IMG/VR virus record: IMGVR_UViG_3300045391_002681
Span: 1-64,000 of that record
Direction: 5' to 3' (one strand)
DNA length: 64,000 bases
Source: a virus
How positions within the stretch are numbered: the stretch's first letter is position 1; the number at the start of each line of letters is the position of its first letter. The position numbers and the translations under genes are program-made. This document shows positions 1 through 64,000 of this stretch, in pieces. A model generated the notes under the pieces. It saw nothing but the letters and a program-made list of their open reading frames with translations. It made no database searches and was not told the origin of the DNA.

Positions 1-163
1 GCCTCATGCGTCCACTCGACAGCGGGCTACGAACACTGGTCGCCTGCCGACGATCCGGCCGAAATCGTGGTTGATCTCATCAACGATCTCACCGACACGC
101 GCGCCGCCCTCCAATCCGCCGAACAGCGCGCCGACAAGCTGGCGGAAGAGGTGGAGCGGCTGA
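1..163 (+). repeat. Direct repeat copy 1 (other copy at 63058-63220)
   Basis: 163 bp with 5 mismatches by manual comparison. Confidence 0.95.
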
Positions 164-288
164 CTGCTCAGCGCTCGATCTTGGCTATGGGCTCGGGCTC
201 GTACATCGCCGAGCTCGAGGCCAAGCTCGCCTCCCTGGAAGCTAAGCTAGCTGCTGTTAATATCGACACGACGGACGGTGTTCGATGA
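1..288 (+). CDS. Phage coiled-coil protein, 5'-truncated by window edge (homologue of 62800-63486 with a different C-terminus)
   Basis: DLINDLTDTRAALQSAEQRA-KLAEEVERL is shared with the 62800 ORF; stop overlaps the tnpB start (ATGA). Confidence 0.75.
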   Translation, partial: ASCVHSTAGYEHWSPADDPAEIVVDLINDLTDTRAALQSAEQRADKLAEEVERLTAQRSILAMGSGSYIAELEAKLASLEAKLAAVNIDTTDGVR

Positions 289-1367
289 GCGATGCCACTA
301 TTCACCGAGGCCGCGTGATACGGCTTTATCCCACCCCCGCCCAGGCCGAACGTCTGTCGAGTTGGGTCGGTGCGGTCAGGCTGGTCTACAATCTCGCCCT
401 AGAGCAGCGGCGAATGTTCTATCGCCCGGGGCGCCAGTTCAATTACGTCTCCCAGGGCCGTGAGTTGAGCGGCCTGCGCCAGGCTTTTGACTGGATTGCC
501 GATGTGCCGCGCGACAGCCTCGACCAAGCGCTCATCGATCTTGACCAGGCGCACCGGAACTGGTGGGCGGGTCGCGCCAAAAGCCCGGACTTCAGACGTC
601 TTGGCCAGAACGACAGCATTCGTTTTCCGAAACCGGAATCAGTCCGCCTGCGGCGCTGCGGCCGGAAATCGGTAAGGCTCCGGCTGCCGAAGATAGGCGA
701 GATCGCCGCTCGTTCCGACCAACTGCCAGACGGCGACATTCGCAGCGTCACCGTGCGGCGACAAGCCGACCAGTGGTTCGCATCGATCCAGTTTGAGCGC
801 GCGGCGGCGACCGCTCAACGCCTTCCTGGCGAGGTGGGGATCGACCGCGGCATAAGAGCGTTCGCAGCCCTCTCGAGCGGTGAACTGATCGTGGGGCCGA
901 ATGTCGGCCGTCGGGCCGCGAACGCCCTGGCCCGGGCGCAGAGAAAACTCGCCCGCAAAAAGCGGGGATCTATCAACCGCGCTAAGCAGCGACGCCGGGT
1001 CGCGAAGCTGACCCGCGCTCGGGCTGGCCAGGGCCGCGCGGCCAAGGCCGGGCTCAATCGATCGATACTCGATCAAGGCTGGAGCCTCTTTCATAGGTAC
1101 TTGGCCTATAAGCTAGCCGAACGCGGCGGCTTGCTCGTCATGGTTCCGGCGAACGACACCAGCCGCACCTGTGCCGAGTGCGGCGTAGTGGACAAGGAAA
1201 GCCGCAAGGCGGACCGCTTCACATGCACCTCGTGCGGCCATTCGGCTGACGCCGATGTCAATGCCGCGATCAACATTCTAAGCCGTGGGCGCGCCACGGC
1301 TCTGCCCGTGGAGGCTTCGGTATCTAGACCGGCCGATGAAGCGGGAACCAGCGGGAGGGCGGCGTAA
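285..1367 (+). CDS. tnpB: IS200/IS605-family TnpB with in-frame loss of the RuvC-II segment (probably nuclease-dead)
   Basis: RLYPTPAQ...VYNLAL N-terminus, GIDRG (RuvC-I), TSRTCAECG/FTCTSCG Zn ribbon, ADVNAAIN (RuvC-III); the usual ~35-40 aa 'DFLHK...IEDL' block is absent. Confidence 0.88.
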   Translation: MSDATIHRGRVIRLYPTPAQAERLSSWVGAVRLVYNLALEQRRMFYRPGRQFNYVSQGRELSGLRQAFDWIADVPRDSLDQALIDLDQAHRNWWAGRAKSPDFRRLGQNDSIRFPKPESVRLRRCGRKSVRLRLPKIGEIAARSDQLPDGDIRSVTVRRQADQWFASIQFERAAATAQRLPGEVGIDRGIRAFAALSSGELIVGPNVGRRAANALARAQRKLARKKRGSINRAKQRRRVAKLTRARAGQGRAAKAGLNRSILDQGWSLFHRYLAYKLAERGGLLVMVPANDTSRTCAECGVVDKESRKADRFTCTSCGHSADADVNAAINILSRGRATALPVEASVSRPADEAGTSGRAA

Positions 1368-2089
1368 TGTCGAACTCCAGCGTACCCAGCAATGGGCGGA
1401 CGCGAGTGGAACGCCGCTCCGGTGATGTGGTGGGGCTGGAGCCCGGCGATGTGGATTGGCTTCGCCGTCTGAAGCTGCCGGATCGCTTGGCGGGGCGCCT
1501 CAATAATACGGATAACGTCATCATCGACCGACTGCTGGCCGCCCTAGCCCCACTCCAGGGGGAAGAGACGGCCCCAACCCTCGATACCGCCGGCTGGAAC
1601 GAAGTTGCCCGCGCCCATTCCGCTTCCGACGCGGCCCGGCTGCTCGACAAGATCGGCGAGCGCATTGCCGATGAGGTCGAGAGGGTCGCCGCCCACCGCC
1701 AGTCGAACTGCGAACAAGCGGCGCGCGACATCTTGACCTTGGTCGCCAAACCCCACCCCGACGTGGCCCGGCTGGTGGAGGCGTGCAAGCCGTTCGCCGA
1801 AGCCGCCAAGCAGTTCCGCCCGGACGATGCCGACACGATGCGCCCGGCCGTTGTGCAGGCCGTGCATTTCCGGCGTCTTGCCGAACGGCTCGCCCCCTTC
1901 AGCTCCACAGAGGGACCGAGCGAAACCATCCAGATCGGCAATCGCACCTATCGGAAGTTCATACCGTTTCCGGGCCCCGTGAACGACGGAACGGCGCGGT
2001 GCTTTTCGTGCGGGCAGATCGATGAGCCGGACTGGCACGACGATGCCCTGTGCCCGGCTTGCCGCCCCGCCCCCACAGAGGAGCCTTAA
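1367..2089 (+). CDS. Mosaic phage hypothetical protein
   Basis: TAATG coupling to tnpB; contains several islands shared with 63311-63913. Confidence 0.6.
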   Translation: MSNSSVPSNGRTRVERRSGDVVGLEPGDVDWLRRLKLPDRLAGRLNNTDNVIIDRLLAALAPLQGEETAPTLDTAGWNEVARAHSASDAARLLDKIGERIADEVERVAAHRQSNCEQAARDILTLVAKPHPDVARLVEACKPFAEAAKQFRPDDADTMRPAVVQAVHFRRLAERLAPFSSTEGPSETIQIGNRTYRKFIPFPGPVNDGTARCFSCGQIDEPDWHDDALCPACRPAPTEEP

Positions 2090-2092
2090 GCC

Positions 2093-2461
2093 ATGGCCGA
2101 GCAAGACCTACGGGAAGAGGATTTGAGTTCGGTCGCTGGGTCGCTGCGCGACTCCGCGCTTCCCCGTCAGACTGATAACGGGTCTGCGACGCCTTCGGCG
2201 GTACTCGCGCCATGCATTGTCGCGTTCCAGCTCGGGGCCATCCTCGAACAACTACGCCAGAATTACAGCGACCAACCCGAGTGGACCGCCTGGGTCACGG
2301 CCACAATGACCAGCGCGAGCCATTGGATTTCGCGCGCTCATCTGGCTCATGAAGGCGTCGCTATCAAGCCAGACGACACACGGGAAGCCAGCAAGCGCGT
2401 AAGCGCGCGGGCGACCGAACCCAATCCTTCTTCCAACACGCCTTCGGAGGGGGAACGTTGA
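2093..2461 (+). CDS. Phage hypothetical protein
   Basis: GAGGAG RBS; MAEQDLRE start is shared with the ORF starting at 63917. Confidence 0.55.
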   Translation: MAEQDLREEDLSSVAGSLRDSALPRQTDNGSATPSAVLAPCIVAFQLGAILEQLRQNYSDQPEWTAWVTATMTSASHWISRAHLAHEGVAIKPDDTREASKRVSARATEPNPSSNTPSEGER

Positions 2462-2681
2462 GCGGGACCGTCAGCACTCCCGCCGACAATTGGGGACTTC
2501 GCCTGCTGCGATCGGTCGTGGACGCCATCGATTGGGTTGATCGCCTGTCCGAAGACGTGACGCTACTGTCTGCGCATTGGCGTCTTCTGCGCCGAGTCCG
2601 CAGCGATAGCCCGATTGATCGCGCCCTGATTGCTTGCGGTTACGAGATCGTCGCCGCCAGTAGAGCTCGCGCCCCCTCCCC

Positions 2682-3152
2682 ATGAGCGCGGCCCGTTCCC
2701 TGCGGCGTGTCGAGTTGCGCCCTTCGCCGGGAGAGTGGGGACCGGACGAGCCCATGACCCTGGCCGAGTACGTGGAGGTGTTCTATCCGCACGGTCCACT
2801 GACGGTCACCTCTTTGCGCACAGAAATCCACAAGGGCCGGTTGCCGTTCGCCACGGTGGCGGGCAAGCATTTCGTAACCCCGGCCGCCGTCGCCGAACTG
2901 TTCAGGCCCAGCACATGCCAAGACCCAAGATCGGGCCGCGCCTCTATCTCCGAAAGGGCCGGATCGACTCCCGTTCCGGCAAACGGCTCCCCGATGTCTA
3001 CTTCATCCGAGACGGACAGGATCAGGTCAGCACAGGCTGCGGCCCGGACCGCTTTCCAGAGGCCGAGGTGCGCCTCGCCGCCTACATCGCCGAGAAGTGG
3101 ACCCCGGAAAGCGCCCGGCCAGAAAGCCGAAGTGATCCCGCTCAGGTCCTGA
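2682..3152 (+). CDS. Excisionase-like winged-helix protein overlapping int
   Basis: TLAE...LTVTSLRTEIHKGRL...VAGKHFVT motif; position directly upstream of and overlapping the integrase. Confidence 0.65.
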   Translation: MSAARSLRRVELRPSPGEWGPDEPMTLAEYVEVFYPHGPLTVTSLRTEIHKGRLPFATVAGKHFVTPAAVAELFRPSTCQDPRSGRASISERAGSTPVPANGSPMSTSSETDRIRSAQAAARTAFQRPRCASPPTSPRSGPRKAPGQKAEVIPLRS

Positions 3153-4114
3153 TCGCCGACGTGCTGGCCTACTACGGCCGGCGCAAGGACGGGAAGATCC
3201 AGCGCGATCACGCCACTATGCAGGGCTTCGTCAACAGCCTGCTCGATTGGTGGGACGAATCGGCCCTGTCCGACGTAACCTCAGAGAACTGCGAAGCCTA
3301 CGTGGCGCACCGGATCACGATGCCGGACAAGCGCTATACCCGCGATCCGGCCAACGCGCCGCGGGTGAAGACCGAGACGGCGCGGTGCGAGCTCGAGACG
3401 CTTTCGGCGGCCATCGGGGTCTGGGACGACCAATACCACCTGACCCGCCGGCCCAAGGTTTCCCTGCCCGTGAAGGGCGACACGCACCGTGAGGCCCTGA
3501 CGCGCTCACAGGCCGCTGCTCTGCTCAAGGCGGCCATGGGCTACCGAAGACGCGGGAACGGCTCCTGGGAGCGCCTGGGAGCCTCTGCGCGGGCCAACCG
3601 CGCCCACCTACGCCGGTTCCTGCTGCTCGGCCTCTACACCGGCTCCAGGCACGGCGTGATGACCTCCCTGATGTGGATCGAGAGCCCCAAGGACGCGTGG
3701 GCCGATCTGGACAAGGGCATGGTCTACCGACGGGGCAAGACCGAAGCTGATCGTCCGACCAAACGGCGCCCCGTTGTGAAAATGCCTCGGCGGCTGGTGG
3801 CGCATATGCGGCGGTGGATGGCGGCCGACGAGAAGGCGAAGGTCGAGGTCAACGCCGTCCTACACCACGGCGGCCGCAAGCTGACCAAGATCAGGACCGG
3901 GTTCGAGGGAATCGTCAGGGACGCGGGCCTGGCGGGCGAGATCACGCCCCACTGGATGCGCCACACCTGCGCGACCTGGCTGATGGAGGCCGGCGTCGAT
4001 ATGTGGGAGGCCGCCGCCTACACCGGCATGACCGTGGCCGTGCTGGAGAAGCACTATGCCCACCATCGGCCGGACTACCAGAGCGCCGCCCACCAGGCGT
4101 TTAGCCGTCGATAG
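2915..4114 (+). CDS. int: Tyrosine integrase
   Basis: LYTGSRHG (R), HWMRHT (HxxR), HYAH (Y); adjacent att core; start chosen at MPRPKIGPRL. Confidence 0.93.
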   Translation: MPRPKIGPRLYLRKGRIDSRSGKRLPDVYFIRDGQDQVSTGCGPDRFPEAEVRLAAYIAEKWTPESARPESRSDPAQVLIADVLAYYGRRKDGKIQRDHATMQGFVNSLLDWWDESALSDVTSENCEAYVAHRITMPDKRYTRDPANAPRVKTETARCELETLSAAIGVWDDQYHLTRRPKVSLPVKGDTHREALTRSQAAALLKAAMGYRRRGNGSWERLGASARANRAHLRRFLLLGLYTGSRHGVMTSLMWIESPKDAWADLDKGMVYRRGKTEADRPTKRRPVVKMPRRLVAHMRRWMAADEKAKVEVNAVLHHGGRKLTKIRTGFEGIVRDAGLAGEITPHWMRHTCATWLMEAGVDMWEAAAYTGMTVAVLEKHYAHHRPDYQSAAHQAFSRR

Positions 4115-4345
4115 TGGCAAGCAATCTGGCAAGCACGGACGGAGCCGCTTTCGCCAGCAACGCCACAAGGCCTTACAGAATAAGGGAAAGAAGGTGGTGG
4201 ATGCGACAGGGATTGAACCTGTGACCCCCTCGGTGTGAACGAGGTGCTTACTGCCGTCTCCCGAGGGAAACCGTCGAGTTGCTTGCCAGTTTGGACCGTT
4301 TTCGTTCACGCTGAATCGGACGTTTCTGGCAAGTATCTGGCAAGC
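4115..4345. repeat. Integrase arm-type sites TGGCAAG(C) x5
   Basis: Direct copies at 4115, 4127, 4327 and 4338; inverted copy at 4281; they flank the core on both sides. Confidence 0.8.
4195..4248 (-). other. att core = 3' part of tRNA-Val(CAC)
   Basis: Minus strand AGCA-CCTCG-TTCACAC-CGAGG-GGGTC-ACAGG-TTCAATC-CCTGT-CGCATCCACCA has anticodon arm, T arm and CCA; D arm and 5' acceptor strand are missing. Confidence 0.9.
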
Positions 4346-4374
4346 AGGCCGATCCGCTTGACTCCCCGCCGCCA

Positions 4375-4389
4375 GTTGCCGTTTCGTTC
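4375..4389 (+). promoter_or_regulatory. Possible alphaproteobacterial LexA box
   Basis: GTTG-N7-GTTC (consensus GTTC-N7-GTTC) between a TTGACT -35 and the ATG at 4394. Confidence 0.35.
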
Positions 4390-4393
4390 CGGC

Positions 4394-4627
4394 ATGGCCC
4401 AACTGACCCTCGGCTACCTCCTCTCCGAAGACCCCAACCGCTCCCTCCGGTTCGTCTGCGATTCCTGCCCCCATTGGACGGACAAGCCTCTACCAGCCCT
4501 GTGCGTAGCCCTTGGAGAGAACAAGCTGCTGAAGGATGTGAAGCCCAAGTGCTCCCGGTGTGGGGCTAAGGGATCGAAGGTCAGGGTTGAGGTGTGGAAG
4601 GATACGTGGAGCGGGCCGAGGGGGTAG
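4394..4627 (+). CDS. Small Zn-ribbon protein
   Basis: CDSC...CSRCG cysteine pairs, 77 aa. Confidence 0.65.
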   Translation: MAQLTLGYLLSEDPNRSLRFVCDSCPHWTDKPLPALCVALGENKLLKDVKPKCSRCGAKGSKVRVEVWKDTWSGPRG

Positions 4628-4970
4628 GTCGGGGGTTTTGTCCGCGACAAGGTCCGTGTGGCACCCGGCCGGTCGTTGTCCCTACCGTGCCGACAATCCG
4701 GAAAGGTCCGGATGCACCGACGTTCGCAGCCTCGTCACCCAAATATACTAGCGGATTCCGCCCTCGAATGCCATACTCAAGCTGCCCGAAAGGGCTATCA
4801 GCATCCTCCAAGGATTTGATCTGATGGCGACCCAAGGCTTGATTGTCGGTCAATACCGCATGGGCTCCACAAAGCGAGCGGCGCGCAAATACGGATCGCC
4901 CTATGGCGGCGCTTTTCGCCCAGCCAAAAAGGCCGTCCCGCCGCTCCCCTCTTCCTGATGGAGATCGCGT

Positions 4971-5189
4971 ATGGACGATGGTCGCGCGCAACGCATAGCC
5001 AGGGCCATCGTGGATGCTCAGCAGGCGCTCGACAGGTGCATAGATGGGCTCATGAACGCGCGAGCCACGCCTGACGGCGCCGCTTGGCGCCAAACCTTGG
5101 AATGGGCCCTGACCGAACTCGGCGACGCCCGCCGCAAAGTGACCCGCATCGGCACGGCGGTATTTAAGCCAGACGAACCGTCGGAGTGA
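4971..5189 (+). CDS. Hypothetical protein
   Basis: GGAG RBS, helical composition. Confidence 0.5.
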   Translation: MDDGRAQRIARAIVDAQQALDRCIDGLMNARATPDGAAWRQTLEWALTELGDARRKVTRIGTAVFKPDEPSE

Positions 5190-5207
5190 GCTGAAGCGGC
5201 TTGGCGG

Positions 5208-5462
5208 TCAGCCCCGCCGCTCGGCCATGACCGCCCTCAGCGCCTCCTTGCACCCCTTGACCGGCCGCCAGCGGGCGTAGGCGCCCTTGTCCGGCAGCTC
5301 CTCCAGGTAGCCGCCCGATTGGAGCACGGTCGCGCTCTTGAGGCGCTCGAACTCGCGTTCCCGGTCGGCCGCGCTGATCTTGCCCGCGATCTTCACCTTG
5401 AGCACGCCATCGCGGCAGGCTTCCTGTAGCACCCGCACATCGAAGTCTGAGAGGCGCAGCAT
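5208..5462 (-). CDS. Hypothetical protein (winged-helix-like)
   Basis: Plausible ORF starting from an AT-rich divergent spacer. Confidence 0.5.
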   Translation of the reverse strand: MLRLSDFDVRVLQEACRDGVLKVKIAGKISAADREREFERLKSATVLQSGGYLEELPDKGAYARWRPVKGCKEALRAVMAERRG

Positions 5463-6519
5463 GGGTGGTATATAGGGGCATGACAGACGCCGAACTCCTC
5501 GACGCGATCTACTGGAAGGTGATGGCGTGGCTGAAACCGGTTCCAGGGGCTCCAGCAGACGAGACGCTGTTGCAGATCATCGAGCTATTCGAGGCCAACG
5601 GGCGGGAGTTCGTGAAGGTGGACTACCCGGCGAACGACTAGAACGCAGCCGCCTTGCATGCGGCCAGCTAAGCGCCGGTCTCCGCCTCCAGGTCCCCGCC
5701 CTCCTCCATGTCGGGCTCTTCCTCGAGGTCGGGGTCGCCGAGCACTACGTCGACCTTGTCGATGCCGCGTTGGATGGCGTTCTGGAGGTCGCGGAGTTCC
5801 TGGGCCAGATCCAATGGCTCTCCGAGTTGTTGCCTAACCTTCAGCCGCGGCGGCGGTTCGGCGTCAAGGAATCCCAGGGCCTGGGCCAGTGACGCCTGCA
5901 ACGGTCCCTCCGGCCGCCAGACCTCTTTCAAGTGCCGGATATGCAAGTCTTCTGTCATGTCAACGCCCCCACAGCGCAGCCATATGGCTACACGCTACAG
6001 GCGAGCGGTCAACAACCTTTGTTATTTCGGCAGGCGCTCTGCGACCACCTCCAACTGAACGGCGAGACGCCCGACCCACGCGGCCGAAACCCGGTTCGCC
6101 TCAATGGCAGCGAGCGCCTGGTGCAGTGGCCAGCCGAAGTCAAACGGCCAGTTCTCGATCGGTCCGGCCCCGACTTCCTTCACCCAGTGCATGGCCTTCA
6201 GCACCTTCTCGCGCTGGGGCGGCGGGAGGGAGACGAACCACACCAGCACCATCCACTCTAGAGCAGCCAGTTCTGGACTAGGGGGCGGCAACGCGGACTC
6301 GGACAAACGCTCACTCCATGACGCAAACCCACGTCCGCGGGCCTCAGCCGTAGATGAACGGGACCCACATCCCCGGTTCATTCACAGCCAAGGTCGATGA
6401 ACGCGACCTGACAAAAGGCGGTGAACTTGGCTTAACCCACTGTTTAATTTCAAGGTAGCTTGTAAACTGTCACAGCCGTCGTAGACGGGAGGCTCGGCCG
6501 TGCGCTACCGCTTCCGCTC

Positions 6520-6768
6520 ATGGATCGCTCACCGTGGCAGCGTCGCTTGCGGGAGGTTGGCTTGAGCCAGCGCCGGCTCGCTCGGCTGCTGGGCGTCAGC
6601 GACAACGCCGTGTCGGAAGGCCTGCGGGGCAAGTACGGCGAGCCGCCGGAATACATGACCACGCTGATCATGGCCTTGGAGATCATGAGCCAGGAGCAGT
6701 GCGACGAGCTCGAGGCCAAGGTGCTTGCGGCGCGCAAGGCCCGCGGCGGATCCAAGGGCAAGCCCTGA
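6520..6768 (+). CDS. XRE-family HTH regulator
   Basis: LREVGLSQRRLARLLGVSDNAVS helix-turn-helix. Confidence 0.8.
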   Translation: MDRSPWQRRLREVGLSQRRLARLLGVSDNAVSEGLRGKYGEPPEYMTTLIMALEIMSQEQCDELEAKVLAARKARGGSKGKP

Positions 6769-6887
6769 AACGAAAAAGACCCTCCCCCGCCGAAGCGAGA
6801 GAGGGCCAGGAAGCGGCGCCAGAGGGGGAAGCGCCGATGGGTATGCCGGGAGCGGGAGGGCTCAACCGGCTCGGAAAGCAGTTCGCG

Positions 6888-7196
6888 TCAACTCTGAACG
6901 GCCGCTTTGATCGCGTGGATGAACACGCCCGCCTCGTTGTAGAGCGCGACCAGGGCGTTCACGAACGTGGCGATCGCCGCCATCAGCAGATGCATGGGCG
7001 CCGACAGCGTCGGGATCACGCTGTTGACGAACACCTCTGAGGCATTCAGCACGGCCGTGAGCTTGTCCGGTCCCGACAGGGCCTTGTTCTCCACCGCGAC
7101 GACGGTCGAGGAGATGAACGACAGGATCGCGGGAACGTCCTTGTCGGCTTCCGCGAGGACGGCGCTGATGGTCGCGACAGCGGTGGCGATGTTCAT
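6888..7196 (-). CDS. Hydrophobic protein, possible holin
   Basis: End of lysis cassette, amphipathic helices. Confidence 0.45.
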   Translation of the reverse strand: MNIATAVATISAVLAEADKDVPAILSFISSTVVAVENKALSGPDKLTAVLNASEVFVNSVIPTLSAPMHLLMAAIATFVNALVALYNEAGVFIHAIKAAVQS

Positions 7197-7517
7197 GGGA
7201 AATCCTTGTCGGCCTCGGGGGACGGCCGCCGGCGAGAGGCCGGACGCGGGCGGCTATGCGTTAAGGAAGGGCGCGATTTCGAACACGTCGGCGGGACGTG
7301 TTAGGTCGGCGCGACTATTGAGCGAGCAGGCAGAAGGCGACCGCGAGCGCGATCAGGACCACCAGCGCGAGGTCATCGTGGGTGAGCGGCGCCTGCGCGG
7401 GCTGACGCCAGCGGCCGATGCGGCGCTTGAAGGGGCCGTCACCGATCAGCAAGCCGCCGAACAGCAGGATAAGGGCGGTGACGAGGACCGCGGCGAGCGT
7501 GGTCGGGTCGTCAGCCA

Positions 7518-7835
7518 TCAGCGGGCGGTCGAGCAGTAGTCCTTGCCCTCGCCTGCCCTGGCCCATCCATGGCGGGCGTAGACGGCGAAGGCGTGCAGCC
7601 AAGTCCCGTACAGAGCCACGGCGGCGGATTCGGCTTCGGTCATGGGGGCCGGGAAGCCCGCGCCGGGCGGCAACTGCGGCTCGGGTTCAAGGTCGGCCAG
7701 CAGGTTCCCCGGACATACGGGCTTGACTGGGGCCGCAGCGGGCGCAGGCGCGGCGCTGGCGGGCAGGTGGAGCTTGGGCAGGCTCACACAGCCGCAGAGC
7801 AGGACGGCCGCCAGCGGCCACGCTAGCGGCTTCAT
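7518..7835 (-). CDS. o-spanin-like lipoprotein (Rz1-like)
   Basis: Lipobox LLCGC, Pro-rich, downstream of the endolysin. Confidence 0.7.
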   Translation of the reverse strand: MKPLAWPLAAVLLCGCVSLPKLHLPASAAPAPAAAPVKPVCPGNLLADLEPEPQLPPGAGFPAPMTEAESAAVALYGTWLHAFAVYARHGWARAGEGKDYCSTAR

Positions 7836-7977
7836 TCGTTGCCCCATTGGAAAGCGCGGATGACGCCTGAGCCGTCGCCGGCCAGGATCGCCTGATGGTT
7901 CGGCCCGAACTGCTCGGTCAGCGCACGGTCGATCGCATCGAGGAACAGGTCAAACTCGTCGTCGGTCTCTTCGGCGC

Positions 7978-8319
7978 TCATTGCACGGGCACTCCGGTAA
8001 TGGCGCTGAGGTCGGCGGCCGTCACCATCTTGCGGGGCTCGCCTGCGGGAACCGGCTGAGGCTGCGCAGCCTTCGCAATAGCCGCGCCGGCCGCCATGCT
8101 CGCCTTGATTTCGTCGGTGCAGCTCCGTTGAGAGCGGTTGGCCGAGACGGCGTCGGACGCCAGAGCGCCAGCCTGAGCGCGTGCGGTGACGATGGCCTGT
8201 TGCCCGGCCTCAATGCCGCGCCACATCGTGGGAATCGCATAGACCGCCACAGCCCAGCAGCCAGCGCTGATCACGCCGACCCAGATGATCGAAATCAGGA
8301 GGTGCTCGAGGAACTTCAC
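7978..8319 (-). CDS. i-spanin-like protein (Rz-like)
   Basis: N-terminal TM helix plus Ala-rich helical region; GTG start. Confidence 0.6.
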   Translation of the reverse strand: MKFLEHLLISIIWVGVISAGCWAVAVYAIPTMWRGIEAGQQAIVTARAQAGALASDAVSANRSQRSCTDEIKASMAAGAAIAKAAQPQPVPAGEPRKMVTAADLSAITGVPVQ

Positions 8320-8534
8320 GTCAGAGCCCCGCGCTCTTGGGCATCTCGACGCATTTGAAGCTTGCGCCGAGCACGCCATCGACCGTCAGGGCCTCGGCGA
8401 CCTTGGCTTCTCCGGAGGCCTTGCATTCCGCCATCGTCCAGCCGCCGTCGCGGCCGAACAGGAAGGCGTCGGGGGTGAGTTCTGCGCCTACATGCTGGAC
8501 ATAGAACACGGCCAAGATCAGCACGATCATGGGC

Positions 8535-9035
8535 TCAGCCCTCCAGGGCGGTTTGGGTGAGTTGGGCGCCGAAGTTGGCGGATCCATCGAGCGCGGCGAT
8601 GCGGTCGGACAGGCGTTGGGCGCGGCTCTTCACCTGTCCGGCCCACAGGCTGTCCATCAGCTCGCCGGCTGCGGCCTTGAACCGCGCGCCCTGCATGTCC
8701 ACCAGGAAGCGGTGAAAACCCTTCAGGTGGGCGAGCCCCATGTTGAAGGTGAGTTCGGCCATGACCCGCTGTCCGTCGAGCGGGAGCGAGCGCCACCATG
8801 GCTCCTGCAGGTCGAGCCCGGCCATGGCGTTGCACAGGTCGTCCTGCAGCCACTCCTCGGCGTCCGCTTCTGTGCAGCCCATCCGCGGGCCGATGTCCGC
8901 TCCGGTGTGGCCGTAGCCGATCGTCCAGGGTGCTCCTCCGGTGAGTGGATCCGGATAGGAGCGCAGGCGCAGGCCCTCGCCGAGCTTGACGCTCGCGATC
9001 AGCGCCGGGTCATCCGGCGCGAGACGGTCGGTCAT
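8535..9035 (-). CDS. Endolysin, GH24 lysozyme
   Basis: EGLRLRSYPD...WTIGYGH (E-D-T triad), FNMG. Confidence 0.92.
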   Translation of the reverse strand: MTDRLAPDDPALIASVKLGEGLRLRSYPDPLTGGAPWTIGYGHTGADIGPRMGCTEADAEEWLQDDLCNAMAGLDLQEPWWRSLPLDGQRVMAELTFNMGLAHLKGFHRFLVDMQGARFKAAAGELMDSLWAGQVKSRAQRLSDRIAALDGSANFGAQLTQTALEG

Positions 9036-9047
9036 GTCGGGATGTCC

Positions 9048-10262
9048 CTAGGCGGCCAGCATCTCGGGCGTGACGGTGTCACGGCCCTGCGGCCCGAAGC
9101 GCCGGTGATAATGGAAGGTCGCCATTTCGCGTTCGGAGAACCAGCCGCCGCGCAGCGCATGGCTGTCCGGCGCGGTCATTGTCCGGTGCTGGACTAGGCG
9201 GCCGCCGGGAAAGTCCTTCTCGTCGCCGGAATGCAGGTGCCCGGTGTGGATCACCAGGGTTTTGGTGCGGCCGAACATGGCGCGGAACATGGCCGTAAAG
9301 AGAGCCGGCAGGGTTTCCTTGCGGCGCTTATGGCCGTGGGTGAAGCCAATCATCGTCGCGCCAAACTCCACCGCCTGATAAGGCAGGTCGCAGTCGAGAA
9401 CCTCGACGCGCGGCTCGCTCGCATAGTGGTCGAGCAAGATTTCTCGCACCCACGGCGTTGAGGACAGGTCGTGATTGCCCTCCACGACGACGACAACCAC
9501 CTTCGCGTGCCGCTGCAGCAGGATCGCAATGACCCGCTTAAGCGCGCGAGACGTGGTCCTTACGACTGTCCGCTGGCGCCCTGCGCTGTCGAGGGGATGG
9601 CGATGGGTCGGAGTGACGGGATCTGGTCCGTCGAAGTGCACAAGGTCGCCGAGCAGGCCCAAGATGGCGGTTCCGCTGTCCGGAGCCTTTGCGGCAAGGT
9701 ACGAGATCGCCCGGACCAGGAGGTCCTCTGCGATCTCCAGGTTCCAGTCCGCTCCGATGCCGTCGCCCTCGCTGGCATGCGCCTGCATCCCGAAGTGATA
9801 GTCGGTGATCGTGTATTGCGTGCAGAGCTCGTCAGAGACCACGGCCGGCACAGCGGCGGGGATCGCCGCTGGCACCTCTTCCTTTAGACCCTCAACGAAG
9901 TCGCGCAGGTACTCGACGATTGCAGCCGCTTCCGGATGCTGCCTCTCCCAGGTGCGTTCTACTACTGCGGATCCGTCCGCGTGGTGCGCCCGCGCGACGG
10001 TGACCTTGCCCATCCGGTAGCCGGGCGCGACGCCGCTGTCCCAGTGGCCCGGCGCATGCCCCATGGCCGCCGCCCGATCCCGAGCGCACTTCAGCGCCTC
10101 GGAAATGACGCTGGTCCGGATGCCGAGCTCTTCGGCCGCCTTGCCCATTGTCTTGTGCTTGATGACGGCCTCGATGAACGTCCTCTGGCGCTCGGTTGCG
10201 TGCTCCCAGAGGTTGGGGTCCTTCAGCCAGTCGCCGCCGTGCCGCATCGCTGGCGCGGGCAT
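9048..10262 (-). CDS. HTH + calcineurin-like metallophosphoesterase
   Basis: DYH, GDLVH, GNHD, HGH and GHLH motifs; N-terminal KAAEELG helix-turn-helix. Confidence 0.85.
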   Translation of the reverse strand: MPAPAMRHGGDWLKDPNLWEHATERQRTFIEAVIKHKTMGKAAEELGIRTSVISEALKCARDRAAAMGHAPGHWDSGVAPGYRMGKVTVARAHHADGSAVVERTWERQHPEAAAIVEYLRDFVEGLKEEVPAAIPAAVPAVVSDELCTQYTITDYHFGMQAHASEGDGIGADWNLEIAEDLLVRAISYLAAKAPDSGTAILGLLGDLVHFDGPDPVTPTHRHPLDSAGRQRTVVRTTSRALKRVIAILLQRHAKVVVVVVEGNHDLSSTPWVREILLDHYASEPRVEVLDCDLPYQAVEFGATMIGFTHGHKRRKETLPALFTAMFRAMFGRTKTLVIHTGHLHSGDEKDFPGGRLVQHRTMTAPDSHALRGGWFSEREMATFHYHRRFGPQGRDTVTPEMLAA

Positions 10263-10636
10263 CAGATGCCCTTCACGGAGCTGCCGCGCTCGGCGCGCCG
10301 GCGTCTGACCCCAAGCTCATCGCGCAGGAAACCCTGGTCCCGCTTGATGTCGGCCAGTTGGCTCTGCATGTGGCCGTTCTGGTCGTTCCAGCGCACGGCC
10401 AGGTTCTGGATGGCGTCGGCGAACTTCTGGCCCATGTGCTCGATGGCGGCGGCGAGGGCCGGCATCTGCCGCGACTCGTCCTGCAGCCGGTCGATCTTGC
10501 TCTCGGCCTTCTCCAGCCGTTCCTTGAGGTCGCGCACCATCTGGCGCACGACGCCCCAGGTCACCGCGAGGCCCATCAACCCGAGCACCACTGAACCGCC
10601 GACGGCGACCAGGGCCGCCATGATCGTCTCGCTCAT
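10262..10636 (-). CDS. TM + coiled-coil protein (holin/antiholin-like)
   Basis: N-terminal TM then coiled coil; lysis cassette position. Confidence 0.55.
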   Translation of the reverse strand: MSETIMAALVAVGGSVVLGLMGLAVTWGVVRQMVRDLKERLEKAESKIDRLQDESRQMPALAAAIEHMGQKFADAIQNLAVRWNDQNGHMQSQLADIKRDQGFLRDELGVRRRRAERGSSVKGI

Positions 10637-10878
10637 TGCGCCTCGCCCTTCGCCGCCCGGGCCCCATCGGCCACCTTGAGCACCCCGCCGCAGATGCCGG
10701 CGATGGTGGCGAGGAGCTGCAGGACCGAGGCGTCGGCTCCGATGCACTTCGCGCCCACCGCCAAGATCGCGACCACGATCAGCACCACCCATGGGGCCAT
10801 CTCGCGGACCGTGGTCGGGGCCCACCTTGCGCGCACGGGCGCCGCCTCGGCCGGAGGGCCGGTCGTTTCGTCAGACAT
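10633..10878 (-). CDS. Two-TM holin candidate
   Basis: Two hydrophobic helices; first gene of the lysis cassette. Confidence 0.55.
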   Translation of the reverse strand: MSDETTGPPAEAAPVRARWAPTTVREMAPWVVLIVVAILAVGAKCIGADASVLQLLATIAGICGGVLKVADGARAAKGEAQ

Positions 10879-11162
10879 TCTGCTCTCCGTGAGATGCGGG
10901 GATGGGCTGGCGGTCAGGGTGGCGGCTGGGCCACGCCTTTTCAGGGGACGACAGCGGCTAGACGGGCGCTATACGCTCGGCCACATGATCGGCCCGATCC
11001 TGACTTTACTGGGTCACGTCATCGTCGCGGCGATAGCTGTTGCGGGAGCATTCCTGCTCGGCCTTGGCGTGGTGCTGATGAGGCGCGGCGCGAGAGAGGT
11101 CGACCGGCGGCGGTGACGGGCGTTGGCGGGGCCCGAGGTTTGGCGCGATTTAGAAATACGAA

Positions 11163-11182
11163 GGGCGGCCCGAAGACCGCCC
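11163..11182 (-). terminator. Intrinsic terminator hairpin (identical to 20290-20309)
   Basis: GGGCGGTC-TTCG-GGCCGCCC followed by TTCGTATTT. Confidence 0.85.
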
Positions 11183-11213
11183 CTTAATCAGTGTGTTACG
11201 AGAAGCTTCTCGC

Positions 11214-11972
11214 TCAGATCAGGCGCACTGCCGGTTGAAATTCCTGCGCCAGACGAGCCAAGCCCTTCGGCGTCACCCTTACTTGGGTCGTGACCTTCTC
11301 GCTGCCGTCCGACCGATGGACCGTGGTGGTCTTGTGTTCCAAGAGACCAGCGGCGAGCTTGGACTGATAGGCGATGCTCTCCACCGTTCCGGGACGGCTG
11401 TAGATCCAGCCGTGCGACCTGAGAAAGCCGAACAGGTCTTTCGGGCGCGCCTGCAGCGTCTTGGCCGCGTCGGTGATGCAGAACGAGCCGTCGGCGTCGG
11501 CGATCCGGTCCAGGGCGACGCCCTTTTCCTGAAGTTCTGCGTTCTGCGTCTCCAGGGCGAGCATGCGTTCACTGTAGGTCAGCAGCAGCCCGCGCATGGT
11601 GGCCGGATCGTTCAGCGCCTCCATGGGGTCGCGCGTGCGATCTCGCTCCTCCAGTTCCTGCCAACGGTCGATGATCTTGGCGCGGAGATCGAGCCGATAG
11701 CCCGACACGAGAATGAGGGTCTCTCGCTTAGGCAGAAGATACTCAACCTGCTGGCGGTTTTTGGCGTCCCGGTAAATGTGCTCAAATTTGAGCACATCGG
11801 TCGGATGGAGTTGAACGACCATGTCGCGGATATCGCGCATGACGTTTCGATGTTCCTTGTCGCAGAGTTCCGCAATCTCGCGGCTGGACATGGTCGGCTC
11901 TTTCCCGAACGAAAGTGTGGAAAGGGCCGTCGATTGCGACGTGGACGGGTTGACAGTGAGCTCAGGCGTCAT
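11214..11972 (-). CDS. Phage antirepressor (Rha N-terminal + ANT/KilAC C-terminal domain)
   Basis: MSSREIAELCDKEHRNVMRDI; ITDAAKTL...LFGFL...QVRVTPKGL. Confidence 0.9.
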   Translation of the reverse strand: MTPELTVNPSTSQSTALSTLSFGKEPTMSSREIAELCDKEHRNVMRDIRDMVVQLHPTDVLKFEHIYRDAKNRQQVEYLLPKRETLILVSGYRLDLRAKIIDRWQELEERDRTRDPMEALNDPATMRGLLLTYSERMLALETQNAELQEKGVALDRIADADGSFCITDAAKTLQARPKDLFGFLRSHGWIYSRPGTVESIAYQSKLAAGLLEHKTTTVHRSDGSEKVTTQVRVTPKGLARLAQEFQPAVRLI

Positions 11973-12234
11973 GCCTGTTCCTTTTCGGCAGTCAGCGCCT
12001 CACGCGCTGGTTGGTGCCGGTGCCGGGGGGCTCGATCCCGCGAAGAAAGAAGCCCCCCGTCACCTAGCCGCTGGTGAGGACAGCGGCGTTTCCTCGGTAC
12101 CGAGGAAATCTGAATTGCCCCCGCGACGCAGAGGCGAACAACTCCACTCCATCAGAGCGACGCTGGTTTTCCAGTCAAGGTTCTCAGGACGTTCACGCCG
12201 AGCAAACCGGCGGATAACTCAGCAGCGCCGGCCC

Positions 12235-12495
12235 TCAGGCGACGCTCGGCTCAAAGTCGGCGTCGACTTCCATGGCCTCGTCTTCGAGGTCGGAGTCGTC
12301 GTCGCAGAAATCCAGCCAGCCGATCTCGTCTTCGATCCGCCGCTCGAGCTCGGCGCGGAGAGCCCGATCATGGGGCCTCGGCCGGGTCGGGGGCGGCTTG
12401 GGCAGCGCGGGCTCGCCGGCATCGCCCAGCCAGCCTGGGAAGAAAGGTGCGAGGAGCGGACGCACGTCGGTCGTGCTATGAGTCCCGGTAGCCAT
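12235..12495 (-). CDS. Small acidic protein (paralogue of 21590-21796)
   Basis: LERRIEDEIGWLDFCDDDSDLE vs LRRRIEAAVERLIAALDRMDGDPDFE; shared leader and RBS. Confidence 0.6.
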   Translation of the reverse strand: MATGTHSTTDVRPLLAPFFPGWLGDAGEPALPKPPPTRPRPHDRALRAELERRIEDEIGWLDFCDDDSDLEDEAMEVDADFEPSVA

Positions 12496-12525
12496 GATCG
12501 ATCTCCAGAGGATCGGTTGCGGTTA

Positions 12526-12560
12526 GGCCCGGGGGGAAGGTGCAAACTTCCTTTCGGGCC
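12526..12560 (-). ncRNA. Conserved leader hairpin, copy 1
   Basis: Two-stem hairpin with a TTGCA loop and compensatory changes relative to 21828-21862. Confidence 0.55.
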
Positions 12561-12583
12561 GACATCGTGATATCAGGGTTCCG

Positions 12584-12811
12584 ATGTCCGCGCAAGATAC
12601 CGTGAAATCACAGAAACGCCGAGGACCGCCAGCCACCGGCAAGGGCGAGCCGATCTTGGTTCGCGTCCAGCCCGAGCTCCTTGCCGCCGTTGATACCTGG
12701 ATCGCCGAGCGCCGCGCCAGCATCGCCGATCCTCAAGCTCTCAGCCGCCCGGAGGCCCTTCGTCAATTGGCGGCGGAGGCGCTGAAGACGATGGGACTGC
12801 TCAAGCCCTAA
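12584..12811 (+). CDS. Ribbon-helix-helix regulator
   Basis: GPPATGKGEPILVRV...SRPEALRQL. Confidence 0.8.
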   Translation: MSAQDTVKSQKRRGPPATGKGEPILVRVQPELLAAVDTWIAERRASIADPQALSRPEALRQLAAEALKTMGLLKP

Positions 12812-12875
12812 CTGAGCCGCGCGCAGATCGCGGCGCTTAACTATCGTTGGTTGTAGGACGTGGTAGGGTGACCCT

Positions 12876-13901
12876 ATGGGGCGCTTGCCATCACTACAGA
12901 TCGCGAGATTTCTCGCCGCGCTCAGCGTCGTTTGGCTTCACGCGACTTCATTATTGCCAAAGGAGACGCCTCCAGCGTGGGCCGGCGCCGGGGTCGATTT
13001 GTTCTTCGTCCTATCTGGCTTTGTGATCAGCCACGCCCGCGACCATAAGCCGGGCACGTTCCTGCGCGACAGGGTTATTCGAATATATCCGATATATTGG
13101 CTGTGGGCGGTGCCGTTCGTTGCCTTGTCGGTATTCAAGGCGCCAATTCATTGGACTGACGCTATTTCGACAGTCACACTTTGGCCCGCGTTCGCACAAT
13201 TGACATTGCCCATACCAGACCCAGCGTGGAGCCTGTGCTTTGAGGTTGTTTTCTATCTAGCGGTGTGGTCAACCATCCGCGGTATTCAGGCATGGATTAT
13301 AGTACTCGTTTGGGCGGCCATGATGCTCGCGAATTTCGCGATTGCTTCGCCCATATTGCGCTTTCTTGGTTGCCCAATGATCTCGGAATTTCTGCTTGGT
13401 GTCCTCGCATATCGGATAGGCCGGAAGGGACCAGCGTGGGGCTGCTGCGCCATTGGCGCGGGATGCCTTGTGCTCGCGATCACAAAGGACCGGATGGCAT
13501 CCCCGCTCGACGTCTTCACTCCGGCCCTCGCGGCTATTCGCAGCCTGGAGTGGGGAGCAGCTTCATTCCTGATTATTTGCGGGTTCGCCCAGCTGGATTT
13601 GACCGGTCCCATTTGGAAGCCGATCGCCTTCGCCGGGGACGCCTCGTTCTCAATCTACCTCGGACACGAACTAGTGCTCATGACACTCCACTCCTGGACG
13701 TCGTTTCCCATGGGACGACTAGGCGCGACCTGCGTTGCTGTCGCGGTGGGGATCGCGTCCTATTGGCTTGTTGAGCGGCCGCTGTTGACAGTTTTGCGGC
13801 GAATGGTCGTAGGACGCGGCGCAGCCATTGCCCATAGTGGCGCTCGTTTGCGCTCTGGTGCTAGCGGAACAGCCTTAGCAGATCAGGCCGCCCACCCGTA
13901 A
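12876..13901 (+). CDS. Acyltransferase-3 (OafA-like) surface polysaccharide O-acyltransferase, lysogenic conversion moron
   Basis: RFLAALSVVWLH, GVDLFFVLSGF, RIYPIYW, WSLCFEVVFY, GDASFSIYL; multiple TM helices. Confidence 0.92.
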   Translation: MGRLPSLQIARFLAALSVVWLHATSLLPKETPPAWAGAGVDLFFVLSGFVISHARDHKPGTFLRDRVIRIYPIYWLWAVPFVALSVFKAPIHWTDAISTVTLWPAFAQLTLPIPDPAWSLCFEVVFYLAVWSTIRGIQAWIIVLVWAAMMLANFAIASPILRFLGCPMISEFLLGVLAYRIGRKGPAWGCCAIGAGCLVLAITKDRMASPLDVFTPALAAIRSLEWGAASFLIICGFAQLDLTGPIWKPIAFAGDASFSIYLGHELVLMTLHSWTSFPMGRLGATCVAVAVGIASYWLVERPLLTVLRRMVVGRGAAIAHSGARLRSGASGTALADQAAHP

Positions 13902-14851
13902 TTCCCGACTGCAGACGCCGCCGCCGTGACCGCGATGCTGAAAATCTCGCTTCCAACAAGACTATTGGCGTCGGCCACCCGAATGGTGAAGCTATAGCCG
14001 CCGATAGTCGTCGCTGTGCCGGAGATCACGCCAGTGGAGGCGTTTAAAGAGAGGCCTGGCGGCATGGAGCCGGTGACGCTGAACGTATAGGGCGGCGATC
14101 CACCTTGAACCGAGATGGTCTCCGAATAGGACGTCCCTATCGTGGCTGGCGGCAGGACCGCGGCGACCGGAACAACCAGACCACTGGTCGACGCGCCGCG
14201 CCCCATCTGAAAGGTCGATCTCGCGACGAGGATCGGGCTGGCGGGACTGAGGGAGCCCCGTCCGGCGCCGAAGTCTGCATTGACCGCCGTGGCCTGGCAG
14301 GTGTCGGTCGTGACGAAGCCGGACGGCGCGGTATTGGTGAAAGTCGAGAACGCCGCCGTCATGACGGCGCCCGTGGCGCTGCCGCCGGCCGCCGGGAAAA
14401 GGCTGGTGAGCGCCATGCTGCTGTAGTCGATGCCGCCAACGCCTGTGGCAGGGTTGGCCGTCCCGCTGTTGTTCCAGTTGCCCGTTCCGACCCGGAACCA
14501 GATCAGGCGGTTTTCGATGTCGACGGCCACGCCAATGACGTTGCCCTGAACATAGGTCGCGATGGTCGTCAGGGTGACGTTGTTGAGGACGACGGCGCCC
14601 GAAGACTTGTAGCCGATCCCGTTGTTGTCGGTCCCCAGGATGTTGCCCGACGCCATGTTGTAGGAGCGGTTCACCAGACCGACCGCGACCGTCCCAGTCA
14701 GGGTTGTCGGCGTGATCTCGAAATAGGTCTTACCGGTCAGCGTGCGCGAAGCTGCGACCGTGCCAACGCCGCTCGACGTAGCGACGAGATTGCCGCCGGA
14801 CAGCGCCTCGGTCGAACTCTTGTTGTTGGCATCCCAGACCGTCGCCGTCAC
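13883..14851 (-). CDS. Tail/receptor-binding protein with SPRY-like and Ig-like (He_PIG) domains
   Basis: GKTYFEIT...VIGVAVD (SPRY); GGSPPYTFSV.GSMPPGLSLNASTGVISG (Ig). Confidence 0.8.
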   Translation of the reverse strand: MTATVWDANNKSSTEALSGGNLVATSSGVGTVAASRTLTGKTYFEITPTTLTGTVAVGLVNRSYNMASGNILGTDNNGIGYKSSGAVVLNNVTLTTIATYVQGNVIGVAVDIENRLIWFRVGTGNWNNSGTANPATGVGGIDYSSMALTSLFPAAGGSATGAVMTAAFSTFTNTAPSGFVTTDTCQATAVNADFGAGRGSLSPASPILVARSTFQMGRGASTSGLVVPVAAVLPPATIGTSYSETISVQGGSPPYTFSVTGSMPPGLSLNASTGVISGTATTIGGYSFTIRVADANSLVGSEIFSIAVTAAASAVGNYGWAA

Positions 14852-14854
14852 GCC

Positions 14855-15913
14855 TCAGCTCCAGGTGTCGGAGGTCTCGATATGGACCTGGCCGATTTCG
14901 TTGGTGGAGTTGACATAAGTCCCGACGGCCTGAGCGACGAAGCTCTTTCCGTTCAGATTCCCGCCGGACACAGTGAATGTGTCGTTGTGGTTCAACGGAC
15001 GGTCATGCAGCGGAGCCCAGAAGCCTTTCAGATAGCCCCGAACGCTTCCGTTATGGTGCAGCCAGACTGGCGCCAACCAACAAGCCCCGTCTGGCCCGTT
15101 CGGATATGGAAAAGCAGTGGGGTTCGCCTGAATCCGTCCGATGGCCACCGACGGCCCGTTGTTCGCGAAGGCCGTGCCACTGGATATATTCGAGGCTGCA
15201 TATTGCCCCATCTTGGTTTGGTCAGTGTGCTTGCCTACCTGTACGGACCCCCCAACGCCAGTCCAACTCCGACACGCATAATGACCAATGCTTGTATTGA
15301 AGACGACGGGCTGATTGAATCCCGTCAGCACACATGTTGCCTCGGGGCTTTGGGAAGTAACGTTCTCCGCAACCCGTCCCATTATCACAATGGCGTATTG
15401 ATCGCCGGACCTGTAGCTGAAGAAGTCGCCGAACGAGAACGCATAGGTCGCAGTGGGGACCGTAATATCCCCTGTTTCGACAAACAGATAGACGGTGTGA
15501 CCGTCGGCAATACAGGTCCACGCCCGGGCCGTGCTGTCCGCTGTGGTGGATTTGCGGATGACCAGCGTGCCGACGCCGATGCCGGTTTGCGCCAATGTCG
15601 GAAACTGCCCCGTGCCAGTCGGGGTGATCGCCGACATGGTTTCGAAGCCGCAGGCCCGCGCCTCGCGCGCGCCTCCCGCGCCCGGCCCCGTGTCGTCTAT
15701 GTAGAGGAACGCCCCGGTCGGCAGGTTCGCCCCCGTGGTGTTCTGCTGGTAGGCGCGCTTGTTGGTGGTGGTGAACCCAATGGTCCAGCCGGCGGCGGTT
15801 TGCGACCCATAGCCGTTGACCAGGATGGCGTCGAGCAGGCTGGTCAGCGAACCGACCTGTCCCGTCAGGGTCGGAGCGGAGGCGTCGGTGGATCGATAGA
15901 TGCGAACGGTCAT
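14855..15913 (-). CDS. Tail tip/fibre-associated structural protein
   Basis: YRSTDASAPTL...LDAILVNGYG...AAGW N-terminus typical of phage tail appendage proteins. Confidence 0.7.
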   Translation of the reverse strand: MTVRIYRSTDASAPTLTGQVGSLTSLLDAILVNGYGSQTAAGWTIGFTTTNKRAYQQNTTGANLPTGAFLYIDDTGPGAGGAREARACGFETMSAITPTGTGQFPTLAQTGIGVGTLVIRKSTTADSTARAWTCIADGHTVYLFVETGDITVPTATYAFSFGDFFSYRSGDQYAIVIMGRVAENVTSQSPEATCVLTGFNQPVVFNTSIGHYACRSWTGVGGSVQVGKHTDQTKMGQYAASNISSGTAFANNGPSVAIGRIQANPTAFPYPNGPDGACWLAPVWLHHNGSVRGYLKGFWAPLHDRPLNHNDTFTVSGGNLNGKSFVAQAVGTYVNSTNEIGQVHIETSDTWS

Positions 15914-15916
15914 GCG

Positions 15917-16339
15917 CTATTCCAGTTGGACGGTCGCCTGCCAGGTCGAGGACCCGGAGGTGATGTCGATGGTGAAGATGTCGTCCGCCGCGATAGGCAG
16001 AGGCGATGAGGTCAGCGCGGTGAAGGTGGAGACAGTCCCCGCGGCGGTCCCATGCGACACCGTGGGGTCCGCCGAGAAGATGTCCGTTCCGTTCTGCTTG
16101 ATGCGGAACGTCAAATCGACCGTCCCGTCTGACGCCTTGGTCACCACTTTGCATTTGGTGACGGACCCGGATCCGGGCGCGATGACCAAAGGACAGACGC
16201 TGCTACCGGTCGCGCCGGTGTTGAGGATGAAGCCGAGCACCCTCGGAGTGTCGTTCGTCGTGAGCGCGAGCGTGTCGCCCGACGGCAACTCGGCAATAAG
16301 GCCGCCGCTGTTGATTACCAGAGGATAGCGCGCGGTCAT
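15917..16339 (-). CDS. Minor tail protein
   Basis: Beta-rich, coupled to the central tail protein. Confidence 0.65.
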   Translation of the reverse strand: MTARYPLVINSGGLIAELPSGDTLALTTNDTPRVLGFILNTGATGSSVCPLVIAPGSGSVTKCKVVTKASDGTVDLTFRIKQNGTDIFSADPTVSHGTAAGTVSTFTALTSSPLPIAADDIFTIDITSGSSTWQATVQLE

Positions 16340-19335
16340 CGACGGATCACCGGATCGCCGGGCTCAAAGGTCATGGCGGTGCTTGAATGGGCGAAGCCGA
16401 CGCGCTGGACGATCTGGCCGGTCCCGGTCGGAGCGGTCGCCGTCACCTGCCCGGCAGTCGCGGCGAGGTATTGTTCGCCTGCTGTAAGCCCAGAGAGCCC
16501 GGTCACGTCGCCGCTGGCATAGACCGTCGCCGTGCCGCCCGACGAAACGCTGGTGACAACATAGCCGTGCGCTTCCTTGCCGGAGGTCGAGGCGTTGGCG
16601 TTTCTGACCTTCGCCGCGCCGCTGCTGTTCCAGATGTTGACCAGGGCGGGCGCCGTGATCGCCTCGGATGCGGTCAGCGTCATCACTCCCGCAACTGGGG
16701 CCGCGACAGTAACCGTCGTCGTGCTTGACCACGGACTGACCTGCGCGCCGGCGATGTAGGCGACCTGAACATCAACCGAGCCCGTCGCCGGGATCAGGCC
16801 GGTCAGGATAGTCAGAGGCGAGCCGGTGGCCGTGATGGAAGATCCGCCGTCCGTCCACACGCTGTCGGCCGACAGCTTCCACTGCACCTTCCATGTGATG
16901 TTGCCGCCAGGATCGGCGACGACGATGGACAGGCGCGCTCCCTGAACCCCGCCGCCGGAGTTCGGATAGACCGGCGTGACGCTGGTGATCGTCGGCGCGG
17001 CCAGCGGCTGAAGCGGTGAGCCGGAGGGCGGCGCGAGGGGCGGGAGGGTGTAGCCAGCTCCCGCCGTGGCGACAGAGCCGAACATCGCCACCTCGATGTC
17101 CGCTGTGACAGCCTGGGCCGTCAGGGCGAGCGGCAGGCCGTCTTCAGGCGTGTTGTCGATGTGCGAGGTGTAGGTCGTACCGAAATGGCCCTCCACGTCG
17201 ATAGAATTGATCCGCACACCGGGCATGGTGGCGATCACGGCTTCGGCGTCGGCCAGATATGTTGGCCACAGACTGGAGGTCTGGGTGGTATCGGTGATGC
17301 CGCCCCAAACCATGATGATGCGTTTGGTCAAGATCGACGGATCGGTTCCGTCGAAGAAGGTCTTGGCCTCGCTCAGGCATGAAGCGGCGTCGAAGCTGAA
17401 GTCGGCGTCCATGGTGAGCGCGCTGACAAAGGTGATGATGTCGGCGATATCCGACGCTGTCGCGGCCGGCTTAACGATACTGGACACGGCATGATCGAAA
17501 GCGACCACAGCGATGTCCAGGCCTGATCCATAGGTGGCCCCGATCAGCGAAAGGGCGTTGATGACGCCGTTTTTGACCCTCGTGACCGCAGAGGCGTCGC
17601 CGTACTTGCTCACGTCCAGAATGAAGCAGACCGCCTGATTGGCGCCAGAGCCATATCCGCCCACGACCACGCACGGGAAGCTCGCCGTCATCGTGGAAAT
17701 GTCGATGGAGACCTTCCCAGTTACCTCAAGGATGCCGTTGGCGGCAGACAGGGACGGATCGAGGACATCGAGCCTGATATACCGCTCGCCCATGACCGCG
17801 AGGCCCGCGAGGTTGCAGGTGAGGGTCAAGCGAAGGGGCTGCGTCTGGCGCGCCAGCATGGCCCGCGCGACGCTGATCGCCTGCGGCGCGGACGGGACCC
17901 ATTGCAGATAGAGCTCGTTGTTGCGGACGTCGCCCCGAGCAGCGATGTCGATGTCGTCCTGCACATAGCCGGCCTCGGCCTTGTTGAAGGCGCTGGCCGG
18001 ATCGGTGTAGCTGACGATGTACTGATTGGTGGCCTGCTCGTCGGGCAGGTAGTTCTGTAGCTGGTAGCCGACGATATGGCGGTCCGAGAGCGTGACCGTC
18101 GGCGCATAGACCGTGTTCGTTCGCACCACCAAGGCGCCGTCGCCACGTTGGCCGAGCCAGCCGTCGAAGGTCTGCAGGATCGACTTGACCACATCGCCGG
18201 GCGGCGTGTCGTGCTTGTAGGTCCCGGCGCAGCGGTAGCGGGCGGATTGGCCCGAGGCGTTCCAGTAGGCCAGTTCACCGGCCGTGTGACTGTTGGTCAG
18301 GGTTCCGGTGAGATCGACTTCGCCCGCCAGGCCAAGACCAGAGACGGTGACGTTCTGCCCATCGGCCAGTTGAATGACCACGCCGGCCGTCAGGCCCGTG
18401 GTGTCGGCGAGGAAGATCTTGTTGTCGCCGGCAGCGGCCGCGTCCAGCAACGTGGCATGCATCCCCGAGGTGGAGACTAGGCCGTCGCATTCGTCAGCGG
18501 CGGCCGTCCAGAAATCGATCGCAGGAAGGATGAACCGGCCGTAATCCAGCCCCATCCCGCCAGAGGCGTCGGTCAGGTAGGCCAGCAGGCACAGGACCGG
18601 GTTGTCGCTGAACTTGTAGGTCGAAGGATCGCCCTGCGTCTGGCTCACGTCGCGCGGGTCGAAGATCAGCTGCGCGTCGATCACCGCCGATGGCTGCGGA
18701 AGGCCGTTGGGGAAGTCGCCGGCCTGGTCCTCGCGCTTGGCCTGCGTGCAGGTCAGCAGCATCGACGTGACGCCGTCGCCCCTGTGGTCCGAGGTCCACA
18801 CCGGCACGTCAGACGAGATGGCATAGGCCGTCTCGGTGGAGAGCCCGAGACGGCTGTCGATCTTGACCAGGTTCGGCTCGTTGGAGCCGCCGCCGCCGTA
18901 CTTGCCTGGCGCGCCCGGCGCCCACCAGAAGTTGCCCGAGGCGGTCTTCGCCATCAGGTCGTCGTTCAGGTAGAAGCCGACGATGGCGCTGCTCTGGCCG
19001 TCCAGCAGGGCCAGCACGTCGTATGAGATGTTGGTGTGCGTGGTTCCGGTGACGTAGAGGGCATAGGCGCCCGCGACCCGGACCCGGCCAAAGGCGGATT
19101 GCCTGACCGGCATCGGCTGCTTCAGCGGGAACTGCAGCGCCTGGGGATCGGGAGCCTTGGGCGCGAACGCCGCGCCGATGGCCGCCGAAATGCCGGTCGT
19201 CACGCCGATGGTGGCGGCTGTGTAGCCGATCGTCGACGCCGCATCGATCGCGGCCGAACTGATGGTGAACAGACCGACCGTGTTGGCTGCCGCAGCGGAG
19301 GCCGCGGTGGCGATGGCGGTAACGGCTCCCGACAT
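16336..19335 (-). CDS. Central tail tip protein with vWA-like insert and decoration-like C-terminal domain
   Basis: AFGRVRVAG, DPRD...SDNPVLC, RYRCAG motifs; CFILDVS vWA strand. Confidence 0.85.
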   Translation of the reverse strand: MSGAVTAIATAASAAAANTVGLFTISSAAIDAASTIGYTAATIGVTTGISAAIGAAFAPKAPDPQALQFPLKQPMPVRQSAFGRVRVAGAYALYVTGTTHTNISYDVLALLDGQSSAIVGFYLNDDLMAKTASGNFWWAPGAPGKYGGGGSNEPNLVKIDSRLGLSTETAYAISSDVPVWTSDHRGDGVTSMLLTCTQAKREDQAGDFPNGLPQPSAVIDAQLIFDPRDVSQTQGDPSTYKFSDNPVLCLLAYLTDASGGMGLDYGRFILPAIDFWTAAADECDGLVSTSGMHATLLDAAAAGDNKIFLADTTGLTAGVVIQLADGQNVTVSGLGLAGEVDLTGTLTNSHTAGELAYWNASGQSARYRCAGTYKHDTPPGDVVKSILQTFDGWLGQRGDGALVVRTNTVYAPTVTLSDRHIVGYQLQNYLPDEQATNQYIVSYTDPASAFNKAEAGYVQDDIDIAARGDVRNNELYLQWVPSAPQAISVARAMLARQTQPLRLTLTCNLAGLAVMGERYIRLDVLDPSLSAANGILEVTGKVSIDISTMTASFPCVVVGGYGSGANQAVCFILDVSKYGDASAVTRVKNGVINALSLIGATYGSGLDIAVVAFDHAVSSIVKPAATASDIADIITFVSALTMDADFSFDAASCLSEAKTFFDGTDPSILTKRIIMVWGGITDTTQTSSLWPTYLADAEAVIATMPGVRINSIDVEGHFGTTYTSHIDNTPEDGLPLALTAQAVTADIEVAMFGSVATAGAGYTLPPLAPPSGSPLQPLAAPTITSVTPVYPNSGGGVQGARLSIVVADPGGNITWKVQWKLSADSVWTDGGSSITATGSPLTILTGLIPATGSVDVQVAYIAGAQVSPWSSTTTVTVAAPVAGVMTLTASEAITAPALVNIWNSSGAAKVRNANASTSGKEAHGYVVTSVSSGGTATVYASGDVTGLSGLTAGEQYLAATAGQVTATAPTGTGQIVQRVGFAHSSTAMTFEPGDPVIRR

Positions 19336-19337
19336 CG

Positions 19338-19808
19338 CTACTTCCCGGTCACGACGATGGTGTTTGAGTGGCCCGGCTGGCGCGACATGAGCTTGGCAGC
19401 CTCGCTGGTGAACTCGTCCTCGGCCTCTCCGACACTCTTTGCTGAGGTGGCAAAGATCATCGTCAGGTACGTGTCCGCGTGGGCGAAGAAAGCCTGCTTT
19501 CGGTGCGCGCTGGCCGGCAGGACGGCATAGCCAGTCAGTCGCTCGGCGCTGTCTCCGCGAGACACGGTGCAGTCGCCCGATACGATCAGGACCGTGGCCA
19601 CTTCGACGAGCGCGCCCGTGATGGCGACGCCAGCAGGGATCATGATCGTGCGGGCGTAGAGGCCGGCGTGCAGGACGTGTTGGGTGGCGATCTCGGCCTG
19701 GGGCAGTTGGGCCGCGCGTATCTCCGCTTCACTGATTGCGGCGATGCCCTCGGGGCTGGAAGCCAAAGCCGAAATCAGCAGGTACGGCGTGAGCATCACG
19801 TCCTGCAT
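19338..19808 (-). CDS. Cupin-fold hypothetical protein
   Basis: HVLHAGLYARTIMIPAG...G motif. Confidence 0.65.
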   Translation of the reverse strand: MQDVMLTPYLLISALASSPEGIAAISEAEIRAAQLPQAEIATQHVLHAGLYARTIMIPAGVAITGALVEVATVLIVSGDCTVSRGDSAERLTGYAVLPASAHRKQAFFAHADTYLTMIFATSAKSVGEAEDEFTSEAAKLMSRQPGHSNTIVVTGK

Positions 19809-20251
19809 GGTGCTCCTTTCGCGAACACGCTGTTGCTGTGGCGGTAGCCGAGACGGGGCAGGATCCGCTCAAGGGCGCTGCCGGCCGGGGCCGTGATCAG
19901 CAGGCCGGTCCCATGCAGAGCGGCTAGGGCTTCGGCCGCGCGGATCAGCGCGCGCCCGGCCCCGGTGCGGCGGCGGTCAGCCCTGACGAACACACTCTCG
20001 ACGACCGAGATCGGGCCGCCGTAGTGCGGAAGACTGGAGCGCAGCACGCTGACGAAGCCGACCAGCCGGCCGTCCTCGCGCGCGGCGATGATGTTGAAAA
20101 GCCCCGCCTGCTCCAGGGCCGCGTACTGCTCCCATTGTGGTTGCGCGGCGGGCAGTTCAGGCGATTTCGCCTCGGCCGCGTATTCGGCGACCAGGGCCGC
20201 GATGTCCGGATCGCCCATGAGGTCGGCGACGGTTGCGACAGCGATGTCCAT
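19796..20251 (-). CDS. GNAT acetyltransferase
   Basis: VFVRADRRRTGAGRALI acetyl-CoA motif A. Confidence 0.88.
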   Translation of the reverse strand: MDIAVATVADLMGDPDIAALVAEYAAEAKSPELPAAQPQWEQYAALEQAGLFNIIAAREDGRLVGFVSVLRSSLPHYGGPISVVESVFVRADRRRTGAGRALIRAAEALAALHGTGLLITAPAGSALERILPRLGYRHSNSVFAKGAPCRT

Positions 20252-20289
20252 GCCGCAGCCTCCGCGTTCGGAAAATGTTGAAATGCGAA

Positions 20290-20309
20290 GGGCGGCCCGA
20301 AGACCGCCC
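20290..20309 (-). terminator. Intrinsic terminator closing the RAMP/array operon
   Basis: GGGCGGTC-TTCG-GGCCGCCC-TTCGCATTT. Confidence 0.85.
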
Positions 20310-20312
20310 CCT

Positions 20313-20454
20313 TAGACCAGCGCTGGCCAGCCCCGCCACGAGCCGCCCAACCACGCCTTGCCTGCCGAGCCGCGCCCAGCCAAGCCCTGCAATGCCTCGC
20401 CTGCCTTGACTAGCCCAGCGGTGCCAAGCCTAGCCTCGCGTTGCGGTGCCTGCC
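20313..20454 (-). ncRNA. Putative guide-RNA array: three units of GGCA-(GGY NN)n, n = 9, 7, 10
   Basis: Strict 5-nt periodicity; third base is a pyrimidine in 26/26 pentamers and 17/26 triplets are exact GGY; non-coding, between a stop codon and a terminator. Confidence 0.8.
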
Positions 20455-20464
20455 CTACCCCGAT

Positions 20465-20947
20465 TTAGCCCTTAAGGATGGGCCGAGTTTCGTCGATGGC
20501 CGAGAATATCCGAGCCAACTCCGACAACTCCGCATGGCGGGCTCGCCACGCCTCCAACTCGGTGAAAGCCCGGCGCAGAACCTGCTTGCGCAGTTCCTCG
20601 CTGGACATCGCCGTCGCCGTGGAAACGTAGCCGCGCGCGGTGTCGGTTTCCACGTTCACGAATGCCCTGACCGTCTTCTGCTCCACGTTGGATCGGGAGA
20701 TATCGACGGTCAGGGACCGCACAAGGTCTCTGGCCTGATCACAGCGGAAGGCCTCTGCCGCCGCGTGATCGTCCCATTCGAAGTGGTTGTGCAGGACCGA
20801 GTCCTCGGCCCGGGCCGCGTCAACGATCTGCTGCGGCTCCAGCGGGTCGTTGCGGCCCTTCTGGAGATTGGCGATGGCTTCGCCCGCCTTCTGCGCGTCG
20901 ATGCCGATGCGGGAGCCTTGGCGCCAGCCGTAGATGACCCTAGCCAT
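20465..20947 (-). CDS. Conserved phage protein, partner of the RAMP-like gene
   Basis: LHNHFEWDDHAAAEAFRCDQAR motif; 8-nt overlap with the upstream gene. Confidence 0.75.
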   Translation of the reverse strand: MARVIYGWRQGSRIGIDAQKAGEAIANLQKGRNDPLEPQQIVDAARAEDSVLHNHFEWDDHAAAEAFRCDQARDLVRSLTVDISRSNVEQKTVRAFVNVETDTARGYVSTATAMSSEELRKQVLRRAFTELEAWRARHAELSELARIFSAIDETRPILKG

Positions 20948-21590
20948 GCAGGGCCTCGATTTCTCCGGCAGCGGCGACGCGGAACCGGCCGAACAGGCCG
21001 TCGCGTTCCGGGCGCCACTCGCCAACACCGACTGCGAAGCCGGCGAGGTTGAACAGGGTGACGACCTGCTCCGCTGAGATGACGGCGGTGTTGATCTGCA
21101 CCTTGACCTTGACGCCCCACGGATCGAACTGGCCGCGGTAGCGCAGGTCCGCCACACCCATGCCGACGCGGGTCACGTCCTCGCGCATGGCCGGCGGTGG
21201 CCCGATGATCTCGGCCATCTCGTCGACGACGTGAAACGCCTGCCGGGCCGCGACCTTGGTCACCGAGCCAGTGGACGTGCAGGCCGTGACGGCGGCCGAC
21301 TTGAAGGCGACGCCGGGGAAACCGAACTTGGCCTTGTCGATGTCATCCGCGGTCGGCCTCTCGGGCTTGGCGGAGAGCCAGTAGAGGCTGCCGACGAAGT
21401 CGTCGAACGGCACCTTGGCCTCGCGGCCCTTGGTCGCCTTCTTCTGTTGCTTATCGGCCATGGCCCGGAGCGCCTTTTCGCTCCAGGCATGGACGATCAG
21501 CGGCGTTGTCCCGATCAGCGGGATTTCCACGGTCTCAAGCGCCAGCGGAGGCAACTCGATCGCCGTGCTTGTTTTCGCTACAGCGGCCAT
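20940..21590 (-). CDS. Stand-alone Cas7/RAMP-like protein
   Basis: LIGTTPLIVH (beta1), FPGVAFKSAA (cf. IPGSSLKG), C-terminal Gly-rich loop GVGEWRPERDGLFGRF. Confidence 0.75.
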   Translation of the reverse strand: MAAVAKTSTAIELPPLALETVEIPLIGTTPLIVHAWSEKALRAMADKQQKKATKGREAKVPFDDFVGSLYWLSAKPERPTADDIDKAKFGFPGVAFKSAAVTACTSTGSVTKVAARQAFHVVDEMAEIIGPPPAMREDVTRVGMGVADLRYRGQFDPWGVKVKVQINTAVISAEQVVTLFNLAGFAVGVGEWRPERDGLFGRFRVAAAGEIEALHG

Positions 21591-21796
21591 CAGGCGCCCT
21601 CGTACATGTAGGAGCCCTCATCTTCGCAGACCGCCTCTTGATCGAAGCTGTCTTCGAAGTCCGGATCACCATCCATGCGGTCTAGCGCGGCGATGAGCCG
21701 CTCGACAGCCGCTTCGATGCGGCGCCGCAGTTGGTCCCGGTCATTGGACGGGATGGTGACGCGCACGCGCGGCGTCTTTAGAATGGCGACAGCCAT
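21590..21796 (-). CDS. Small acidic protein
   Basis: GGAG RBS; TGATG coupling to the RAMP-like gene. Confidence 0.65.
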   Translation of the reverse strand: MAVAILKTPRVRVTIPSNDRDQLRRRIEAAVERLIAALDRMDGDPDFEDSFDQEAVCEDEGSYMYEGA

Positions 21797-21827
21797 GACC
21801 TGATCTCCATAGGATCGGTTGCGGTTA

Positions 21828-21862
21828 GGGCCGGCTCGGTGTTGCAAGCACCTTGTCGGCCC
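21828..21862 (-). ncRNA. Conserved leader hairpin, copy 2
   Basis: GGGCCGACAA-GGTG-CTTGCAA-CACC-GAGCCGGCCC. Confidence 0.55.
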
Positions 21863-21890
21863 GACACGTTTATGATACCACGCTATCACG

Positions 21891-22088
21891 ATGTCAATTG
21901 CTGATAGCAAGAAATCAGGAAGGCCGGCGACCGGCACCGGAACCCCGGTGATGGTTAGGCTGTCCGATGCCCAGCTTGAGGCCCTTGATCGTTTCCGCTC
22001 TAGCGCGCCCGGAATACCTTCCAGGCCCGAGGCGCTTCGGCGATTGATGGACTTGGCATTGCAGGCTCGATCTTCGGACGAGGCCTGA
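21891..22088 (+). CDS. Ribbon-helix-helix regulator (paralogue of 12584-12811)
   Basis: GRPATGTGTPVMVRL...SRPEALRRL. Confidence 0.8.
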   Translation: MSIADSKKSGRPATGTGTPVMVRLSDAQLEALDRFRSSAPGIPSRPEALRRLMDLALQARSSDEA

Positions 22089-22183
22089 CCGAAAGGTCGA
22101 AACGGAGCGGGCGATGCACGGTAGGGCTCGGCTGAGCCCGGTTGAAGACGATGGGCCTACTCAAGGGCTAACGGCGACCTTAG

Positions 22184-22723
22184 TTACTTGGCAGCCTTCG
22201 GCGGTTGGCTAGCGGCCCATGCCTCCAGTTGAGCTATTTCATCAGCCGTAATGGCCCCGGTGAGAAGACACTTATCACCCATTGTCGTGGTGACGCGAAG
22301 CGGCACGCGTCCCTGCGCCTTGATGGCAGACAATGTCTCGTCGGGAACTACGAACTGCGCGAGCGCATCGTTGTGACAGCCGGCCGCCCCATAGCAATAG
22401 GGGTCTGCCAAACGCTCCCCGGTTTTGGTCAACGCGAGACCGCCCAACAAATCAACGGCTGTGATCTCTCCCGGCGAGCGCAGGCCATCGGCCTCGATGC
22501 TCATGCCCACGGACAGTTTTCCGCTTGCGCGCGGGATCAGGCCATAAACTGCGTAGCTGGCGCCATCTCCGCAGTAGCTCTGTCCATTTTGCGACCTCAG
22601 TGGGCCCCGAAACTCGGCCTGGACGTAGGCCTTATACGGATCGTCCGTAATATTCATCTGTGCCGACGCCAGGCATGGCGATGCCCAGACCGCCGCGCTC
22701 AAACCAACCCACACCAGCCGCAT
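22184..22723 (-). CDS. Secreted hypothetical moron protein
   Basis: Signal peptide, paired cysteines, atypical codon use. Confidence 0.6.
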   Translation of the reverse strand: MRLVWVGLSAAVWASPCLASAQMNITDDPYKAYVQAEFRGPLRSQNGQSYCGDGASYAVYGLIPRASGKLSVGMSIEADGLRSPGEITAVDLLGGLALTKTGERLADPYCYGAAGCHNDALAQFVVPDETLSAIKAQGRVPLRVTTTMGDKCLLTGAITADEIAQLEAWAASQPPKAAK

Positions 22724-22785
22724 ATTCGCACCCCCTCAAATAGGAGAAGCTTTGCGCTGAACGCGTCTGATGTACAGGCCGCAGG

Positions 22786-23373
22786 TCAGCCCGTTCCCCA
22801 CACTTTTGAGGTGCCCCCAGTCAACTTCGCCACCTGATCGAACATGGCGTCGTCGGCGGACCGGCGGCGCTGGTCGATGTCTGTGAAGAACACGAAGTTG
22901 GGTCGGCGCCGGCTGGTGAACACATTGCCCACCGATAGCTTCAGCGCGCGGGTCTGGCCGTCGGGATTGCGCTGAACGGTGAGGGAGTCTGCCGTGCCAC
23001 TCCCCAGCCAGAAGACGGGGTCGATCAGTTGCCAGTCGGCGTCGAACAGGACCAGGCCGAAGTCGACCGCTACGCCCCGGATGTCCGCCGCGCTGCCCTG
23101 CGCGATGGCTGCGGCCTCGCCGGTGACTGCCACCCCAGAAACGCCGAGATCGAACCGATCCGCCTCGCCGTTCAGGGCGGCCGAGAGCTGCGGATAGTCG
23201 GTCAGCAGGCCCATGGACAGATATTCAGCGCCGTCGGTGTCCTCCGCCCCGCCAGCCGGGATGGCGATGGGTCGCACCTGGCCAGCCCAGATGCGGATGA
23301 CGGTGGGCGTGGCGATGCGGACCAGAGCGCCCACGCGCTTGGCCTTGGCCAGTTGGTCAACGCTGTAGGTCAC
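22786..23373 (-). CDS. Tail tip protein
   Basis: Follows Dit; TDIDQRRRSADD.MFDQV...KVW C-terminus. Confidence 0.7.
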   Translation of the reverse strand: MTYSVDQLAKAKRVGALVRIATPTVIRIWAGQVRPIAIPAGGAEDTDGAEYLSMGLLTDYPQLSAALNGEADRFDLGVSGVAVTGEAAAIAQGSAADIRGVAVDFGLVLFDADWQLIDPVFWLGSGTADSLTVQRNPDGQTRALKLSVGNVFTSRRRPNFVFFTDIDQRRRSADDAMFDQVAKLTGGTSKVWGTG

Positions 23374-24077
23374 GGCGCGCCCGGGTATTCGATGAGGCGG
23401 GCCGCAGCCTTGCCGAAGCGGAACTGCTGCACGGTCTCGGAGATGTCGCCATCGACGCGCGCCACGAAGCGCGGGCTCTCGAAATTGAGAGCCGCGCCGG
23501 ACGCGACCGCCTCACGCAGGGGCGGCCTGAACTGGACCTGGGTCGAGACGGCAGATCCGACCGTCCCGCCGGACACGACCCGGCTGACACGATAGAGCCG
23601 CCAGGACATGGTCGCGTGCAGGATGCTGAACAATTCGCCGCCCATGAGGGCCAATGGCGCAGTCAGGTTGAAGGTGCAGGACGTCGCGCTGAGCGCCATG
23701 TCGGCCGTGGTCGTGGCCGTGACCTCGGTGTTGCTCCAGGCCGTGACGTCGTCGACCCAGGTCGTCGTTCCGAACGTGTCCGCGCCGGTATACTTCGGGT
23801 TCACCGGCTGGTGCAGACGGTCGGCCACCGGGACAATGAGCGATTGAGCCCCGCCGTCTGCCGCCGCGACGAACCGGCGATACAGCAGCCGGGCCTCGCG
23901 GGTCATCAGGGCGATGTCGCCGAAATCCCCGACCCAGCGGCCGCCGCCGCTCGCATCGGCGAACTGCTGCTCGCCAGACAGGGACACGCCGCCAGAAATC
24001 GCCTGGCCGACTAGGCGTAGCTGTAGCGAACCGGCGCCCAGAGCGACGGCTGGATAGACCAGGCTGCCGGTCGTCAC
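23370..24077 (-). CDS. Distal tail protein (Dit-like)
   Basis: Follows the tape measure gene; FRPPLREAV...LNFESP motif. Confidence 0.7.
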   Translation of the reverse strand: MTTGSLVYPAVALGAGSLQLRLVGQAISGGVSLSGEQQFADASGGGRWVGDFGDIALMTREARLLYRRFVAAADGGAQSLIVPVADRLHQPVNPKYTGADTFGTTTWVDDVTAWSNTEVTATTTADMALSATSCTFNLTAPLALMGGELFSILHATMSWRLYRVSRVVSGGTVGSAVSTQVQFRPPLREAVASGAALNFESPRFVARVDGDISETVQQFRFGKAAARLIEYPGAP

Positions 24078-26674
24078 TGGTTGAGGCCCCCGAGGTAGCC
24101 GGCGCGGTGGACGTCCTGCACCGCCAGCGAGCGGCCGACCTGCGCAGCCTGCCGCGCGTGGGCCGCGGAGATGCTGTTCATCTGGTCAAGCAAGTCCTGG
24201 GTCATGACCGGGCTGTTGAGTACGAACGTGGGTCCGGCGATCATGGCTGGCGCTGTCTGCGGCGCCTTCATCGCGTTGATCGCATCCAGGGTCTGGAACG
24301 TCGGCGTCACGCTCGCCCCGCGCGGCAGGTTGACCAGCTCCGGGCCCTTCTCGCCCACCAGGGCCATGCCGCCGGGAGCGAAGTCGGTGCCTGAGGCGAA
24401 CCCCGGGATGAAGTGCAGCAGCGCCGCGAAGCCTTGTGCCATGCCCGGCGCGGCTTCCCTTTCCAGCGTCTGGGTCAGGATTTGCTGGACGAGGTTGAGG
24501 AACGTGTTCTTCAGCACGTCGCCGAGGTTCTTGGCGTGCAGGGCGGCGTCGACCAGGCCCGAGTTGAGCGCTTGGATGGCCTGGACGCCGTCTTCCTGGA
24601 AGGCGGTGTTCAGGTCCTGGATTTTGTTGATGTACTGCTGAAGCGGCCCGGCGTTGGCCTTCTCAAAACTGGCCGTCTGCAGCGGCTGTTCTGCCTTGAC
24701 GAAGTTGACGTTCGTCTGCGCCGCGTCGACCGCATTCTGCGCGTGCTTGATCGCGTCCTTGTCGTCTGGAGAGGTCGCTTTGACCGCCTCCAGATGACTT
24801 TTGGCTTCGGCCAGTTTCGAGGCGGCCAATTCGCTGTCCGCCTTCTGCTGCGCGACCAGCGCGGCGCGCTCCAGGTCTACGCGGTCCTTGGCGACCGTCG
24901 CCAGACTGGCGCGAAGCGTCAGCGTCGCCGCTTCGTTCTGGTATGCCGTAAGGCGCTGCTGGTAGCTGTCCTGCTCAAGCTGGGCGGCCAGGGTCATCTG
25001 TGCCAGCTGATGCTCACGTTCGGCGAGCAGCAGGTCGGTCGATTGGGTTAGACGGACTTCGGTTTCCGTCTGGTTGAGGACGGCGATGGTCTTGTCGTGG
25101 TTGGCCTGGATGTTCTTGGCCTCGGCGTCGGCCGCCGCGGTGTGGAGCTTGGCCAGTTCAGCGAGCTTGGCGTTGTCGCTGGTCTGCAGCTCGGTCTTCT
25201 GCTTCTCGATCTCGGCGATCTGCTTGTCGGCCCCGAGGTCGATCGCCTTCCTCTGGTTCTGGTAGGCCTCGTCCAGCGAGCCGGACAGCTTCTGATAGGC
25301 CTCGGCCAGCTTCTGCTGAGCCCCGATCAGCGTGGCCTGCGCGCCCTCCAGCTTCGCTCCGGAGTCGTCCTTGGGGAGGGCCTTGACCACCTCCGGCGCC
25401 AGGGGGATGCCGCCGCCCGTGCCGTCGCTGGCGGGCTTGCGGTCGGCCGCGATCTTCGCGCCGAGCGCCTTGGTCATGGCGTCGTAGTCGGCCTTGGCGG
25501 TGTTGTAGTCAGCGACCGTGAGGGCCGAGTTCCCGGCGGAGGCGCCGGTTTCATCGAAGTTCGGCGTTTCCTTGGTGGTTTCCGGCGGCGCATAGGCGAT
25601 GTTCCCGCGGGCGTCGAACTTGACGCCCTGGCGGCTCAGCTCGCGCCGGCCCTGGAGCAGTTGCAGGGCCTTGTCGGTCTGATTGGTCCGCAACACGTCT
25701 TCGGTCATCAGATCGTAGTGCGGCTGGCCCGAGAGCTTGCCGCCGTTGATCATGTTCTGCAGCCAGAGGTTGGCGTCCTTCGCCATGCCGGCCATCATGT
25801 CGGCGATGGTCTTCACGACCGGGGCGAGCGTGATGAACGCCTCTTTCAGCTGGACCGAGATGATGTCCTTGGTCGCGGCCAATTCCTTGTTGAGGTCGGC
25901 GGCCTTCTTGATGCTGCCGGCGTCGATCACCGCGCCGCTGGCCTTGGCCTCCTTCATCTTCTCGCCGATCTCGCCGAGCACCGGAACGATGTCCTTGGGG
26001 ATGCCGAGCTTTTCCGCCAGCATGTTCCGCTGGCCGGTGTTCCTTATCTTCTCCAGGCGCTCGCCGATTTCAGACAGCGCACTGACCGGGTCCTTGATGT
26101 CCCGCGCGCTCTCCTTGGTGATGCCTAGCGCGTCGAACACCGGGATCAGGCGCTTGTCGCCGATGTTGGCGGCGTACTTGGCGATGGAGACCTGTAGTTC
26201 CTCGGCCGCCTGCTTGGCGGTGTCGAAGTTCACGCCGGACGCGACGGACGCATAGTTCAGTTCCTGGACCTTGTCCGTGGTCGTGCCCAAGACCTCGGCC
26301 AAATGCTGGACCTGTTCGGCGTATTCCATCGCCTTGTGGGCTTCCTCGAGGGCGATGCCGAAGGCGGCGATTCCGGCCGCGGCGCCGATACCGAGCGGCC
26401 CCAACGGCTCCAGGGCGGACCCGAAGATGCGCAGCCGCGCCGAGCCCTCTTCAAGGACCGCGAGCTTGGAGCTGTCGAAGACCTTGTCGAGCGCCTTGCC
26501 GACGTTGATCGAGCCGAGGCCCTTCTCCAGTCCCTCGGCCGCCTTCTTGCCGCGGCGCTCCAGTTCCGGCCCCGCGTCCGACAGGCGCTTGTTCAGCGCG
26601 TCGATGGCCTTCAGCGCCTTGGAGGTGTCGGCCGAGACCGTAAGGAGAAGTGCCTGGGCGTCTGATGTGGCCAT
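24074..26674 (-). CDS. Tape measure protein
   Basis: Long Ala-rich coiled coil; C-terminal PGFASGT...ALVGEKGPELV motif. Confidence 0.9.
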   Translation of the reverse strand: MATSDAQALLLTVSADTSKALKAIDALNKRLSDAGPELERRGKKAAEGLEKGLGSINVGKALDKVFDSSKLAVLEEGSARLRIFGSALEPLGPLGIGAAAGIAAFGIALEEAHKAMEYAEQVQHLAEVLGTTTDKVQELNYASVASGVNFDTAKQAAEELQVSIAKYAANIGDKRLIPVFDALGITKESARDIKDPVSALSEIGERLEKIRNTGQRNMLAEKLGIPKDIVPVLGEIGEKMKEAKASGAVIDAGSIKKAADLNKELAATKDIISVQLKEAFITLAPVVKTIADMMAGMAKDANLWLQNMINGGKLSGQPHYDLMTEDVLRTNQTDKALQLLQGRRELSRQGVKFDARGNIAYAPPETTKETPNFDETGASAGNSALTVADYNTAKADYDAMTKALGAKIAADRKPASDGTGGGIPLAPEVVKALPKDDSGAKLEGAQATLIGAQQKLAEAYQKLSGSLDEAYQNQRKAIDLGADKQIAEIEKQKTELQTSDNAKLAELAKLHTAAADAEAKNIQANHDKTIAVLNQTETEVRLTQSTDLLLAEREHQLAQMTLAAQLEQDSYQQRLTAYQNEAATLTLRASLATVAKDRVDLERAALVAQQKADSELAASKLAEAKSHLEAVKATSPDDKDAIKHAQNAVDAAQTNVNFVKAEQPLQTASFEKANAGPLQQYINKIQDLNTAFQEDGVQAIQALNSGLVDAALHAKNLGDVLKNTFLNLVQQILTQTLEREAAPGMAQGFAALLHFIPGFASGTDFAPGGMALVGEKGPELVNLPRGASVTPTFQTLDAINAMKAPQTAPAMIAGPTFVLNSPVMTQDLLDQMNSISAAHARQAAQVGRSLAVQDVHRAGYLGGLNQ

Positions 26675-26675
26675 G

Positions 26676-27104
26676 TCAGATCCCCTCGTAGGCGCGCTTC
26701 AGTGCGTCTCGCGCGGCCTTGGACAGCCGGCGTTTCATTGCGGATTTTCTGGCGCGATAGGTTGGCCAAAAGGCCGGCTGCGGGGCGACGTGCGAGCCAT
26801 CGCGCGCCTTGTGGCCCTGCTCGACGTTGGCGCCGATGAACTTACCCTCTGCGTCCGTAGCGTCAGCGATCACCCGATAGCTGATCGCGCGATCCGGGTT
26901 CTCATAGGCGTGAACGCTGTCGATCAGGCTCTGATGGTCGTGGTCGCTCGTGTCGTATTGCGCCGCCATCGCGCCTTTGATGGCGTCGACCAGATCGCTG
27001 GCCTCGGTCTTCAGTTGCGAGCGCAAGGCATCCGCGGCCGCATTTGGTATGCGCGCCAGGTTGGCCTGGACCTTGGCGAGGTTGAGCAGCTTGGCGTCAG
27101 CCAT
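26676..27104 (-). CDS. HK97 gp10-like tail completion protein
   Basis: VEQGH...PQPAFWP motif. Confidence 0.75.
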   Translation of the reverse strand: MADAKLLNLAKVQANLARIPNAAADALRSQLKTEASDLVDAIKGAMAAQYDTSDHDHQSLIDSVHAYENPDRAISYRVIADATDAEGKFIGANVEQGHKARDGSHVAPQPAFWPTYRARKSAMKRRLSKAARDALKRAYEGI

Positions 27105-27146
27105 CCTCACCTCTACTTTAAAGTGGCTGGAAAAAGGGGGGGCGCG

Positions 27147-27575
27147 ATGCGCAGCGCAGGATTGCTAGCCTTGACCGTAATGATTGCCGGCGTTGGTGCG
27201 GCCCACGCCCAGGCGTCGCAATTCGCTGGCCGCCCCTATGTGGTCTGCGTGGAACTGGCCTCCAGCGTGGACGATGCCCTCAAGGAGGCGTCGGCCATCA
27301 AGGAGTCGGGCGACCTCGACAACAGCGCGCCAAGGGCGACCATGCGCGCGGCGCAAGAGACGGCCGTTCTCACTTCCGCAGCCGCGACAATCGCCCTGAT
27401 GCGCGACAATAAGTGTCCGCTTCCCGATGTGCCAATTTCTGACGCCGTCTACGCCAGCGCAGCCCTGCATTGCAGCCTGTCCACCAAAGACGAGGCCGCG
27501 ATAACCTGCGACCGCTCGAAATGGTCATACGGGCCGCGTTGGGCTGGTCGGGCCAAGCCGTTGACTTCCAATTAG
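27147..27575 (+). CDS. Secreted Cys-rich moron protein, antisense to the tail operon
   Basis: Signal peptide ending AHA; 4 Cys. Confidence 0.65.
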   Translation: MRSAGLLALTVMIAGVGAAHAQASQFAGRPYVVCVELASSVDDALKEASAIKESGDLDNSAPRATMRAAQETAVLTSAAATIALMRDNKCPLPDVPISDAVYASAALHCSLSTKDEAAITCDRSKWSYGPRWAGRAKPLTSN

Positions 27576-27702
27576 CGCAGGTCGGGCCGCAACGCCTTGA
27601 GCGCCGCCGCCGAGGCTTCGGCCTCTTCGCGGTTCAGGCCGCCTTCGTCCGGCGAATTGGCCTTGGCCCAACCGCCGACGGCCGCCGCGAACTGCCAGAG
27701 GC

Positions 27703-28218
27703 TCATTCGGTCGACCGCTTCCGGCGAGTGGCCGCCCGCAGCGTTCCCGATCGCGTAGACCCCGTCTTCGCCGAACCGGATTTTCCCGTTTGGGAGGGGG
27801 GCTCGGCTTCGCCCCCCTTGGACTCCCCCGCCGCGTTCTCATCCTCCGGGCCGACCAGGGCGGCGAGACCGACGGCGTAGGCGATGGGCGCGGTCTCGAT
27901 GATCGGGCGTTCGTCCACCCATGTCTTGCGGAGTTTTCCGGCCTCCGGAGGGCTCATCCCGCCGCCGATCAGGCCCTGGAAGATCACCTCGCCGATCTGC
28001 TCAAGGCGTAGGTCGCCGAGCAGGCGGGACAGGATGATCTGGTCGAGCGTGAAGCCAGCGGCCGTCGCAGTGACGAACGGGTGCAGGTTCTGGACGATGA
28101 GGCTCAGCCCCATCTTGTCGCCCAGCGCCTCCTGCAAGCGACGGTGCTCGGCGAGGCCGAAGCGGAACGGCCGCTCCTCCCCGCCGAGGGACTGGATCGT
28201 GTCGCCGTTACGGCTCAT
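27703..28218 (-). CDS. Tail assembly chaperone, with probable -1 frameshift extension to 27572
   Basis: GTA-gp10-like IFQGLIGGGM; slippery GGGGGAG (27829-27823) and GGGAAAA (27787-27781). Confidence 0.8.
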   Translation of the reverse strand: MSRNGDTIQSLGGEERPFRFGLAEHRRLQEALGDKMGLSLIVQNLHPFVTATAAGFTLDQIILSRLLGDLRLEQIGEVIFQGLIGGGMSPPEAGKLRKTWVDERPIIETAPIAYAVGLAALVGPEDENAAGESKGGEAEPPSQTGKSGSAKTGSTRSGTLRAATRRKRSTE

Positions 28219-28425
28219 TGAATGTTCCCGGTATCGGCTCAGCAACGCCAGACCACTTGAAGTCCAGCCTCTCGGCGTTGCCGTTGAGCGCGGCGCCCAA
28301 GGGTGCCGACGCGACACCAAAGACCCGCAGCCGTTGACTGCTGGCCTCGATGGAGCGCAGCCGTGGCGCCGCGAAAACGAGCGCGAGCACCCCGGCCAAT
28401 TGCCGTCGCGTCATCGGTCTATATC

Positions 28426-28875
28426 TTAGACCGGGTCGCCCGCGGTCCACGGCCACGCACCGGAGTTCTCCAGGGTGATGGAGCGCTGCACGAGATTGGC
28501 GTCCTGCCGGAGCTGAACCGACTCGCCGAGGCTGGTCAGCAGGGCCGGACCTGAGCGGTAGCCAACGCCGGACTTGCGGTAGCGGATGTTCCGGGAGAGC
28601 CCGCTGTCCATCCAGCCGTTCCAGGTGGCCTCGTCCTCGGAAGCGGCGATGCCGCTCAAGGTGATCTTGCCGCCGATGCTGGAGATGCCGGCGATGTCCC
28701 AGGCCGGCGCCTCGGGGTTGTTGCAGTCGGGCACGATGGCGGTTGAGGTCTGGGCCGTCAGGTCAACGGCCTTCTGCGAAAAGCCGCACATCAGGGCGTT
28801 GTAAGTGCCCGAGCCGGGCGAGGACTCGACCTCGAGGATGATGCCCCCAAAGGAGCTGGTGGTAGGAAGCGCCAT
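28426..28875 (-). CDS. Major tail tube protein
   Basis: CGFSQK...VPDCNNPEAPAW motif of alphaproteobacterial tail tube proteins. Confidence 0.8.
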   Translation of the reverse strand: MALPTTSSFGGIILEVESSPGSGTYNALMCGFSQKAVDLTAQTSTAIVPDCNNPEAPAWDIAGISSIGGKITLSGIAASEDEATWNGWMDSGLSRNIRYRKSGVGYRSGPALLTSLGESVQLRQDANLVQRSITLENSGAWPWTAGDPV

Positions 28876-28923
28876 GTGGAGGCTCCATCAGGTGGGATGA
28901 GCGGCGTCGTCCGACGCTGCGGG

Positions 28924-29358
28924 CTAGGACTTGGGTTGGGTAACGATCTCGGCCTTGAGCACGCCGTGGGCGGTCACGCCGTCAGGGTCGGTGAGGTACT
29001 GGGTCTCGGTCGGAAGCGTGGACTGGACCGCGTGGGACGGCAGGTCGCCGATGCCGAGCGCCGCTTTCATGGTCGCCGCACCGATCGCCGCCGCCTTGAC
29101 CTTTGACGGCGGGTCGGGGAGCGAAAAGACGTGCCAGGTGACTTCGGTATTGGCCGCGTCAGATCCATCCACCGGAAGCGGTTGGATCAGACCGAGGATG
29201 ATGTAGTGCCGAGGCATCTCCTTGGGGGCCATGGTCGGCGGGACGTCGTAGACCTTGACCTTATCGGGAGCGAAGGCGGCGATCACGCTCGCATCGGCCC
29301 GCCAGAGGTCGGGAAGAGCGCCCTCCAGTTCGGCGGACGGATCGCTAAAGAGGGACAA
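28924..29358 (-). CDS. Tail terminator (DUF3168-like)
   Basis: VYDVPP...DPDGVTAHGV. Confidence 0.8.
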   Translation of the reverse strand: MSLFSDPSAELEGALPDLWRADASVIAAFAPDKVKVYDVPPTMAPKEMPRHYIILGLIQPLPVDGSDAANTEVTWHVFSLPDPPSKVKAAAIGAATMKAALGIGDLPSHAVQSTLPTETQYLTDPDGVTAHGVLKAEIVTQPKS

Positions 29359-29361
29359 GGC

Positions 29362-29703
29362 TTACCCTCCCTGCGTCTGGTCGGCTTCTGCGAGTATGGA
29401 AATCCACATCCGGCGTGGGTCTGCGGCGGGAGGGGCCTTGATGTTGTAGGCCTGTCCGCGCCACAGCATTCGCCAGCCGCTGTCGACCTGCTCGGTCGCT
29501 CGCGTGCAGCGGACGGTCACTTGAAGGGGCTGCACGCCGAGCAGGCGCTGCTGGATCACCGGCTCGGACCCTCTCAGCGCAACCACTTCTGCCGCGACGA
29601 GAATACCGTCCGCATCCCACGGCCCCAGCCGGTCGCCGTTGGCGTCGAGCGTGCGTTGCTGGAAGCGAACACGCTCGCGGAGCTGACCGACAGCTGTTGT
29701 CAT
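29362..29703 (-). CDS. Head closure protein (SPP1 gp16-like)
   Basis: GQLRERVRFQ...WR...YNIK. Confidence 0.85.
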   Translation of the reverse strand: MTTAVGQLRERVRFQQRTLDANGDRLGPWDADGILVAAEVVALRGSEPVIQQRLLGVQPLQVTVRCTRATEQVDSGWRMLWRGQAYNIKAPPAADPRRMWISILAEADQTQGG

Positions 29704-29708
29704 GGGCC

Positions 29709-30206
29709 TTAGAGGGCCGAAGGAGACGTCATTCGGAAGTCGAGCAGGACGGTCGTGGTCGACTGACCCATGCCGATGGCCTGCGGATAGTCGCCCGTGG
29801 TGTTGTCGGCCGCGGGCCGGATACCGCCAGCCGTTCCGGACAGGTAGTAGACCGTCCCGGCCGCCACCGTTGCGCCGATAGTGATCGTGCCGCCGGTCTG
29901 CACGACGACGGGCTGTCCAGCGGCGGCGCCGACGAGGGCAATCGCCTTGGCCACCCTCACCTCGGCGGTCGCCGAGTTGCAGTCGGCCTTGTACCACTTA
30001 CCGTCGGCCGCCTTCTGGTAGAGGGTCTGTCCGGCAGTGATTGCTTCGCCGGCCGTGCCGGTCTGGAGGACAGCGCCGGTCGAGGGCAGCACGTTGGCGG
30101 CGGTCACGCTCAGGTCGGTCGCGAAGGCCGGGGCGGAAGCGAACGCCAGGGCGAGCACGACAGCGGAGAGGCACGCGAGGGCGCCCCGCGAGAGGATGCG
30201 GATCAT
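29709..30206 (-). CDS. Capsid decoration/cement-like protein with signal-peptide-like N-terminus
   Basis: AGEAITAGQ...YYLSGTAG; head operon position. Confidence 0.55.
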   Translation of the reverse strand: MIRILSRGALACLSAVVLALAFASAPAFATDLSVTAANVLPSTGAVLQTGTAGEAITAGQTLYQKAADGKWYKADCNSATAEVRVAKAIALVGAAAGQPVVVQTGGTITIGATVAAGTVYYLSGTAGGIRPAADNTTGDYPQAIGMGQSTTTVLLDFRMTSPSAL

Positions 30207-30230
30207 GGAATATCTCCAGGAGAGGAAGGT

Positions 30231-30866
30231 TCAGACCGCCCAGAGGCGCGGGGGGCCGAGCAGGGCGTCGATGCCCAGGGGAAGCGGGGTTGAACTGTCG
30301 CGGTTCTCAACGCCGACCACGGCGTCGCGATGCTCATTGAAGTGCGAGACCATCAGCAGCAGGGCCAGGCGGTAGTTATCGGGGACGTCGGTCACGGCGT
30401 CACCGAAGCCGGCCGTCCATTCGAATTTAATGCCGTTAGCGGGGCGGGGAACGATGTCCGGCCAGTTTGCGCCGCGTCGAAGCACGACGCGTCCCACCGA
30501 GCTGTCGACATCGACTATGTACGTGGCCGGATCGACGGGCGTGGCGTTGTCGTCGTCGTCATAGACGGTAATGGCCGAAACGGCCTGGAGCGGCGGTGCC
30601 GGAATCTCGATCTCGCGGACAACGCTGGCCACGAAACCCCTCGCGGGCTTCTTCGTCGGCCAGCAATCCAGCCAGCCGCGGTAACTGCGGGTGATCAGGG
30701 AAAAGCCGGTGTAGATTTCCACGAACATCGTAGCCGCCGCGATGAAACGGGTGGCGTTGGCCTGCTGGGTCGCATCCGCCGTTTCCGGCAGGATGTTCAT
30801 CTGGCCGAAGGCATCGTCGATGGTCACCGGGTAGATGGCCGGCGGCGTCACCACGACAGGATTCAT
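30231..30866 (-). CDS. Head-tail connector (gp6/gp15-like)
   Basis: AGFG...VPDNYRLALLLMVSHFNEHR. Confidence 0.88.
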   Translation of the reverse strand: MNPVVVTPPAIYPVTIDDAFGQMNILPETADATQQANATRFIAAATMFVEIYTGFSLITRSYRGWLDCWPTKKPARGFVASVVREIEIPAPPLQAVSAITVYDDDDNATPVDPATYIVDVDSSVGRVVLRRGANWPDIVPRPANGIKFEWTAGFGDAVTDVPDNYRLALLLMVSHFNEHRDAVVGVENRDSSTPLPLGIDALLGPPRLWAV

Positions 30867-32029
30867 CGCCATGCTCCGTCCGGCTTGCCGGTCTCGCGCC
30901 ATTGGCCGACAGGCTGTGTCAGCGGGGTTGTTTCCGGCCCCAGCGCCGCCGGCCAAAGCACCGTCAGTTCCAGGTGGCCGATCGGGACGCGGTTAGCGAG
31001 GTAGAGGCTGCTGCCGGCCGCCTCCCAGGCTCTCCAGAATGCGATGTCGGCGTCGGTGCGGCCCTCGTTCCAGGAACCATCGGGAGCGGGGACATCAGCG
31101 AACCACGGCTTGGGCAGAGCCGCGAGTTTGTCGGCTCGGATCAGGGTCAGGCCGAAGTGCGCCGTCGAAACCTTGGCGAGGTCGCCGGCAAAGGTCTCGC
31201 CAGGGACGCCGGTCAGGTTCTGGCCGTCGTCGCCCTTGATCGTGAACAGCCGGCCGCTCGCGGTTCCCCTCCCCGCTTGCACCGCAGCGATCGCGTCGAC
31301 CTCCGGATGGCAGCACATCAGCTGCATCAGCAACGCCACGTCCCGGCGGGTGAAGACCGAGTCGTAATCAAGCGTCAGCACCGCGTCCGGAGCATCCTCG
31401 CGCAGGGTCTCCTCGATCGCCCGCTCCAGGCACTGGCCCCAATAGGCGCCGGTGCAGCGCCGAAGCTTCACGTTCAGACCCGGCAGCGCCTCGATGGCAG
31501 AGAACATGTTGTCCATGAACCCCAGGCGAGGCACGGACATCACCGCCGAGACCGCGATCTCCGGCATATGCGGCTTGGTCCCCTCAAGGTTCAGCGAGAT
31601 CGGCAGGGCGGCGCAGTCGCCAAGCTCCGATTCCCACCGACGGATCAGCATCAGCCCGGCCCGGGCCAGCGCCGACTTCAGGGTTGCCTCGTCGAATAGC
31701 GCCTTGTGGAAGTCTGCGGCGTCGACCTGACCACCCATCACGAAGGCCTCGGTCGGCATGTTGGCGCCGGCCAGGTAACCTTCAGCGATCTTGGCGAAGT
31801 CGGGCACAGCGACCTTCAGTCGGCCGCCCGGCCTCAGGACCCGGACCCACTCCGCGATCACGTCAGGAATCTGGGCTGCGGGGAAATGCTCCAGGACGTG
31901 GCTGGCCCGCACTTCATCGCAGGCGTCATCGTCAATGCCCGGCAGCGGATAGACGGGCGTGCCGTGGGCATTGCCCATCGGCGTGAAGCCCTCCGGCGAG
32001 ACGGCGCCGGCGCCAAGATCGAGGCGCAT
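30863..32029 (-). CDS. SAM methyltransferase - glycosyltransferase (GT-A-like) fusion
   Basis: LDLGAG, ASHVLEH, WVRVLRPGG; C-terminal LTLDYDSVF (DxD), HFGLTLI, DADIAFW...GH. Confidence 0.8.
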   Translation of the reverse strand: MRLDLGAGAVSPEGFTPMGNAHGTPVYPLPGIDDDACDEVRASHVLEHFPAAQIPDVIAEWVRVLRPGGRLKVAVPDFAKIAEGYLAGANMPTEAFVMGGQVDAADFHKALFDEATLKSALARAGLMLIRRWESELGDCAALPISLNLEGTKPHMPEIAVSAVMSVPRLGFMDNMFSAIEALPGLNVKLRRCTGAYWGQCLERAIEETLREDAPDAVLTLDYDSVFTRRDVALLMQLMCCHPEVDAIAAVQAGRGTASGRLFTIKGDDGQNLTGVPGETFAGDLAKVSTAHFGLTLIRADKLAALPKPWFADVPAPDGSWNEGRTDADIAFWRAWEAAGSSLYLANRVPIGHLELTVLWPAALGPETTPLTQPVGQWRETGKPDGAWR

Positions 32030-33297
32030 CAGGCGGCCAGCGGATGCTTGACGTGATGGTCGTCGGCCGGGTCCCAAGGCCGGCTGTTGAGCCCGACTAG
32101 GACGCTGCCGGCGGTCAGTTGGAACCAGTGCGGCGTACCGGCGGTGACCGTGTAGATCTTGCCGATCTCCATCAGGGCTGGCGGCTCATCGCCAAGCCAG
32201 ATCGTGCCGGAGCCCTCGGACAGGATGAAGAGTTCGTCCTTGTGCTCATGGTAGTGGCCGCCGATCACTGTGTCCTTTTTCAGCCGAAGCACCTTGCCTT
32301 CGGGGTAGGACTGCAGGATGCGCCGGTCGTCCTCATGGGAGGTCGAAAGCTTGGCCAGTTCCGCATCGACCATGATACCCACCAGCTCGGCGAATTTGAC
32401 CTTGGGTTCGAAGCCCAGGAGATGCTTGGACTTGCTCGAGTCGCCGCACAGCAGGTCGACCTCGGCCGGTCGCGTCAGGTCCTGGTCGTAATCGACATGG
32501 TCCTGCCAGTTGGCGATGCCGACGTGGGCGAAGGCGGCGGCGACGAACTCTTCGACCGAATGGGTTTCGCCGGTCGCGATCACGAAATCATCCGCCGTCG
32601 GATGCTGCATGATCCGGTGAATCCATTCGACGTACTCGGGCGCGTAGCCCCAATCACGCTTCGCCGCAAGGTTGCCGAGGACCAGCTTTTCCCGGCTGCC
32701 GGTGGCGATCCGCGCCACGGCCATGCACACCTTGCGGCTGAGGAACGCCGGGCCCCGGCGCGGGCTTTCGTGGTTGAACAGGATGCCGCAGTAGACACGC
32801 ATCCCGTAGGCCTCGCGGTACGTTCGGGCGTGCTCGAACGCCGCGACCTTGGAGGAACCGTATGGCGAGCGCGGATGGAACCGCGTCGTCTCGGTCTGCG
32901 GCGTCTCTTGCACCTTGCCGAACATCTCGCTCGAGCAGGCCTGGTAGACCTTGGCGTCTAGGCCCAGCGTCCGGCAGCTCTCCAGGACACGCAGCAGCCC
33001 GTTGGCGTTGATGTCCTGAGTGACCTCGGGATGGTCGTAACTGTCCCTGACCTGGGACATGCCGGCGAGGTTGTAGATTTCATCGGGCCGCACGGCCTGG
33101 AGGACGCGGAACAGGCTCGGCCCGTCCGTCATGTCGCCGGTGTGCAGGGTGATCTGGTCGCGGATCGCGGCCAGGTTGGAGAAGTTGGGCTGCGAGATGC
33201 GGCGCACCAGGCCATGGACCTCGTAGCCTTTGGACAGCAGCAGTTCGGCCAGATAGGAGCCGTCCTGCCCGGTGATGCCGGTGATGAAGGCACGCAT
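32029..33297 (-). CDS. gmd: GDP-mannose 4,6-dehydratase fused to a C-terminal cupin
   Basis: ITGITGQDGSYLAELLL, SSEMFG, PRSPYGSSK, LFNHESPRR, RDWG; cupin GGHYHEHKDELF...PH. Confidence 0.93.
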   Translation of the reverse strand: MRAFITGITGQDGSYLAELLLSKGYEVHGLVRRISQPNFSNLAAIRDQITLHTGDMTDGPSLFRVLQAVRPDEIYNLAGMSQVRDSYDHPEVTQDINANGLLRVLESCRTLGLDAKVYQACSSEMFGKVQETPQTETTRFHPRSPYGSSKVAAFEHARTYREAYGMRVYCGILFNHESPRRGPAFLSRKVCMAVARIATGSREKLVLGNLAAKRDWGYAPEYVEWIHRIMQHPTADDFVIATGETHSVEEFVAAAFAHVGIANWQDHVDYDQDLTRPAEVDLLCGDSSKSKHLLGFEPKVKFAELVGIMVDAELAKLSTSHEDDRRILQSYPEGKVLRLKKDTVIGGHYHEHKDELFILSEGSGTIWLGDEPPALMEIGKIYTVTAGTPHWFQLTAGSVLVGLNSRPWDPADDHHVKHPLAA

Positions 33298-33394
33298 AGG
33301 GTTTCCCTTGTCGGAGGGGGCGATGGGGACCGGGCCGACACCCGGCCCCATCTGGTCAGCGCTGACGTCACGTTCCGCTGTCGGGCGGATGGGG

Positions 33395-33580
33395 TTAGGC
33401 GGCCTCGGCAGCGGCGGCGGCAGCGGGCGGCTCCGGTTCCGGGTCGGGCTCGGGGGCCGGTTCGGCAGCCGCTGCGGCGCGGGCCGCGTCGGCTTTCGCC
33501 GCCGCCTGGGCATAGGCCTCGTAGGCGTCCGCCTCGGCCTTCAGGGCGTCGGCCAGCGTCTTGTCGGTTTTGCCGGCCAT
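33395..33580 (-). CDS. Small Ala/Pro/Glu-rich head protein
   Basis: Position after the decoration gene; RBS. Confidence 0.5.
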   Translation of the reverse strand: MAGKTDKTLADALKAEADAYEAYAQAAAKADAARAAAAAEPAPEPDPEPEPPAAAAAAEAA

Positions 33581-33584
33581 GGGA

Positions 33585-34028
33585 CTAGCCCTCCGCCAGC
33601 GTCATGGCGTTGGCCTTGGATGCGTTGACCGGGGCCTGTTCGCCGCGGCCAAGGTTGGCGATGACCGTGACGGTCTGGGTGGTGGCCGGGCTGTAGAGCG
33701 CCTTCAGGTAGCGCTTGCGGGGCCGGCAGTCGACGTTGAACTTGTAGTTGTTCTGCAGCACCGCCGTCGCCGCCGTGTTGGCGTTGGGGATGGTGAAGTC
33801 GGTGCCGCCGCGGAAGCCCACCACGTCGGCGAAGGACGAGGAATTCGTCACGTCCGCTTCCTGGAGCTTGAGCACGGTCGGGGCATTGGAAACGACGTCG
33901 GCCGTGGTGGCGACCACGTCGATCGTGGCCCAGTCGTAGCCCAGGGTGTCGATGATGCCGGACGCGGTGGCCGCAGCCGTGGTGGAGGCCGCGTTCACGG
34001 CGACGATGGTTTTCAGCTGAGGAAGCAT
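33585..34028 (-). CDS. Capsid decoration/minor head protein
   Basis: IDTLGYD...KLQEAD...KRYLK motif; directly after the MCP. Confidence 0.7.
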   Translation of the reverse strand: MLPQLKTIVAVNAASTTAAATASGIIDTLGYDWATIDVVATTADVVSNAPTVLKLQEADVTNSSSFADVVGFRGGTDFTIPNANTAATAVLQNNYKFNVDCRPRKRYLKALYSPATTQTVTVIANLGRGEQAPVNASKANAMTLAEG

Positions 34029-34078
34029 CTCGCTTCTCCTTCAGAATAGGGATTGAGGGGATCGAAGCGGGGGTCCGA

Positions 34079-35398
34079 TTACGGCGAGACACCAGCCACG
34101 AGCGGGCCGGCGTTCACAGTGTCGCCGAGGTCGTGGTTGTTGATGTCGAAGCGCTCGGTGCCCAGCAGGCCGATCTGGTCGTTCTCGAAGTAGCGGTGAT
34201 CGGAGCGCTTGATGGTCACGCCGCGACGTTCCCCGAGGGCCGAGGACTTGCTGAGGTCGCCGAACAGGAACTGCGCCTTGCCGGAGCCAGGCGCCGCGAT
34301 CGGCAGCTTCTGGGCGATCACGACCGGGAAGCCCAGCAGGCGCGGGTTCATCGGATCGGTCGCCAGGGTGGCGATGGTGTTGCCGCCAGCCTTGGCGAGG
34401 ACGGTTCCGGCCGCCGAGTAGAACATCTGCTGGCTCATGTACCACTTGGCGCCAGGCAGGGCGTATTGCGGCAGCTTGCCCATGGTGCCGGTGAAGTCCG
34501 CCACAGTGAGCGCCGTCAGGGTCGCGGACGAGGTCTGGTATTGGCCGGCGGTGTGGTTGCCGTCCGCGAAGATGGTGGAGACGCCGCGGATGCCGCCGTA
34601 CGAGGAAGTGCCGTCGCCGTTGAAGCCAGCGTCGTCTTCCTTGGCCGCGAAGGCGTAGGCGATTTCACCCACCAGCCAGTCGGCGATGGACACCACGGCG
34701 TCCTCGGCGATCTCGTTGGACATGCGGGTGAGCGCGCCGAGCTTCTTGGCGGTCAGGTTCACCGCGTCCCAGGAAGCCTGGGACTCGCTCACCGCCTGGT
34801 TTTCGCCGGTGAAGAATGCGGTCAGACCGCCGGTGCGGCGCGGCCAGTTCAGGGTGTCGGAGCCCATCGGGACGACCTGGCACTCGCGGCGGAACACGCC
34901 GAACTGCTCGCGCAGGACGATGATGTTGGCCAGCAGCTCTTCCGGAACCAGGAAGCCGCCGGCGCTGTCCACGCCCTCGCCCTGGGCCTTGGTCACGGGG
35001 ATGCCGCGCGACTTGCACCAGTCGATTGCCTCGGCGTTGCCGAAGATCGTGGCCTTGAACCACATGCCGGCGGTGTAGGCCTGGTCGACGGCGCGGACGG
35101 TCTGGCCGGCCACTTCGCGGTCCTTGAAGTGCTTCAGGCTGCCATAGACCTTATGGGCGCTGGGCGGCGCCGAGGGCGTCAGGCGGTCCTGGCCAGGAAC
35201 GGGGGTGGCGAGGCTGCGGGCGATCGCCTGGGCGTCCTCCAGCTGCTTGATGCGCTTCTGCAGTTCGGGGATCGTGCCGTCCTTCAGGGCGTCATAGACG
35301 TCCTGCTTGAAGCCGTCGGCTTCGGACTTGCCGGCCATCGCTTCGAGTTCGTCGACAGCCTTGCTCAGCTGCTGACGCAGTTCATGGATCTTCGCCAT
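34079..35398 (-). CDS. Major capsid protein (HK97 fold) with delta domain
   Basis: GGFLVPEE, LTAKKLG, NGDG, LLGFPV, FGD, ERFD. Confidence 0.95.
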   Translation of the reverse strand: MAKIHELRQQLSKAVDELEAMAGKSEADGFKQDVYDALKDGTIPELQKRIKQLEDAQAIARSLATPVPGQDRLTPSAPPSAHKVYGSLKHFKDREVAGQTVRAVDQAYTAGMWFKATIFGNAEAIDWCKSRGIPVTKAQGEGVDSAGGFLVPEELLANIIVLREQFGVFRRECQVVPMGSDTLNWPRRTGGLTAFFTGENQAVSESQASWDAVNLTAKKLGALTRMSNEIAEDAVVSIADWLVGEIAYAFAAKEDDAGFNGDGTSSYGGIRGVSTIFADGNHTAGQYQTSSATLTALTVADFTGTMGKLPQYALPGAKWYMSQQMFYSAAGTVLAKAGGNTIATLATDPMNPRLLGFPVVIAQKLPIAAPGSGKAQFLFGDLSKSSALGERRGVTIKRSDHRYFENDQIGLLGTERFDINNHDLGDTVNAGPLVAGVSP

Positions 35399-35526
35399 GG
35401 GGTGGGCTCCATCTAGGGGAAAGCGGCGTCGTCGCGACGCTGCGGTTCGCCTTGCCGAAGGGCGTGTTGAGGCGGAGCTAGACGCTTGGCGTCAGCCCGA
35501 TTCCGGGGTGTCGGTGACCCGAGATT

Positions 35527-37011
35527 TCAGTTGTTGGTGGGCAGGGACGCCTTCAGGCGCGCGACCTCTGCGAGCCGCTTTTCTTCAGGAGTCATGTCGA
35601 CGGGGTCATCGGGCCCGACCGCGCTCGGCTCCGGCGTGCCACCGCCGTCGTCGAGGTCGGTTCCCTCCTCCACTTCGTCGTCCGGCTCATCGTCGAGGAC
35701 GGACTTGATGCAGTCGGTGGCCATGGCGTGGTAGCTCATGGCCCGCTCCAGCATCGCCTTCGTCGCGGCCGAGACACGGCGCCCGGCCTTCAGGGCAACT
35801 TCGACGGCCTCCCTGATTTCGGTCGAGTCGATCTTGAGCAACAGCGTCTGGACGCTCTTGTCCGGCTTCATCATCGCCTCGTAGTGGTCGAGCACCGCCC
35901 TGCCCGTCTCCTTGACGCTGTCTGGGATGTCGGATTGCGGCAGGCGGGAAGCGGCGGCGCGGATGCCCGACGCCATCGCCGTTAGCTTGCCGTCGGCCAC
36001 TCGGGCGAACGGGAGCTTGTAAGAGCCGCGCAGCTTGGGGGCCGAGGCGTCGTAGGCCAGGAAGCCCTTGCGCGCTTCGGCCGGGTCGAAGTCATCGCCG
36101 CCGGCATGTTCGAAGATCGAGGCCTCGGCGGTGCCCCCGTCCCAGGCGCCCTCTTCGTCCAGCGGCAGATCGCGGGCGGCGCCGCATTTCCAGTCCTCGC
36201 CGGCTTTGGTCTCCTCGATGGCGCGCAGCGTGTAGCCCGGCTCCAGGATGAGCAGTTCGTTGTGGTCCTGGCTCCACCGCTTGAAGGACTCGCGCATCCG
36301 CTCTAGCCCCTTGGCGGAAACGTCGCGGTCGCCCTGGATGTAGTATTGAACGCCTGCGCCGGTCCGGGCCTGGAGGCGAAGGGCCTCGATGTCCTTGCGG
36401 GGCATGAAGATCGTGTCGCCGCTGTCGAGCACCTTTTCGGCCCATTCCTGGAGCGGCCGAGTGTCGACGCCCATGCTGCGGGCCTCACCGAGGGCATTGG
36501 GATTGCACGGCACCGGGCAGACGGAGATTTCGAGGAGGGTCTGCTTCTTGAAGTCGATGCCGTACGGCCGGTTCTTGTCGGACGTGAACGCCCACTCCTT
36601 CGGCAGGAAGCCGACCGAAACGGCGTTGAGGAACTTGCCCTTGACCAGGCGATAGATGGTGTCGGCGAACTCGTAGATGTCAGGCGTGGCGAACTCGATG
36701 TCGCCGACCAGCTCGCCGCCTTGCACGCTCACGTTGGACGCACGCCCGATCGGCGGCTCCCAACTCATGTGGCTGAATAGCGCGACCGGGTTGCGCTTGA
36801 AGATGCCGAGGTCCCAGCCCTTCGGGTCTATGCTATCGCCCGAATGGTCGACCGTCGCATCGGAGAACACGAAGCGCTGCGTGCGCGATGCTTCGTCGCC
36901 GACTTGCTGCGGCTCGGCCGTGGCGAACTTGAACAGCGTGGCCTCAGGCTGCTGGCCACCGTCCTTCACCGCAGCGCGGAAGGCGTCTGCGTCCAAGAGC
37001 TTCATGGTCAT
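35527..37011 (-). CDS. HK97-type prohead protease with C-terminal extensions
   Basis: NPVALFSH, SVGF, LLEISVCPVPCNPNA. Confidence 0.9.
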   Translation of the reverse strand: MTMKLLDADAFRAAVKDGGQQPEATLFKFATAEPQQVGDEASRTQRFVFSDATVDHSGDSIDPKGWDLGIFKRNPVALFSHMSWEPPIGRASNVSVQGGELVGDIEFATPDIYEFADTIYRLVKGKFLNAVSVGFLPKEWAFTSDKNRPYGIDFKKQTLLEISVCPVPCNPNALGEARSMGVDTRPLQEWAEKVLDSGDTIFMPRKDIEALRLQARTGAGVQYYIQGDRDVSAKGLERMRESFKRWSQDHNELLILEPGYTLRAIEETKAGEDWKCGAARDLPLDEEGAWDGGTAEASIFEHAGGDDFDPAEARKGFLAYDASAPKLRGSYKLPFARVADGKLTAMASGIRAAASRLPQSDIPDSVKETGRAVLDHYEAMMKPDKSVQTLLLKIDSTEIREAVEVALKAGRRVSAATKAMLERAMSYHAMATDCIKSVLDDEPDDEVEEGTDLDDGGGTPEPSAVGPDDPVDMTPEEKRLAEVARLKASLPTNN

Positions 37012-37020
37012 GGCGGTCCC

Positions 37021-38079
37021 TTACGGCGCGACCAGCACGGCGAGGCTGCCGGCGTTGGTCGAGTCGCCCATGTCGTGGATCACGGCGTCGAAGCGCTCCG
37101 TGGCGAGGATGGCGATCTGGTCGGTGTCGAGATAGCGATGGTCGCTGCGGGCAATGGTGAGGCCGCGGCGCTGGCCGAGGACGGCGGCGGCGTACATGTC
37201 GCCGAACGCCATCATCGCCTTGCCCGAGGTGACGCTGGAGCCGAGCGGCAGTTTCTGGCTCATGACAACCGGGAAGCCGAGGTACATCGGCGTCGGGATG
37301 CCGTCGGCCTCGCCTTCATGCAGGCCGCCACCCCCAGCGGAGGCCAGGCGCACCATCGTCTGGCCAAAGCCGGTGACGCTCACGAACCACGCCGCACGCG
37401 GGAGCGCCGAGGCTCGCACCGCGCCGACCAGCTTTCCGAGGTCCGCGCCGGTCAGCGAGGCGAAAGCGTCATTGCTGGCGGCGACGTTGGCGGTCCCGTG
37501 GCTGCCGTCGGTCGCGAGCGGGCCGATGCCGCGCATCCCGCCATAGGTCGAAGACCCATCGCCGTTGAACGCGCAGTCGTCTTCCTTCGCGGCCAGCGCC
37601 CAGGCCATCTCGTTGGCGACGTAGTCGACTAGGTCGACGATGGAGTCCTCGTCCAGTTCGCTGGACAGGGTGACGAGCGCGGCCAACTTCTTGGCGGTGA
37701 GTTGGACCCCGTCCATGTTGGTCGAGGTCGCGGCACCGGTCGCCGCCGAGCCGCCCTCGCTCAGGAAGAAGGCGGCGGCCGTGCCGGTGCGGCGCGGAAA
37801 GAGAGAACTGTCCGAGCCCATCGGCCAGACACAGGCCCGGCGCCGGAAGGCGCCGAAGCTGTCGCGCAGGTCGAGGATGGCGTTTTCAAGCTCAGTTGGG
37901 ACGAGGAAGCCGCCGCCGGAGCCGATGCCCTCGCCTTGGGCCTTGCGGATCGCCACGCCCTTCTTGTCGCACCAGGTCCGCGCTTCGGCGTTGCCGTAGA
38001 TTGTGGCCAGAAGCCACTTGCCGGCGCGCTCATAGCGGGCGTCGATCTCCGGGCCGGAGCCGGGAAATGCTCGTTTCAT
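37021..38079 (-). CDS. Second HK97-fold capsid protein paralogue lacking most of the delta domain
   Basis: Collinear with the MCP (ATIYGNAEA, KAQGEG..GGFLVP, AKEDD.AFNGDG, RSDHRY, ERFD). Confidence 0.9.
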   Translation of the reverse strand: MKRAFPGSGPEIDARYERAGKWLLATIYGNAEARTWCDKKGVAIRKAQGEGIGSGGGFLVPTELENAILDLRDSFGAFRRRACVWPMGSDSSLFPRRTGTAAAFFLSEGGSAATGAATSTNMDGVQLTAKKLAALVTLSSELDEDSIVDLVDYVANEMAWALAAKEDDCAFNGDGSSTYGGMRGIGPLATDGSHGTANVAASNDAFASLTGADLGKLVGAVRASALPRAAWFVSVTGFGQTMVRLASAGGGGLHEGEADGIPTPMYLGFPVVMSQKLPLGSSVTSGKAMMAFGDMYAAAVLGQRRGLTIARSDHRYLDTDQIAILATERFDAVIHDMGDSTNAGSLAVLVAP

Positions 38080-38094
38080 TCGGCTCGTCCTTGC

Positions 38095-39426
38095 TCAGTC
38101 TTGTGGCGCGGAGGGGTCTTCAGTCGCCGCCGGGTCGCCACGGCCGCCCGCTGCGGGCGCTCCGGTCACGTCGCTTCCCGGACCGGTTTCCTTGCCGGCC
38201 GGTTCGAACCCGATCGGCGCGACATTGGTCGGCTGGTAGAGGTCGTCGCCGCCATCCATGTCTTCCCAGCCGTCGGCCCATTCCGCTTCGGCGCGGCGGG
38301 CCTGGTTGGGCTTCATGAACATCCCGACGATGCCGGTGCGGTAGGCGTTGTAGCGGGCCGTCATGTTGGCCCGCATGAGGATCGAGGTATCGAACTGAAC
38401 GATCAGCCCCTGCTCGGCCAGGCCGAAGTCGTGAGCCAGCTTTGCTTCCCAGCGCCCAAGGTCGCCGGAAACCGGACCGTTCATGTATTCCTGGTCCATC
38501 TGCTCGACGGTGGCGCCGTTGGCGCCCGGAACACCGAGCTTGTGCAGAGGCATTCGGTAGAGGCGTGCGATCTCCGGGACTTGGAAATCACGCGAGGCGA
38601 CCAGCTCGGCGTCCTTGGCCGACATGCCGAGCGGCTGCCACTTCAGGCCCTGCTCGAGCACGGCGGTCTCGCCGGCGTTCTGCAAGCCCTGGCGGCGCTT
38701 CTTCCAGTCCTCGCCGATGCGCTTGGCGGCTTCTGGGGTCAGCTTCCCGTCGGTCGTGAGCACGCCGCCGAGGTTGGTGCTATTGGCGCTCAGGCGCCCG
38801 GCCAGTTCCTGTTGAGATAGGGCCAGGCCGATAGCTTCACGCGCCAGGGCGATCCGAGAGGCGCCGTAAAGCGAGTTGTCGAGCGCCATCCAGCGCAGAT
38901 GCAGCATGTCCTCTGACGGGATCATCAGAGGCATGTCTTCGAGCACGGCGGTCTCGTGCAGGCCGCGACGCGCGACCTGGTAGAAGTACTGACCGCCAGG
39001 GGCCTCGTAGATCCAAACCCGGTCTGGGTTGACCGGGATCAGGGCCGTGACGTTCCCGCGCCAGTCCCGCAGCTTCACCGCATAGGCGTTGCCGCGGAGC
39101 AGGATAGAGACCTGCATCTGCTCCTTGAACTCGAAGGCGCTCTGGTAGTCGTTCGGGCGCTGAAGCACCTTCTCCAGCGGGTGGTCGGCCACGATCTGCC
39201 GGCCGCCATTGGGCAGGCACCGATAGACGTGAACCGGAAGCTTGGCGATGTCCTCGGCGCGGATCGAAACACAGGCCTGGACGGTCGACACCTGTAGCGC
39301 GGTCAATTGGGTGACCGCCATGCCGCCGGCGCTGACGGACGTGGGGCCGTACTCCGACCACCACTCGTCGATCGTCATCGACTTCTTGCCGCGGATGGCG
39401 TCGACGACGCGCGACCAGTAGCTCAT
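38095..39426 (-). CDS. Portal protein (HK97 family)
   Basis: RPNDYQS, LLRGNAY, MLHLR, EIARLY. Confidence 0.93.
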   Translation of the reverse strand: MSYWSRVVDAIRGKKSMTIDEWWSEYGPTSVSAGGMAVTQLTALQVSTVQACVSIRAEDIAKLPVHVYRCLPNGGRQIVADHPLEKVLQRPNDYQSAFEFKEQMQVSILLRGNAYAVKLRDWRGNVTALIPVNPDRVWIYEAPGGQYFYQVARRGLHETAVLEDMPLMIPSEDMLHLRWMALDNSLYGASRIALAREAIGLALSQQELAGRLSANSTNLGGVLTTDGKLTPEAAKRIGEDWKKRRQGLQNAGETAVLEQGLKWQPLGMSAKDAELVASRDFQVPEIARLYRMPLHKLGVPGANGATVEQMDQEYMNGPVSGDLGRWEAKLAHDFGLAEQGLIVQFDTSILMRANMTARYNAYRTGIVGMFMKPNQARRAEAEWADGWEDMDGGDDLYQPTNVAPIGFEPAGKETGPGSDVTGAPAAGGRGDPAATEDPSAPQD

Positions 39427-39443
39427 CGTTCGCGCCTCTGGGG

Positions 39444-41276
39444 TTAGAAGAACAGCAGGCCACGCTCCTCGTAGACGAGCCGGGTTTGTCCGACCGTCCG
39501 GGTCGCGGCCCCGACCGCCATGGCCAGCGCCACGAGCGGGTCGATGCGTTGCGTCGCCTTCCGCTTGGAGAACCAGCGGTTGTCGAATGGGTCGTGTTCG
39601 ATCGCCGCCGACGCGCAGGCCGAGACGAGCACGGGATTTCGCAGTAGCCGGATACGCCGCTCAAGGATCAGCTCCTCGAGCGTGTTCAGCGACCCCGGCA
39701 TCCACAGTCCTTCCGGCGGTTCCTCACCGGCCAGCTTCGCCGCCTCGATCTCTGCATCCGTCGGCCTGGCCCGGCGCTTGCCACCCTGGGGATGCTCGAC
39801 CTCGTTCAAGGTCAGGCCAAGGGCGTCCAGCTCGTCCGAGAGCTTGCGGTAGGCGTAGCGGTCGTAGGCCACGGACCGGATGATGAAGTCGCTGTCGTCC
39901 TCGGCGATCGCGGAGGCGACGAAGTCCATGCGGACGGTCGGCCCCGGCGTGGCCCTTAGGTGGCCCTCGGCGACCCAGACATCGTATGGCGCCCGGTCGG
40001 CAAGCGCCCGCTCAGCCAAGGTCTGGGCCGGCGTCCAGGCCTCGATCCAGGCGTCATAGGTCGGCTTGAGGATGGTCGTTCCATCCTCGCGCTCGACCTC
40101 GATTTCTCCGGTCTGCACGACGCAGGCCTTCGCCGTGAGATCCTTGGTTCCCGACAGGTCGAGGCCGAGGTCGATTTCCTTGCCGCGGTGCTCCTCCGGA
40201 TCGAAGTCCGCAAGAACCGCCTCCAGCGCCTCCCGGCCGATCCAGGCGTCCTCGGCATCGGTCCAGACGCAGAAGTGAAGGCGCATCACGCCGTTCAATT
40301 TGCCCGGCATGGCCTTGGCCTGACTGACGACCCCGGCGAGGTATTCCGGCGTGATCGTCACGCCCAGGAGTGGGTTGGCCTTGGCCCAGCAGCTCGGATC
40401 GGTGAGCGGGTCGTCCCCGTCATCCAGGGAACAAACAAAAGCGAAGGTGCTGTCGTCCTCGATTTCGCGCCGAGCGACTCGGATCGCGTGGTCGTGCTCT
40501 TCCCAGCAGATCGAGTTCCGGTCTGAGCCGGAGTTGGTGATCATCAGCAGGAGCGGCTGGCGGCGGAACTTGAAGCCGCGCTCCAGCATCTCCATCGTCG
40601 AGCGGTCAGGGTGCTCGTGAACCTCGTCGCAGAGCGCGACGTGGGGCCGCGGGCCGGAGCCGGTCTTGCCCGCCTCTTTCGAGATTGGCCGGAAGAACGA
40701 GCCCGACGGATGGTGGGCGATGTTGTATTCCCGTCCGGGGCCACCGCTGAACTGAAGCCGCTTGGCCAGGGCCGGCGACTTGCGCACCATCTTGACCGCG
40801 TCGCGGAACAGGATTCCGGCCTGCTCCTTGCGGGCGCCGGCGGCGTAAATCTCCGCGCCGGCCTCGTCGTCCGCTGTCTGGCAGTAGAGACCTATTCCGC
40901 CCGCAAGCGGTGACTTGCCATTGCCCTTGCCCTGCTCGACGTAGGCGCGGCGGAACCGACGGTTGCCGTCCGGCCGCTTCCAGCCGAAGATCGAGCCCAG
41001 GATGAACGCCTGGGACGGATGCAGCCGGAACGGCTGACCCTCAAACTGGCCCTCGCTGAGCTGCAGGACCGTTTCGAAGAACCCGAAGATGCGGTCGGCC
41101 GCCTCGGTGTCGAATCTCAGGCCGCGCTCATGGCCGCGCTCGAGGTCGTCCAGGTGTCGCCTGGCGGCGTCGCGGACATGCGGGCCGGCAACGATACGCC
41201 CTTCCGCTACATCCAGCGCGTACTGCGTCGTGCGGTCAGTTGAAGAAGCGATCGGCCGGGTCTTCGTCCTCGTCAT
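39444..41276 (-). CDS. terL: Terminase large subunit
   Basis: GKGNGKS Walker A, LCDEVH Walker B, GLDLS, RIDPLVA. Confidence 0.95.
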   Translation of the reverse strand: MTRTKTRPIASSTDRTTQYALDVAEGRIVAGPHVRDAARRHLDDLERGHERGLRFDTEAADRIFGFFETVLQLSEGQFEGQPFRLHPSQAFILGSIFGWKRPDGNRRFRRAYVEQGKGNGKSPLAGGIGLYCQTADDEAGAEIYAAGARKEQAGILFRDAVKMVRKSPALAKRLQFSGGPGREYNIAHHPSGSFFRPISKEAGKTGSGPRPHVALCDEVHEHPDRSTMEMLERGFKFRRQPLLLMITNSGSDRNSICWEEHDHAIRVARREIEDDSTFAFVCSLDDGDDPLTDPSCWAKANPLLGVTITPEYLAGVVSQAKAMPGKLNGVMRLHFCVWTDAEDAWIGREALEAVLADFDPEEHRGKEIDLGLDLSGTKDLTAKACVVQTGEIEVEREDGTTILKPTYDAWIEAWTPAQTLAERALADRAPYDVWVAEGHLRATPGPTVRMDFVASAIAEDDSDFIIRSVAYDRYAYRKLSDELDALGLTLNEVEHPQGGKRRARPTDAEIEAAKLAGEEPPEGLWMPGSLNTLEELILERRIRLLRNPVLVSACASAAIEHDPFDNRWFSKRKATQRIDPLVALAMAVGAATRTVGQTRLVYEERGLLFF

Positions 41277-41613
41277 CCGTCTGGCCGACCTTCGTTTCAT
41301 CGACCGGCGTCGCCGCAAGCTTGGACAGGATCGCGCTTAAGGTCTGGATCTGGTTCACGCCAACGTCCGGCTCTTCCATCCTGACCTGGAGGATGCAGGC
41401 CAGCCGAAGCAGCGCCCGGTGCGAGTTGTTCAGCCACGGCAGATCGGTGCGGAACTCTTCCCACGCCGCGCACTGCGGCTCGGTCATGCTGGCGTACGGC
41501 TTGCCCAACGGCCTGGTGCGCTTCGGCGCCTGTCGGCCTCTGAACCGGTCAGGGTTTTTTACGGCTGCGCCGCTCGTTTCTGCCTTAGCTGCCGGCAATC
41601 TTGGCCGAGCCAT
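41236..41613 (-). CDS. terS: Terminase small subunit
   Basis: Position and MARPR...KLAATP motif. Confidence 0.75.
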   Translation of the reverse strand: MARPRLPAAKAETSGAAVKNPDRFRGRQAPKRTRPLGKPYASMTEPQCAAWEEFRTDLPWLNNSHRALLRLACILQVRMEEPDVGVNQIQTLSAILSKLAATPVDETKVGQTDDEDEDPADRFFN

Positions 41614-42056
41614 GTGAACTCATGTTCTGAATTGTGGATGCGTGCGTTTTGGGTCGGCCCGGTTTCGGCACTCGCGCCCATTGGCCTTCGATACCCCCAT
41701 CCATGCCATCGGTTGAAGGGATGGCGCGGGTCAGTGGGAAAGCCGTCGTTGCTGACGGCGGACGAGAAGCCATGGCGGTCGTTCTCTTGGCCGCTCGCCT
41801 CCTCGGCCTGGATGGGGCCGTCGTGGCAAGGCTGGCAGACCGACTGGAGGTTCGTCGGATCACGGAACAGGTTGGCGTCGCCCTTGTGGGGCTTACGGTG
41901 GTTGACGACGGTGGCGCTGACGACGAAGCCCTTGGCCCGGCAGCGCTCGCAGATCGGTTGGCATTGAAGCTGGGCCTTGCGGAGCGCTCGCCACTCGGCT
42001 GTCTGGTAGAGCTTCCTGTATGCCGCAGCTTCTGGGCTGCGCTGGTCGGGACGCAC
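41559..42056 (-). CDS. Packaging-associated HNH endonuclease
   Basis: PICERC...VVNHRKPHKGD...NLQSVCQPCHD. Confidence 0.88.
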   Translation of the reverse strand: MRPDQRSPEAAAYRKLYQTAEWRALRKAQLQCQPICERCRAKGFVVSATVVNHRKPHKGDANLFRDPTNLQSVCQPCHDGPIQAEEASGQENDRHGFSSAVSNDGFPTDPRHPFNRWHGWGYRRPMGASAETGPTQNARIHNSEHEFTWLGQDCRQLRQKRAAQP

Positions 42057-42190
42057 GGCCTAGTGGTGGTGCATCGCGGCGTAGAGCTGCGTCGCGGCAA
42101 AGATGGCGATGGCCAGTTCAGCGAGCGCACCAAGGCGGATCAGGGATGCGCCCACGACCAGAATGGCGCGCTCGATGTCGAACGATCGCA

Positions 42191-42457
42191 TCAGTTCGGC
42201 ACCGCGAGCGGATGACCCTCGGTAGCGCAGTCCGGGATGCGCTGAACCTTGACGTTGATGGCGCCGAGTTTCGCGCCGCCGTCCAGGACTAGCAGTTTGA
42301 CGCCGTCGCCAGCGAACTTCTCCCACTCGGCTTTGATGCGCTTGACCGTTTCGGGCGACAGGCGCTGTTCGCAGGTCAGGACGAAGCGGTCGTCCGGGCC
42401 GATGGTCAGGTGCTGAAGATCGCCGATGAACCTGATCTTGGGTTCTTTGCCGAACAT
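42191..42457 (-). CDS. Hypothetical protein resembling a portal clip segment
   Basis: LSPETVKRIKAEW...LLVLDGG vs portal LTPEAAKRIGEDW...TAVLEQG. Confidence 0.6.
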   Translation of the reverse strand: MFGKEPKIRFIGDLQHLTIGPDDRFVLTCEQRLSPETVKRIKAEWEKFAGDGVKLLVLDGGAKLGAINVKVQRIPDCATEGHPLAVPN

Positions 42458-42512
42458 GATCGGGTCCGTTCGTTGTTGATATCGCCTACGCGTAGATGAT
42501 ATCGTCTACGCC

Positions 42513-42824
42513 ATGCCCAGACCGAAGCCCGCCGAAGAGCCTGTCCAGATCGCCGTGCGCATCGCGCCTTCGCTGCTCAAGCGGTTGGACGCTGAGGCCG
42601 AGGCATCCGAGCGCAGCCGGAATGCCGTGATCGCCGAAGCGCTGGCAGCGCACATCGACGAGAGCGGAAGTCGGAGGGCGACGCAGAAACTGGCGAAGGG
42701 CCTGGCGGCTCAAAAGGCCCGCGTAGAAGCGGCCAAGCCGGCAGCGACGCCGGGACGGATGACGTTCGACGACGTGCGGCCGAAGTTCGTGCCGCGCCTC
42801 AAGCCCGACAAGGTGAAGCGATGA
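42513..42824 (+). CDS. Ribbon-helix-helix regulator
   Basis: QIAVRIAPSLLKRLD...RSRNAVIAEAL. Confidence 0.8.
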   Translation: MPRPKPAEEPVQIAVRIAPSLLKRLDAEAEASERSRNAVIAEALAAHIDESGSRRATQKLAKGLAAQKARVEAAKPAATPGRMTFDDVRPKFVPRLKPDKVKR

Positions 42825-43026
42825 GCGAAAATCCACCCTTCCTAAAGGGCGAACTGGTCACCCGAGACGGGACCGATGTCCACGAGGTTGTTGACGTGGA
42901 CGACGGGCTAGGCGGGATAGTCGTTCGGTGCGTGACGGCCCCCAAGTCCCGCTGGACCGAGGTCGGCGACATCGAGAACAATCTCGCCAGCCGCTATCTT
43001 CGGGTTTCCCAGAAGGGGCAGAAGCG

Positions 43027-43431
43027 ATGAGTGAGATCAGGGCTATATCGGCCGAGGGGGTGACTAGTCAGTCGGTGAACGACGGTGCTTTCGCGATCCT
43101 GCAGTTTCAACGCACCAATCCGGACCCAAATGGCGGCACGATGGTCAATGTCGCGCTGCCCATGCAGATGATGTTTTACGTGGCCGTAGCTGCTCTCAAT
43201 GCCATTCCAAAGCCCGACCCCGGACTGACCGGGCACCATCCCTTCGTGCTGGCCGCCCAACAAGTCCAACTCGGGCGCGGCCCCAACGGGCAGATCATCT
43301 TCACGGTTGAGCTCGAACAAGGCGCTCGGCTGAGCTTCGAACTCGACCAAGGTCAAGCCGACAGCTTGGCCGCCGGCTTCGCTACCGTTGCAAGCCCAGT
43401 TGTGGGCAAGCCGTCGGGACCGGTGAACTGA
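43027..43431 (+). CDS. Hypothetical protein
   Basis: Coupled operon with 42513 and 42821. Confidence 0.55.
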   Translation: MSEIRAISAEGVTSQSVNDGAFAILQFQRTNPDPNGGTMVNVALPMQMMFYVAVAALNAIPKPDPGLTGHHPFVLAAQQVQLGRGPNGQIIFTVELEQGARLSFELDQGQADSLAAGFATVASPVVGKPSGPVN

Positions 43432-43574
43432 TCGCCCTCGCCTCCCCCTAGCGCTGACAGACAGCGCGGAGGCAGGTCATCTCCAGTCCCGCCCTTTCGG
43501 GGTTGGCGAGGGTCTTTGCTCTGGCGTTCACGCCAGAAGGTCTCCGGTCGTCCTGTACTGGGCAGGGTCGGAGA

Positions 43575-43655
43575 TGGTGGAGCAGGTTAGGGGATCGAAC
43601 CCCACCCTTCGCTGCCGGCGATCAACCCGGCCGGGGCCGCGACCAGCGGACCTGC
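43575..43655 (-). ncRNA. Degenerate tRNA-like element
   Basis: Acceptor GCAGGT/ACCTGC, T arm GGGG-TTCGAT-CCCC, 3' TCCACCA, 10-nt 'anticodon' loop. Confidence 0.55.
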
Positions 43656-43661
43656 ATGAAG

Positions 43662-43735
43662 TGGAGCGGCGACGGGGATTCGAACCCCGATCCTCAGCTT
43701 GGAAGGCTGCGGCTCTACCCTTGAGCTATGGCCGC
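43662..43735 (-). tRNA. tRNA-Gly(TCC)
   Basis: GCGGCCA TAGCTCAAGGGTAGAGC...CAGC-CTTCCAA-GCTG...CGGGG-TTCGAAT-CCCCG TCGCCGC TCCA. Confidence 0.92.
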
Positions 43736-44219
43736 AGTTTGGTCGCCGGTGGCTGTCTCAAGCCGCGCCTAAGCGCTCCGGCGGTGAACTTGGTTTAGGC
43801 GGCGATCAGCCCGGCGCCGATGGAGCCGGAACTGGCGGCCTGGCGGCGCTGGTGAACGCGGCGCTCGCGCTGGGCCTGGAAGTGGATCACCTGCGAGCGA
43901 TGCACCATGCCAACGGCGTCGACCTCGCCGCGCACCAGCCAGCGCGGGAACATGCGGTCGGGGGCGAAGGCGGCGGCGATGGCCGGCACGATCAGGTCGC
44001 ACCAGACGTAGCGGCTCTGGCGGATGACCGCCCGGAGCGGCGCGGCGACGATGCTGTACGAAACGGACACGATCAGCGCGCACGCGAGCGCGCCCAACAG
44101 ATAGGAGCTGAGAGCCATGGCGATGTCCTTGGAATCGAAACGGCCCCGCAATGAAGCTGGGGCCGATCTGGTCGCACTAAGCGACGGTGCCTAAAGATAC
44201 AGCTTAGCTGCCGATTTCG

Positions 44220-44666
44220 TCAAGCCCGCTTGTAACGGTGAGCCGCCAGTGGGTCGTATGGCTCTCGCTTGCTCTTCCGCTTCGGTGCTCGCGGTTGTTG
44301 TAAAGCCTCTTTGGCCGCGCGGTCCTGCTCCTCAACCCGAAACCAAAGGGCGCTATGTCCTTGCTCCACCAGTTGGGCGGCTCGCACAACAACGCGCTCG
44401 CAAGACGCGGCATCGACACTGAACCACTCGCCCATCATTCTCCTGTTTCGGATGAGCCAATGGGCCATTTGCTCGACCTGACATGCCGCACCGAAGGTCG
44501 TTGTGAGCTTGAACCTTATGTGCAGCCGAAATGGGTTCCCGTTCTGCAACTGCCCCAGCCGGTTTTCCACGTCCTTCGCGATGCCGATCTTGTGGGGGCC
44601 GTTGTCGATGCCGATGACGTAGACGAAGTGCTCGGCGTCAAGCGCGGGATCGCGTTGGTAGACCAT
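44220..44666 (-). CDS. GIY-YIG (T5orf172/MUG113-like) protein
   Basis: FVYVIG...KIGIA...RLGQLQNGNP...GEWF. Confidence 0.85.
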   Translation of the reverse strand: MVYQRDPALDAEHFVYVIGIDNGPHKIGIAKDVENRLGQLQNGNPFRLHIRFKLTTTFGAACQVEQMAHWLIRNRRMMGEWFSVDAASCERVVVRAAQLVEQGHSALWFRVEEQDRAAKEALQQPRAPKRKSKREPYDPLAAHRYKRA

Positions 44667-45349
44667 CAGTGCAAGCCCCAATGGTCAGCGCACACGTCGA
44701 GGGCTATCCGCAGGGCATCGCCGTTGAGCTTGCGATCTTGGCTCTTCGCCGTTGAGATGTTGCTGATCGTGCGCCCTTCTCCCGCGATGCGGCGGAGGGT
44801 GTTCAGCAACCGACCGTTTCCGGCCGCCTGCACCTTCGCCTCGAGCCGGTTCCTGGCCTGGATCTTCTGGCCCACGTCCTCCAGCTTGCGCTTATCCTCT
44901 GAGCCTGAAATCGAGCGGTCGAGGTTCGACTTGATCGAGCGTTCGGTGGCCTCGTAGAGGTCGCGGTAGCGGAGCCCGGCGACGTACTGCAGCGGCGTGA
45001 TGGCGTTGGCCTGCAGCAGCGATTCCAGCCCATCTCGGGTCAGGATGCGTCGGCGCCCGGACTTGGCGGTTTCCACCACTTCCTTGGCCTCGGGATCGCG
45101 GGCCCGTTCCAGCACCTCCAACTCGGCGAAGCGCAGCGCCAGGGCGTCATGCTCCTCGCCCAACCGCCTACCCTCCTCCATCGCCCGCAGTTCGTCCCTG
45201 GCCGCTTCCTTCCGATGCTTGGACACGGTCGGGTCCGCCACGCGCCGCAACAGCTTCTCGACGCGCTGGAGCTGATGCGCCGGCCATCCTCGTTCTCCTT
45301 CCGGCAACTGGATGAGCACCGATACCCTCGGCTTGGTCTCGGCGTTCAT
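44666..45349 (-). CDS. Probable late transcription regulator (Q-position)
   Basis: LESLL...ITPLQY.AG.RYR...LRIALD motif; end of the early-right operon. Confidence 0.55.
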   Translation of the reverse strand: MNAETKPRVSVLIQLPEGERGWPAHQLQRVEKLLRRVADPTVSKHRKEAARDELRAMEEGRRLGEEHDALALRFAELEVLERARDPEAKEVVETAKSGRRRILTRDGLESLLQANAITPLQYVAGLRYRDLYEATERSIKSNLDRSISGSEDKRKLEDVGQKIQARNRLEAKVQAAGNGRLLNTLRRIAGEGRTISNISTAKSQDRKLNGDALRIALDVCADHWGLH

Positions 45350-45386
45350 GCGGCGCTCCTCGACTTGGTGGTTGGATCGGCGATGG

Positions 45387-46046
45387 TCACGGCCACCTCT
45401 TGTCGGTCTCGCCGAACTCGAAGCGCGCCGAGCGCGAGGCGTCGTAAGCCTTCTGGAAGGCTTGGCTGATCACCGGTCGCCAATGGCCGTCTGTGCTGGG
45501 ATAGGAGTCGGCTTCGTGGATGTGGCCAAGCCAGCCCTGCCGGTTTGGCGGAAACTGCTCGCCGGTCTCCGGGTCCACCACAGGCTTGGCAGACGGAAAC
45601 GAGAGGCAAAGGCCGCCGCGCTGGGAACAGCTCGAGAAATAACCGAGGCCGTCTTCGCGCTGCCGGAACTGATGGTACGGGTAGTCCTCAGTATCTCTGA
45701 AAAGCAGCAGTTGCGGAGTAGAGTCCGGCGCGCCGACGGCAAGGAAGACCAACTCGTGAGAGGCACACGCAAGCTCCCAGCACTTTCTCTTTTCGTCATC
45801 GGTAGGCGACTGACCTTTAACCTCAAGCCAATAGTTGCGATTGAAGTCGGGATTGTCATCTTCCCACAGTTTGATCTGGTCGAAAGTAGAGAACCTGAAG
45901 TCTGGAAGATATGGTCCGGACGGAAGAACAATCCCCTCCGGTTCATACTCGAACTTGAGTTCGAGGGCGTCGAAGAACACCGCCCAGCGCGCCTCGGTGC
46001 GTGACCGAAAGCGATAGCCCTTCCACTTAGTCTCGATGGGCTTCAC
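45387..46046 (-). CDS. PD-(D/E)XK nuclease
   Basis: FRSRTEARWA...YEPEG...YLPDF...EVK. Confidence 0.8.
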   Translation of the reverse strand: MKPIETKWKGYRFRSRTEARWAVFFDALELKFEYEPEGIVLPSGPYLPDFRFSTFDQIKLWEDDNPDFNRNYWLEVKGQSPTDDEKRKCWELACASHELVFLAVGAPDSTPQLLLFRDTEDYPYHQFRQREDGLGYFSSCSQRGGLCLSFPSAKPVVDPETGEQFPPNRQGWLGHIHEADSYPSTDGHWRPVISQAFQKAYDASRSARFEFGETDKRWP

Positions 46047-47071
46047 GCGCTTTTCCTCTCTGGCTGATCATTGACGACAATGTGCACGCCGACGGCGCGC
46101 AACGCTGCGCCGACTTTGGCCTCCAGCGTTTTGGCCATGAAGGAATTCGGCGCGATTACCTGCCGCCGACCAGCGTCCCACCCGCAGGGGTCGAGATAGC
46201 CCAGGGCAACGCGCTCGCCATCAGCACCTGAGGCGACAACCGCGCGCCTTATCTCAGCAGGTCCAGTGAACTCTGGAACGGCCGCTGCGGCCTGCACGGG
46301 AGCGCCTCCGTAGAAGCCCTCCAATAGCCTGCGCCATGACTTCGGCTGGCAGACGAAGTCGATGTCAGCTTTCCAGCCGCGGTCGTTTTGACCACGGCAG
46401 TGATCGCTGCGTTCGACAGCGGCCAGGGCCTGGCGCCAGGCATCCATTCCGCCTTCCGAGAGGCGGGCATGTATCGCGGCCTTCCGTGACCTGTCGATGG
46501 TCCTGGCCTGAGGGAGGCCAAGCCTAGCAGCCAACGCGTTCCACTCGTCTACGGCGATGCGGACTGCGTCGTTCGGCTTGCCGGCGACAAAGGATGCGTC
46601 AGCATCCTTATCTTCTGGTGTAGGTGAAGGTCGCGCGACCAACGCGGGTGTTTCACTCTGGGTACCCCGCTGGGTATCCTGGAGAAAACCTGCTGGGTTA
46701 TTTGGGGGATTGCCGTCGGGTTTGTTTCCGCTTGGCTCTTGGCTGCGTGGGCGCCCTCCCTTTCGACCGTTGGCGCGGCTTGTCTCGGCCATGCGCGCGG
46801 CCTTCTCATACTCCTCAAGCACCCGCCCATGCACTAGCCACTCACCCTCGACCGAGAAGAACGGAAGTAGCTTCGGGGCAAGCTTACGCCACTCGGACGT
46901 GCTTGCTTTCACGATGGCGGCGAGTTCAGACTCGTCATTCGGGAGCCGCCCTCCGCCATCCCAGCAGGCTAGCAGAAGCAGGAAATATCCGCCGTGCTGG
47001 TCCCGCGTCAGACGCATGGTCTTACGCAGGTAGTCCGCAGGGTAAAACGGCATCCAGGCGTCGGCTTTCAC
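46043..47071 (-). CDS. Replication initiator (DUF1376-like)
   Basis: WMPFYPADYL...HGGYFLLL...NGRKGGRP; upstream of it lies dnaB. Confidence 0.85.
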   Translation of the reverse strand: MKADAWMPFYPADYLRKTMRLTRDQHGGYFLLLLACWDGGGRLPNDESELAAIVKASTSEWRKLAPKLLPFFSVEGEWLVHGRVLEEYEKAARMAETSRANGRKGGRPRSQEPSGNKPDGNPPNNPAGFLQDTQRGTQSETPALVARPSPTPEDKDADASFVAGKPNDAVRIAVDEWNALAARLGLPQARTIDRSRKAAIHARLSEGGMDAWRQALAAVERSDHCRGQNDRGWKADIDFVCQPKSWRRLLEGFYGGAPVQAAAAVPEFTGPAEIRRAVVASGADGERVALGYLDPCGWDAGRRQVIAPNSFMAKTLEAKVGAALRAVGVHIVVNDQPERKSA

Positions 47072-48513
47072 TCGCGCCCTCCCCGCGGTTCGCTGAAGTC
47101 CACGACCTGGCCGCCGAACCGGTTCTCGCGGGCGAGGTTGCCGAACTTGGTCAGGTCGGAGTTGAAGGCCAGCTTCACGGTGCCGATCGGGCCGTGGCGC
47201 TGCTTGCCGATGATCACCTCGGCAAGGCCCTGGACCTTGGACATGTCATCGCACCACTTCAGGTGCTCGGCGGTGCCCTCGCGGGGCTCCGACCGGCCGA
47301 GGTAGTATTCCTCCCGGTAGACGAACCACACCATGTCGGCGTCCTGCTCGATCGAGCCGGATTCGCGCAGGTCGCTGAGCTGCGGACGCTTGTCCTCGCG
47401 GCTCTCGACCTGGCGGCTGAGCTGCGACAGGGCCAGGACCGGAACGCCGAGTTCCTTCGCCAGGGCCTTGAGCCCCTGGGTGATCATCGACACCTCTTGC
47501 ACGCGGTTGTCGAAGTGGCCGCCCCCGGTGACCAGCTGCAGGTAGTCGACCACCACCAGGCCGAGGCCGAGCTTGCGGTGCAGGCGTCGGGCGCGGGCGC
47601 AGAGCTTGGCTAGCGGAAGGCCGCCGGTGGCGTCGATGTGCAGGGGCGTCCGGCGGATTTCGTCGCGCGCCTCTCGGAGCCGGCCGAACTCCATGGCGTC
47701 GATCTGGCCTTTTCGGGTGCGGTCCGAAGGCACGCCCGAGACTTCGGCTAGGATGCGCCCCGCCAGTTGCTCCTCGGACATCTCCAGCGAGTAGAGGGCG
47801 ACGTGCTCGCCTTTCCTAGCGGCGTGGAAGGCAATGTTCGTGGCGAGGGCCGATTTGCCCATTGAGGGCCTGCCGGCCAGGATAATCAGGTCGGACGGGT
47901 GTAGGCCCCCCAGCATAGCGTCCAGGTCGATAAGGCCGGTGGATAGGCCCGCGACCTCCCCTCGCCTGTCATAGGCCGCCGCAGCCATGTCCATGGCCTT
48001 ATCCAGCGCTTCGCCGAACTCGACGAAACCGCCGCCGGCCGGGCCGCGCTCGGAGAGGGCGAACAGTTGTTGCTCAGCGGCGCCAAGGTGGTCCCACCCG
48101 GGAATGGTGCGGTCCCGCGCGGACGCAGCGATCTCGCCGGCCGCTGCGATCAACTGTCGGCGCACATAGTGGTCGATGATGGTCTCGGCGTGGGCCTTGG
48201 CCATGAACACGGGCGGGGCATTCTGGATCAGGTCGGCGAGGTAGACCTTGCCGCCGAGCTCGGTCAGTGCGGCATCGTCCTTGAGACGGTCGTGCAGCCA
48301 GATCGGGTCAACCGCTATGCCGATCGACATCCGCTCGGCGAACACCTGCCAGATGCGGCCATGGATCGGCTCGGCGAAGTGTTTCGGCTCCAGGGCCCCG
48401 ACTTCGTGGAACGCGTCGTTCGTGTAGAGGGCGCAGCCGATCAGCGCCTGCTCGGCCTCCAGGCTGCTCGGCAGTTGGTCCAGCTTGTCGGCGACGAGGG
48501 TCAGCAGGCTCAC
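47068..48513 (-). CDS. dnaB: Replicative DNA helicase
   Basis: AGRPSMGKS, VVDYLQL, LSQLSR, DLRESGSIEQDAD, KQRHGP. Confidence 0.96.
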   Translation of the reverse strand: MSLLTLVADKLDQLPSSLEAEQALIGCALYTNDAFHEVGALEPKHFAEPIHGRIWQVFAERMSIGIAVDPIWLHDRLKDDAALTELGGKVYLADLIQNAPPVFMAKAHAETIIDHYVRRQLIAAAGEIAASARDRTIPGWDHLGAAEQQLFALSERGPAGGGFVEFGEALDKAMDMAAAAYDRRGEVAGLSTGLIDLDAMLGGLHPSDLIILAGRPSMGKSALATNIAFHAARKGEHVALYSLEMSEEQLAGRILAEVSGVPSDRTRKGQIDAMEFGRLREARDEIRRTPLHIDATGGLPLAKLCARARRLHRKLGLGLVVVDYLQLVTGGGHFDNRVQEVSMITQGLKALAKELGVPVLALSQLSRQVESREDKRPQLSDLRESGSIEQDADMVWFVYREEYYLGRSEPREGTAEHLKWCDDMSKVQGLAEVIIGKQRHGPIGTVKLAFNSDLTKFGNLARENRFGGQVVDFSEPRGGRE

Positions 48514-48751
48514 CGATTGCCCTCCCTGCGCTCGCTGGCGGCCAGATCGGCGATCGCCTCCGCAGCCATCAGCGCCGCTTCTCCCGGGCTCGTATGGCCG
48601 GCGTAGAGGTTGATGGCGGCGATCAGCAGATGACGGGAGGACGTCGTGCGCGTGGCCGGATCGCGGCTGTACCGTCGCGCCATCGAGGAGACGATGCGGA
48701 ACATCCCCTCCCCCGCCTTCTCTTCATTGGAGGGGTTTAAGTTTAGGGAGG

Positions 48752-49522
48752 TCATGCGGCATCGCCTCCGAACATCTTGGTCTGGATGGGCTTGGGCATG
48801 GGCTCGTCGAATAGGCGGGGCTGCTTGTTGGCGGCCTCGATGCGACGGCAGGCGAGGTCAAACCAACGCTCGTTCTGCTCAATGCCGATGAACTTCCGGC
48901 CGAGGTTGACGGCGGCCACTCCGGTCGTGCCCGAGCCCATGAACGGGTCGCAGATGGTTTCGCCCGGGCGCGTGAAGTCGCCCAGGATCTCCATCATCAG
49001 CGGGACCGGCTTCTCGGTAGGGTGCTCGCCCTGGCGACCAGTATTTACGCAGTGGACGTAGACGCCGCGCTTGCCGCCGGCGTTCCAGCGGCGGTATCCG
49101 GGCCCGCACCATGCCGTAACGAAGCACTCAGCGCCGCGCGCGGGGCCTTGGCCGTTGAATCGCGGGCTAGCGTCTGGCTTGACCCAAAAACAGGTCGTGT
49201 CCCACTTCGCGCCAACTGTTTGCAGGTCGTCACGCCACGCGCGGACGCCTTCAGCGAGGGTGAAAAGGATAGCCCAGCCGGACGAAATTTGGCGCACTCT
49301 CGCCGCGATTTCTGCGCGCTGCGCGTTGATCCCCGCGAACCCAAGATCCCCGTGCATCGCGCGACCATCTGCGCGAGTGATCCGCTGCTCTTTAGCCCCC
49401 GCGTGTAATTCGTCCTCATAGGGCGGATCGCTGATGACGTGGTCGACCTCGAGCGAGCCCATTAGCTCGCGGCAGTCGCCATGTAGGAGGCGGCATTCCC
49501 CGATGATTTCCTCTCGCGCCAT
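48752..49522 (-). CDS. N6-adenine/N4-cytosine DNA methyltransferase (beta class)
   Basis: DPPY, HPTEKP, DPFMGSGTTG. Confidence 0.9.
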   Translation of the reverse strand: MAREEIIGECRLLHGDCRELMGSLEVDHVISDPPYEDELHAGAKEQRITRADGRAMHGDLGFAGINAQRAEIAARVRQISSGWAILFTLAEGVRAWRDDLQTVGAKWDTTCFWVKPDASPRFNGQGPARGAECFVTAWCGPGYRRWNAGGKRGVYVHCVNTGRQGEHPTEKPVPLMMEILGDFTRPGETICDPFMGSGTTGVAAVNLGRKFIGIEQNERWFDLACRRIEAANKQPRLFDEPMPKPIQTKMFGGDAA

Positions 49523-50848
49523 CTACGCCACCCTCACATCGGTGGAGAGGAGGGAGTCGACCGCTTCGATCCGGCGTCCGATCCAGGCCATCACGGGGAC
49601 GGCCATCGAGTTGCCGAGCGCCCTGTAGCGAGGGCCGTCAGGGGCCATGCCGTTGCGCCAGGAGATCAGGGTGTAGTCGTCGGGGAATCCTTGGAGGCGT
49701 TCGCACTCGCGGGGCGTCAGGCGACGGACGGCGCTCGTTTGGACAATGCTGCCCACCTCGTTAGAGCCTGGCCGAGTGTGGCTACGAACCGTACCGGCAA
49801 TGTAATCACGGCTCGAGCCACCGGAGGCGCTGCGGAGCGCGCCGATCTGGTCACCACCCACTTCCGGAATGGCGCCGCCATCACGGCCGCGAAGGGCGAA
49901 GGCGATGGCTGGGGGAGCCCCCGCGTTGGCGTGCGAACCGTCATGACCTCCTGCCCGAAGCGTGGGGGCAAGATCAGCCTCGGCATCGGCGCCGTGGTCC
50001 TTGGAGGAGAAGCAGATTGCCGGCGCATGGGCCCCTCGCGCCAGCGGGTGGCACGGGTCGCCTGGCCTCGGGTCACTCCTGTTTAGGGCGCTCGTCACCT
50101 GAGTGGTATCGAACGCGATCAGTAGCCCACTCTCGGCGTCTTGTTGTGTCGCCGAGCCGGCAGCCTTTCCGTTGGCGCCCAGCGTTCCGGCGACTAGGGG
50201 CGTGCCTCTGCCCGTTCCGTCTTCGGACGCATCGAAGCCGCCAGCTCTAAGGCTGTGCGCAACGTCTGCGGGAGTTCCTTCCCCCGCTTCGCGGCGCGGC
50301 GAAGGATACCCCGACAGGCCGTGGCGCTCAAAAAGAACCGCTGCGGCACGTCGCCAGTCTCCAGCGTGTCCGACAACGAACACACGGCGGCGACGCTGGG
50401 CCACTCCGAAGAACTGAGCGTCAAGCACTCGGTACGCGAACCCATACCCGAGTTCGACCATGCCCCCGAGAATGGCTCCAAAGTCCCGTCCTCCGTTCGA
50501 CGACAGGACGCCGGGGACGTTCTCCCAAACCAGCCATCGGGGCCGCAGGCGGTCAGCCAGCCTAAGATATTCGAGGGCCAGGTTACCGCGCTCATCGTCC
50601 AGTCCGCCTCGGAGACCCGCGACGCTGAAAGACTGGCAAGGTGTTCCTCCGACCAGAAGGTCGATTGTGTCGTATTCGCCGGCTTGGATCGTCGTGAAAT
50701 CGCCATGCAGCGGCGTCTCCGGGTAGTGGTGCTTGAGCACCGCGCGGGGGAAGGGTTCGATCTCGGCGAGGAACGACGCGCGCCAGCCGAGCGGATGCCA
50801 GGCGCAGGAGGCGGCCTCGATGCCGGAACAGACGGAGCCGTACTTCAC
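49523..50848 (-). CDS. C5-cytosine DNA methyltransferase
   Basis: CSGI, GGTPCQSFS, ENVPG, QRRRR, RLQGFPD, GNS. Confidence 0.93.
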   Translation of the reverse strand: MKYGSVCSGIEAASCAWHPLGWRASFLAEIEPFPRAVLKHHYPETPLHGDFTTIQAGEYDTIDLLVGGTPCQSFSVAGLRGGLDDERGNLALEYLRLADRLRPRWLVWENVPGVLSSNGGRDFGAILGGMVELGYGFAYRVLDAQFFGVAQRRRRVFVVGHAGDWRRAAAVLFERHGLSGYPSPRREAGEGTPADVAHSLRAGGFDASEDGTGRGTPLVAGTLGANGKAAGSATQQDAESGLLIAFDTTQVTSALNRSDPRPGDPCHPLARGAHAPAICFSSKDHGADAEADLAPTLRAGGHDGSHANAGAPPAIAFALRGRDGGAIPEVGGDQIGALRSASGGSSRDYIAGTVRSHTRPGSNEVGSIVQTSAVRRLTPRECERLQGFPDDYTLISWRNGMAPDGPRYRALGNSMAVPVMAWIGRRIEAVDSLLSTDVRVA

Positions 50849-51122
50849 GCCGCATCCCTCCCGCCGAACACCGCTTCCGCCCGCTCCCGAGGGGTCAGGA
50901 GGGCGACTGCAGGCATTGCCTTTTCTTGGTGGCCGAGGGCTTCGCAGACCCGCTGGCGGAGCTTCTGCAGCGCCTTCATGCGCAGATCGGCTGGAATGCC
51001 TTCCACCACGTTCATGGCGTCGGAGACGGCGTCGTCGATCACTTCGGCGCGGACGGAGTCGAGGGCGCTCTGCATGTGCTGCTCGAGCGACGTGCGCCGG
51101 GTGAGGGAGCGCTTTTCGACGA

Positions 51123-51800
51123 TCACGCCGCTCTCCCGAAATCTAGCGGCTTGGGCTCGCCCTCGTCTTCGCGCGGCTCACGCCGGGCGCTGTCCTTCAC
51201 AGCCGATGGCGGACGGGGCGGTGCGGGCCGGTATGCGGCCTGAGCGTGGGGCCGGCAGTACGGGAAGCCCGGAAGCTTCTTGGCGGCGCAGAACAGGAAA
51301 CCGCCCGCATCCTCGCCCGTCGCCCAGGCGCAGCAGTTGCCCTTGAACGCGGGGTCCCACATGCGGACGTTGAGGGAGTCCGCCGTCGGGCCTGTGGTGA
51401 TGGGGCTGCGCGGCGGGGTGGGCTTGCCGCTGTTCACGCATCCGGCGCCATGCTGGAACGCGCGGGCGTGGTTGGACGGTGACCGTGTGGGTCCCGACCG
51501 CTTCACCGCGATCTTGACGCCGAGGTGATAGGCCTTGTCGTAGACCGCGCCGCGCTTGCATTCGAGCTCGATGGCGATCTCGTCGGCGTACCGCCCATCG
51601 GCGATCAGGGCCAGCAAGCGCTCGACTTTCTCGGGCCGCCAGAAGTTGCTCTCCAGCCTGAGGCCGATCTTGTTGGCTTTGCCAGACACAGCGTTGCGGG
51701 TGCAGCCGATCACCGCCGCGATCTGGGATGCGGTCTTCTTCTCGGCGACCAAGCGGCGCAACAGGGCGAGGCGTTCTTCGGTCCAGTTGATCCTAGGCAT
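51123..51800 (-). CDS. gcrA: GcrA-like regulator with duplicated N-terminal HTH
   Basis: WTEER...TASQIA...TRNAVSGK; CCAW...FC...PYCRPH. Confidence 0.8.
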   Translation of the reverse strand: MPRINWTEERLALLRRLVAEKKTASQIAAVIGCTRNAVSGKANKIGLRLESNFWRPEKVERLLALIADGRYADEIAIELECKRGAVYDKAYHLGVKIAVKRSGPTRSPSNHARAFQHGAGCVNSGKPTPPRSPITTGPTADSLNVRMWDPAFKGNCCAWATGEDAGGFLFCAAKKLPGFPYCRPHAQAAYRPAPPRPPSAVKDSARREPREDEGEPKPLDFGRAA

Positions 51801-52173
51801 TGTGGCCTCCGTTGAGGGGACGGATTGTGCAGGTGACGCCGGCGCCCTCGGCCTTGATCCAGGCCATGTGCAGGACGCAGCAGTTGCAGTCGTCGGAGAC
51901 GATGCCGACGTGCTGGAGGAAATCGGAGGTGGCCTTTTCGAGGTTGGCCAGGTCGCGCCGACGCTTGTCCGGCGCGGTCGCCAGGATGGTCAATTCGTAA
52001 GGACCCTCGACCTGACGGCAGGCGCCGCCGGCGGCTTGCGCGAGATAGCCTGCGCGGTTCAGGTCGATCCATTCCCGGTATTCGCGGGACTTGATCGGAC
52101 GGGCGCCGACGTAGCGCCAGAGCCGATTGTTGGACGGCGGATAGGTCAAGGTGATGGTGAGAGGACCCTTCAT
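51793..52173 (-). CDS. rusA: RusA Holliday junction resolvase
   Basis: YPPSNN, PDKRRRDLANLEK...D...DD. Confidence 0.85.
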   Translation of the reverse strand: MKGPLTITLTYPPSNNRLWRYVGARPIKSREYREWIDLNRAGYLAQAAGGACRQVEGPYELTILATAPDKRRRDLANLEKATSDFLQHVGIVSDDCNCCVLHMAWIKAEGAGVTCTIRPLNGGHNA

Positions 52174-52368
52174 GCGCGAGCCCTCAGCCGGGCCGTCATC
52201 GCATCCCTGAGCGCAGGCCACGCTTCGTGCTGGGCGCGGGTATCGCCGCGGCGGCAGGCGCTCTGGTAGCGTTCGTAGGCGGCCGGGAAATCTCCGTGGC
52301 TACGCTCAGGTTTTGCGCGCTGAAACAGCCAAGCGAACATGGCTCTTGCCCCCTGCTGATGTTGATGG

Positions 52369-52959
52369 CTACGCGGCGTCGGCCAGCGCTTTGGGAAGGT
52401 CGTCCTTCTCAAGCGTCTTCTTGAAACCGACGTTGGCGGCTACGTGGAAGACGATCACGCCCTCGGGCTTCATGAAGCCGGGCGCGGCGGCCGAACCGCT
52501 GACGCGAAGGACGTCGAGCACCTCGTCCACGGCGACGGTGTCCATCGGGCCGCGGTAGAGTGTCGGGACGACGTGACAGCAGGCGGGACGCTCATCGCCC
52601 CAGCGCGAGACGTTGAAGAGGCTGAAACGCTTCTCGGAGAGCCCATAGCGGCGCTGGATGCCGGCGCCCCACCACTCGCCGAAATGCTGGCCTTCGCCGA
52701 GCCTCGCGAGCGCGTCGGCGTGATCGTGAACCCAGGCGGCGAAGCCGAAGTTGTCGTCAGCGGGCGTGATCCACCGCGACCGCGATCCGGCATAGATCAG
52801 GAGGTCGCCACGCACGGCCACGATAGGCGAGCGCGTCGGCATTTCCTCATCGTCCAGCAAGCGGCGGATGAAGACCTGTGCGTTTGTACCGTCGATCTTC
52901 TCGGTGACGATGACTTCGCGTGACAGGCGCGCGATCTTCGGAAAGGACAAGAAGTCCAT
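52369..52959 (-). CDS. Rnl2-like RNA ligase (nucleotidyltransferase domain only)
   Basis: EKIDGTNA (KxDG), GEW, FSLF, PEGVIV, FKK. Confidence 0.75.
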   Translation of the reverse strand: MDFLSFPKIARLSREVIVTEKIDGTNAQVFIRRLLDDEEMPTRSPIVAVRGDLLIYAGSRSRWITPADDNFGFAAWVHDHADALARLGEGQHFGEWWGAGIQRRYGLSEKRFSLFNVSRWGDERPACCHVVPTLYRGPMDTVAVDEVLDVLRVSGSAAAPGFMKPEGVIVFHVAANVGFKKTLEKDDLPKALADAA

Positions 52960-53010
52960 CTCAGCCCCCAGAAATACCCCGACCGGCCCACGGCGCCGGA
53001 CTGCCGTAGG

Positions 53011-53529
53011 TCAGCCGCCGGTCTTCCGGAGGCGTTTGTCTCGATGAAGCTCTAGAGTTTCGCCCGGCGCTCCAGCGCCCAGACTTGAAGTTTCTGTCCC
53101 GACCGGCCCCAGCGCTCCAGCACCGATCCGAGCCACTCCACTGCCGTCAGGAACGCAAGCACGCAAAGTCGCCAGACGGCGTTCGGCGGCTTCCCATTCG
53201 GCTTTTGCACGCGCGGCCTCCCTGGCTCTGTGGTCGAGATATTCCTCCAGCTTGAGGCCGGTGACGATAGCGGCCACTTCAAGCGAGAGCTCGAAGCCCT
53301 CGACAGGGTTCCGCTTCAGGATGTGGTCAATGGTCGGTTGGGTGATCGAGGCATAGACGAGTCCCCTCGCCTGCCCCTCGGTCAGGTCAAAATAGGCCTG
53401 CGCCGCCTTGACGATGTTCTGCCCATAGAACTTGCGCCGGGCGATCTGCGCCCACGCGTTCTTGGTGGTCAGGTCCGGTGAAGATTTCCGGATGAATTCG
53501 GATGAGATTTTCAAAGCCGCGGCCCTCAT
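53011..53529 (-). CDS. Hypothetical, possibly CII-position regulator
   Basis: Position downstream of cro; HTH-like FDLTEGQARGLV. Confidence 0.4.
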   Translation of the reverse strand: MRAAALKISSEFIRKSSPDLTTKNAWAQIARRKFYGQNIVKAAQAYFDLTEGQARGLVYASITQPTIDHILKRNPVEGFELSLEVAAIVTGLKLEEYLDHRAREAARAKAEWEAAERRLATLRACVPDGSGVARIGAGALGPVGTETSSLGAGAPGETLELHRDKRLRKTGG

Positions 53530-53842
53530 GGTTTGACCCACGAGGTGACCAGCGGAGCGGGAGCGCGGAGGTGGACGACCGGATAGCCGACCCTTGGTTC
53601 TGTCAGATGATGCAGCACGCGACCGTCGCCGGCGCGTGCACACTGTGGGCTCGGCGAGAGCCCCGGGCCGCTGCGGGTCTGAACCGCATGCGGGAACGGC
53701 AAAGCGCTTTGGCGAGCGCGATGCTGATGGAGAGAATGTTGGACGCCCACGGCCCCAGGAAGGGAAAGACCGTGGGCGCCCACACGTCCGCGCTGGGGCT
53801 GGGAGGGCTGGCTGGCGGGGACGTGAAGGGGTGAGGCCTGGA

Positions 53843-54202
53843 TCACGCGATCGCCCCTTCAAGCAGGTCTACCAAGTCGGCCTGGGGGAGCTTCAGGCGC
53901 CGCGTCCGAGCGGCGTTTTTCGCGTGATGCGGGGCGTCGTAGACGAGATGGCAGCGCTGGCACCAAGCCTTGAGGTTCGGCCTATTGCCCGGCTCGCCGC
54001 AGTTCTCCGGTGTGTGGTCGAGATGGGCGACCGTCAGCACCACCTTGGACCCGGTGACCGGATGGGGCGCCGCATTCTCGGCTCGGCAATCAGGAAAGCG
54101 GGGCGATCCCTCGCAGCGCCACCCGGCGCGCTCGCGCACTTCCAGGCTGATAGCCTTCCAGTCCTTCGGGTAGCGCGCCTTCTCTTCCGGACGGATAGGC
54201 AT
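53843..54202 (-). CDS. HNH-like protein
   Basis: LTVAHLDH...NLKAWCQRCH. Confidence 0.75.
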   Translation of the reverse strand: MPIRPEEKARYPKDWKAISLEVRERAGWRCEGSPRFPDCRAENAAPHPVTGSKVVLTVAHLDHTPENCGEPGNRPNLKAWCQRCHLVYDAPHHAKNAARTRRLKLPQADLVDLLEGAIA

Positions 54203-54357
54203 GACCTAAAACGCCCTTCTCTTGCGCAGGGCGCCGGTGCGTTGGCGGGTCCGTTCCTCATGGCGGGTTTGGAACCATTCATCCGCCGTCCGGCAGGCCC
54301 AGGTCAGGGACGGCCAGAGGATGGCGAGGAACAGGAGGGCGTAGAGGATGCGGGACA

Positions 54358-54858
54358 TCAGGCGGCGCTCCGTTCGGAGTGCGCGAGAACGAATTGCTCA
54401 ACGATGGCGCGGCGCCGGGCGGTCTCGTCAGGCGTGCAGCGATAAGTGTGGGACGCCTTTTCGACCTCAGGCGGGATCGGAATGCCGCCCTTGCGCAACC
54501 GCCCCAGTCGTCGGCACATCAGGCCGGCCCTCGTTGCGGCGGCGGGCATCCGGCGTCCTCGCCAGTGTGCGCGAGGTTCGGGCAGACCATCCGCGCAGAA
54601 CGTCCCGTTCCGCGCCGTCTCGATGATCGCGAGAAGGGCGCCGGTCGCGTGAAACCATTCGTGATGGCTGCGATCGGCGGCGAAGCGGTGATGAAGGCGC
54701 CGCTCAAGCGTATGGTTGCCGGGGATCGTGGCCACAATCTCCAGCGGGACCGGAGACCACGTCGCGTAGGTTTTCAGACGGTCGTGCGGCCAGCGCGAGA
54801 AACCGATCTTGATCGGTCCGAGCTGCCCGACAGGCCGAATGAAATAGATCGCGCTCAT
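54358..54858 (-). CDS. GIY-YIG (MUG113-like) protein
   Basis: IYFI...IKIGFS...ERRLH..F...HEWF. Confidence 0.85.
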   Translation of the reverse strand: MSAIYFIRPVGQLGPIKIGFSRWPHDRLKTYATWSPVPLEIVATIPGNHTLERRLHHRFAADRSHHEWFHATGALLAIIETARNGTFCADGLPEPRAHWRGRRMPAAATRAGLMCRRLGRLRKGGIPIPPEVEKASHTYRCTPDETARRRAIVEQFVLAHSERSAA

Positions 54859-55085
54859 GCGGCGGCCCCGGGGTGCGGCTCGCGGCCAGCGTCGCGCTCG
54901 GTTTCCAGAGCCCGCAGGTCCGCCATGGCGCGCTCGAGGCGCTTGACGCCGATGTCGACCTTGCCGACCGCCAGCTTTTCAAGGCGATCCGTGTTGGCCA
55001 GCAGGCGCTTTGACAGCCAGACCCGGCTGACCTCGTGGGTCGCGCAGAAGGCGTCACAGCGCTGGATGAACTCGGCAATCGTCAT
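54855..55085 (-). CDS. cro: Cro-like repressor
   Basis: Small ORF divergent from cI with operators in between. Confidence 0.7.
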   Translation of the reverse strand: MTIAEFIQRCDAFCATHEVSRVWLSKRLLANTDRLEKLAVGKVDIGVKRLERAMADLRALETERDAGREPHPGAAA

Positions 55086-55098
55086 GGTTCACTATACT

Positions 55099-55139
55099 GG
55101 GGTATGTTTACCCCGCCGTCAATGGGGTACAGTTACCCC
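55099..55139. promoter_or_regulatory. OR operators (2 x GGGGTA-N4-TACCCC) overlapping PR
   Basis: Palindromes at 55099-55114 and 55124-55139; minus-strand TTGACG between them. Confidence 0.9.
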
Positions 55140-55163
55140 TGCGCGATCAGCCGGGGGCAAACC

Positions 55164-55883
55164 ATGATCCCCGCCATGGCTGGGATAGACCGCGAGGCGC
55201 TCCGCGCCCTCATTCAGGCGAAGGGAAAGACGCCGCGGCAGGTCTCCTTGGAGATCACGGACGGGCGCAATGGCTATCTCGTGCGCGAGATACTGAGCGG
55301 GAAGAGCCAGAACCCGAGGCGGGACACGCTCGCCAAGATCGCTAAGAGCCTGGCGGTCAGCGTCGATCAGATCGCGTCTGGAGCCGATGATGAGGAGGGC
55401 TTCGCCGGCGGCGACCCAGAGCAAGCGCGGTCTCGTTTCCTCCCCGTGCGCTACCAGGTGGCGGCCGGGGTCTGGTTTGAGAACGAGATCGAAGAGCCGC
55501 CCGTCGAGGGGATTTTCCCCGTCGCCCCAGATCCCCGATATGCCGCCATCCCCCAATGGCTGGAGGTCGTGCGCGGGAACTCAGCCAACCTAAAGATTCC
55601 TGACGGCCACTTCGCCCACGTCATCGACGCGGAAGCGATGGGTTACGTCCCCCAGGATAAGCACTGGGTCGTCCTTGAACGCACCAGGGTTGGCGGCCGT
55701 TTGCGCGAGCGGACTATCAAGCAGGTGGAAGTGACCGACGACGGCCAAGTGCTGTTCTGGGGGCGGTCGACGGAAGAGCGGTGGAACAAGCCCATCACCC
55801 TGAACGGCGGGACCGAGGGTGAAGAGGATGTCGAGGTACGCGTGGCCGGCTTGGTGCGCGGCGCTTACGACCCCGATTTCTGA
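55164..55883 (+). CDS. cI: CI-like repressor (HTH + S24 peptidase)
   Basis: N-terminal HTH; VAAG cleavage site; VRGNS and TIKQ Ser/Lys dyad. Confidence 0.9.
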   Translation: MIPAMAGIDREALRALIQAKGKTPRQVSLEITDGRNGYLVREILSGKSQNPRRDTLAKIAKSLAVSVDQIASGADDEEGFAGGDPEQARSRFLPVRYQVAAGVWFENEIEEPPVEGIFPVAPDPRYAAIPQWLEVVRGNSANLKIPDGHFAHVIDAEAMGYVPQDKHWVVLERTRVGGRLRERTIKQVEVTDDGQVLFWGRSTEERWNKPITLNGGTEGEEDVEVRVAGLVRGAYDPDF

Positions 55884-55887
55884 AAAC

Positions 55888-55939
55888 GGGGTACAAATAC
55901 CCCTTTCCTGTTGACGGGGTAAAAATACCCCGGTAGTGT
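55888..55939 (+). promoter_or_regulatory. OL operators (55888-55903, 55916-55931) and PL
   Basis: Same 16-bp palindrome; TTGACG-17 bp-TAGTGT. Confidence 0.9.
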
Positions 55940-58900
55940 GTCTCCATCAACGGAGACACCGATGCACACCGCATCCCCCGACATCACCCGCACCCGCGAG
56001 GCCTTCCTCGACGCCCTCTTCGGCTATGCGGAGCCGGATGTGGTCCTGGCCGCGGGCAGGGCTTACGGCGCGGCGAAGGAAGCCACGGAGAGCACGGACG
56101 AACGGTGCTTCCGCCTGGGGCTCATGGCCGCCGACAAGGACGCCGAGGCCGAGCGCCACATGGCCGCCGCAGCCGATGCTGCAGGGCTCGCCGCCGGGCG
56201 CCGGTTGCGCTGGGGCGAGGACGCCGTGACCCGCAGCTACGACCGCGAGGAACTCGCCTGCACGAAGCTCGCCGCCGACGCCATGGCCGAAGCCGAAAGG
56301 CTCCGCTCCCAAGCTTCCTCCTTACGTAGGGCTCAGGAAGTGGTGGGGGTGATCAATTCTGGAACGAGGGCTGCGTAGCCATGGGCACGATGGACGAAAG
56401 TGCGGCCGACCTCCGCAAATTCCTGAACCGAATTCGCATCCTGCACTGCATCGACGGATACGAGATCGAGGCCGCCATGCAATCGACGGGCCTGCAGATG
56501 GATGCCGAGCGCTGGCGCCGGTTCCGCACCTCGCCGGCCGATTTCCTGGTCCAGGCCGACGACGCCACGCAACGCGCGCTCTGGTCGATCATTGAGCGGC
56601 GCGAGGCTCCCAAAGAGCCGGTCAAGGCGGTGCTGATATGAGCCGCCGTTACACCTACGCCACCACGCTCTCCTGGGGCGGCGACGTGACGACCGCCGAG
56701 GTCGAAGTTGAAGTCTCCTACGCCGTGACCTGGGGCGCGCCCGCGCGGGGACCGTCCTACGCCAGCGGCGGCCAGCCTGCCGACCCGGACGAGATTGACG
56801 ACATTCGCCTGGAGAAGGTCGAGGGCAAGCCGCGCCCGTGGGGCATGGGCTATGGCTTCATCTCGGACGACGACTTCGCGGACGAGTGCGTCCAGATGAT
56901 CGAGGGCAGCGAACGCCTGATGGCGGACCTGCTGACCCACGCCGCCGAGGAAGCTGCCGCTGACTACCACGAAGCGATGGAATACCGCGCCGAGATGCGG
57001 GCCGAGCGCCTGCGGGTGGGCTTCTGATGAGCGACCTCTGCAATAATCCAGCCTGCCAGCACCAGTTCCCGCACCGGCACTACGAGACAACTAACAGTTT
57101 CGGTCAGCCGGTTCAGGTCATTGAGAGCATCGCGCCACCTAGCGACGGCAAGGTCATTCGAGACAGCGAGACCGGCGAAATCATTTTTGAAGCGCCGAAA
57201 GACCGCATGCGCGTCGTCATTTCCGGGGACCACACCCCCTCTTCTTCCAGGGCGGAATAGATGTCGGGGAAAGAAAGCATTGGAGTGCCTTCGGGCGAGC
57301 AAGTCGCCCGTCCGCAGCCTGAGGTTGCTTGCGCCGCGAGCCTGCTGGAGGAAATCCGTGGGCGCATCTGGTTCAACACCGGATGCTCGGATGGCGCGGC
57401 CGAGAATGCCGCCGCCGCTGTCTATGACCTCTTTCTCGACAGGGAGGCAATCGTCTCCGCATTGCAGGAGGCGCTAGCCGATCTCCTGAGCTACCACGAC
57501 GTTCCCGGCCCCGTTGACGCGCCGCTCAAGCCGCTGATGCAGGCCGCGTTCGCCGCCCTAGCCCAAGCTCGCGGTGAACAGCCATGAGCCGCAGCGAGAA
57601 GCCTTCGGGGCATACGCCGGGGCCTTGGCATCGCCTGCCCGGCTTCGCCGAGTCGGGACATCCGATCTACAAGCCCGGCAAATACATCATCCGAATCGTA
57701 CAGAAGCGCGCGCCCGATCAGACCGCGTTCGTCAGGGTCGCGCTGGTCGATAGCGACGCCGTCGCCGCCGATGCTGCCGTGATCGCCGCCGCCCCCGACA
57801 TGCTGGCGGCGCTCAAAGACCTCAACGAAAGCATCCTCGGCCGCGCCGAGAGCAACGCCAGCGGTAACCCCGAGTGGGAATGCGTGTCCTCGCGGATCAA
57901 CGCCGCCCGCGCCGCCATCGCCAAAGCCGAGGGCCGGTCATGAGCCGCGCCCACTTCATCCAAGTGCTCGGCGACACCCGCCGCCCCTCCCGCATCCTCT
58001 CCGTATTCATGACTGGGGTTTGGTTCCTGGTGGGGATGGTTGTGCCTTTGGGAATAATCGCGACGACAGTTGCAATATTGGGAGGGTTTCATGCCCGATA
58101 ATAGTTCGGTCGTTCCCTTGGCTTTGCCAAGTGTCACTTCCCCGTCCATTGACGCCGGGTCTGCGATGCCTTCGATGGCAGCAATCGAGGCGCTGGCGCC
58201 GGAAGAGTGTATTTGCTTCGGCCCCACCGGTCCCAGCTGCGTTTGCCCGGACGCTGAACGTGCCCTGCGCGCCATCGCTCGCGGCGACTACGAACTGACC
58301 GACGACGCTCGTGAATGGTGTCTCACCGAGATCGACCGCGTCGAGGGCCACAGCCGAGTCGACCATGACGGCGACGCTGACCGCCACGTTGCCAATGGCG
58401 TCCTATCCGCCTGGACCGACTACTGCCGCGACAAGGGGCTTCTGTGATGGGGCCGCTGGTTGTGCCTTTGGCGGGGATCGTTGGGGTGATCCTATCGGGG
58501 AGGGGGTTCTGATGCAGCCCGACCGCCGTATCCACTGGCGCTGCTTTCATTGCGGCGAGGCCTTCACCAAGGCGCAGGAGCGTTGGGCGCGAGACCACTT
58601 CGGCGCGTCGATGGACGCCCTGCCCGTCTGTCAGATGCGCATCCCCGGCGAGCACCACCTACTGGTCATGCTGCGCAAGGCCGAGGATGAGCTTGCGAGT
58701 TATCGGGCCGAGGACACCGGCCTTTGGCGGGCGATCCACTCAATGGCGGCCGATCACGCGCAAGCCCTGATCCGCGAGGAGGAGCGGGGTTACGCGAAGG
58801 GTCTGGCCGACGGGCGAGCCGAGAGCGCGCGCGTCTACATTGTCGAAGACGGTTCACAGTCCCCGTTTATGCCAGCCGAACCCAATAACGGGGAAGCCTA

Positions 58901-59266
58901 GATGCGCCCCCAAAAGCCCATCTCCCATCCCTACGCCGAAGGTCTCGCTTACCTGATCATCGGACTACTAGCCGCTCTCCTCCTCATTCATCCATCCAAC
59001 ACTCAAGGAGACCGGGTCTCTACGGATAGAGGTTTGGTGGTGGGGGTGGGGCGATGATGCTGAACTCGCACGACGATCCGCAGGCGGCGGCCGATTTCCT
59101 GCTCTGCGATCTGGAGCACGACCTGAGCTTGCTAGGCGATCTGCTGGTCGAGAACCCGCACGTCGCCGACCACTACCGCGCCAGGCTGGCGGATGCCGCC
59201 GAGGACATCGCCCGCATCTCGAAAATCAACACGCCGAGGAGGCAACACCGTGGCGACCAATACTAG
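55938..59266 (+). other. Cluster of small coupled early hypothetical genes (55938-56378, 56381-56641, 56638-57027, 57027-57260, 57261-57587, 57584-57943, ~58091-58447, ~58512-58901, 59054-59266)
   Basis: Head-to-tail ORFs with overlapping start/stop codons; HTPGPW motif in the 57584 ORF. Confidence 0.65.
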
Positions 59267-59936
59267 CACACCCAAGGTCTACGCCGCCATTGCTGGCGTC
59301 ATGGCCGATCTGGCGAAGGAGGGTATCGCCAAGGACCGCGCCAACCAGGCGCAGGGCTACAAGTTCCGGGGCATTGACGACGTGTACAACGCCCTCGCCC
59401 CGGTCCTTTCGGCGCATGGCCTGCTGATGCTTCCGCGCGTCATCGGCCGGGAGGTGGTGGAGCGCACCAACAACAAGGGAACGGCCCTCTTCTACGTCAC
59501 CGTGGATGTGGAGTTCTCCTTGGTCTGCGCCGAGGACGGCTCGGCCCACGTCATCCGCACCTGTGGCGAGGCCATGGATAGCGGCGACAAGGCCAGCAAC
59601 AAGGCCATGAGCGCCGCCTACAAGTACGCCGCGATGCAGGCCTTCTGCATCCCGACCGAAGGCGACAACGACGCCGACGCGACCACGCACGAAGTGGCGC
59701 CCACGCGCCAGCACGTCGAGCCGCCGACCCAGACGCTCGCCCAGCGCGCCGACGCCTTCGAAGCCAAGCTTCGCGCCGCCGCGACCCGGCCCGTGCTGGA
59801 GAAGACCTTCAAGCTCGGATCGGGCCTGATGGCCGATCTCGACGCCAAGGACCCCGAGCGGTTCGAGTTGCTCAAGCAGCTTCACGCCGATCTCGACACC
59901 CATCTCGCCAACCCCGTCAAGGAAGCCGCCGAATGA
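59250..59936 (+). CDS. ERF-family single-strand annealing protein
   Basis: YKFRGIDDV...GEAMDSGDKA.NKAMSAAYKY. Confidence 0.9.
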   Translation: MATNTSTPKVYAAIAGVMADLAKEGIAKDRANQAQGYKFRGIDDVYNALAPVLSAHGLLMLPRVIGREVVERTNNKGTALFYVTVDVEFSLVCAEDGSAHVIRTCGEAMDSGDKASNKAMSAAYKYAAMQAFCIPTEGDNDADATTHEVAPTRQHVEPPTQTLAQRADAFEAKLRAAATRPVLEKTFKLGSGLMADLDAKDPERFELLKQLHADLDTHLANPVKEAAE

Positions 59937-60559
59937 TCATTCAAGGAACTAGCGACTGGCACGCCCAGCGCCTCGGCAAGGTCACTGCATCCCGCGTCGC
60001 CGATGTGGTCGCCAAGACCAAGAGCGGCCCCGCCGCCAGCCGCGCCAACTATGCCGCCGAACTGCTGGTCGAGCGGCTGACCAACACGCCGACGCCCAGC
60101 TTCACCAATGCGGCGATGCAGTGGGGCACGGACAACGAGCCTCTGGCCCGCGCCGCCTACGCCCAGACGATGGGCGTGGACGTGTACGAGACCAGCTTCG
60201 TGGATCACCCGGAAATCGCCATGAGCGGCGCCAGCCCCGATGGCCTGGTGCTCACCAATGGGCTGGTCGAAATCAAGTGCCCGAACACCGCCACGCATCT
60301 GGACACGTTGGAAAGCGGCGTCATCCCGGCCCGCTACGTGATCCAGATGCAATGGCAGATGGCCTGCACCGGCCGGGACTGGTGCGACTTCGCGTCGTTC
60401 GATCCGCGACTGCCGCCCGCCCTGTGCCTGTTCATCAAGCGCGCCCCCCGCGACGTGTCGATGATCGTGGATCTGGAAACCGAGGTGACGGCCTTCCTCG
60501 CCGAACTGGACGCGCGGATCGCCGGCCTGACGGCGCGCTACATCAAGGAAGCCGCCTGA
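59933..60559 (+). CDS. YqaJ/lambda-exonuclease family protein
   Basis: WHAQRLGKVTAS, ASPDGL, EIKCP, QMQWQM. Confidence 0.92.
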   Translation: MIIQGTSDWHAQRLGKVTASRVADVVAKTKSGPAASRANYAAELLVERLTNTPTPSFTNAAMQWGTDNEPLARAAYAQTMGVDVYETSFVDHPEIAMSGASPDGLVLTNGLVEIKCPNTATHLDTLESGVIPARYVIQMQWQMACTGRDWCDFASFDPRLPPALCLFIKRAPRDVSMIVDLETEVTAFLAELDARIAGLTARYIKEAA

Positions 60560-60828
60560 TGGCCTACGAACTCAAACCCGGGCAGGGAACCCTGTTCCGC
60601 AACGACAAGGACGGCAACGACAAGCGCCCGGACTACCGGGGCGAACTGTGCCTGCCCGATGGCTCTACGCTCAAGCTCGCCGGCTGGGTCAAGGAGGGCA
60701 AGAAGGGCAAGTTCCTGTCGCTCTCCATCGACCGGCCGCGCGACCAGGGAGCCGACGACAGCTTTCGCGGATCGTCTGATCGCGGCCTTTCCGGGCGCGA
60801 CGGTGATCTGGAAGACGCGCCGTTCTGA
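60559..60828 (+). CDS. Probable ssDNA-binding protein
   Basis: LFRND...KRPDYRG...AGW...FLSLS; acidic tail ending DAPF. Confidence 0.7.
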   Translation: MAYELKPGQGTLFRNDKDGNDKRPDYRGELCLPDGSTLKLAGWVKEGKKGKFLSLSIDRPRDQGADDSFRGSSDRGLSGRDGDLEDAPF

Positions 60829-60831
60829 CCC

Positions 60832-61164
60832 ATGACCCAGATCGTCACCGACGACATGATGCACTCGGCCATGCAGGTTCTCGCCAGCGACCAGCACGCC
60901 GAGCTGCGCGCCCGTTACGAGAGCCTGGACCGGCGCCGCAAGGTGCTCCTGGCGAGGCTGGAGCGCGAGAGCAACGCCAAGACCCAGCGGGAGCGGGAAA
61001 CCTACGCGCTGACCCATCCGCACTATCAGGACTTCCTCGACGGCCTGGACGACGTGGAGAAGGACTATTTCCTGGCCAAGGACCGGCGGGACAATGCCGA
61101 GGCGACAACGCGCGCCTGGCAGACGATGCGCTCGGACATCCGGGCGGCGGAGCGGGTTCGGTGA
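60832..61164 (+). CDS. Hypothetical coiled-coil protein
   Basis: Coupled ORF in the recombination operon. Confidence 0.6.
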   Translation: MTQIVTDDMMHSAMQVLASDQHAELRARYESLDRRRKVLLARLERESNAKTQRERETYALTHPHYQDFLDGLDDVEKDYFLAKDRRDNAEATTRAWQTMRSDIRAAERVR

Positions 61165-61688
61165 GCCAGGTCGCCCCCGTCATGCACCGCGCGCCTGTGG
61201 TTCCGGAGCCGCGCAAGACATTCTCGCCGAAGGTCCGCGCCGAAGTGTTGCTCAAGACCGGCGGCTATTGCGCCTGGTGCAAGGCGAAAATCCACAACGG
61301 CCGGTTCGAGGTCGATCACATCGCCGAGCTGTGGGAGGGCGGCTCGAACGAGATCGGCAACCTTCAGCCGCTCTGCCCGGATTGCCATAAGGAGAAGTCG
61401 GCCAAGGGCCGCACCCGCAACGCCAAGGCTTTCCGCCAGGCCGATGCGTGTTTGCCGCGCGATCCCGACGAGATCGAGCCGTCACGCCTTCGCGGGCGCG
61501 CGTTCGACAAGACCCTGTCCAAGGGCGTCAACGGCAAGGTCAAGCGCCGCCGAAACGCGACGCCCCTTCAGACCGCAATCAAGGTCGAGATGGCACGGGA
61601 AGGCAGTAAGCGCGAAGCGCACGGCCGACCGCACACAAGTATTCCCAAGTCCCCCTCCCCCCAGAACAAGCACCGGAGGAAGCCTTGA
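61161..61688 (+). CDS. HNH endonuclease
   Basis: CAWC...DHI...GGSN...NLQPLCPDCH. Confidence 0.88.
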   Translation: MSQVAPVMHRAPVVPEPRKTFSPKVRAEVLLKTGGYCAWCKAKIHNGRFEVDHIAELWEGGSNEIGNLQPLCPDCHKEKSAKGRTRNAKAFRQADACLPRDPDEIEPSRLRGRAFDKTLSKGVNGKVKRRRNATPLQTAIKVEMAREGSKREAHGRPHTSIPKSPSPQNKHRRKP

Positions 61689-62212
61689 TGGTGGATCTAG
61701 CTGAACAAGAGGCGCTTGACCGAGCGCTGATCGACAAGATGCCCACGCTCGACATGGCGTGGCCCGAAGAGATGCGCGAGCAGTGGATGGGCTGGGCCCT
61801 CGAACTCCTTCGCCGCGCCCGCGAACGTGAGGACGCCGTTCTAACCGCCTACCGCCGAGAGAGCGGGGACGGCGATGGACACGCGCTCGCTCGGCGCTTC
61901 CACGAGACCTATGAGCGCCTAGCGCCATCATTCGGCTACGAGACCCGTGCAGACACGCGCCAGTTCGATCCGGCGTCGTCCAATGGACGGCTGATGGTCG
62001 CGGTGTGTTCGGAGATCGCCCGCACTACGTCGGCCTCCCCCGACCTAGCGAGGCTGATCATCGCGGCTCGCAACGTGGCGTTTGGCGACCAGGGCGCCGA
62101 GGCCATCCGCGAGCTAGACGAAGCATCCGAGGCATTTGCTGATTGCCTGCCGTGGGATGACGAGCCTGCCACTCCCATCCACCTCCAAGGGGAAGACCAT
62201 GACGGACAATAG
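61685..62212 (+). CDS. Mosaic hypothetical protein
   Basis: ARRFHETYERLAPSFGYETR phage motif. Confidence 0.6.
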   Translation: MMVDLAEQEALDRALIDKMPTLDMAWPEEMREQWMGWALELLRRAREREDAVLTAYRRESGDGDGHALARRFHETYERLAPSFGYETRADTRQFDPASSNGRLMVAVCSEIARTTSASPDLARLIIAARNVAFGDQGAEAIRELDEASEAFADCLPWDDEPATPIHLQGEDHDGQ

Positions 62213-62585
62213 TTCGGACATCGCGGGGGCTATTGAGCGGCTGGAGCCGTGTCCGCTCTGCGGGTCGGATGCGGTGTTTGCCGCCGAACAAAAGCACTGC
62301 ACGCCGCCGTTTCCTGAATTGCGCTGCGTATCTTGCGCTGAGTGCGAATCCTACGGCCCAGAGAAATGGACCGACGCCGAAGCCATCGCCGCCTGGAACA
62401 CCCGCCCCACACCATCAGGGGAAGGTCTGGTGGAGGCGGCTAAGACCGCGCTGTGCGTCCTTTGCGCCGTTCCGCAGGACAGCCTGCATGTCAACGCCCG
62501 CAAGGACGTGAACATCGCGTGTGAAGGCCTCCGCCACGCCCTCGCCGCCCACCAACCCCCTAGCGGGGAAGGGGGCGGGTCGTGA
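62199..62585 (+). CDS. Lar-like restriction alleviation protein
   Basis: LEPCPLCG...C..C...EAIAAWNTR. Confidence 0.8.
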   Translation: MTDNSSDIAGAIERLEPCPLCGSDAVFAAEQKHCTPPFPELRCVSCAECESYGPEKWTDAEAIAAWNTRPTPSGEGLVEAAKTALCVLCAVPQDSLHVNARKDVNIACEGLRHALAAHQPPSGEGGGS

Positions 62586-62803
62586 GCAAACTGACTGCGC
62601 CGCAATTAGCCGCGCTGCAACTCGTTTCGGTGTGGTCCAAGCCCGGCGGGACGTACATGCCTAGGGCGCGCCACGCCCGAACATTCGAGGTCTGTGTTCG
62701 GAAGGGCGTTCTTGAGTACCGCTCCGTCGATCACGGTTCGCCGTACAACGGATACGCCCTCACCGATGCCGGTCGCCAAGCTCTTCAGGGGACCACCCCA
62801 TGA
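62582..62803 (+). CDS. Small winged-helix-like protein
   Basis: KLTAPQ...LTDAGR motif. Confidence 0.6.
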   Translation: MSKLTAPQLAALQLVSVWSKPGGTYMPRARHARTFEVCVRKGVLEYRSVDHGSPYNGYALTDAGRQALQGTTP

Positions 62804-63486
62804 CCCCATCCGAAGAGAAGGACGTGCGGGAGATTCGCATGTCCTGCAACTGCGACCCGACGTGGCGACAGTGCTTCTCAAGCGACTGTCCGCGAGCAGC
62901 GGTCATGGTCCCAAGGGGCCGACTAGCGCTGCTTGAATCCGCCCTCCAATCCGCTGAGCGGCTGAGCAAGTCACCCTGGATCACGGAAGAGGGCTTCCGC
63001 GATGTGGAAGACCTGCTCGACATGGGGCGCATTGGCCGGTCCTTGATGGACGACATCGCCTCATGCGTCCACTCGACAGCGGGCTACGAGCACTGGTCGC
63101 CTGCCGACGATCCGGCCGAAATCGTGGTTGATCTCATCAACGATCTCACCGACACGCGCGCCGCCCTCCAATCCGCCGAACAGCGCGCAACCAAGCTGGC
63201 AGAAGAGGTGGAGCGGCTGAAGCCGTTCGAGGAAGCCGCGAGCACATGGGCTATCGCGTGCGGTGTCGCCAGGGGCGAGCGAGATATCGCCGAGGGCAGA
63301 CTTGCTCTCCTGGAACGCCGCTCCGGTGATGTGGTGGTGCTGCCGCGTGAACCGACGCGCGAAATGTGGGCGGCCATGGGAAACGCCCTGGTCGGAAGCA
63401 CTACTGTTCATCACGACGCTGTAGCGGCGAAAGTCTGGTCCGCGCTCGTCGCCCTAGCCCCACTCCAGGGGGAAGAGGCGCCATGA
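62800..63486 (+). CDS. Mosaic phage protein
   Basis: Coiled coil plus PREPTREM motif. Confidence 0.65.
   Translation: MTPSEEKDVREIRMSCNCDPTWRQCFSSDCPRAAVMVPRGRLALLESALQSAERLSKSPWITEEGFRDVEDLLDMGRIGRSLMDDIASCVHSTAGYEHWSPADDPAEIVVDLINDLTDTRAALQSAEQRATKLAEEVERLKPFEEAASTWAIACGVARGERDIAEGRLALLERRSGDVVVLPREPTREMWAAMGNALVGSTTVHHDAVAAKVWSALVALAPLQGEEAP
63058..63220 (+). repeat. Direct repeat copy 2 (of 1-163)
   Basis: 5 mismatches in 163 bp. Confidence 0.95.
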
Positions 63487-63767
63487 GCCTGAGCCCCGAG
63501 AACAAGGCGCTCTTGGAGCAGCTATACGACTTCGGCCCCCCGCTCCCAGCGCAGTTCGTGTTCAGCCGGGAATCCCTGGACGAACTGATGAACGCAGTCC
63601 GCGCCCAACCCCACCCCGACGTGGCCCGGCTGGTGGAGGCGCTGAAGCGGATCGCGGAAATGAACCCCCGCGAGACCATACCCGAATTGCGTCCAGCTTG
63701 GCGGCGTGCCCTTGGGATCGCCCGCGCAGCCATCGCCCCCTTCAGCTCCACAGAGGAGAAAGGGTGA
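63483..63767 (+). CDS. Hypothetical protein
   Basis: ATGA coupling; PHPDVARLVEA is shared with the 1367 ORF. Confidence 0.6.
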   Translation: MSLSPENKALLEQLYDFGPPLPAQFVFSRESLDELMNAVRAQPHPDVARLVEALKRIAEMNPRETIPELRPAWRRALGIARAAIAPFSSTEEKG

Positions 63768-63913
63768 TGCCGTACGAGGTCGTGCGCTACCACTGCAACG
63801 TCTGCCGTCAGCCCTACAAGAAGTACGCCGAAGCGGAGAGGTGCGAACGGCAGAACCACCACGCGCGCACAGTCTGGCCTTCGCACCGCCCCACCCCCGC
63901 AGAGGAGCCTTAA
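63767..63913 (+). CDS. Small Zn-finger-like protein
   Basis: YHCNVC...AERCE; TGATG coupling. Confidence 0.55.
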   Translation: MPYEVVRYHCNVCRQPYKKYAEAERCERQNHHARTVWPSHRPTPAEEP

Positions 63914-64000
63914 GCCATGGCCGAGCAAGACCTACGGGAGCAAGTGGCGCGGATTCTGCTGCCAGCCGCTTTCGAGCGCTTGGACGACGGATGTGCCGAC

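What the first reader, a model, noticed from the sequence alone, without database searches (positions are those of the whole stretch)
20280..21796. Candidate CRISPR-independent RNA-guided system: solo Cas7/RAMP-like gene + partner + 5-nt periodic guide array
Seen: one tightly coupled minus-strand operon made of an acidic 68-aa ORF, a 216-aa protein, a 160-aa protein, a non-coding periodic array starting 11 nt after the last stop, and a terminator. No cas1/2/3/5/6 and no classical CRISPR array were recognised in the window. Knowledge: the 216-aa protein has the three hallmarks of Cas7-group RAMPs (TPLxxH beta1, PGxxxK helix, C-terminal Gly-rich loop), and Cas7 polymerises along RNA with a fixed nucleotide footprint. 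Inference: each subunit grips one GGY triplet and displays the variable NN, giving a programmable complex that a prophage could use to silence competing phages. From memory only (unverified), this matches the recently reported phage VIPR architecture (GGY/NN RNAs, gapped DNA targets), so it may be a new member rather than a wholly new class.
Basis: partly seen in the sequence, partly recalled or inferred. Interest (0 to 1): 0.97.

Follow-up and report, generated by a model that had tools for sequence, protein, structure and literature searches.

The report
Prophage VIPR RNA-guided silencing cassette
A temperate phage of a high-GC (probably alphaproteobacterial) host carries a VIPR system, the CRISPR-related phage RNA-guided DNA silencer first described in 2026 preprints. 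It is a well-supported new example of a known kind, and I could not find what its three guides target.

Summary
The 216-aa protein (21590-20940, minus strand) is a homologue of the solved SUSP1 Vipr protein. That is the only significant PDB sequence hit (profile E 2.4e-12). The residues that grip the two guanines align and are conserved, and the predicted fold is Cas7/Csm3-like (Z 10.8).

The stretch 20459-20323 is the strongest period-5 signal in the 98-kb contig. It reads as GGYNN units forming three head-to-tail guides of 10, 8 and 8 units. Each guide ends in GGCAG, whose last G is the first G of the next guide. This fits the "staggered array" mentioned in the VIPR preprint. A GC hairpin closes the array.

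The 160-aa protein is a conserved partner: it sits next to vipr in 17 of 19 related loci. It is not homologous to SUSP1 Vap1 and has no known family. The 68-aa ORF is not conserved.

In 18 of 19 evaluable related loci the strongest period-5 signal lies next to vipr on the same strand.

I found no natural target for the three guides. Expression, processing and repression are inferred, not shown.

The scan has already logged many VIPR loci on other DNA. Verdict: new member of a known kind, not type II; the type number cannot be assigned here.

The parts
20940..21590 (-). vipr: a 216-aa stand-alone RAMP (Cas7-like) protein, predicted to polymerise on the GGYNN RNA
   Evidence: PDB sequence search hits only 'SUSP1 Vipr protein' 36pp_D (E 2.4e-4 with the single sequence; E 2.4e-12 with the 40-sequence profile). 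hhalign against the SUSP1 gene product gives 98.3% probability. tblastn to phiSUSP1 gives 25.8% identity over 90% of the query. The AF2 model has pLDDT 93.3; its top fold matches are Csm3/Cmr4/Cas7, Z up to 10.8. It belongs to phrog_4652, function unknown.
20465..20947 (-). vap-like accessory gene: a 160-aa protein with the conserved motif H..FEWDD
   Evidence: Found next to vipr in 17 of 19 related loci and homologous to Gordonia phage Ecliptus gp20 (E 1e-24). No homology to SUSP1 Vap1 (hhalign probability 0.1%). No Pfam, NCBIfam, PDB or PADLOC hit; phrog_15946. The AF2 model (pLDDT 89) has an N-terminal alpha/beta domain with weak winged-helix-like matches (Z 5.2-5.7, below significance) and a C-terminal helical hairpin.
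20450..20459 (-). two leader units, GGTAG GGCAG, ahead of the first full guide
   Evidence: Direct reading of the sequence in GGYNN register.
20401..20450 (-). candidate vrRNA A: 10 GGYNN units, with NN = AC AA GA TA TT AC TG TA AA AG
   Evidence: Register and coordinates come (the skip-3 self hit at 20450). It ends in GGCAG, whose last G starts guide B.
20362..20401 (-). candidate vrRNA B: 8 units, with NN = GA AT AG TT TG GC TC AG
   Evidence: self hit at 20401. It ends in GGCAG, sharing its last G with guide C.
20323..20362 (-). candidate vrRNA C: 8 units, more degenerate, ending in GCCAG
   Evidence: self hit at 20362.
20288..20311 (-). terminal GC-rich hairpin (10 bp, UUCG loop): a terminator and/or 3' cap of the array transcript
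   Evidence: RNA fold. Similar hairpins close the arrays of L001, L002, L003, L006, L008, L009, L010 and L012. It was not called by the terminator scan because the U tract is weak.
21590..21796 (-). acidic 68-aa ORF, translationally coupled to vipr; lineage-specific and of unknown role
   Evidence: The ORF is present. tblastn finds no homologue in any of the 20 related loci, and there is no family hit.
21891..22088 (+). divergent 65-aa repressor-like gene, probably the cassette's regulator
   Evidence: phrog_4738 'transcriptional repressor', E 3e-6. Homologues lie upstream and divergent from vipr in L001, L002, L009 and L012. An inverted repeat GCTATCA/TGATAGC (21908-21902 and 21888-21882) flanks a minus-strand TTGACA at 21897-21892; this is my direct reading, and neither the promoter nor the operator was called by the scan.

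Best explanation
This is a VIPR (Viral Interference Programmable Repeat) cassette carried as an accessory insert in the tail-gene module of a temperate siphovirus-like phage.

Proposed mechanism:
1. The operon vipr-vap-array is transcribed from its own promoter, probably controlled by the divergent small repressor, and ends at the terminal hairpin.
2. The array transcript yields three guide RNAs of 10, 8 and 8 GGYNN units, delimited at the GGCA|G junctions.
3. Vipr protomers bind one per unit. They sequester each GGY through H34, R152, E191, W192 and R193, and present the NN dinucleotides.
4. The filament recognises double-stranded DNA whose sequence reads (xNN)n, with one skipped base per unit.
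5. It silences transcription there, most likely in a rival phage or mobile element.
6. The 160-aa partner assists, possibly as a DNA-binding factor.

Shown here: homology of Vipr to the solved SUSP1 protein, conservation of the GG-binding residues, the RAMP fold, the array and its register, and conserved linkage of vipr, the partner gene and the array across distant relatives.

Inferred from the published SUSP1 work: RNA binding, the 1-nt-skip reading and repression.

Not shown: expression, processing sites, targets, and the role of the partner protein.
For: - Only significant PDB sequence match is SUSP1 Vipr (E 2.4e-4, profile E 2.4e-12, hhalign 98.3%).
- The SUSP1 residues H17, R138, D177, W178 and R179, which read G1 and G2 and hold Y3 (paper 720927), align to H34, R152, E191, W192 and R193. 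In 40 diverse homologues R152 and R193 are invariant, H34 is kept in 36 of 40, position 191 is E or D in 38 of 40, and W192 is kept in 30 of 40.
- The AF2 model (pLDDT 93.3) matches Csm3, Cmr4, type VII Cas7 and gRAMP first.
- The array is the extreme period-5 feature of the window and contig.
- In 18 of 19 evaluable related loci the strongest period-5 signal lies next to vipr on the same strand.
- In 28 cleanly parsed guides from relatives, G1 is 97%, G2 77%, Y3 93%, and N4 and N5 carry about 0.1 bit each.
- Inter-delimiter segments have a mode of 50 nt, i.e. 10 units.
- The partner gene is co-conserved.
- The context is a phage: terminase, portal, capsid, tape measure, tail fibre and integrase.
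- In a related locus one guide matches a rival prophage's tail sheath gene at 19 of 20 positions, wobble-aligned. This supports phage-against-phage use in this clade.
Against: - No natural target was found for any of the three guides. Searched: the 98-kb contig (best 13/20), IMG/VR and metagenome contigs, 401 Caulobacteraceae-family genomes, and 1.23 Mb of related phages.
- 7 of 26 units depart from GGY, and two guides have only 8 units, below the 9-16 reported for type II.
- There is no pseudoknot tail like that of SUSP1 vrRNAs.
- No RNA data exist for this sequence.
- The partner protein is unrelated to the only Vap tested experimentally.
Confidence: 0.9

Rival explanations
1. A decaying or idle VIPR remnant. 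The genes are intact, but the short, partly degenerate array no longer makes working guides, so the cassette is a passenger.
For: 7 of 26 units are degenerate and guide C is the most eroded. Guides B and C have only 8 units. No target was found in any search.
Against: Both ORFs are full length, with all key residues kept. Degenerate units (GTYNN, CGCNN) are equally common in relatives' arrays, and the preprint reports frequent internal degeneracy. The register and the GGCAG delimiters are intact. Failure to find targets is expected when the host's mobile elements are not sampled.
Confidence: 0.06
2. A working VIPR whose guides regulate the host or the phage's own lysis-lysogeny circuitry rather than rival elements.
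For: The cassette sits beside a repressor-like gene. The targets are unknown. The third VIPR paper shows that guides can be directed at host sites, there as decoys.
Against: No site in the 98-kb contig reaches 80% NN match (best 13/20). The published natural targets, and the one strong match I found in this clade, are other phages or mobile elements. The host genome is not available, so host targets are untested.
Confidence: 0.1
3. Not RNA-guided. The period-5 tract is a DNA element (bent DNA or a protein-binding array), and the RAMP-like protein has another RNA-binding or structural role in the tail module.
For: The cassette lies among tail genes. No transcript evidence exists (see Tried and rejected).
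Against: The protein shows sequence homology to a protein solved in complex with exactly this kind of RNA, and the base-contacting residues are conserved. The array is always on the coding strand directly downstream, whichever gene order is used. The cassette occurs in unrelated phage backbones: siphovirus-like here, a sheath-bearing prophage in L019, and actinophages.
Confidence: 0.02

Closest known systems
VIPR type II of Escherichia phage SUSP1 (Vipr + Vap1 + tailed vrRNAs; bioRxiv 10.64898/2026.04.26.720920, 10.64898/2026.04.26.720927, 10.64898/2026.10.15.759431; PDB 36pp)
   Same: A homologous Vipr protein of about 200 aa with the same GG-binding residues. A two-gene core followed by GGYNN repeat RNA genes on the same strand. 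Phage-borne, with no cas genes and no CRISPR array.
   Different: Only about 26% identity. The partner protein is unrelated to Vap1. The guides are concatenated with a 1-nt overlap at GGCAG and lack individual pseudoknot tails; a single hairpin ends the whole array. Guides are 8-10 units rather than the 9-16 reported. The host is a high-GC bacterium and the phage is temperate.
VIPR systems with 'staggered' vrRNA arrays (fig. S18 legend of 10.64898/2026.04.26.720920)
   Same: The legend states that individual vrRNAs derive from positions overlapping by 1 nt, so that the end of one marks the start of the next. That is the geometry seen here and in 13 related arrays.
   Different: The figure and data S4 are not held, so I cannot check whether the delimiter GGCAG, the vap family or the Vipr clade are the same as in the published example. 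The type number is unassigned.
Class 1 CRISPR backbone subunits Cas7/Csm3/Cmr4
   Same: RRM core, G-loop and thumb. The best structural matches to the model are Csm3 9g9a_D (Z 10.8, rmsd 3.7, 150 aligned) and the type III-B Cmr-beta chain 6s6b_I (Z 10.8).
   Different: No sequence match to any Cas model. No other cas genes and no CRISPR repeats. The footprint is 5 nt with three bases sequestered, rather than 6 nt with one base flipped.

Membership tests
VIPR system | Vipr protein: a small stand-alone RAMP homologous to the described Vipr family (RRM core, G-loop, thumb) | tested here: met
   sequence homology to SUSP1 Vipr; Cas7/Csm3-like fold, Z 10.8.
VIPR system | Residues that read the GGY motif (SUSP1 H17, R138, D177, W178, R179) | tested here: met
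   They align to H34, R152, E191, W192 and R193. In 40 homologues R152 and R193 are invariant, and position 191 is E or D in 38 of 40.
VIPR system | Adjacent tandem YNNGG/GGYNN repeats (the preprint's own criterion is at least 4 units) | tested here: met
   26 units in three guides plus 2 leader units. It is the strongest period-5 signal in the contig.
VIPR system | GGY conserved while NN is hypervariable across related arrays | tested here: met
   In 28 guides from relatives, G1 is 97%, G2 77% and Y3 93%; N4 and N5 carry about 0.1 bit; all 16 dinucleotides are used. Arrays of loci with 84% identical Vipr differ throughout in NN.
VIPR system | A vipr-accessory (vap) gene in the locus | tested here: met
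   The 160-aa gene is co-conserved in 17 of 19 loci. It is not Vap1. Which of vap2-6 it is, if any, cannot be told.
VIPR system | Viral or proviral context, with no cas genes or CRISPR array | tested here: met
   A phage structural module and an integrase. No CRISPR-like repeats. No PADLOC/Cas hit for the cassette proteins. A TnpB gene at 285-1367 is unrelated to the cassette.
VIPR system | vrRNAs are expressed and co-purify with Vipr | not testable with these tools
   Needs small-RNA sequencing and a pull-down.
VIPR system | Guides match natural DNA targets by the 1-nt-skip rule (at least 80% NN match) | tested here: inconclusive
   No credible target for the window's guides. In the same clade, a guide of L010 matches a tail sheath gene in L019 at 19/20, wobble-aligned.
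VIPR type II (SUSP1 / P. fulva clade) | Vap1 accessory protein | tested here: not met
   hhalign of the partner profile against the SUSP1 gene downstream of vipr gives probability 0.1%.
VIPR type II (SUSP1 / P. fulva clade) | Each vrRNA carries its own conserved 3' tail (a pseudoknot in SUSP1) | tested here: not met
   The guides abut with a shared G. Only one hairpin follows the whole array.
CRISPR-Cas class 1 (type I/III/IV/VII) | Cas7 encoded with other cas genes and a repeat-spacer array | tested here: not met
   No repeat-spacer array in 98 kb. The cassette proteins and their neighbours match no Cas model.

The most novel reading that the evidence does not exclude
The clade seen here may be a mechanistically distinct VIPR variant. 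It combines Vipr, the 'H..FEWDD' partner protein, and tail-less guides concatenated through a reserved GGCAG unit with one terminal hairpin. In this reading, guide length is set by a processing or measuring step at the GGCA|G junction, carried out by the partner protein or by Vipr itself, rather than by a structured tail on each guide. The dinucleotide AG is almost excluded from internal units (4 of 264), as expected if GGCAG is a reserved punctuation mark.
Probability: 0.25. Interest if true: 0.6.

Novelty: new member of a known kind. Interest (0 to 1): 0.4.

Why it matters
VIPR is a months-old class, known experimentally only from the type II systems of SUSP1 and Pseudomonas fulva.

This locus adds a clean example from a temperate phage of a high-GC host. 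It belongs to a large clade: 5791 proteins at 90% clustering, and 3368 clusters at 50%. That clade spans alphaproteobacterial prophages, actinophages, Clostridia and spirochaetes.

The clade pairs Vipr with an uncharacterised partner family. It writes its guides as a continuous, punctuated array.

It gives concrete material for three experiments:
- testing how tail-less guides are cut and measured;
- finding out what the second protein does;
- checking whether the 1-nt-skip code holds outside type II.

It does not change the picture of what VIPR is.

Tried and rejected
1. Target searches for the window's guides under the published 1-nt-skip rule.
- Own 98-kb contig: best 13/20.
- Guide A, exact, in IMG/VR and in metagenome contigs: almost all hits are one 41-43% GC sequence with stop codons in both wobble-aligned frames, plus a few low-GC singletons. 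I read these as compositional chance, because the guide's NN are 70% A/T.
- Guides B and C, exact, in IMG/VR: 12 and 35 hits. My rough estimate is that this is near the number expected by chance for 16 specified bases. The hits do not converge on one gene.
- Three 16-base sub-patterns of guide A: every hit lies in a contig of 20-50% GC.
- 401 genomes of the family of L003's genome, up to 2 mismatches: 0 hits, against 2 hits for the reversed control pattern.
- 1.23 Mb around capsid and tape-measure relatives of this phage: nothing above unit-shuffled controls. A 13/16 site in distant capsid genes is within the control range.

2. Complex prediction of Vipr with the partner protein gave no verdict (score 0.00). 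It says nothing either way.

3. The look-up of sequencing runs listed no run and no RNA holder.

5. Rfam found no family, and so no hammerhead ribozyme, in 19500-22800.

6. The partner protein's fold found nothing by Foldseek against the PDB. VIA-align gave only weak winged-helix-like rows (Z 5.2-5.7), so 'DNA-binding' stays a guess. The ESM Atlas gave only viral 'hypothetical protein' clusters.

7. The genome search 'family' could not be centred on the window, because it is a virus record. I used L003's genome as the centre instead.

8. Type assignment (I to VII) was not possible. The preprint's figures and data files are not held.

9. I rejected the idea that the array is coding. Period 5 is not a multiple of 3, and the ORFs crossing it are short.
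Full report
**What is there**

On the minus strand the window carries three translationally coupled ORFs:
- 68 aa at 21796-21590;
- 216 aa at 21590-20940;
- 160 aa at 20947-20465.

Five nucleotides after the last stop a G-rich tract with a 5-nt rhythm begins. It is followed by a 10-bp UUCG hairpin at 20311-20288. A GNAT acetyltransferase gene (20251-19796) lies downstream. A 65-aa repressor-like gene (21891-22088, plus strand, phrog_4738) lies upstream and divergent.

**Is the periodicity real?**

Yes, on three measures:
- The tract gives the highest period-5 Fourier power of all 70-nt frames in the 64-kb window. None of 2000 dinucleotide-preserving shuffles reaches it.
- It has the best fixed-phase YNNGG score on either strand.
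- A parser that tolerates 4- and 6-nt units scores it 48.6, against at most 14 anywhere else in the 98-kb contig.

Read as GGYNN, it resolves into two leader units (GGTAG GGCAG) and three runs:
- A: 20450-20401, 10 units;
- B: 20401-20362, 8 units;
- C: 20362-20323, 8 units.

Each run ends in GGCAG (GCCAG in C). The last G of that unit is the first G of the next run. This is why the fixed-phase signal slips by one base twice.

**The 216-aa protein**

It has no Pfam, NCBIfam or PADLOC family, only phrog_4652 of unknown function.

- Against all PDB chain sequences its only hit is 'SUSP1 Vipr protein' 36pp_D (E 2.4e-4).
- A profile of 40 diverse homologues raises this to E 2.4e-12. Every other hit has an E-value of 0.5 or higher.
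- hhalign against the SUSP1 gene product gives 98.3% probability.
- tblastn aligns 90% of the protein to phiSUSP1 at 25.8% identity.

The cryo-EM preprint names the residues that read the motif: H17, D177, R138 and W178 for the two guanines, and R179 among those holding the pyrimidine. In the alignments these correspond to H34, E191, R152, W192 and R193. Across 40 homologues:
- R152 and R193 are invariant;
- H34 is kept in 36;
- position 191 is E or D in 38;
- W192 is kept in 30.

An AlphaFold2 model (pLDDT 93.3) finds Cas7-family backbone subunits first. These are Csm3, Cmr4/Cmr6, type VII Cas7 and gRAMP domains, with Z up to 10.8.

**Do relatives carry arrays?**

The family is large: 5791 proteins at 90% clustering and 3368 clusters at 50% identity.

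I fetched 20 genomic loci with 31-84% identity. In 18 of the 19 that extend past the gene, the strongest period-5 signal of the whole locus lies on the same strand next to vipr.

All these arrays are punctuated by the same GGCAG unit.
- Of 55 inter-delimiter segments, 32 are exact multiples of 5, and the modal length is 50 nt.
- In 28 cleanly parsed guides, G1 is 97% G, G2 is 77% G (20% T), and position 3 is 93% pyrimidine.
- Positions 4 and 5 carry about 0.1 bit each, and all 16 dinucleotides occur.
- AG is nearly absent inside guides (4 of 264), as expected if GGCAG is reserved as punctuation.

The preprint mentions 'staggered arrays with overlapping vrRNAs', in which vrRNAs derive from positions overlapping by 1 nt and the end of one marks the start of the next. 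The geometry here fits that description.

Most related arrays end in a single GC-rich tetraloop hairpin, several with U tracts. No ribozyme or other Rfam family is present.

**The 160-aa protein**

It is a genuine partner. Homologues sit beside vipr in 17 of 19 loci. The order is vipr-partner-array in the alphaproteobacterial and several other loci, and vipr-array-partner in two Clostridia loci and in Gordonia phage Ecliptus.

It shows no similarity to SUSP1 Vap1 (hhalign probability 0.1%) or to any curated family or solved structure.

The model (pLDDT 89) has an N-terminal alpha/beta domain. Its best matches are winged-helix proteins at Z 5.2-5.7, below the level that can be trusted. It also has a C-terminal helical hairpin. 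A DNA-binding role, as the preprint predicts for several vap families, is plausible but untested.

**Other nearby genes**

- The 68-aa ORF has no homologue in any related locus. I do not count it as part of the system.
- The divergent repressor-like gene recurs upstream of vipr in four loci.
- An inverted repeat, GCTATCA/TGATAGC, brackets a minus-strand TTGACA at 21897-21892. This is my reading of the sequence; the promoter scan did not call it.

**Context**

The contig is a virus record of 98,411 bases at 65% GC.

The cassette sits inside the tail module of a siphovirus-like temperate phage. In order along the module:
- terminase 39444-41318, then portal, protease and major capsid 34079-35398;
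- major tail 28426-28875 and tape measure 24074-26674;
- distal tail proteins 23370-24077 and 22786-23373;
- the cassette;
- tail fibre 16336-19335.

An integrase lies at 2630-4114 and a DnaB helicase at 47068-48513.

The same cassette occurs in other backbones, between the tail chaperone and tape measure genes in Gordonia phage Ecliptus and in a prophage with a tail sheath (L019). It therefore behaves as a mobile accessory module.

**Targets**

I applied the published rule: replace each GGY by one free base and search both strands. No credible target turned up for the window's guides.

- Nothing in the contig exceeds 13/20. This agrees with the preprint's finding of no self-targeting.
- Exact hits to guide A in IMG/VR and in metagenomes are essentially one 41-43% GC sequence with stops in both wobble frames.
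- Guides B and C have only 16 specified bases. By my rough estimate their hit counts are near chance level.
- Sub-patterns of guide A hit only low-GC contigs.
- 401 genomes of a candidate host family gave nothing at 2 mismatches or fewer.
- 1.23 Mb of related phage DNA gave nothing beyond shuffled controls.

Within the clade there is one strong match. A guide of L010 matches the tail sheath gene of the VIPR-bearing prophage in L019 at 19 of 20 positions, with every skipped base at a codon's third position. By my estimate about 0.001 such hits would be expected by chance over that whole search.

A weaker case also exists. Another L010 guide best matches rival vipr genes at 18/22, against 14/22 in its own.

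Both fit the phage-against-phage use described in the papers.

**Verdict**

This is a VIPR system.

- Membership features met: homologous Vipr, GG-reading residues, GGYNN array, conserved GGY with variable NN, accessory gene, viral context, and absence of cas genes and CRISPR arrays.
- Not testable here: expression and RNP formation.
- Inconclusive: natural targets.
- It is not type II, because the accessory protein is different and there are no per-guide tails.
- The type number cannot be assigned without the preprint's data files.

Earlier notes of this scan record many VIPR loci on other DNA, so the kind has been found repeatedly.

Noticed in passing
L010:5240-5690 (array) and L019:982-1011: A guide of the Chelativorans-MAG locus L010 (NN = GC TA AC GC AA TT AA CG CT AG) matches the tail sheath gene (phrog_205) of the VIPR-bearing prophage in L019 at 19 of 20 positions. 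Every skipped base falls at a third codon position. This is a likely real phage-against-phage target in this clade.
   Followed up: partly
L010 guide 3 versus vipr genes at L008:4138, L019:4138, L016:4117: A second L010 guide best matches the lysine-rich helix codons of rival vipr genes at 18/22, wobble-aligned, but its own vipr at only 14/22. This is borderline statistically. It resembles the vipr-targeting guides reported for SUSP1-family phages.
   Followed up: partly
window 1-5600 versus contig 63058-67858; window 53350-56113 versus contig 95242-98216: The 98-kb contig contains diverged direct repeats. This suggests two related elements in tandem, or an assembly joining two related phages. 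The second element shows no vipr, and no guide match above 65%.
   Followed up: partly
window 285-1367 (+): A TnpB/IS605 OrfB gene (Cas12f1-like TNB domain, E 6e-21) next to the integrase. It is a second, unrelated RNA-guided nuclease family in the same window.
   Followed up: no
window 12599-12787 (+) and 21891-22088 (+): The small repressor-like gene beside the cassette has a 41% identical paralogue about 9 kb away in the same phage.
   Followed up: no
window 20311-20288; L003, L009, L010 array ends: The terminal hairpin (GGGCGGTC-UUCG-GGCCGCCC) is nearly the same sequence in loci whose Vipr proteins are only 47-69% identical. This hints that it may be more than a generic terminator.
   Followed up: partly
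window 12876-13901 (+) and 19796-20251 (-): An Acyl_transf_3 gene and a GNAT acetyltransferase flank the tail-fibre region. They look like lysogenic-conversion-type accessory genes.
   Followed up: no
window 22184-22723 (-): A 179-aa ORF with a signal-peptide-like N terminus and no family hit sits between the tail genes and the cassette's regulator.
   Followed up: no

What the first reader, a model, noticed from the sequence alone, without database searches (positions are those of the whole stretch)
20313..20454. Array grammar: GGCA-(GGY NN)n, three units with information confined to the dinucleotides
Minus-strand parse. Unit 1 (20454-20406): GGCA ggcAC cgcAA cgcGA ggcTA ggcTT ggcAC cgcTG ggcTA gtcAA. 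Unit 2 (20405-20367): GGCA ggcGA ggcAT tgcAG ggcTT ggcTG ggcGC ggcTC. Unit 3 (20366-20313): GGCA ggcAA ggcGT ggtTG ggcGG ctcGT ggcGG ggcTG gccAG cgcTG gtcTA. The phase is never broken except by the 4-nt GGCA separators. The third base is Y in 26/26 pentamers, while the NN positions are diverse (AT-rich in unit 1). Slippage microsatellites homogenise, so position-specific variability implies selection. The GGCAGGC junctions are plausible processing sites giving 49, 39 and 54 nt RNAs.
Basis: seen in the sequence. Interest (0 to 1): 0.92.

Follow-up and report, generated by a model that had tools for sequence, protein, structure and literature searches.

The report
Phage VIPR guide-RNA array
The odd five-base repeat is the guide-RNA array of a VIPR system, a phage-borne, CRISPR-like DNA-silencing device first described in 2026 preprints.

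Summary
Window 20313-20454 (- strand) parses exactly as GGCA-(GGYNN)n in three units of 49, 39 and 54 nt. Lag-5 identity is 0.62 against a contig mean of 0.265 (sd 0.046), and no other place in the 98-kb virus contig shows it.

The array is the last part of one operon: a 216-aa protein, a 160-aa protein, the array, then a hairpin. These three parts stay together in 90 of 92 related loci, including Mycobacterium and Gordonia phages. The order of the parts varies.

- **Protein:** The 216-aa protein folds as a Cas7-type RAMP. It is a profile-level homologue (98.5%, E 1.8e-15) of the experimentally studied SUSP1 Vipr, and all of the RNA- and DNA-contact residues checked are kept.
- **Array:** Across 75 arrays, GGY is conserved (85/83/85%). 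NN differs completely even between close relatives.
- **Identity:** This is a VIPR system (bioRxiv 10.64898/2026.04.26.720920, .720927 and 2026.10.15.759431) with the "staggered" array type.
- **Targeting rule:** I tested 273 guides of this clade on 22 phage genomes. Only the published 1-nt-skip rule gave an excess of matches. The matches fall in capsid, terminase, tape-measure and rival vipr genes, with the skipped base at the wobble position.
- **This window's guides:** I found no target for its three guides.

This scan had already met VIPR on other DNA. Verdict: a new member of a known kind.

The parts
21891..21896 (-). Possible -35 box (TTGACA) of the operon promoter, followed after about 17 nt by CATAAA
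   Evidence: Read directly. The consensus scan did not list it, so this is inference only.
21590..21796 (-). 68-aa acidic ORF whose stop overlaps the vipr start (ATGA). Probably not a core part of the system.
   Evidence: Only one weak tblastn relative (L017) was found among 92 loci, and there is no significant Pfam match.
20940..21590 (-). vipr: a 216-aa RAMP (Cas7-like) protein, with one protomer expected per GGYNN repeat
   Evidence: PHROG phrog_4652. The AlphaFold model has pLDDT 85.7. Foldseek against the PDB gave 41 hits at E<=1e-3, and every one shown (31 of them) is a CRISPR RAMP backbone subunit. hhalign against SUSP1 Vipr gave 98.5%, E 1.8e-15, with H34, K50, R56, R152 and E191-W192-R193 aligned to SUSP1 H17, K33, R39, R138 and D177-W178-R179.
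20465..20947 (-). vap-like accessory gene: 160 aa, motif S.LH.HFEWDD..AA..R..QAR, with a long C-terminal helix. It overlaps the vipr end by 8 nt.
   Evidence: PHROG phrog_15946. At least 161 homologues; alignment A1. It lies next to a vipr homologue in 90 of 92 loci. The model has pLDDT 88.8. The only fold matches are weak and winged-helix-like (Z<=6). It shows no similarity to SUSP1 vap1.
20455..20459 (-). Leader repeat GGTAG in front of the first GGCA. Close relatives have GGCAG-GGCA here.
20406..20454 (-). vrRNA unit 1: GGCA plus 9 repeats. Guide dinucleotides: AC AA GA TA TT AC TG TA AA.
20367..20405 (-). vrRNA unit 2: GGCA plus 7 repeats. Guide dinucleotides: GA AT AG TT TG GC TC.
20313..20366 (-). 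vrRNA unit 3: GGCA plus 10 repeats, the last four degenerate. Guide dinucleotides: AA GT TG GG GT GG TG AG TG TA.
   Evidence: The phase of the last four repeats is ambiguous; the parser also allows a GGCT tetramer there.
20288..20311 (-). 10-bp hairpin with a UUCG loop that ends the array. It is a likely terminator or 3' cap and has no clear U tract. The same hairpin occurs in close relatives.
   Evidence: Fold. The same motif appears in L016 and L018. The terminator scan did not call it.

Best explanation
Window 20313-20454 (- strand) encodes three back-to-back VIPR guide RNAs (vrRNAs) of a phage-borne VIPR system.

**Proposed mechanism**
1. The operon (small ORF, vipr, vap, array, hairpin) is transcribed as one RNA. 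This step is inferred.
2. Vipr protomers bind one per GGYNN repeat. Each sequesters GGY and presents the two N bases. This step was shown for the SUSP1 homologue and is inferred here from the conserved contact residues.
3. Each GGCA tetramer shifts the register by one base and marks the start of the next guide, as in the published "staggered array". This gives RNAs of roughly 49, 39 and 54 nt. The sizes are inferred.
4. The filament reads double-stranded DNA with two paired bases followed by one skipped base, and it silences transcription of the bound gene.
5. In this clade the predicted targets are essential structural or packaging genes and the vipr genes of related rival phages. The likely role is therefore inter-phage competition.

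The 160-aa partner is an accessory (Vap-type) protein. It is probably a dimeric nucleic-acid binder, and its exact role is unknown.
For: - **Periodicity:** It is confirmed and unique in the contig.
- **Linkage:** vipr, vap and a period-5 array are linked in 90 of 92 loci, in the orders A-B-R, A-R-B and R-A-B. 74 of 75 arrays are G-rich on the gene strand.
- **Repeat consensus:** 3,627 pentamers give G 85%, G 83%, Y 85%, N, N. GGCA accounts for 264 of 420 tetramers. Spacing between GGCAGG marks peaks at 44/49/54/59 nt, so most units hold 9-12 repeats.
- **NN variability:** NN and the number of units differ entirely between relatives whose Vipr is 82-84% identical.
- **Protein:** The 216-aa protein has a RAMP fold. 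It is homologous to SUSP1 Vipr with all the key residues I checked kept.
- **Literature:** The published description of VIPR matches on every point I checked.
- **Skip rule:** In silico, skip 1 gives 3/5/14/31 guides at E<1e-4/1e-3/1e-2/0.05. The controls give 0/0/0/0 (skip 0), 0/1/1/9 (skip 2), 0/0/2/6 (skip 3), 0/1/2/7 (guides read backwards) and 0/0/4/10 (shuffled).
- **Targets:** In each of the six best sites, the skipped base is codon position 3 of the longest ORF. Five fall in a vipr gene, head morphogenesis, terminase large subunit, tape measure and an unannotated 1,280-aa ORF; major head protein is the eighth-best site.
- **Self-targeting:** There is none in the window's own genome. 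The paper reports the same for its systems.
Against: - I found no natural target for the window's own three guides. This covers its own genome, 48 whole related virus records at up to 3 mismatches, and exact-core scans of IMG/VR, genomes and metagenomes.
- Unit 2 has only 7 repeats, below the published 9-16. Several repeats are degenerate (CGC, GTC, TGC, CTC, GCC).
- There is no expression or processing data. No sequencing run was listed.
- The accessory protein is unrelated to the one studied Vap (vap1), and its fold match is weak.
- The staggered array type was described only from sequence in the paper. Its sRNA-seq confirmation covered other array types.
Confidence: 0.9

Rival explanations
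1. The locus is a VIPR locus, but the array is decayed or idle. Its guides no longer match anything, and some repeats are too degenerate to be bound.
For: No target was found for any of the three guides. Unit 2 is short. 6 of 26 repeats lack G at position 1 and 4 of 26 lack G at position 2.
Against: Both genes are intact, overlap and are well conserved. Position 3 is Y in 26 of 26 repeats. The paper notes frequent internal degeneracy in working vrRNAs. My scans of the big collections could only find exact cores, so missing targets are expected. Many published guides also lack known targets.
Confidence: 0.07
2. The array is a protein-binding RNA tract in which only the GGY triplets matter and NN is a free spacer. 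This would resemble the TRAP-binding (G/U)AG repeats of Bacillus, or a sponge or autoregulatory 3' UTR for the neighbouring proteins.
For: The 5-nt spacing of a conserved triplet and the units of about 10-11 triplets resemble the 11 triplets bound by a TRAP ring (my own knowledge). There is no stable fold (z -0.27).
Against: NN sequences of this clade match rival phage genes far more often than controls, and only with a 1-nt skip in codon register. The adjacent protein is a RAMP homologous to a proven guide-RNA binder.
Confidence: 0.02
3. The array is a DNA-level element, such as a packaging site, an origin or a slippage microsatellite, with no RNA role.
For: It lies in an intergenic gap close to structural genes. 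In some relatives, HNH or portal genes follow it.
Against: The strand is fixed relative to the genes in 74 of 75 arrays. The position within the cassette varies, but the array always stays with vipr and vap. The copies are too unlike each other for slippage, which would homogenise them. The published system is RNA-based.
Confidence: 0.01

Closest known systems
VIPR systems (Vipr + Vap + vrRNA): bioRxiv 10.64898/2026.04.26.720920, 10.64898/2026.04.26.720927 and 10.64898/2026.10.15.759431. Best-studied member: Escherichia phage SUSP1 (type II).
   Same: Both are phage-borne, minimal two-gene loci with a long non-coding flank. The RAMP protein is homologous to SUSP1 Vipr, with the GGY-binding and DNA-clamping residues kept. 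The GGY/NN pentamer repeats have hypervariable NN. The 1-nt-skip targeting falls in wobble register on genes of competing phages, including rival vipr genes. There is no self-targeting.
   Different: There is no conserved 3' tail or pseudoknot. Instead the guides abut and are set apart only by a GGCA tetramer, the "staggered" array of the paper's fig. S18, which the authors did not confirm by RNA sequencing. The accessory protein is unrelated to vap1. Guides here are 7-10 repeats long rather than about 12. The host range is high-GC alphaproteobacterial phages, with relatives in actinophages. I could not assign the type (I-VII) because the paper's tables are not held.
Class 1 CRISPR-Cas backbone (Cas7/Csm3/Cmr4 filaments on crRNA)
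   Same: Both have a RAMP fold with G-loop and thumb. One protomer binds per fixed step of guide RNA, and the thumb periodically breaks the guide-target duplex.
   Different: The step is 5 nt with 3 bases hidden, against 6 nt with 1 base flipped. There is no repeat-spacer array, and I found no cas1/cas2 adaptation genes or nuclease partner next to it. The guides are hard-wired in the phage genome.
TRAP-RNA recognition in Bacillus (11 (G/U)AG triplets with 2-3 nt spacers)
   Same: A conserved triplet recurs every 5 nt in runs of about 10-11.
   Different: In TRAP the spacers carry no information and the protein is a beta-sandwich ring. Here the spacers are the guide and the protein is a RAMP filament. 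This was a resemblance I recalled and then set aside.

Membership tests
VIPR system | A Vipr protein: a minimal RAMP (RRM core, G-loop, thumb) encoded next to the array | tested here: met
   The model has pLDDT 85.7. All 41 Foldseek PDB hits at E<=1e-3 that are shown are CRISPR RAMP subunits. hhalign to SUSP1 Vipr gave 98.5%, E 1.8e-15, over 176 columns.
VIPR system | Residues that read GGY and hold the DNA (SUSP1 H17, K33, R39, R138, D177, W178, R179) | tested here: met
   They align with window H34, K50, R56, R152, E191, W192 and R193. R152 and R193 are invariant in the 19-sequence family alignment. D177 is replaced conservatively by E.
VIPR system | vrRNA region made of tandem GGY/NN (YNNGG) pentamers, at least 4 in a row and typically 9-16 per vrRNA | tested here: met
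   There are 26 pentamers in runs of 9, 7 and 10. Unit 2 (7 repeats) is below the usual range. Across 75 related arrays the mode is 9-12.
VIPR system | GGY conserved and NN hypervariable among related arrays | tested here: met
   The consensus is 85/83/85% for G, G and Y, with all four bases at N4 and N5. Relatives with 82-84% identical Vipr carry unrelated NN strings and different numbers of units.
VIPR system | An accessory vap gene in the same operon | tested here: inconclusive
   A conserved 160-aa partner sits beside vipr in 90 of 92 loci. It is unrelated to vap1 of SUSP1. Its fold matches are weak winged-helix-like hits at Z<=6. I could not check which of vap2-6 it is, if any, because no supplementary tables are held.
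VIPR system | Guides match DNA of competing mobile elements under the 1-nt-skip rule, often with the skipped base at the wobble position | tested here: met
   This holds for the clade: skip 1 is enriched over skips 0, 2 and 3 and over backwards and shuffled guides. The six best sites are in wobble register, and the top targets fall in structural, packaging and vipr genes. For this window's own three guides no target was found.
VIPR system | vrRNAs are expressed, processed and co-purify with Vipr | not testable with these tools
   No sequencing run was listed for this DNA.
VIPR type II (SUSP1 / P. fulva clade) | Each vrRNA ends in a conserved structured 3' tail (pseudoknot), and vap1 is the partner | tested here: not met
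   The units abut with only GGCA between them. SUSP1 shows tails of about 60 nt between its repeat tracts. The partner is not vap1. So this is not type II.
VIPR staggered array (fig. S18 of 10.64898/2026.04.26.720920) | Successive vrRNAs overlap by 1 nt, so the register slips by one base at each boundary | tested here: met
   GGCA tetramers occur at each boundary, and the last pentamer GGCAG shares its G with the next GGC. The same holds in 75 arrays: 264 GGCA among 420 tetramers, with spacing modes of 49 and 54 nt.
CRISPR-Cas locus | A repeat-spacer array (repeats of about 28-37 nt) with cas adaptation and effector genes | tested here: not met
   No Rfam CRISPR repeat family or other RNA family matches the region. 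Tandem Repeats Finder over 19000-22000 and the lag scans up to 12 nt show no longer-period repeat at the locus. The neighbours are a GNAT gene and tail genes. Only the RAMP fold is shared.

The most novel reading that the evidence does not exclude
The GGCA tetramer may be a self-sufficient phasing and boundary signal. It would let tail-less guides be packed head to tail and separated without ribozymes, pseudoknot tails or a Cas6-like enzyme. Separation could come from register-locked Vipr filaments plus host RNases, or from the unstudied 160-aa partner acting in processing. The LH.HFEWDD partner would then be a new functional class of Vap, shared by alphaproteobacterial phages and Cluster F-type mycobacteriophages. 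Among these phages, reciprocal guide-versus-genome targeting (G018 and G024) would map a natural exclusion network.
Probability: 0.25. Interest if true: 0.55.

Novelty: new member of a known kind. Interest (0 to 1): 0.35.

Why it matters
VIPR was reported only in 2026, as a possible ancestor of CRISPR RAMPs and as a new, programmable way to read double-stranded DNA. This locus adds nothing categorically new, but it contributes in four ways:
1. A careful reader recovered the vrRNA grammar from raw sequence alone.
2. It adds an uncultivated high-GC phage lineage, with relatives in Mycobacterium and Gordonia phages. This lineage uses the tail-less staggered array, an architecture the authors did not confirm by RNA sequencing.
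3. It gives independent in-silico support that the 1-nt-skip, wobble-aligned rule holds outside the Enterobacteria and Pseudomonas systems that were tested at the bench or in pangenome searches.
4. It points to reciprocal targeting of capsid, terminase, tape-measure and vipr genes among sister phages.

It also flags phrog_4652 and phrog_15946, both now labelled "unknown function", as vipr and a vap-like partner.

Tried and rejected
- **RNA families:** Rfam at gathering cut-offs over the whole window gave only a tRNA. The permissive scan of 20100-20650 gave only noise.
- **RNA folding:** Neither strand folds better than shuffles (z -0.27 and +1.61).
- **Tandem Repeats Finder:** It finds nothing at the array.
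- **Pfam:** No hit for either protein.
- **PDB sequence search:** The profile of the 160-aa family found nothing.
- **Fold of the 160-aa protein:** Foldseek gave no hit. VIA wide search gave only Z<=6 winged-helix-like and coiled-coil rows, within that tool's noise range. ESM Atlas returned only unnamed viral clusters.
- **Ideas dropped before the identification:** I considered a TRAP-like ring-binding RNA; a ring-forming single-strand annealing protein binding 5 nt per subunit; two-tier G-quadruplexes (the low-GC relative L003 has single G's); a pac/cos site; a primase hot spot; and Shine-Dalgarno decoys. The RAMP fold, the SUSP1 homology and the skip-rule result displaced all of them.
- I collected loci with the search for related loci instead.
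- **Unavailable search:** The genome search 'relatives' is not available for a virus record.
- **Target searches for the window's guides:**
  - Own genome: matches equal shuffles.
  - 297 foreign guides on this genome: no excess.
  - Unit 1 exact core: 6 IMG/VR contigs (2 independent sequences, 35-42% GC; the shared sequence of five contigs has stops in the wobble frame), 13 unrelated genomes and 67 metagenome contigs (all 21-44% GC). I read all of these as chance hits to an AT-rich pattern. A shuffled control gave 0.
  - Unit 3: the full pattern gave 0, and the first 8 dinucleotides gave 35 contigs, none convincing.
  - Units 1-3 with mismatches in 48 whole related virus records: 0.
- **Sequencing runs:** None was listed.
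- **Type assignment:** No supplementary tables of the VIPR paper are held.
- **Small ORFs:** Pfam gave nothing for the divergent 65-aa ORF or the 68-aa leader ORF.

Full report
**1. The observation**

It has three units of 49, 39 and 54 nt. Each unit starts with GGCA and is followed by 9, 7 or 10 pentamers of the form GGY-NN.

Position 3 is a pyrimidine in 26 of 26 pentamers. Self-identity is 0.57, 0.51, 0.51 and 0.48 at lags 5, 10, 15 and 20. It is 0.19-0.40 at all other lags up to 20, with no rise at lags 3 or 6. In 100-nt windows, lag-5 identity reaches 0.62 against a mean of 0.265 (sd 0.046). No other place in the 98,411-base contig exceeds 0.44.

Tandem Repeats Finder misses the array. 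Rfam has no family for it. Neither strand folds better than shuffled sequence.

**2. Setting**

The array starts 5 nt after the stop codon of a 160-aa gene (20465-20947, minus strand). That gene overlaps the end of a 216-aa gene (20940-21590) by 8 nt. The stop codon of a 68-aa ORF overlaps the start of the 216-aa gene.

A 10-bp hairpin with a UUCG loop (20288-20311) closes the array. A GNAT acetyltransferase gene and tail-fibre genes related to Bordetella phage BPP-1 follow. The contig is a virus record.

**3. A conserved three-part module**

Relatives of the 160-aa protein were collected from genomes and IMG/VR. In nearly all of the 92 loci, the strongest period-5 stretch of the whole 4-6 kb lies directly beside the gene. 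90 of 92 loci also carry a homologue of the 216-aa protein; the two exceptions have the 160-aa gene within 400 nt of the locus start, so little upstream DNA was held.

The order of the parts varies. It can be protein-protein-array, protein-array-protein or array-protein-protein. The strand does not vary: 74 of 75 distinct arrays are G-rich on the gene strand.

The module occurs in a 35% GC phage, where the repeat reads GTT/GGT-NN. It also occurs in Gordonia phages Ecliptus and Pipp and in Mycobacterium phage Quico and its kin. In Pipp, an annotated "gene 43" overlaps the array.

Over 3,627 pentamers the consensus is G 85%, G 83%, Y 85%, N, N. Of 420 four-base units, 264 are GGCA. Distances between GGCAGG marks peak at 44, 49, 54 and 59 nt, so most units hold 9-12 repeats.

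Relatives whose 216-aa protein is 82-84% identical to the window's carry unrelated NN strings and one to three units.

**4. Identity**

Before I knew the answer, I considered a TRAP-like or annealing-protein ring that binds 5 nt per subunit. A look-up in this scan's earlier notes pointed to two 2026 preprints on VIPR systems, which I then read. A third preprint followed.

They describe:
- phage-borne loci with a minimal RAMP protein (Vipr), an accessory gene (vap) and vrRNAs of 9-16 GGY/NN repeats;
- one Vipr protomer per repeat, which hides GGY and presents NN;
- double-stranded DNA read as two paired bases and one skipped base;
- binding that silences transcription;
- natural targets that are competing phages, satellites and rival VIPR loci;
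- seven types, including "staggered arrays" whose vrRNAs overlap by 1 nt.

**5. Membership tests run here**

- **Fold:** The 216-aa protein was modelled at pLDDT 85.7. Against the PDB, Foldseek counts 41 matches at E<=1e-3, and every one shown is a CRISPR backbone RAMP: Csm3, type VII Cas7, Cas7-11, Cmr6 or Cascade Cas7.
- **Homology to SUSP1 Vipr:** I fetched phage SUSP1 (NC_028808.2). Its genes agp039 and agp038 sit between two long non-coding gaps full of GGT-NN repeats. The family profile of the window's protein aligns with agp039 at 98.5% probability, E 1.8e-15.
- **Contact residues:** SUSP1 H17, K33, R39, R138 and D177-W178-R179 are the residues the cryo-EM paper names for GGY and DNA contacts. 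They fall on window H34, K50, R56, R152 and E191-W192-R193.
- **Accessory protein:** The 160-aa partner is not related to SUSP1 vap1. Its model (pLDDT 88.8) has a small alpha/beta domain with only weak winged-helix-like matches, plus a 43-residue C-terminal helix.
- **Type:** The locus is therefore a VIPR system but not type II. The abutting units with a one-base register slip at GGCA match the staggered architecture.

**6. An independent check of the targeting rule in this clade**

I fetched 21 related phage genomes, 20 of them essentially whole, and masked all period-5 stretches. I then scored every parsed guide against 1.16 Mb, on both strands, with 0-3 skipped bases.

With the closing GGCA unit dropped, 273 guides were tested. 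The table gives the number of guides whose best site has the stated composition-corrected expectation.

| Rule or control | E<1e-4 | E<1e-3 | E<1e-2 | E<0.05 |
|---|---|---|---|---|
| Skip 1 | 3 | 5 | 14 | 31 |
| Skip 0 | 0 | 0 | 0 | 0 |
| Skip 2 | 0 | 1 | 1 | 9 |
| Skip 3 | 0 | 0 | 2 | 6 |
| Skip 1, guides read backwards | 0 | 1 | 2 | 7 |
| Skip 1, dinucleotide order shuffled | 0 | 0 | 4 | 10 |

The uncorrected version shows the same pattern.

In each of the six best sites, the skipped base is codon position 3 of the longest ORF. Five of them fall in a head-morphogenesis gene, a large terminase, a tape measure, an unannotated 1,280-aa ORF and the vipr gene of another phage (22 of 22 guide bases over the peptide EDMVRVGMGTA); the sixth lies in an unannotated 221-aa ORF. 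A major head protein is the eighth-best site.

Two phages (G018 and G024) appear to target each other. Mismatches concentrate in the closing AG of the GGCA unit. Every guide is preceded by GGCA, including the first, which follows a GGYAG-GGCA leader. The last guide runs into the hairpin.

**7. The window's own guides**

None of the three guides has a better match in its own genome than shuffled guides (13/20, 12/16 and 14/20). This agrees with the published absence of self-targeting.

I found no credible natural target:
- The exact-core hits for unit 1 are all in 21-44% GC contigs of unrelated origin; the one hit I checked for reading frame has stop codons in the wobble frame on both strands.
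- Unit 3 has no full match and no convincing partial match.
- 48 whole related virus records hold nothing within 3 mismatches.

These scans of the big collections can only see exact cores, so this is a gap in the evidence, not evidence against function. No sequencing run was listed.

**8. Verdict**

This includes the proposed test, which is the one the discoverers used.

The feature is a new member of a known kind: a staggered-array VIPR system in an uncultivated high-GC phage. What I did not show here is the RNA ends, the binding, the role of the 160-aa partner and the targets of these three guides.

Noticed in passing
L005 2188-2457 (Gordonia phage Pipp, MN234179.1 33093-33362): Annotated protein-coding "gene 43" lies almost wholly inside a period-5 GGYNN array. 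It is probably a mis-called ORF over a vrRNA array.
   Followed up: partly
L006 1383-1708 (Mycobacterium phage Quico, between gp56 and gp57) and about 27 related Cluster F-type phages: These mycobacteriophages carry the same module: array, vipr homologue (gp57), then partner (gp58). It sits in the early region after Cro/Ant. All of the genes are annotated as hypothetical.
   Followed up: partly
G018 19881-19912 and G024 10271-10308 (loci L145, L157): Two related IMG/VR proviruses each carry a guide that matches a gene of the other (20/22 and 24/26 guide bases, in wobble register). This suggests mutual exclusion.
   Followed up: partly
window 21891-22088 (+): A 65-aa ORF is divergent from the VIPR operon. 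Its N-terminus looks like a ribbon-helix-helix (VMVRLSDAQLEALDRF), and imperfect inverted repeats lie over the putative promoter (21873-21917). Pfam gives no hit.
   Followed up: partly
window 43665-43735 (-): A tRNA gene (Rfam RF00005, 59 bits) lies inside the phage contig. I did not use it to infer the host.
   Followed up: no
window 16336-19808 (-): Tail-fibre genes (999 aa and 156 aa) are related to Bordetella phage BPP-1 bbp22/bbp23 at 69% nucleotide identity over 400 nt. A GNAT acetyltransferase gene (19796-20251) lies between them and the VIPR cassette.
   Followed up: no
L003 3393-3560 (IMGVR_UViG_3300037484_000173, 35% GC): A low-GC relative writes the repeat mostly as GTT/GGT-NN, often with a single G. 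The array runs straight into the Shine-Dalgarno sequence of the next gene, which looks like a portal gene from its N-terminal sequence (not checked with any tool). This may be one of the alternative consensus forms (NNNGG, YNNNG) that the paper mentions.
   Followed up: no
L020, L021, L055, L057, L084: A few loci with both genes show no clear period-5 stretch (maximum lag-5 identity 0.36-0.45). The array may be lost, lie beyond the fetched DNA, or be too degenerate for the scan.
   Followed up: no

Follow-up and report, generated by a model that had tools for sequence, protein, structure and literature searches.

What does the last guide of a small RNA array in this phage recognize, and why does that guide partly match the end of the tail gene bordering its own cassette? 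The window analysed here is a stretch of 64,000 nucleotides taken from an IMG/VR virus record of 98,411 nt; the phage has a GC content of 65% and its protein relatives come from alphaproteobacterial genomes. A first-pass annotation made from the letters alone had deduced a guide mechanism for the array, and this mechanism is real, having been published in 2026 as VIPR, a phage system of RNA-guided gene silencing first described in a bioRxiv preprint (10.64898/2026.04.26.720920; further preprints 10.64898/2026.04.26.720927 and 10.64898/2026.10.15.759431).

In the published systems, Vipr is a minimal RAMP protein, vap is an accessory gene, and the vrRNAs consist of 9-16 GGY/NN pentamers, each held by one Vipr protomer so that GGY is hidden and NN presented. 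The NN pair with double-stranded DNA and one target base is skipped per unit, usually the codon wobble (10.64898/2026.04.26.720920). Either strand can be targeted, no PAM is involved, and the bound filament blocks transcription, thereby silencing competing phages, satellites and other VIPR systems. The VIPR papers report no self hits at 80% identity or above and describe self-match avoidance, and one of them reports self copies with a poorer match than the copies of rivals (10.64898/2026.10.15.759431). Here, we describe the VIPR cassette of the window and its clade, and propose from sequence comparison that its third vrRNA probably silences rival sibling phages.

The VIPR genes

Located on the minus strand at 20940-21590, the vipr gene encodes a minimal Cas7-like RAMP protein of 216 aa. 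A phmmer search with the single sequence matched one PDB sequence, 36pp ('SUSP1 Vipr protein'), with an E-value of 2.4e-4, and a profile of 31 vipr homologues reached 9.5e-7 against the same entry. The residues by which SUSP1 Vipr contacts GGY (H17, R138, D177, W178 and R179) were used for comparison. The G-loop GVGEWRP of the window aligns with GVGDWRP of SUSP1, which sets E191-W192-R193 against D177-W178-R179 with an Asp to Glu replacement, and the thumb arginine is kept, R152 being aligned with R138. R152, W192 and R193 are invariant among the 31 homologues and H34 is nearly so, the latter being lined up with the strand 1 histidine H17 only within the insignificant first stretch of the alignment. 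An AlphaFold2 (AF2) model of the protein (pLDDT 80.6) retrieved by Foldseek top matches that were all Cas7, Csm3 or Cas7-11, with probabilities of 0.9-1.0, in keeping with a Cas7 fold.

The following gene (20465-20947, minus strand; phrog_15946) encodes a putative vap-like accessory protein of 160 aa with an HFEWDD motif; it belongs, as does the 216-aa ORF, to a PHROG of unknown function. Its product has 188 homologues, 157-173 aa long among those listed, on contigs that also carry vipr homologues, and the gene is always the next one after vipr. The 160-aa protein gave no PDB or family match and nothing named, and defence-system models found no match among the cassette proteins. Together with the array described below, the 216-aa and 160-aa genes constitute a VIPR system; the locus adds a member to VIPR and, the mechanism having already been published, represents no new kind.

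The operon is headed by an acidic ORF of 68 aa (21590-21796, minus strand), for which no family was found, and a divergent ORF of 65 aa (21891-22088, plus strand) likewise showed no significant family. Between the VIPR cassette and the tail gene stands a 179-aa ORF (22184-22723, minus strand) of no known family, with a hydrophobic, signal-peptide-like N-terminus, several cysteines and no match in Pfam, PHROGs or NCBIfam; it looks like a separate moron. Downstream of the cassette lie a GNAT acetyltransferase gene (19796-20251) and a short-tail-fibre-like gene (19338-19808), the latter with 69% DNA identity to bbp22/23 of Bordetella phage BPP-1; this order differs from that found behind the tail gene in locus L003, one of the relatives compared below.

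The tail gene and the insertion behind it

The tail gene (22786-23373, minus strand) encodes 195 aa ending in ...TSKVWGTG before a TGA stop. Its product matches the tail protein profile phrog_2048 (E-value 9.8e-24, positions 192-359 of 390) and has 37 homologues, with a nearly invariant tryptophan at its position 192. The gene upstream (23370-24077, minus strand) encodes a distal-tail-protein-like product of 235 aa that matches phrog_12948 (E-value 4.8e-28), phrog_1302 and positions 18-155 of phrog_2048, the 235-aa and 195-aa genes (22786-24077) corresponding to the first and second halves, respectively, of one profile of 390 positions. In L003, a 344-aa ORF (L003:5545-6579, stop to stop) has a C-terminal half homologous to the 195-aa protein, and the tail gene hence occurs both split and fused. 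The 866-aa ORF ahead of the 235-aa gene (24074-26674) may be the tape-measure gene.

Scans of IMG/VR, metagenomes and GTDB with the tail-protein alignment yielded 141 loci, of which two exceed 45% identity, namely L002 (83%, ending before the C-terminus) and L003 (68%, ending KVWGYV); the one sequencing run found, a soil DNA metagenome, had an 18% word share, contigs of 150-260 nt, low depth and no contig joining the two sides of the cassette. We compared 102 distinct homologous junctions, drawn from IMG/VR, metagenomes and genomes; in nearly all of them, the following tail gene begins directly at the stop codon or overlaps it. The window has instead a 62-nt spacer followed by about 2.5 kb of other genes, which must therefore be an insertion, and the moron insertion that the first-pass annotation had placed at the border of the tail gene is real. 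It comprises the array, the genes for the 216-aa and 160-aa proteins, and the 179-aa, 68-aa and small divergent ORFs. We also considered whether the 195-aa tail gene marks a fixed hot spot of insertion and found no support, since the VIPR loci of L169 and of L072/L128, likewise close to tail genes, differ in position and orientation.

The vrRNA array

The array covers 142 nt (20313-20454, minus strand) and begins eleven bases past the stop of the 160-aa gene (20465). It parses as GGCA + (NGY NN)n, with G-G-Y in places 1-3 of the pentamer and the last two letters free, in three staggered units that each start with GGCA and have 9, 7 and 10 pentamers. A VIPR array is characterised by at least four tandem GGY/NN pentamers that adjoin vipr on the same strand, and the window array has 26 in its three units on the vipr strand. 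Its lag-5 identity is 0.55, against about 0.25 at other lags, and no second array of this kind occurs in the 98,411-nt record. The GGCA step shifts the register by one base at the unit boundaries, which fits the published staggered arrays, for which the VIPR preprints mention a 1-nt overlap. No classical direct-repeat array was found, so the locus does not classify as CRISPR-Cas, and an Rfam search of 19800-23000 returned no family. The frame of the 160-aa gene stays open across the array to a TAA at 20313, but an extension of its protein by read-through or at the C-terminus was dismissed because all listed homologues have 157-173 aa. The 5-nt periodicity was also considered as the mark of a TRAP-like or sponge RNA, until the Vipr homology and the clade targets had emerged.

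All three units lie on the minus strand, unit 1 at 20406-20454 with AT-rich NN, unit 2 at 20367-20405 and unit 3, or vrRNA 3, at 20313-20366 with the NN series AA GT TG GG GT GG TG AG TG TA. A GC-rich hairpin with a 10-bp stem and a UUCG loop (20288-20311, minus strand) closes the operon; an identical hairpin also follows the arrays of L164, L166 and L178. A simple terminator scan did not call it, its T run being short. The first two units gave no credible target in the record, the loci or IMG/VR. Unit 1 has six exact matches in IMG/VR, which reduce to two distinct sequences on contigs of 35-42% GC, off the wobble register, and were attributed to chance; unit 2 reached at best 12/14, a chance level. 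Against the tail, vipr and vap protein sets, neither unit produced anything near the match of vrRNA 3.

Within vrRNA 3, we distinguish a guide part (20328-20366, minus strand; GGCA + GGCAA GGCGT GGTTG GGCGG CTCGT GGCGG GGCTG) from a putative conserved 3' handle (20313-20327, minus strand; GCCAG CGCTG GTCTA, with NN AG TG TA). A 3' end motif of the GCT[GA]G[TG]C type stands just ahead of the hairpin in 10 of the 17 distinct arrays of other phages. In the last unit of L166, the first twelve NN match a target in L164 at 22/24, and the equivalent three pentamers (GGCAG CGCTA GGCTG) pair at 0/6. Judging by this one analogous case and by conservation, on which the boundary was drawn, the last three pentamers of vrRNA 3 are probably a handle that does not pair with the target, and its guide most likely ends after seven NN.

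Targeting across the clade

The same arrangement recurs in the clade: of 18 distinct IMG/VR loci encoding a homologue of the 160-aa protein, 17 have an array of this kind behind the gene. These arrays extend from 60 to more than 250 nt, are punctuated by GGCAGGC and usually end in a hairpin, with a lag-5 identity of 0.4-0.59 against about 0.25 elsewhere; a distant AT-rich relative has a (GTTNN)n array. Units were recognised in 97 of 100 loci and numbered 478 when each was counted once, 458 of them being on the vipr strand; 394 guides with 8 or more NN were then compared with 1.73 Mb of locus sequence. At a 1-nt skip, twelve guides reached at least 90%, compared with 2 at a 0-skip and 0 at a 2-skip. 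The 1-nt skip rule thus holds in the clade, and the way in which the first-pass annotation had read the guide, by dinucleotides with the wobble base left out, agrees with the VIPR rule as published (10.64898/2026.04.26.720920). About 40% of the guides attain 80% identity at every spacing, which makes this value the background for such short guides; an 80% identity criterion is accordingly not discriminating for guides of 7-10 units.

Outside vipr and vap, 5 of the 7 strong matches lie in an ORF in wobble register. Unit 1 of L174 matches the first ten tape-measure codons of L057 at 20/20, and the L166 unit mentioned above (L166:4070-4144) finds its target in tape-measure codons 3-14 of L164 (L164:4152-4186), in a gene located directly behind the L164 VIPR cassette. 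A guide of L263 matches at 15/16 a 670-aa ORF of L003 without a PHROG match, which we read as a tail fibre by position. Other guides match VIPR genes: unit 1 of L179 (vrRNA 1) pairs at 18/18, antisense, with the vipr motif AQVVNLFQT of four loci, unit 1 of L176 matches the vipr of L128 at 17/18, and guides of L255 and L258 have strong matches to vap genes. The clade evidence hence points to sibling tail-operon genes (tape measure, tail protein and fibre) and to rival vipr and vap.

The sites of L179 vrRNA 1 (L169:3376-3401, and also L189, L192 and L193) amount to anti-VIPR targeting in the clade. Separately, the 14,492-nt IMG/VR locus L057 is matched by guides of three loci (L174 at 20/20, 2910-2938; L255 at 17/18, 7057-7082; L175 at 18/20, 996-1024), a convergent targeting of one rival.

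In three cases, the homologous site of the carrier itself could be compared with the target: the self sites score 13/18 (the vipr of L179), 14/18 and 17/24 (the L166 site), and the targets 18/18, 17/18 and 22/24, respectively. With clade guides scoring in this way at their own homologous sites, a partial self-match is normal for a guide directed at the homologue of a relative. These parallels support the proposal of the first-pass annotation that the carrier escapes through mismatches.

The partial self-match of vrRNA 3

The self site of vrRNA 3 (22787-22806, minus strand) reads AAa GTg TGg GGa ACg GGc TG and covers the six C-terminal codons of this gene and the first two letters of its stop, the tail gene of 22786-23373; from 22806, the minus strand runs AAA GTG TGG GGA ACG GGC TGA CCT GCG GC (K V W G T G stop, then on). 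With one base skipped per dinucleotide, the match is 12/14 over the first seven NN, 0/6 over the last three and 12/20 in total, i.e. an identity of 86% over seven NN and 60% over ten. As the first-pass annotation had it, six of the first seven dinucleotides match, and the mismatch is the entire fifth one, ACg (Thr) instead of GTn (Val).

The same annotation had cautioned that twelve matched bases are merely suggestive, and rightly so, since shuffled guides do as well in the window. Counted at 1-nt spacing, 60 sites there score at least 12/20, 14 of them above 12/20, and shuffled guides average 70 such sites. For the first seven NN, the 98,411-nt record holds three 12/14 sites, two of them in unremarkable places, and 134 of 300 shuffled guides (45%) attain that score. 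The self-match by itself is at chance level. Of the two comparisons that the first-pass annotation had named as decisive, that with shuffled guides hence went against the self-match, and that with relatives came out in favour of a better site elsewhere, at the protein level.

The predicted target in sibling phages

KVWGVG is the C-terminus of 10 of 36 tail-protein homologues, the closest included (up to 89% identical; P0002, P0003, P0004, P0006, P0007, P0008, P0010, P0011, P0017 and P0022), and five further cluster members (P0279-P0283) end in the same way. This peptide fixes the first two codon letters AA GT TG GG GT GG, to which a TGA stop would add TG, and the guide NN of vrRNA 3 (AA GT TG GG GT GG TG) read K V W G V G TG(A). 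The predicted match is therefore perfect and in frame, at 7/7 NN, if the stop is TGA, with both site and stop deduced from the protein. It is by far the best match of any window guide to the tail, vipr and vap protein sets. In-frame runs did not exceed 5 for 400 letter-shuffled guides and 6 for 24 real guides of other phages, and a perfect in-frame 7-NN match to the tail family was obtained by 33 of 200,000 shuffles and by 0 of 1,710 decoy windows from real guides.

In DNA, the closest relative with a readable gene end is L003, which scores 14/20, or 11/14 over the seven guide NN, and whose 33-kb record has no vipr. A scan of IMG/VR DNA for KVWGVG-stop gave 16 matches, none of them a tail gene. 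L145, an AT-rich contig of 211 kb with a score of 18/20, was discarded as target evidence because it had been picked by the KVWGVG-stop pattern itself. The tail protein P0280, which ends in KVWGVG, and the Vap homologue P0248 (65% identical) are each listed with a 60,232-nt JGI contig; at least one presumed target phage may carry a VIPR of its own, and the first-pass proposal that the targeted phages lack the cassette is doubtful.

Given the shuffle tests, the in-frame position, the occurrence in close relatives, the recurrence of tail operons among the clade's targets and the scores of self and rival sites, we judge it fairly probable that the natural target of vrRNA 3 is the KVWGVG-stop gene end in siblings. 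The explanation that we favour, and hold as a whole with moderate confidence, runs as follows. The pairing part of vrRNA 3 would be its first seven NN, the last three pentamers being the handle before the hairpin. Read as codons, these seven NN would give K-V-W-G-V-G-TG(A), the way in which the 195-aa tail gene ends in the closest siblings, and this gene end would be the target. A Vipr-vrRNA 3 filament bound there would hold up late transcription and deprive the rival of its downstream tail genes. The carrier copy, K-V-W-G-T-G, would presumably be spared by its unpaired dinucleotide (ACg for GTn), and the partial self-match would be the homology shadow of a relative-directed guide. As caveats, the fifth pentamer, CTCGT, lacks the GG, and seven pairing units are fewer than the 9-16 repeats of characterised vrRNAs. 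The self-identity of 86% over seven NN, moreover, exceeds the 80% under which all self hits in the papers fall, so that a single unpaired dinucleotide would have to be enough, or else the guide extends further than we suppose.

The match could also be a coincidence, vrRNA 3 being a genuine guide whose true target lies elsewhere or is unsequenced, and whose G/T-rich sequence simply fits Gly, Val and Trp codons. We regard this as possible, if rather unlikely. It agrees with the chance level of the self-match, with the ease with which about 40% of guides attain 80% identity at any spacing in a small database, with the lack of a credible target for units 1 and 2, and with the family-wise chance of a perfect 7-NN match, which after about 130 genes and 2-8 guide windows is roughly 0.04-0.17 and not negligible. 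The seven guide NN of vrRNA 3 also score 13/14 inside the vrRNA array of another locus (L210:4110-4129, L211:4028-4047), itself G/T-rich, which is probably an effect of that composition; vrRNAs that target vrRNAs are described in the literature. Against coincidence stand the composition-preserving shuffles and the real-guide decoys, the position of the match in frame with the wobble skipped in the closest relatives, its location in a tail operon that other clade guides match, and a self score below the rival score, as in the clear cases.

Where the guide probably ends

A second alternative is that all ten NN pair, reading across the stop into the next gene of cassette-free siblings, and that the insertion destroyed this target in the carrier. 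Such was the proposal of the first-pass annotation, for which 'KVWGVG*' plus the next gene was the target in related phages. Its first half stands, KVWGVG being a real C-terminus of homologues; the next-gene half finds no support, as none of the 102 junctions exceeds 4/6 past the stop, with a distribution that looks like chance, and the full ten-NN pattern has no exact match in IMG/VR. That annotation had also noted that the match stops at the stop codon, where the morons begin. The observation is correct, with 0/6 beyond the stop, and a target extending over the stop would account for a drop exactly where the inserted DNA starts, all the more as the next gene abuts the stop in relatives and as CGC and GTC pentamers serve as guide units elsewhere, e.g. 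in unit 1 of L179. The insertion, however, is not the cause that we retain: in view of the handle motif at the end of 10 of 17 arrays, the match most likely ends at the stop because the guide ends after seven NN. The last two NN (TG, TA) recur at array ends in unrelated phage backgrounds, the handle NN fail to pair in the L166-L164 case, and the TAn codon phase is unlikely in DNA of 65% GC. Pairing across the junction is thus very improbable.

Equally improbable is self-regulation, in which vrRNA 3 would bind weakly to the end of its own tail gene and act as a roadblock between late tail transcription and the downstream moron cassette: the site does lie exactly at the border of the late operon and the inserted genes, with 12/14 (86%) over the seven guide NN, but the papers report self-match avoidance and no self hits at 80% or above, a whole dinucleotide stays unpaired, two equally good sites occur at unremarkable places in the record, and the perfect match is found, at the protein level, in siblings and not in self.

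Implications

With the sibling gene end as the favoured target, the locus provides a natural-target prediction for an uncharacterised VIPR clade with staggered arrays and a working definition of guide versus 3' handle for the last vrRNA of such arrays. Two cases would fit a broader pattern, in which VIPR cassettes of the clade would as a rule encode a guide that targets, in siblings, the late gene flanking the insertion site of the cassette itself: the window guide, whose predicted target is the terminal part of the tail gene immediately upstream of its cassette, and the last guide of L166, matching the L164 version of the tape-measure start just downstream of its cassette. We consider this generalization unlikely. 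If true, such a guide would silence the tail operon of the rival, and recombinants that keep the carrier flank together with the cassette would survive, which would confer a drive-like selfish advantage.

Comparison with known systems

The closest comparison is with type II VIPR, known from Escherichia phage SUSP1 and a Pseudomonas fulva prophage. Shared features are the small single-RRM RAMP with a (D/E)-W-R G-loop, an adjacent gene that is a putative accessory gene in the window, the same-strand arrays of GGY/NN pentamers with a 1-nt skip that leaves out the wobble base, and targets in rival mobile elements, other VIPR systems included, which the self copies match less well. The published spacer-less staggered vrRNAs, known from a legend and compared by description, shift their register by one base per boundary, as does the window array. 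The differences are nonetheless substantial. Identity to SUSP1 Vipr is about 25-30% and restricted to the C-terminal 70 residues, and the vap-like protein of the window has no detectable match to anything named. The window has no long pseudoknot tail after each vrRNA, having instead a 4-nt GGCA step, with a handle and a hairpin on the last unit only; its pentamers are looser (CGC, GTC, GGT) and its guides go down to 7 units. The predicted targets of its clade are late structural genes in the tail operons of siblings, and not the recombinase of a satellite or regulators of lysogeny.

With the Cas7 filaments of Class 1 CRISPR systems (Cascade, Csm/Cmr, Cas7-11 and type VII), the window system has in common the fold, an RNA step of constant length for each protomer, and a thumb by which bases are flipped out where guide and target pair. 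The step differs, however, Vipr covering 5 nt, of which three are hidden and two pair, and Cas7 covering 6 nt, of which five pair. The window system is devoid of cas1/cas2, of a repeat-spacer array and of a recognised nuclease partner and, unlike Class 1 CRISPR, it is borne by a phage and aimed at other phages.
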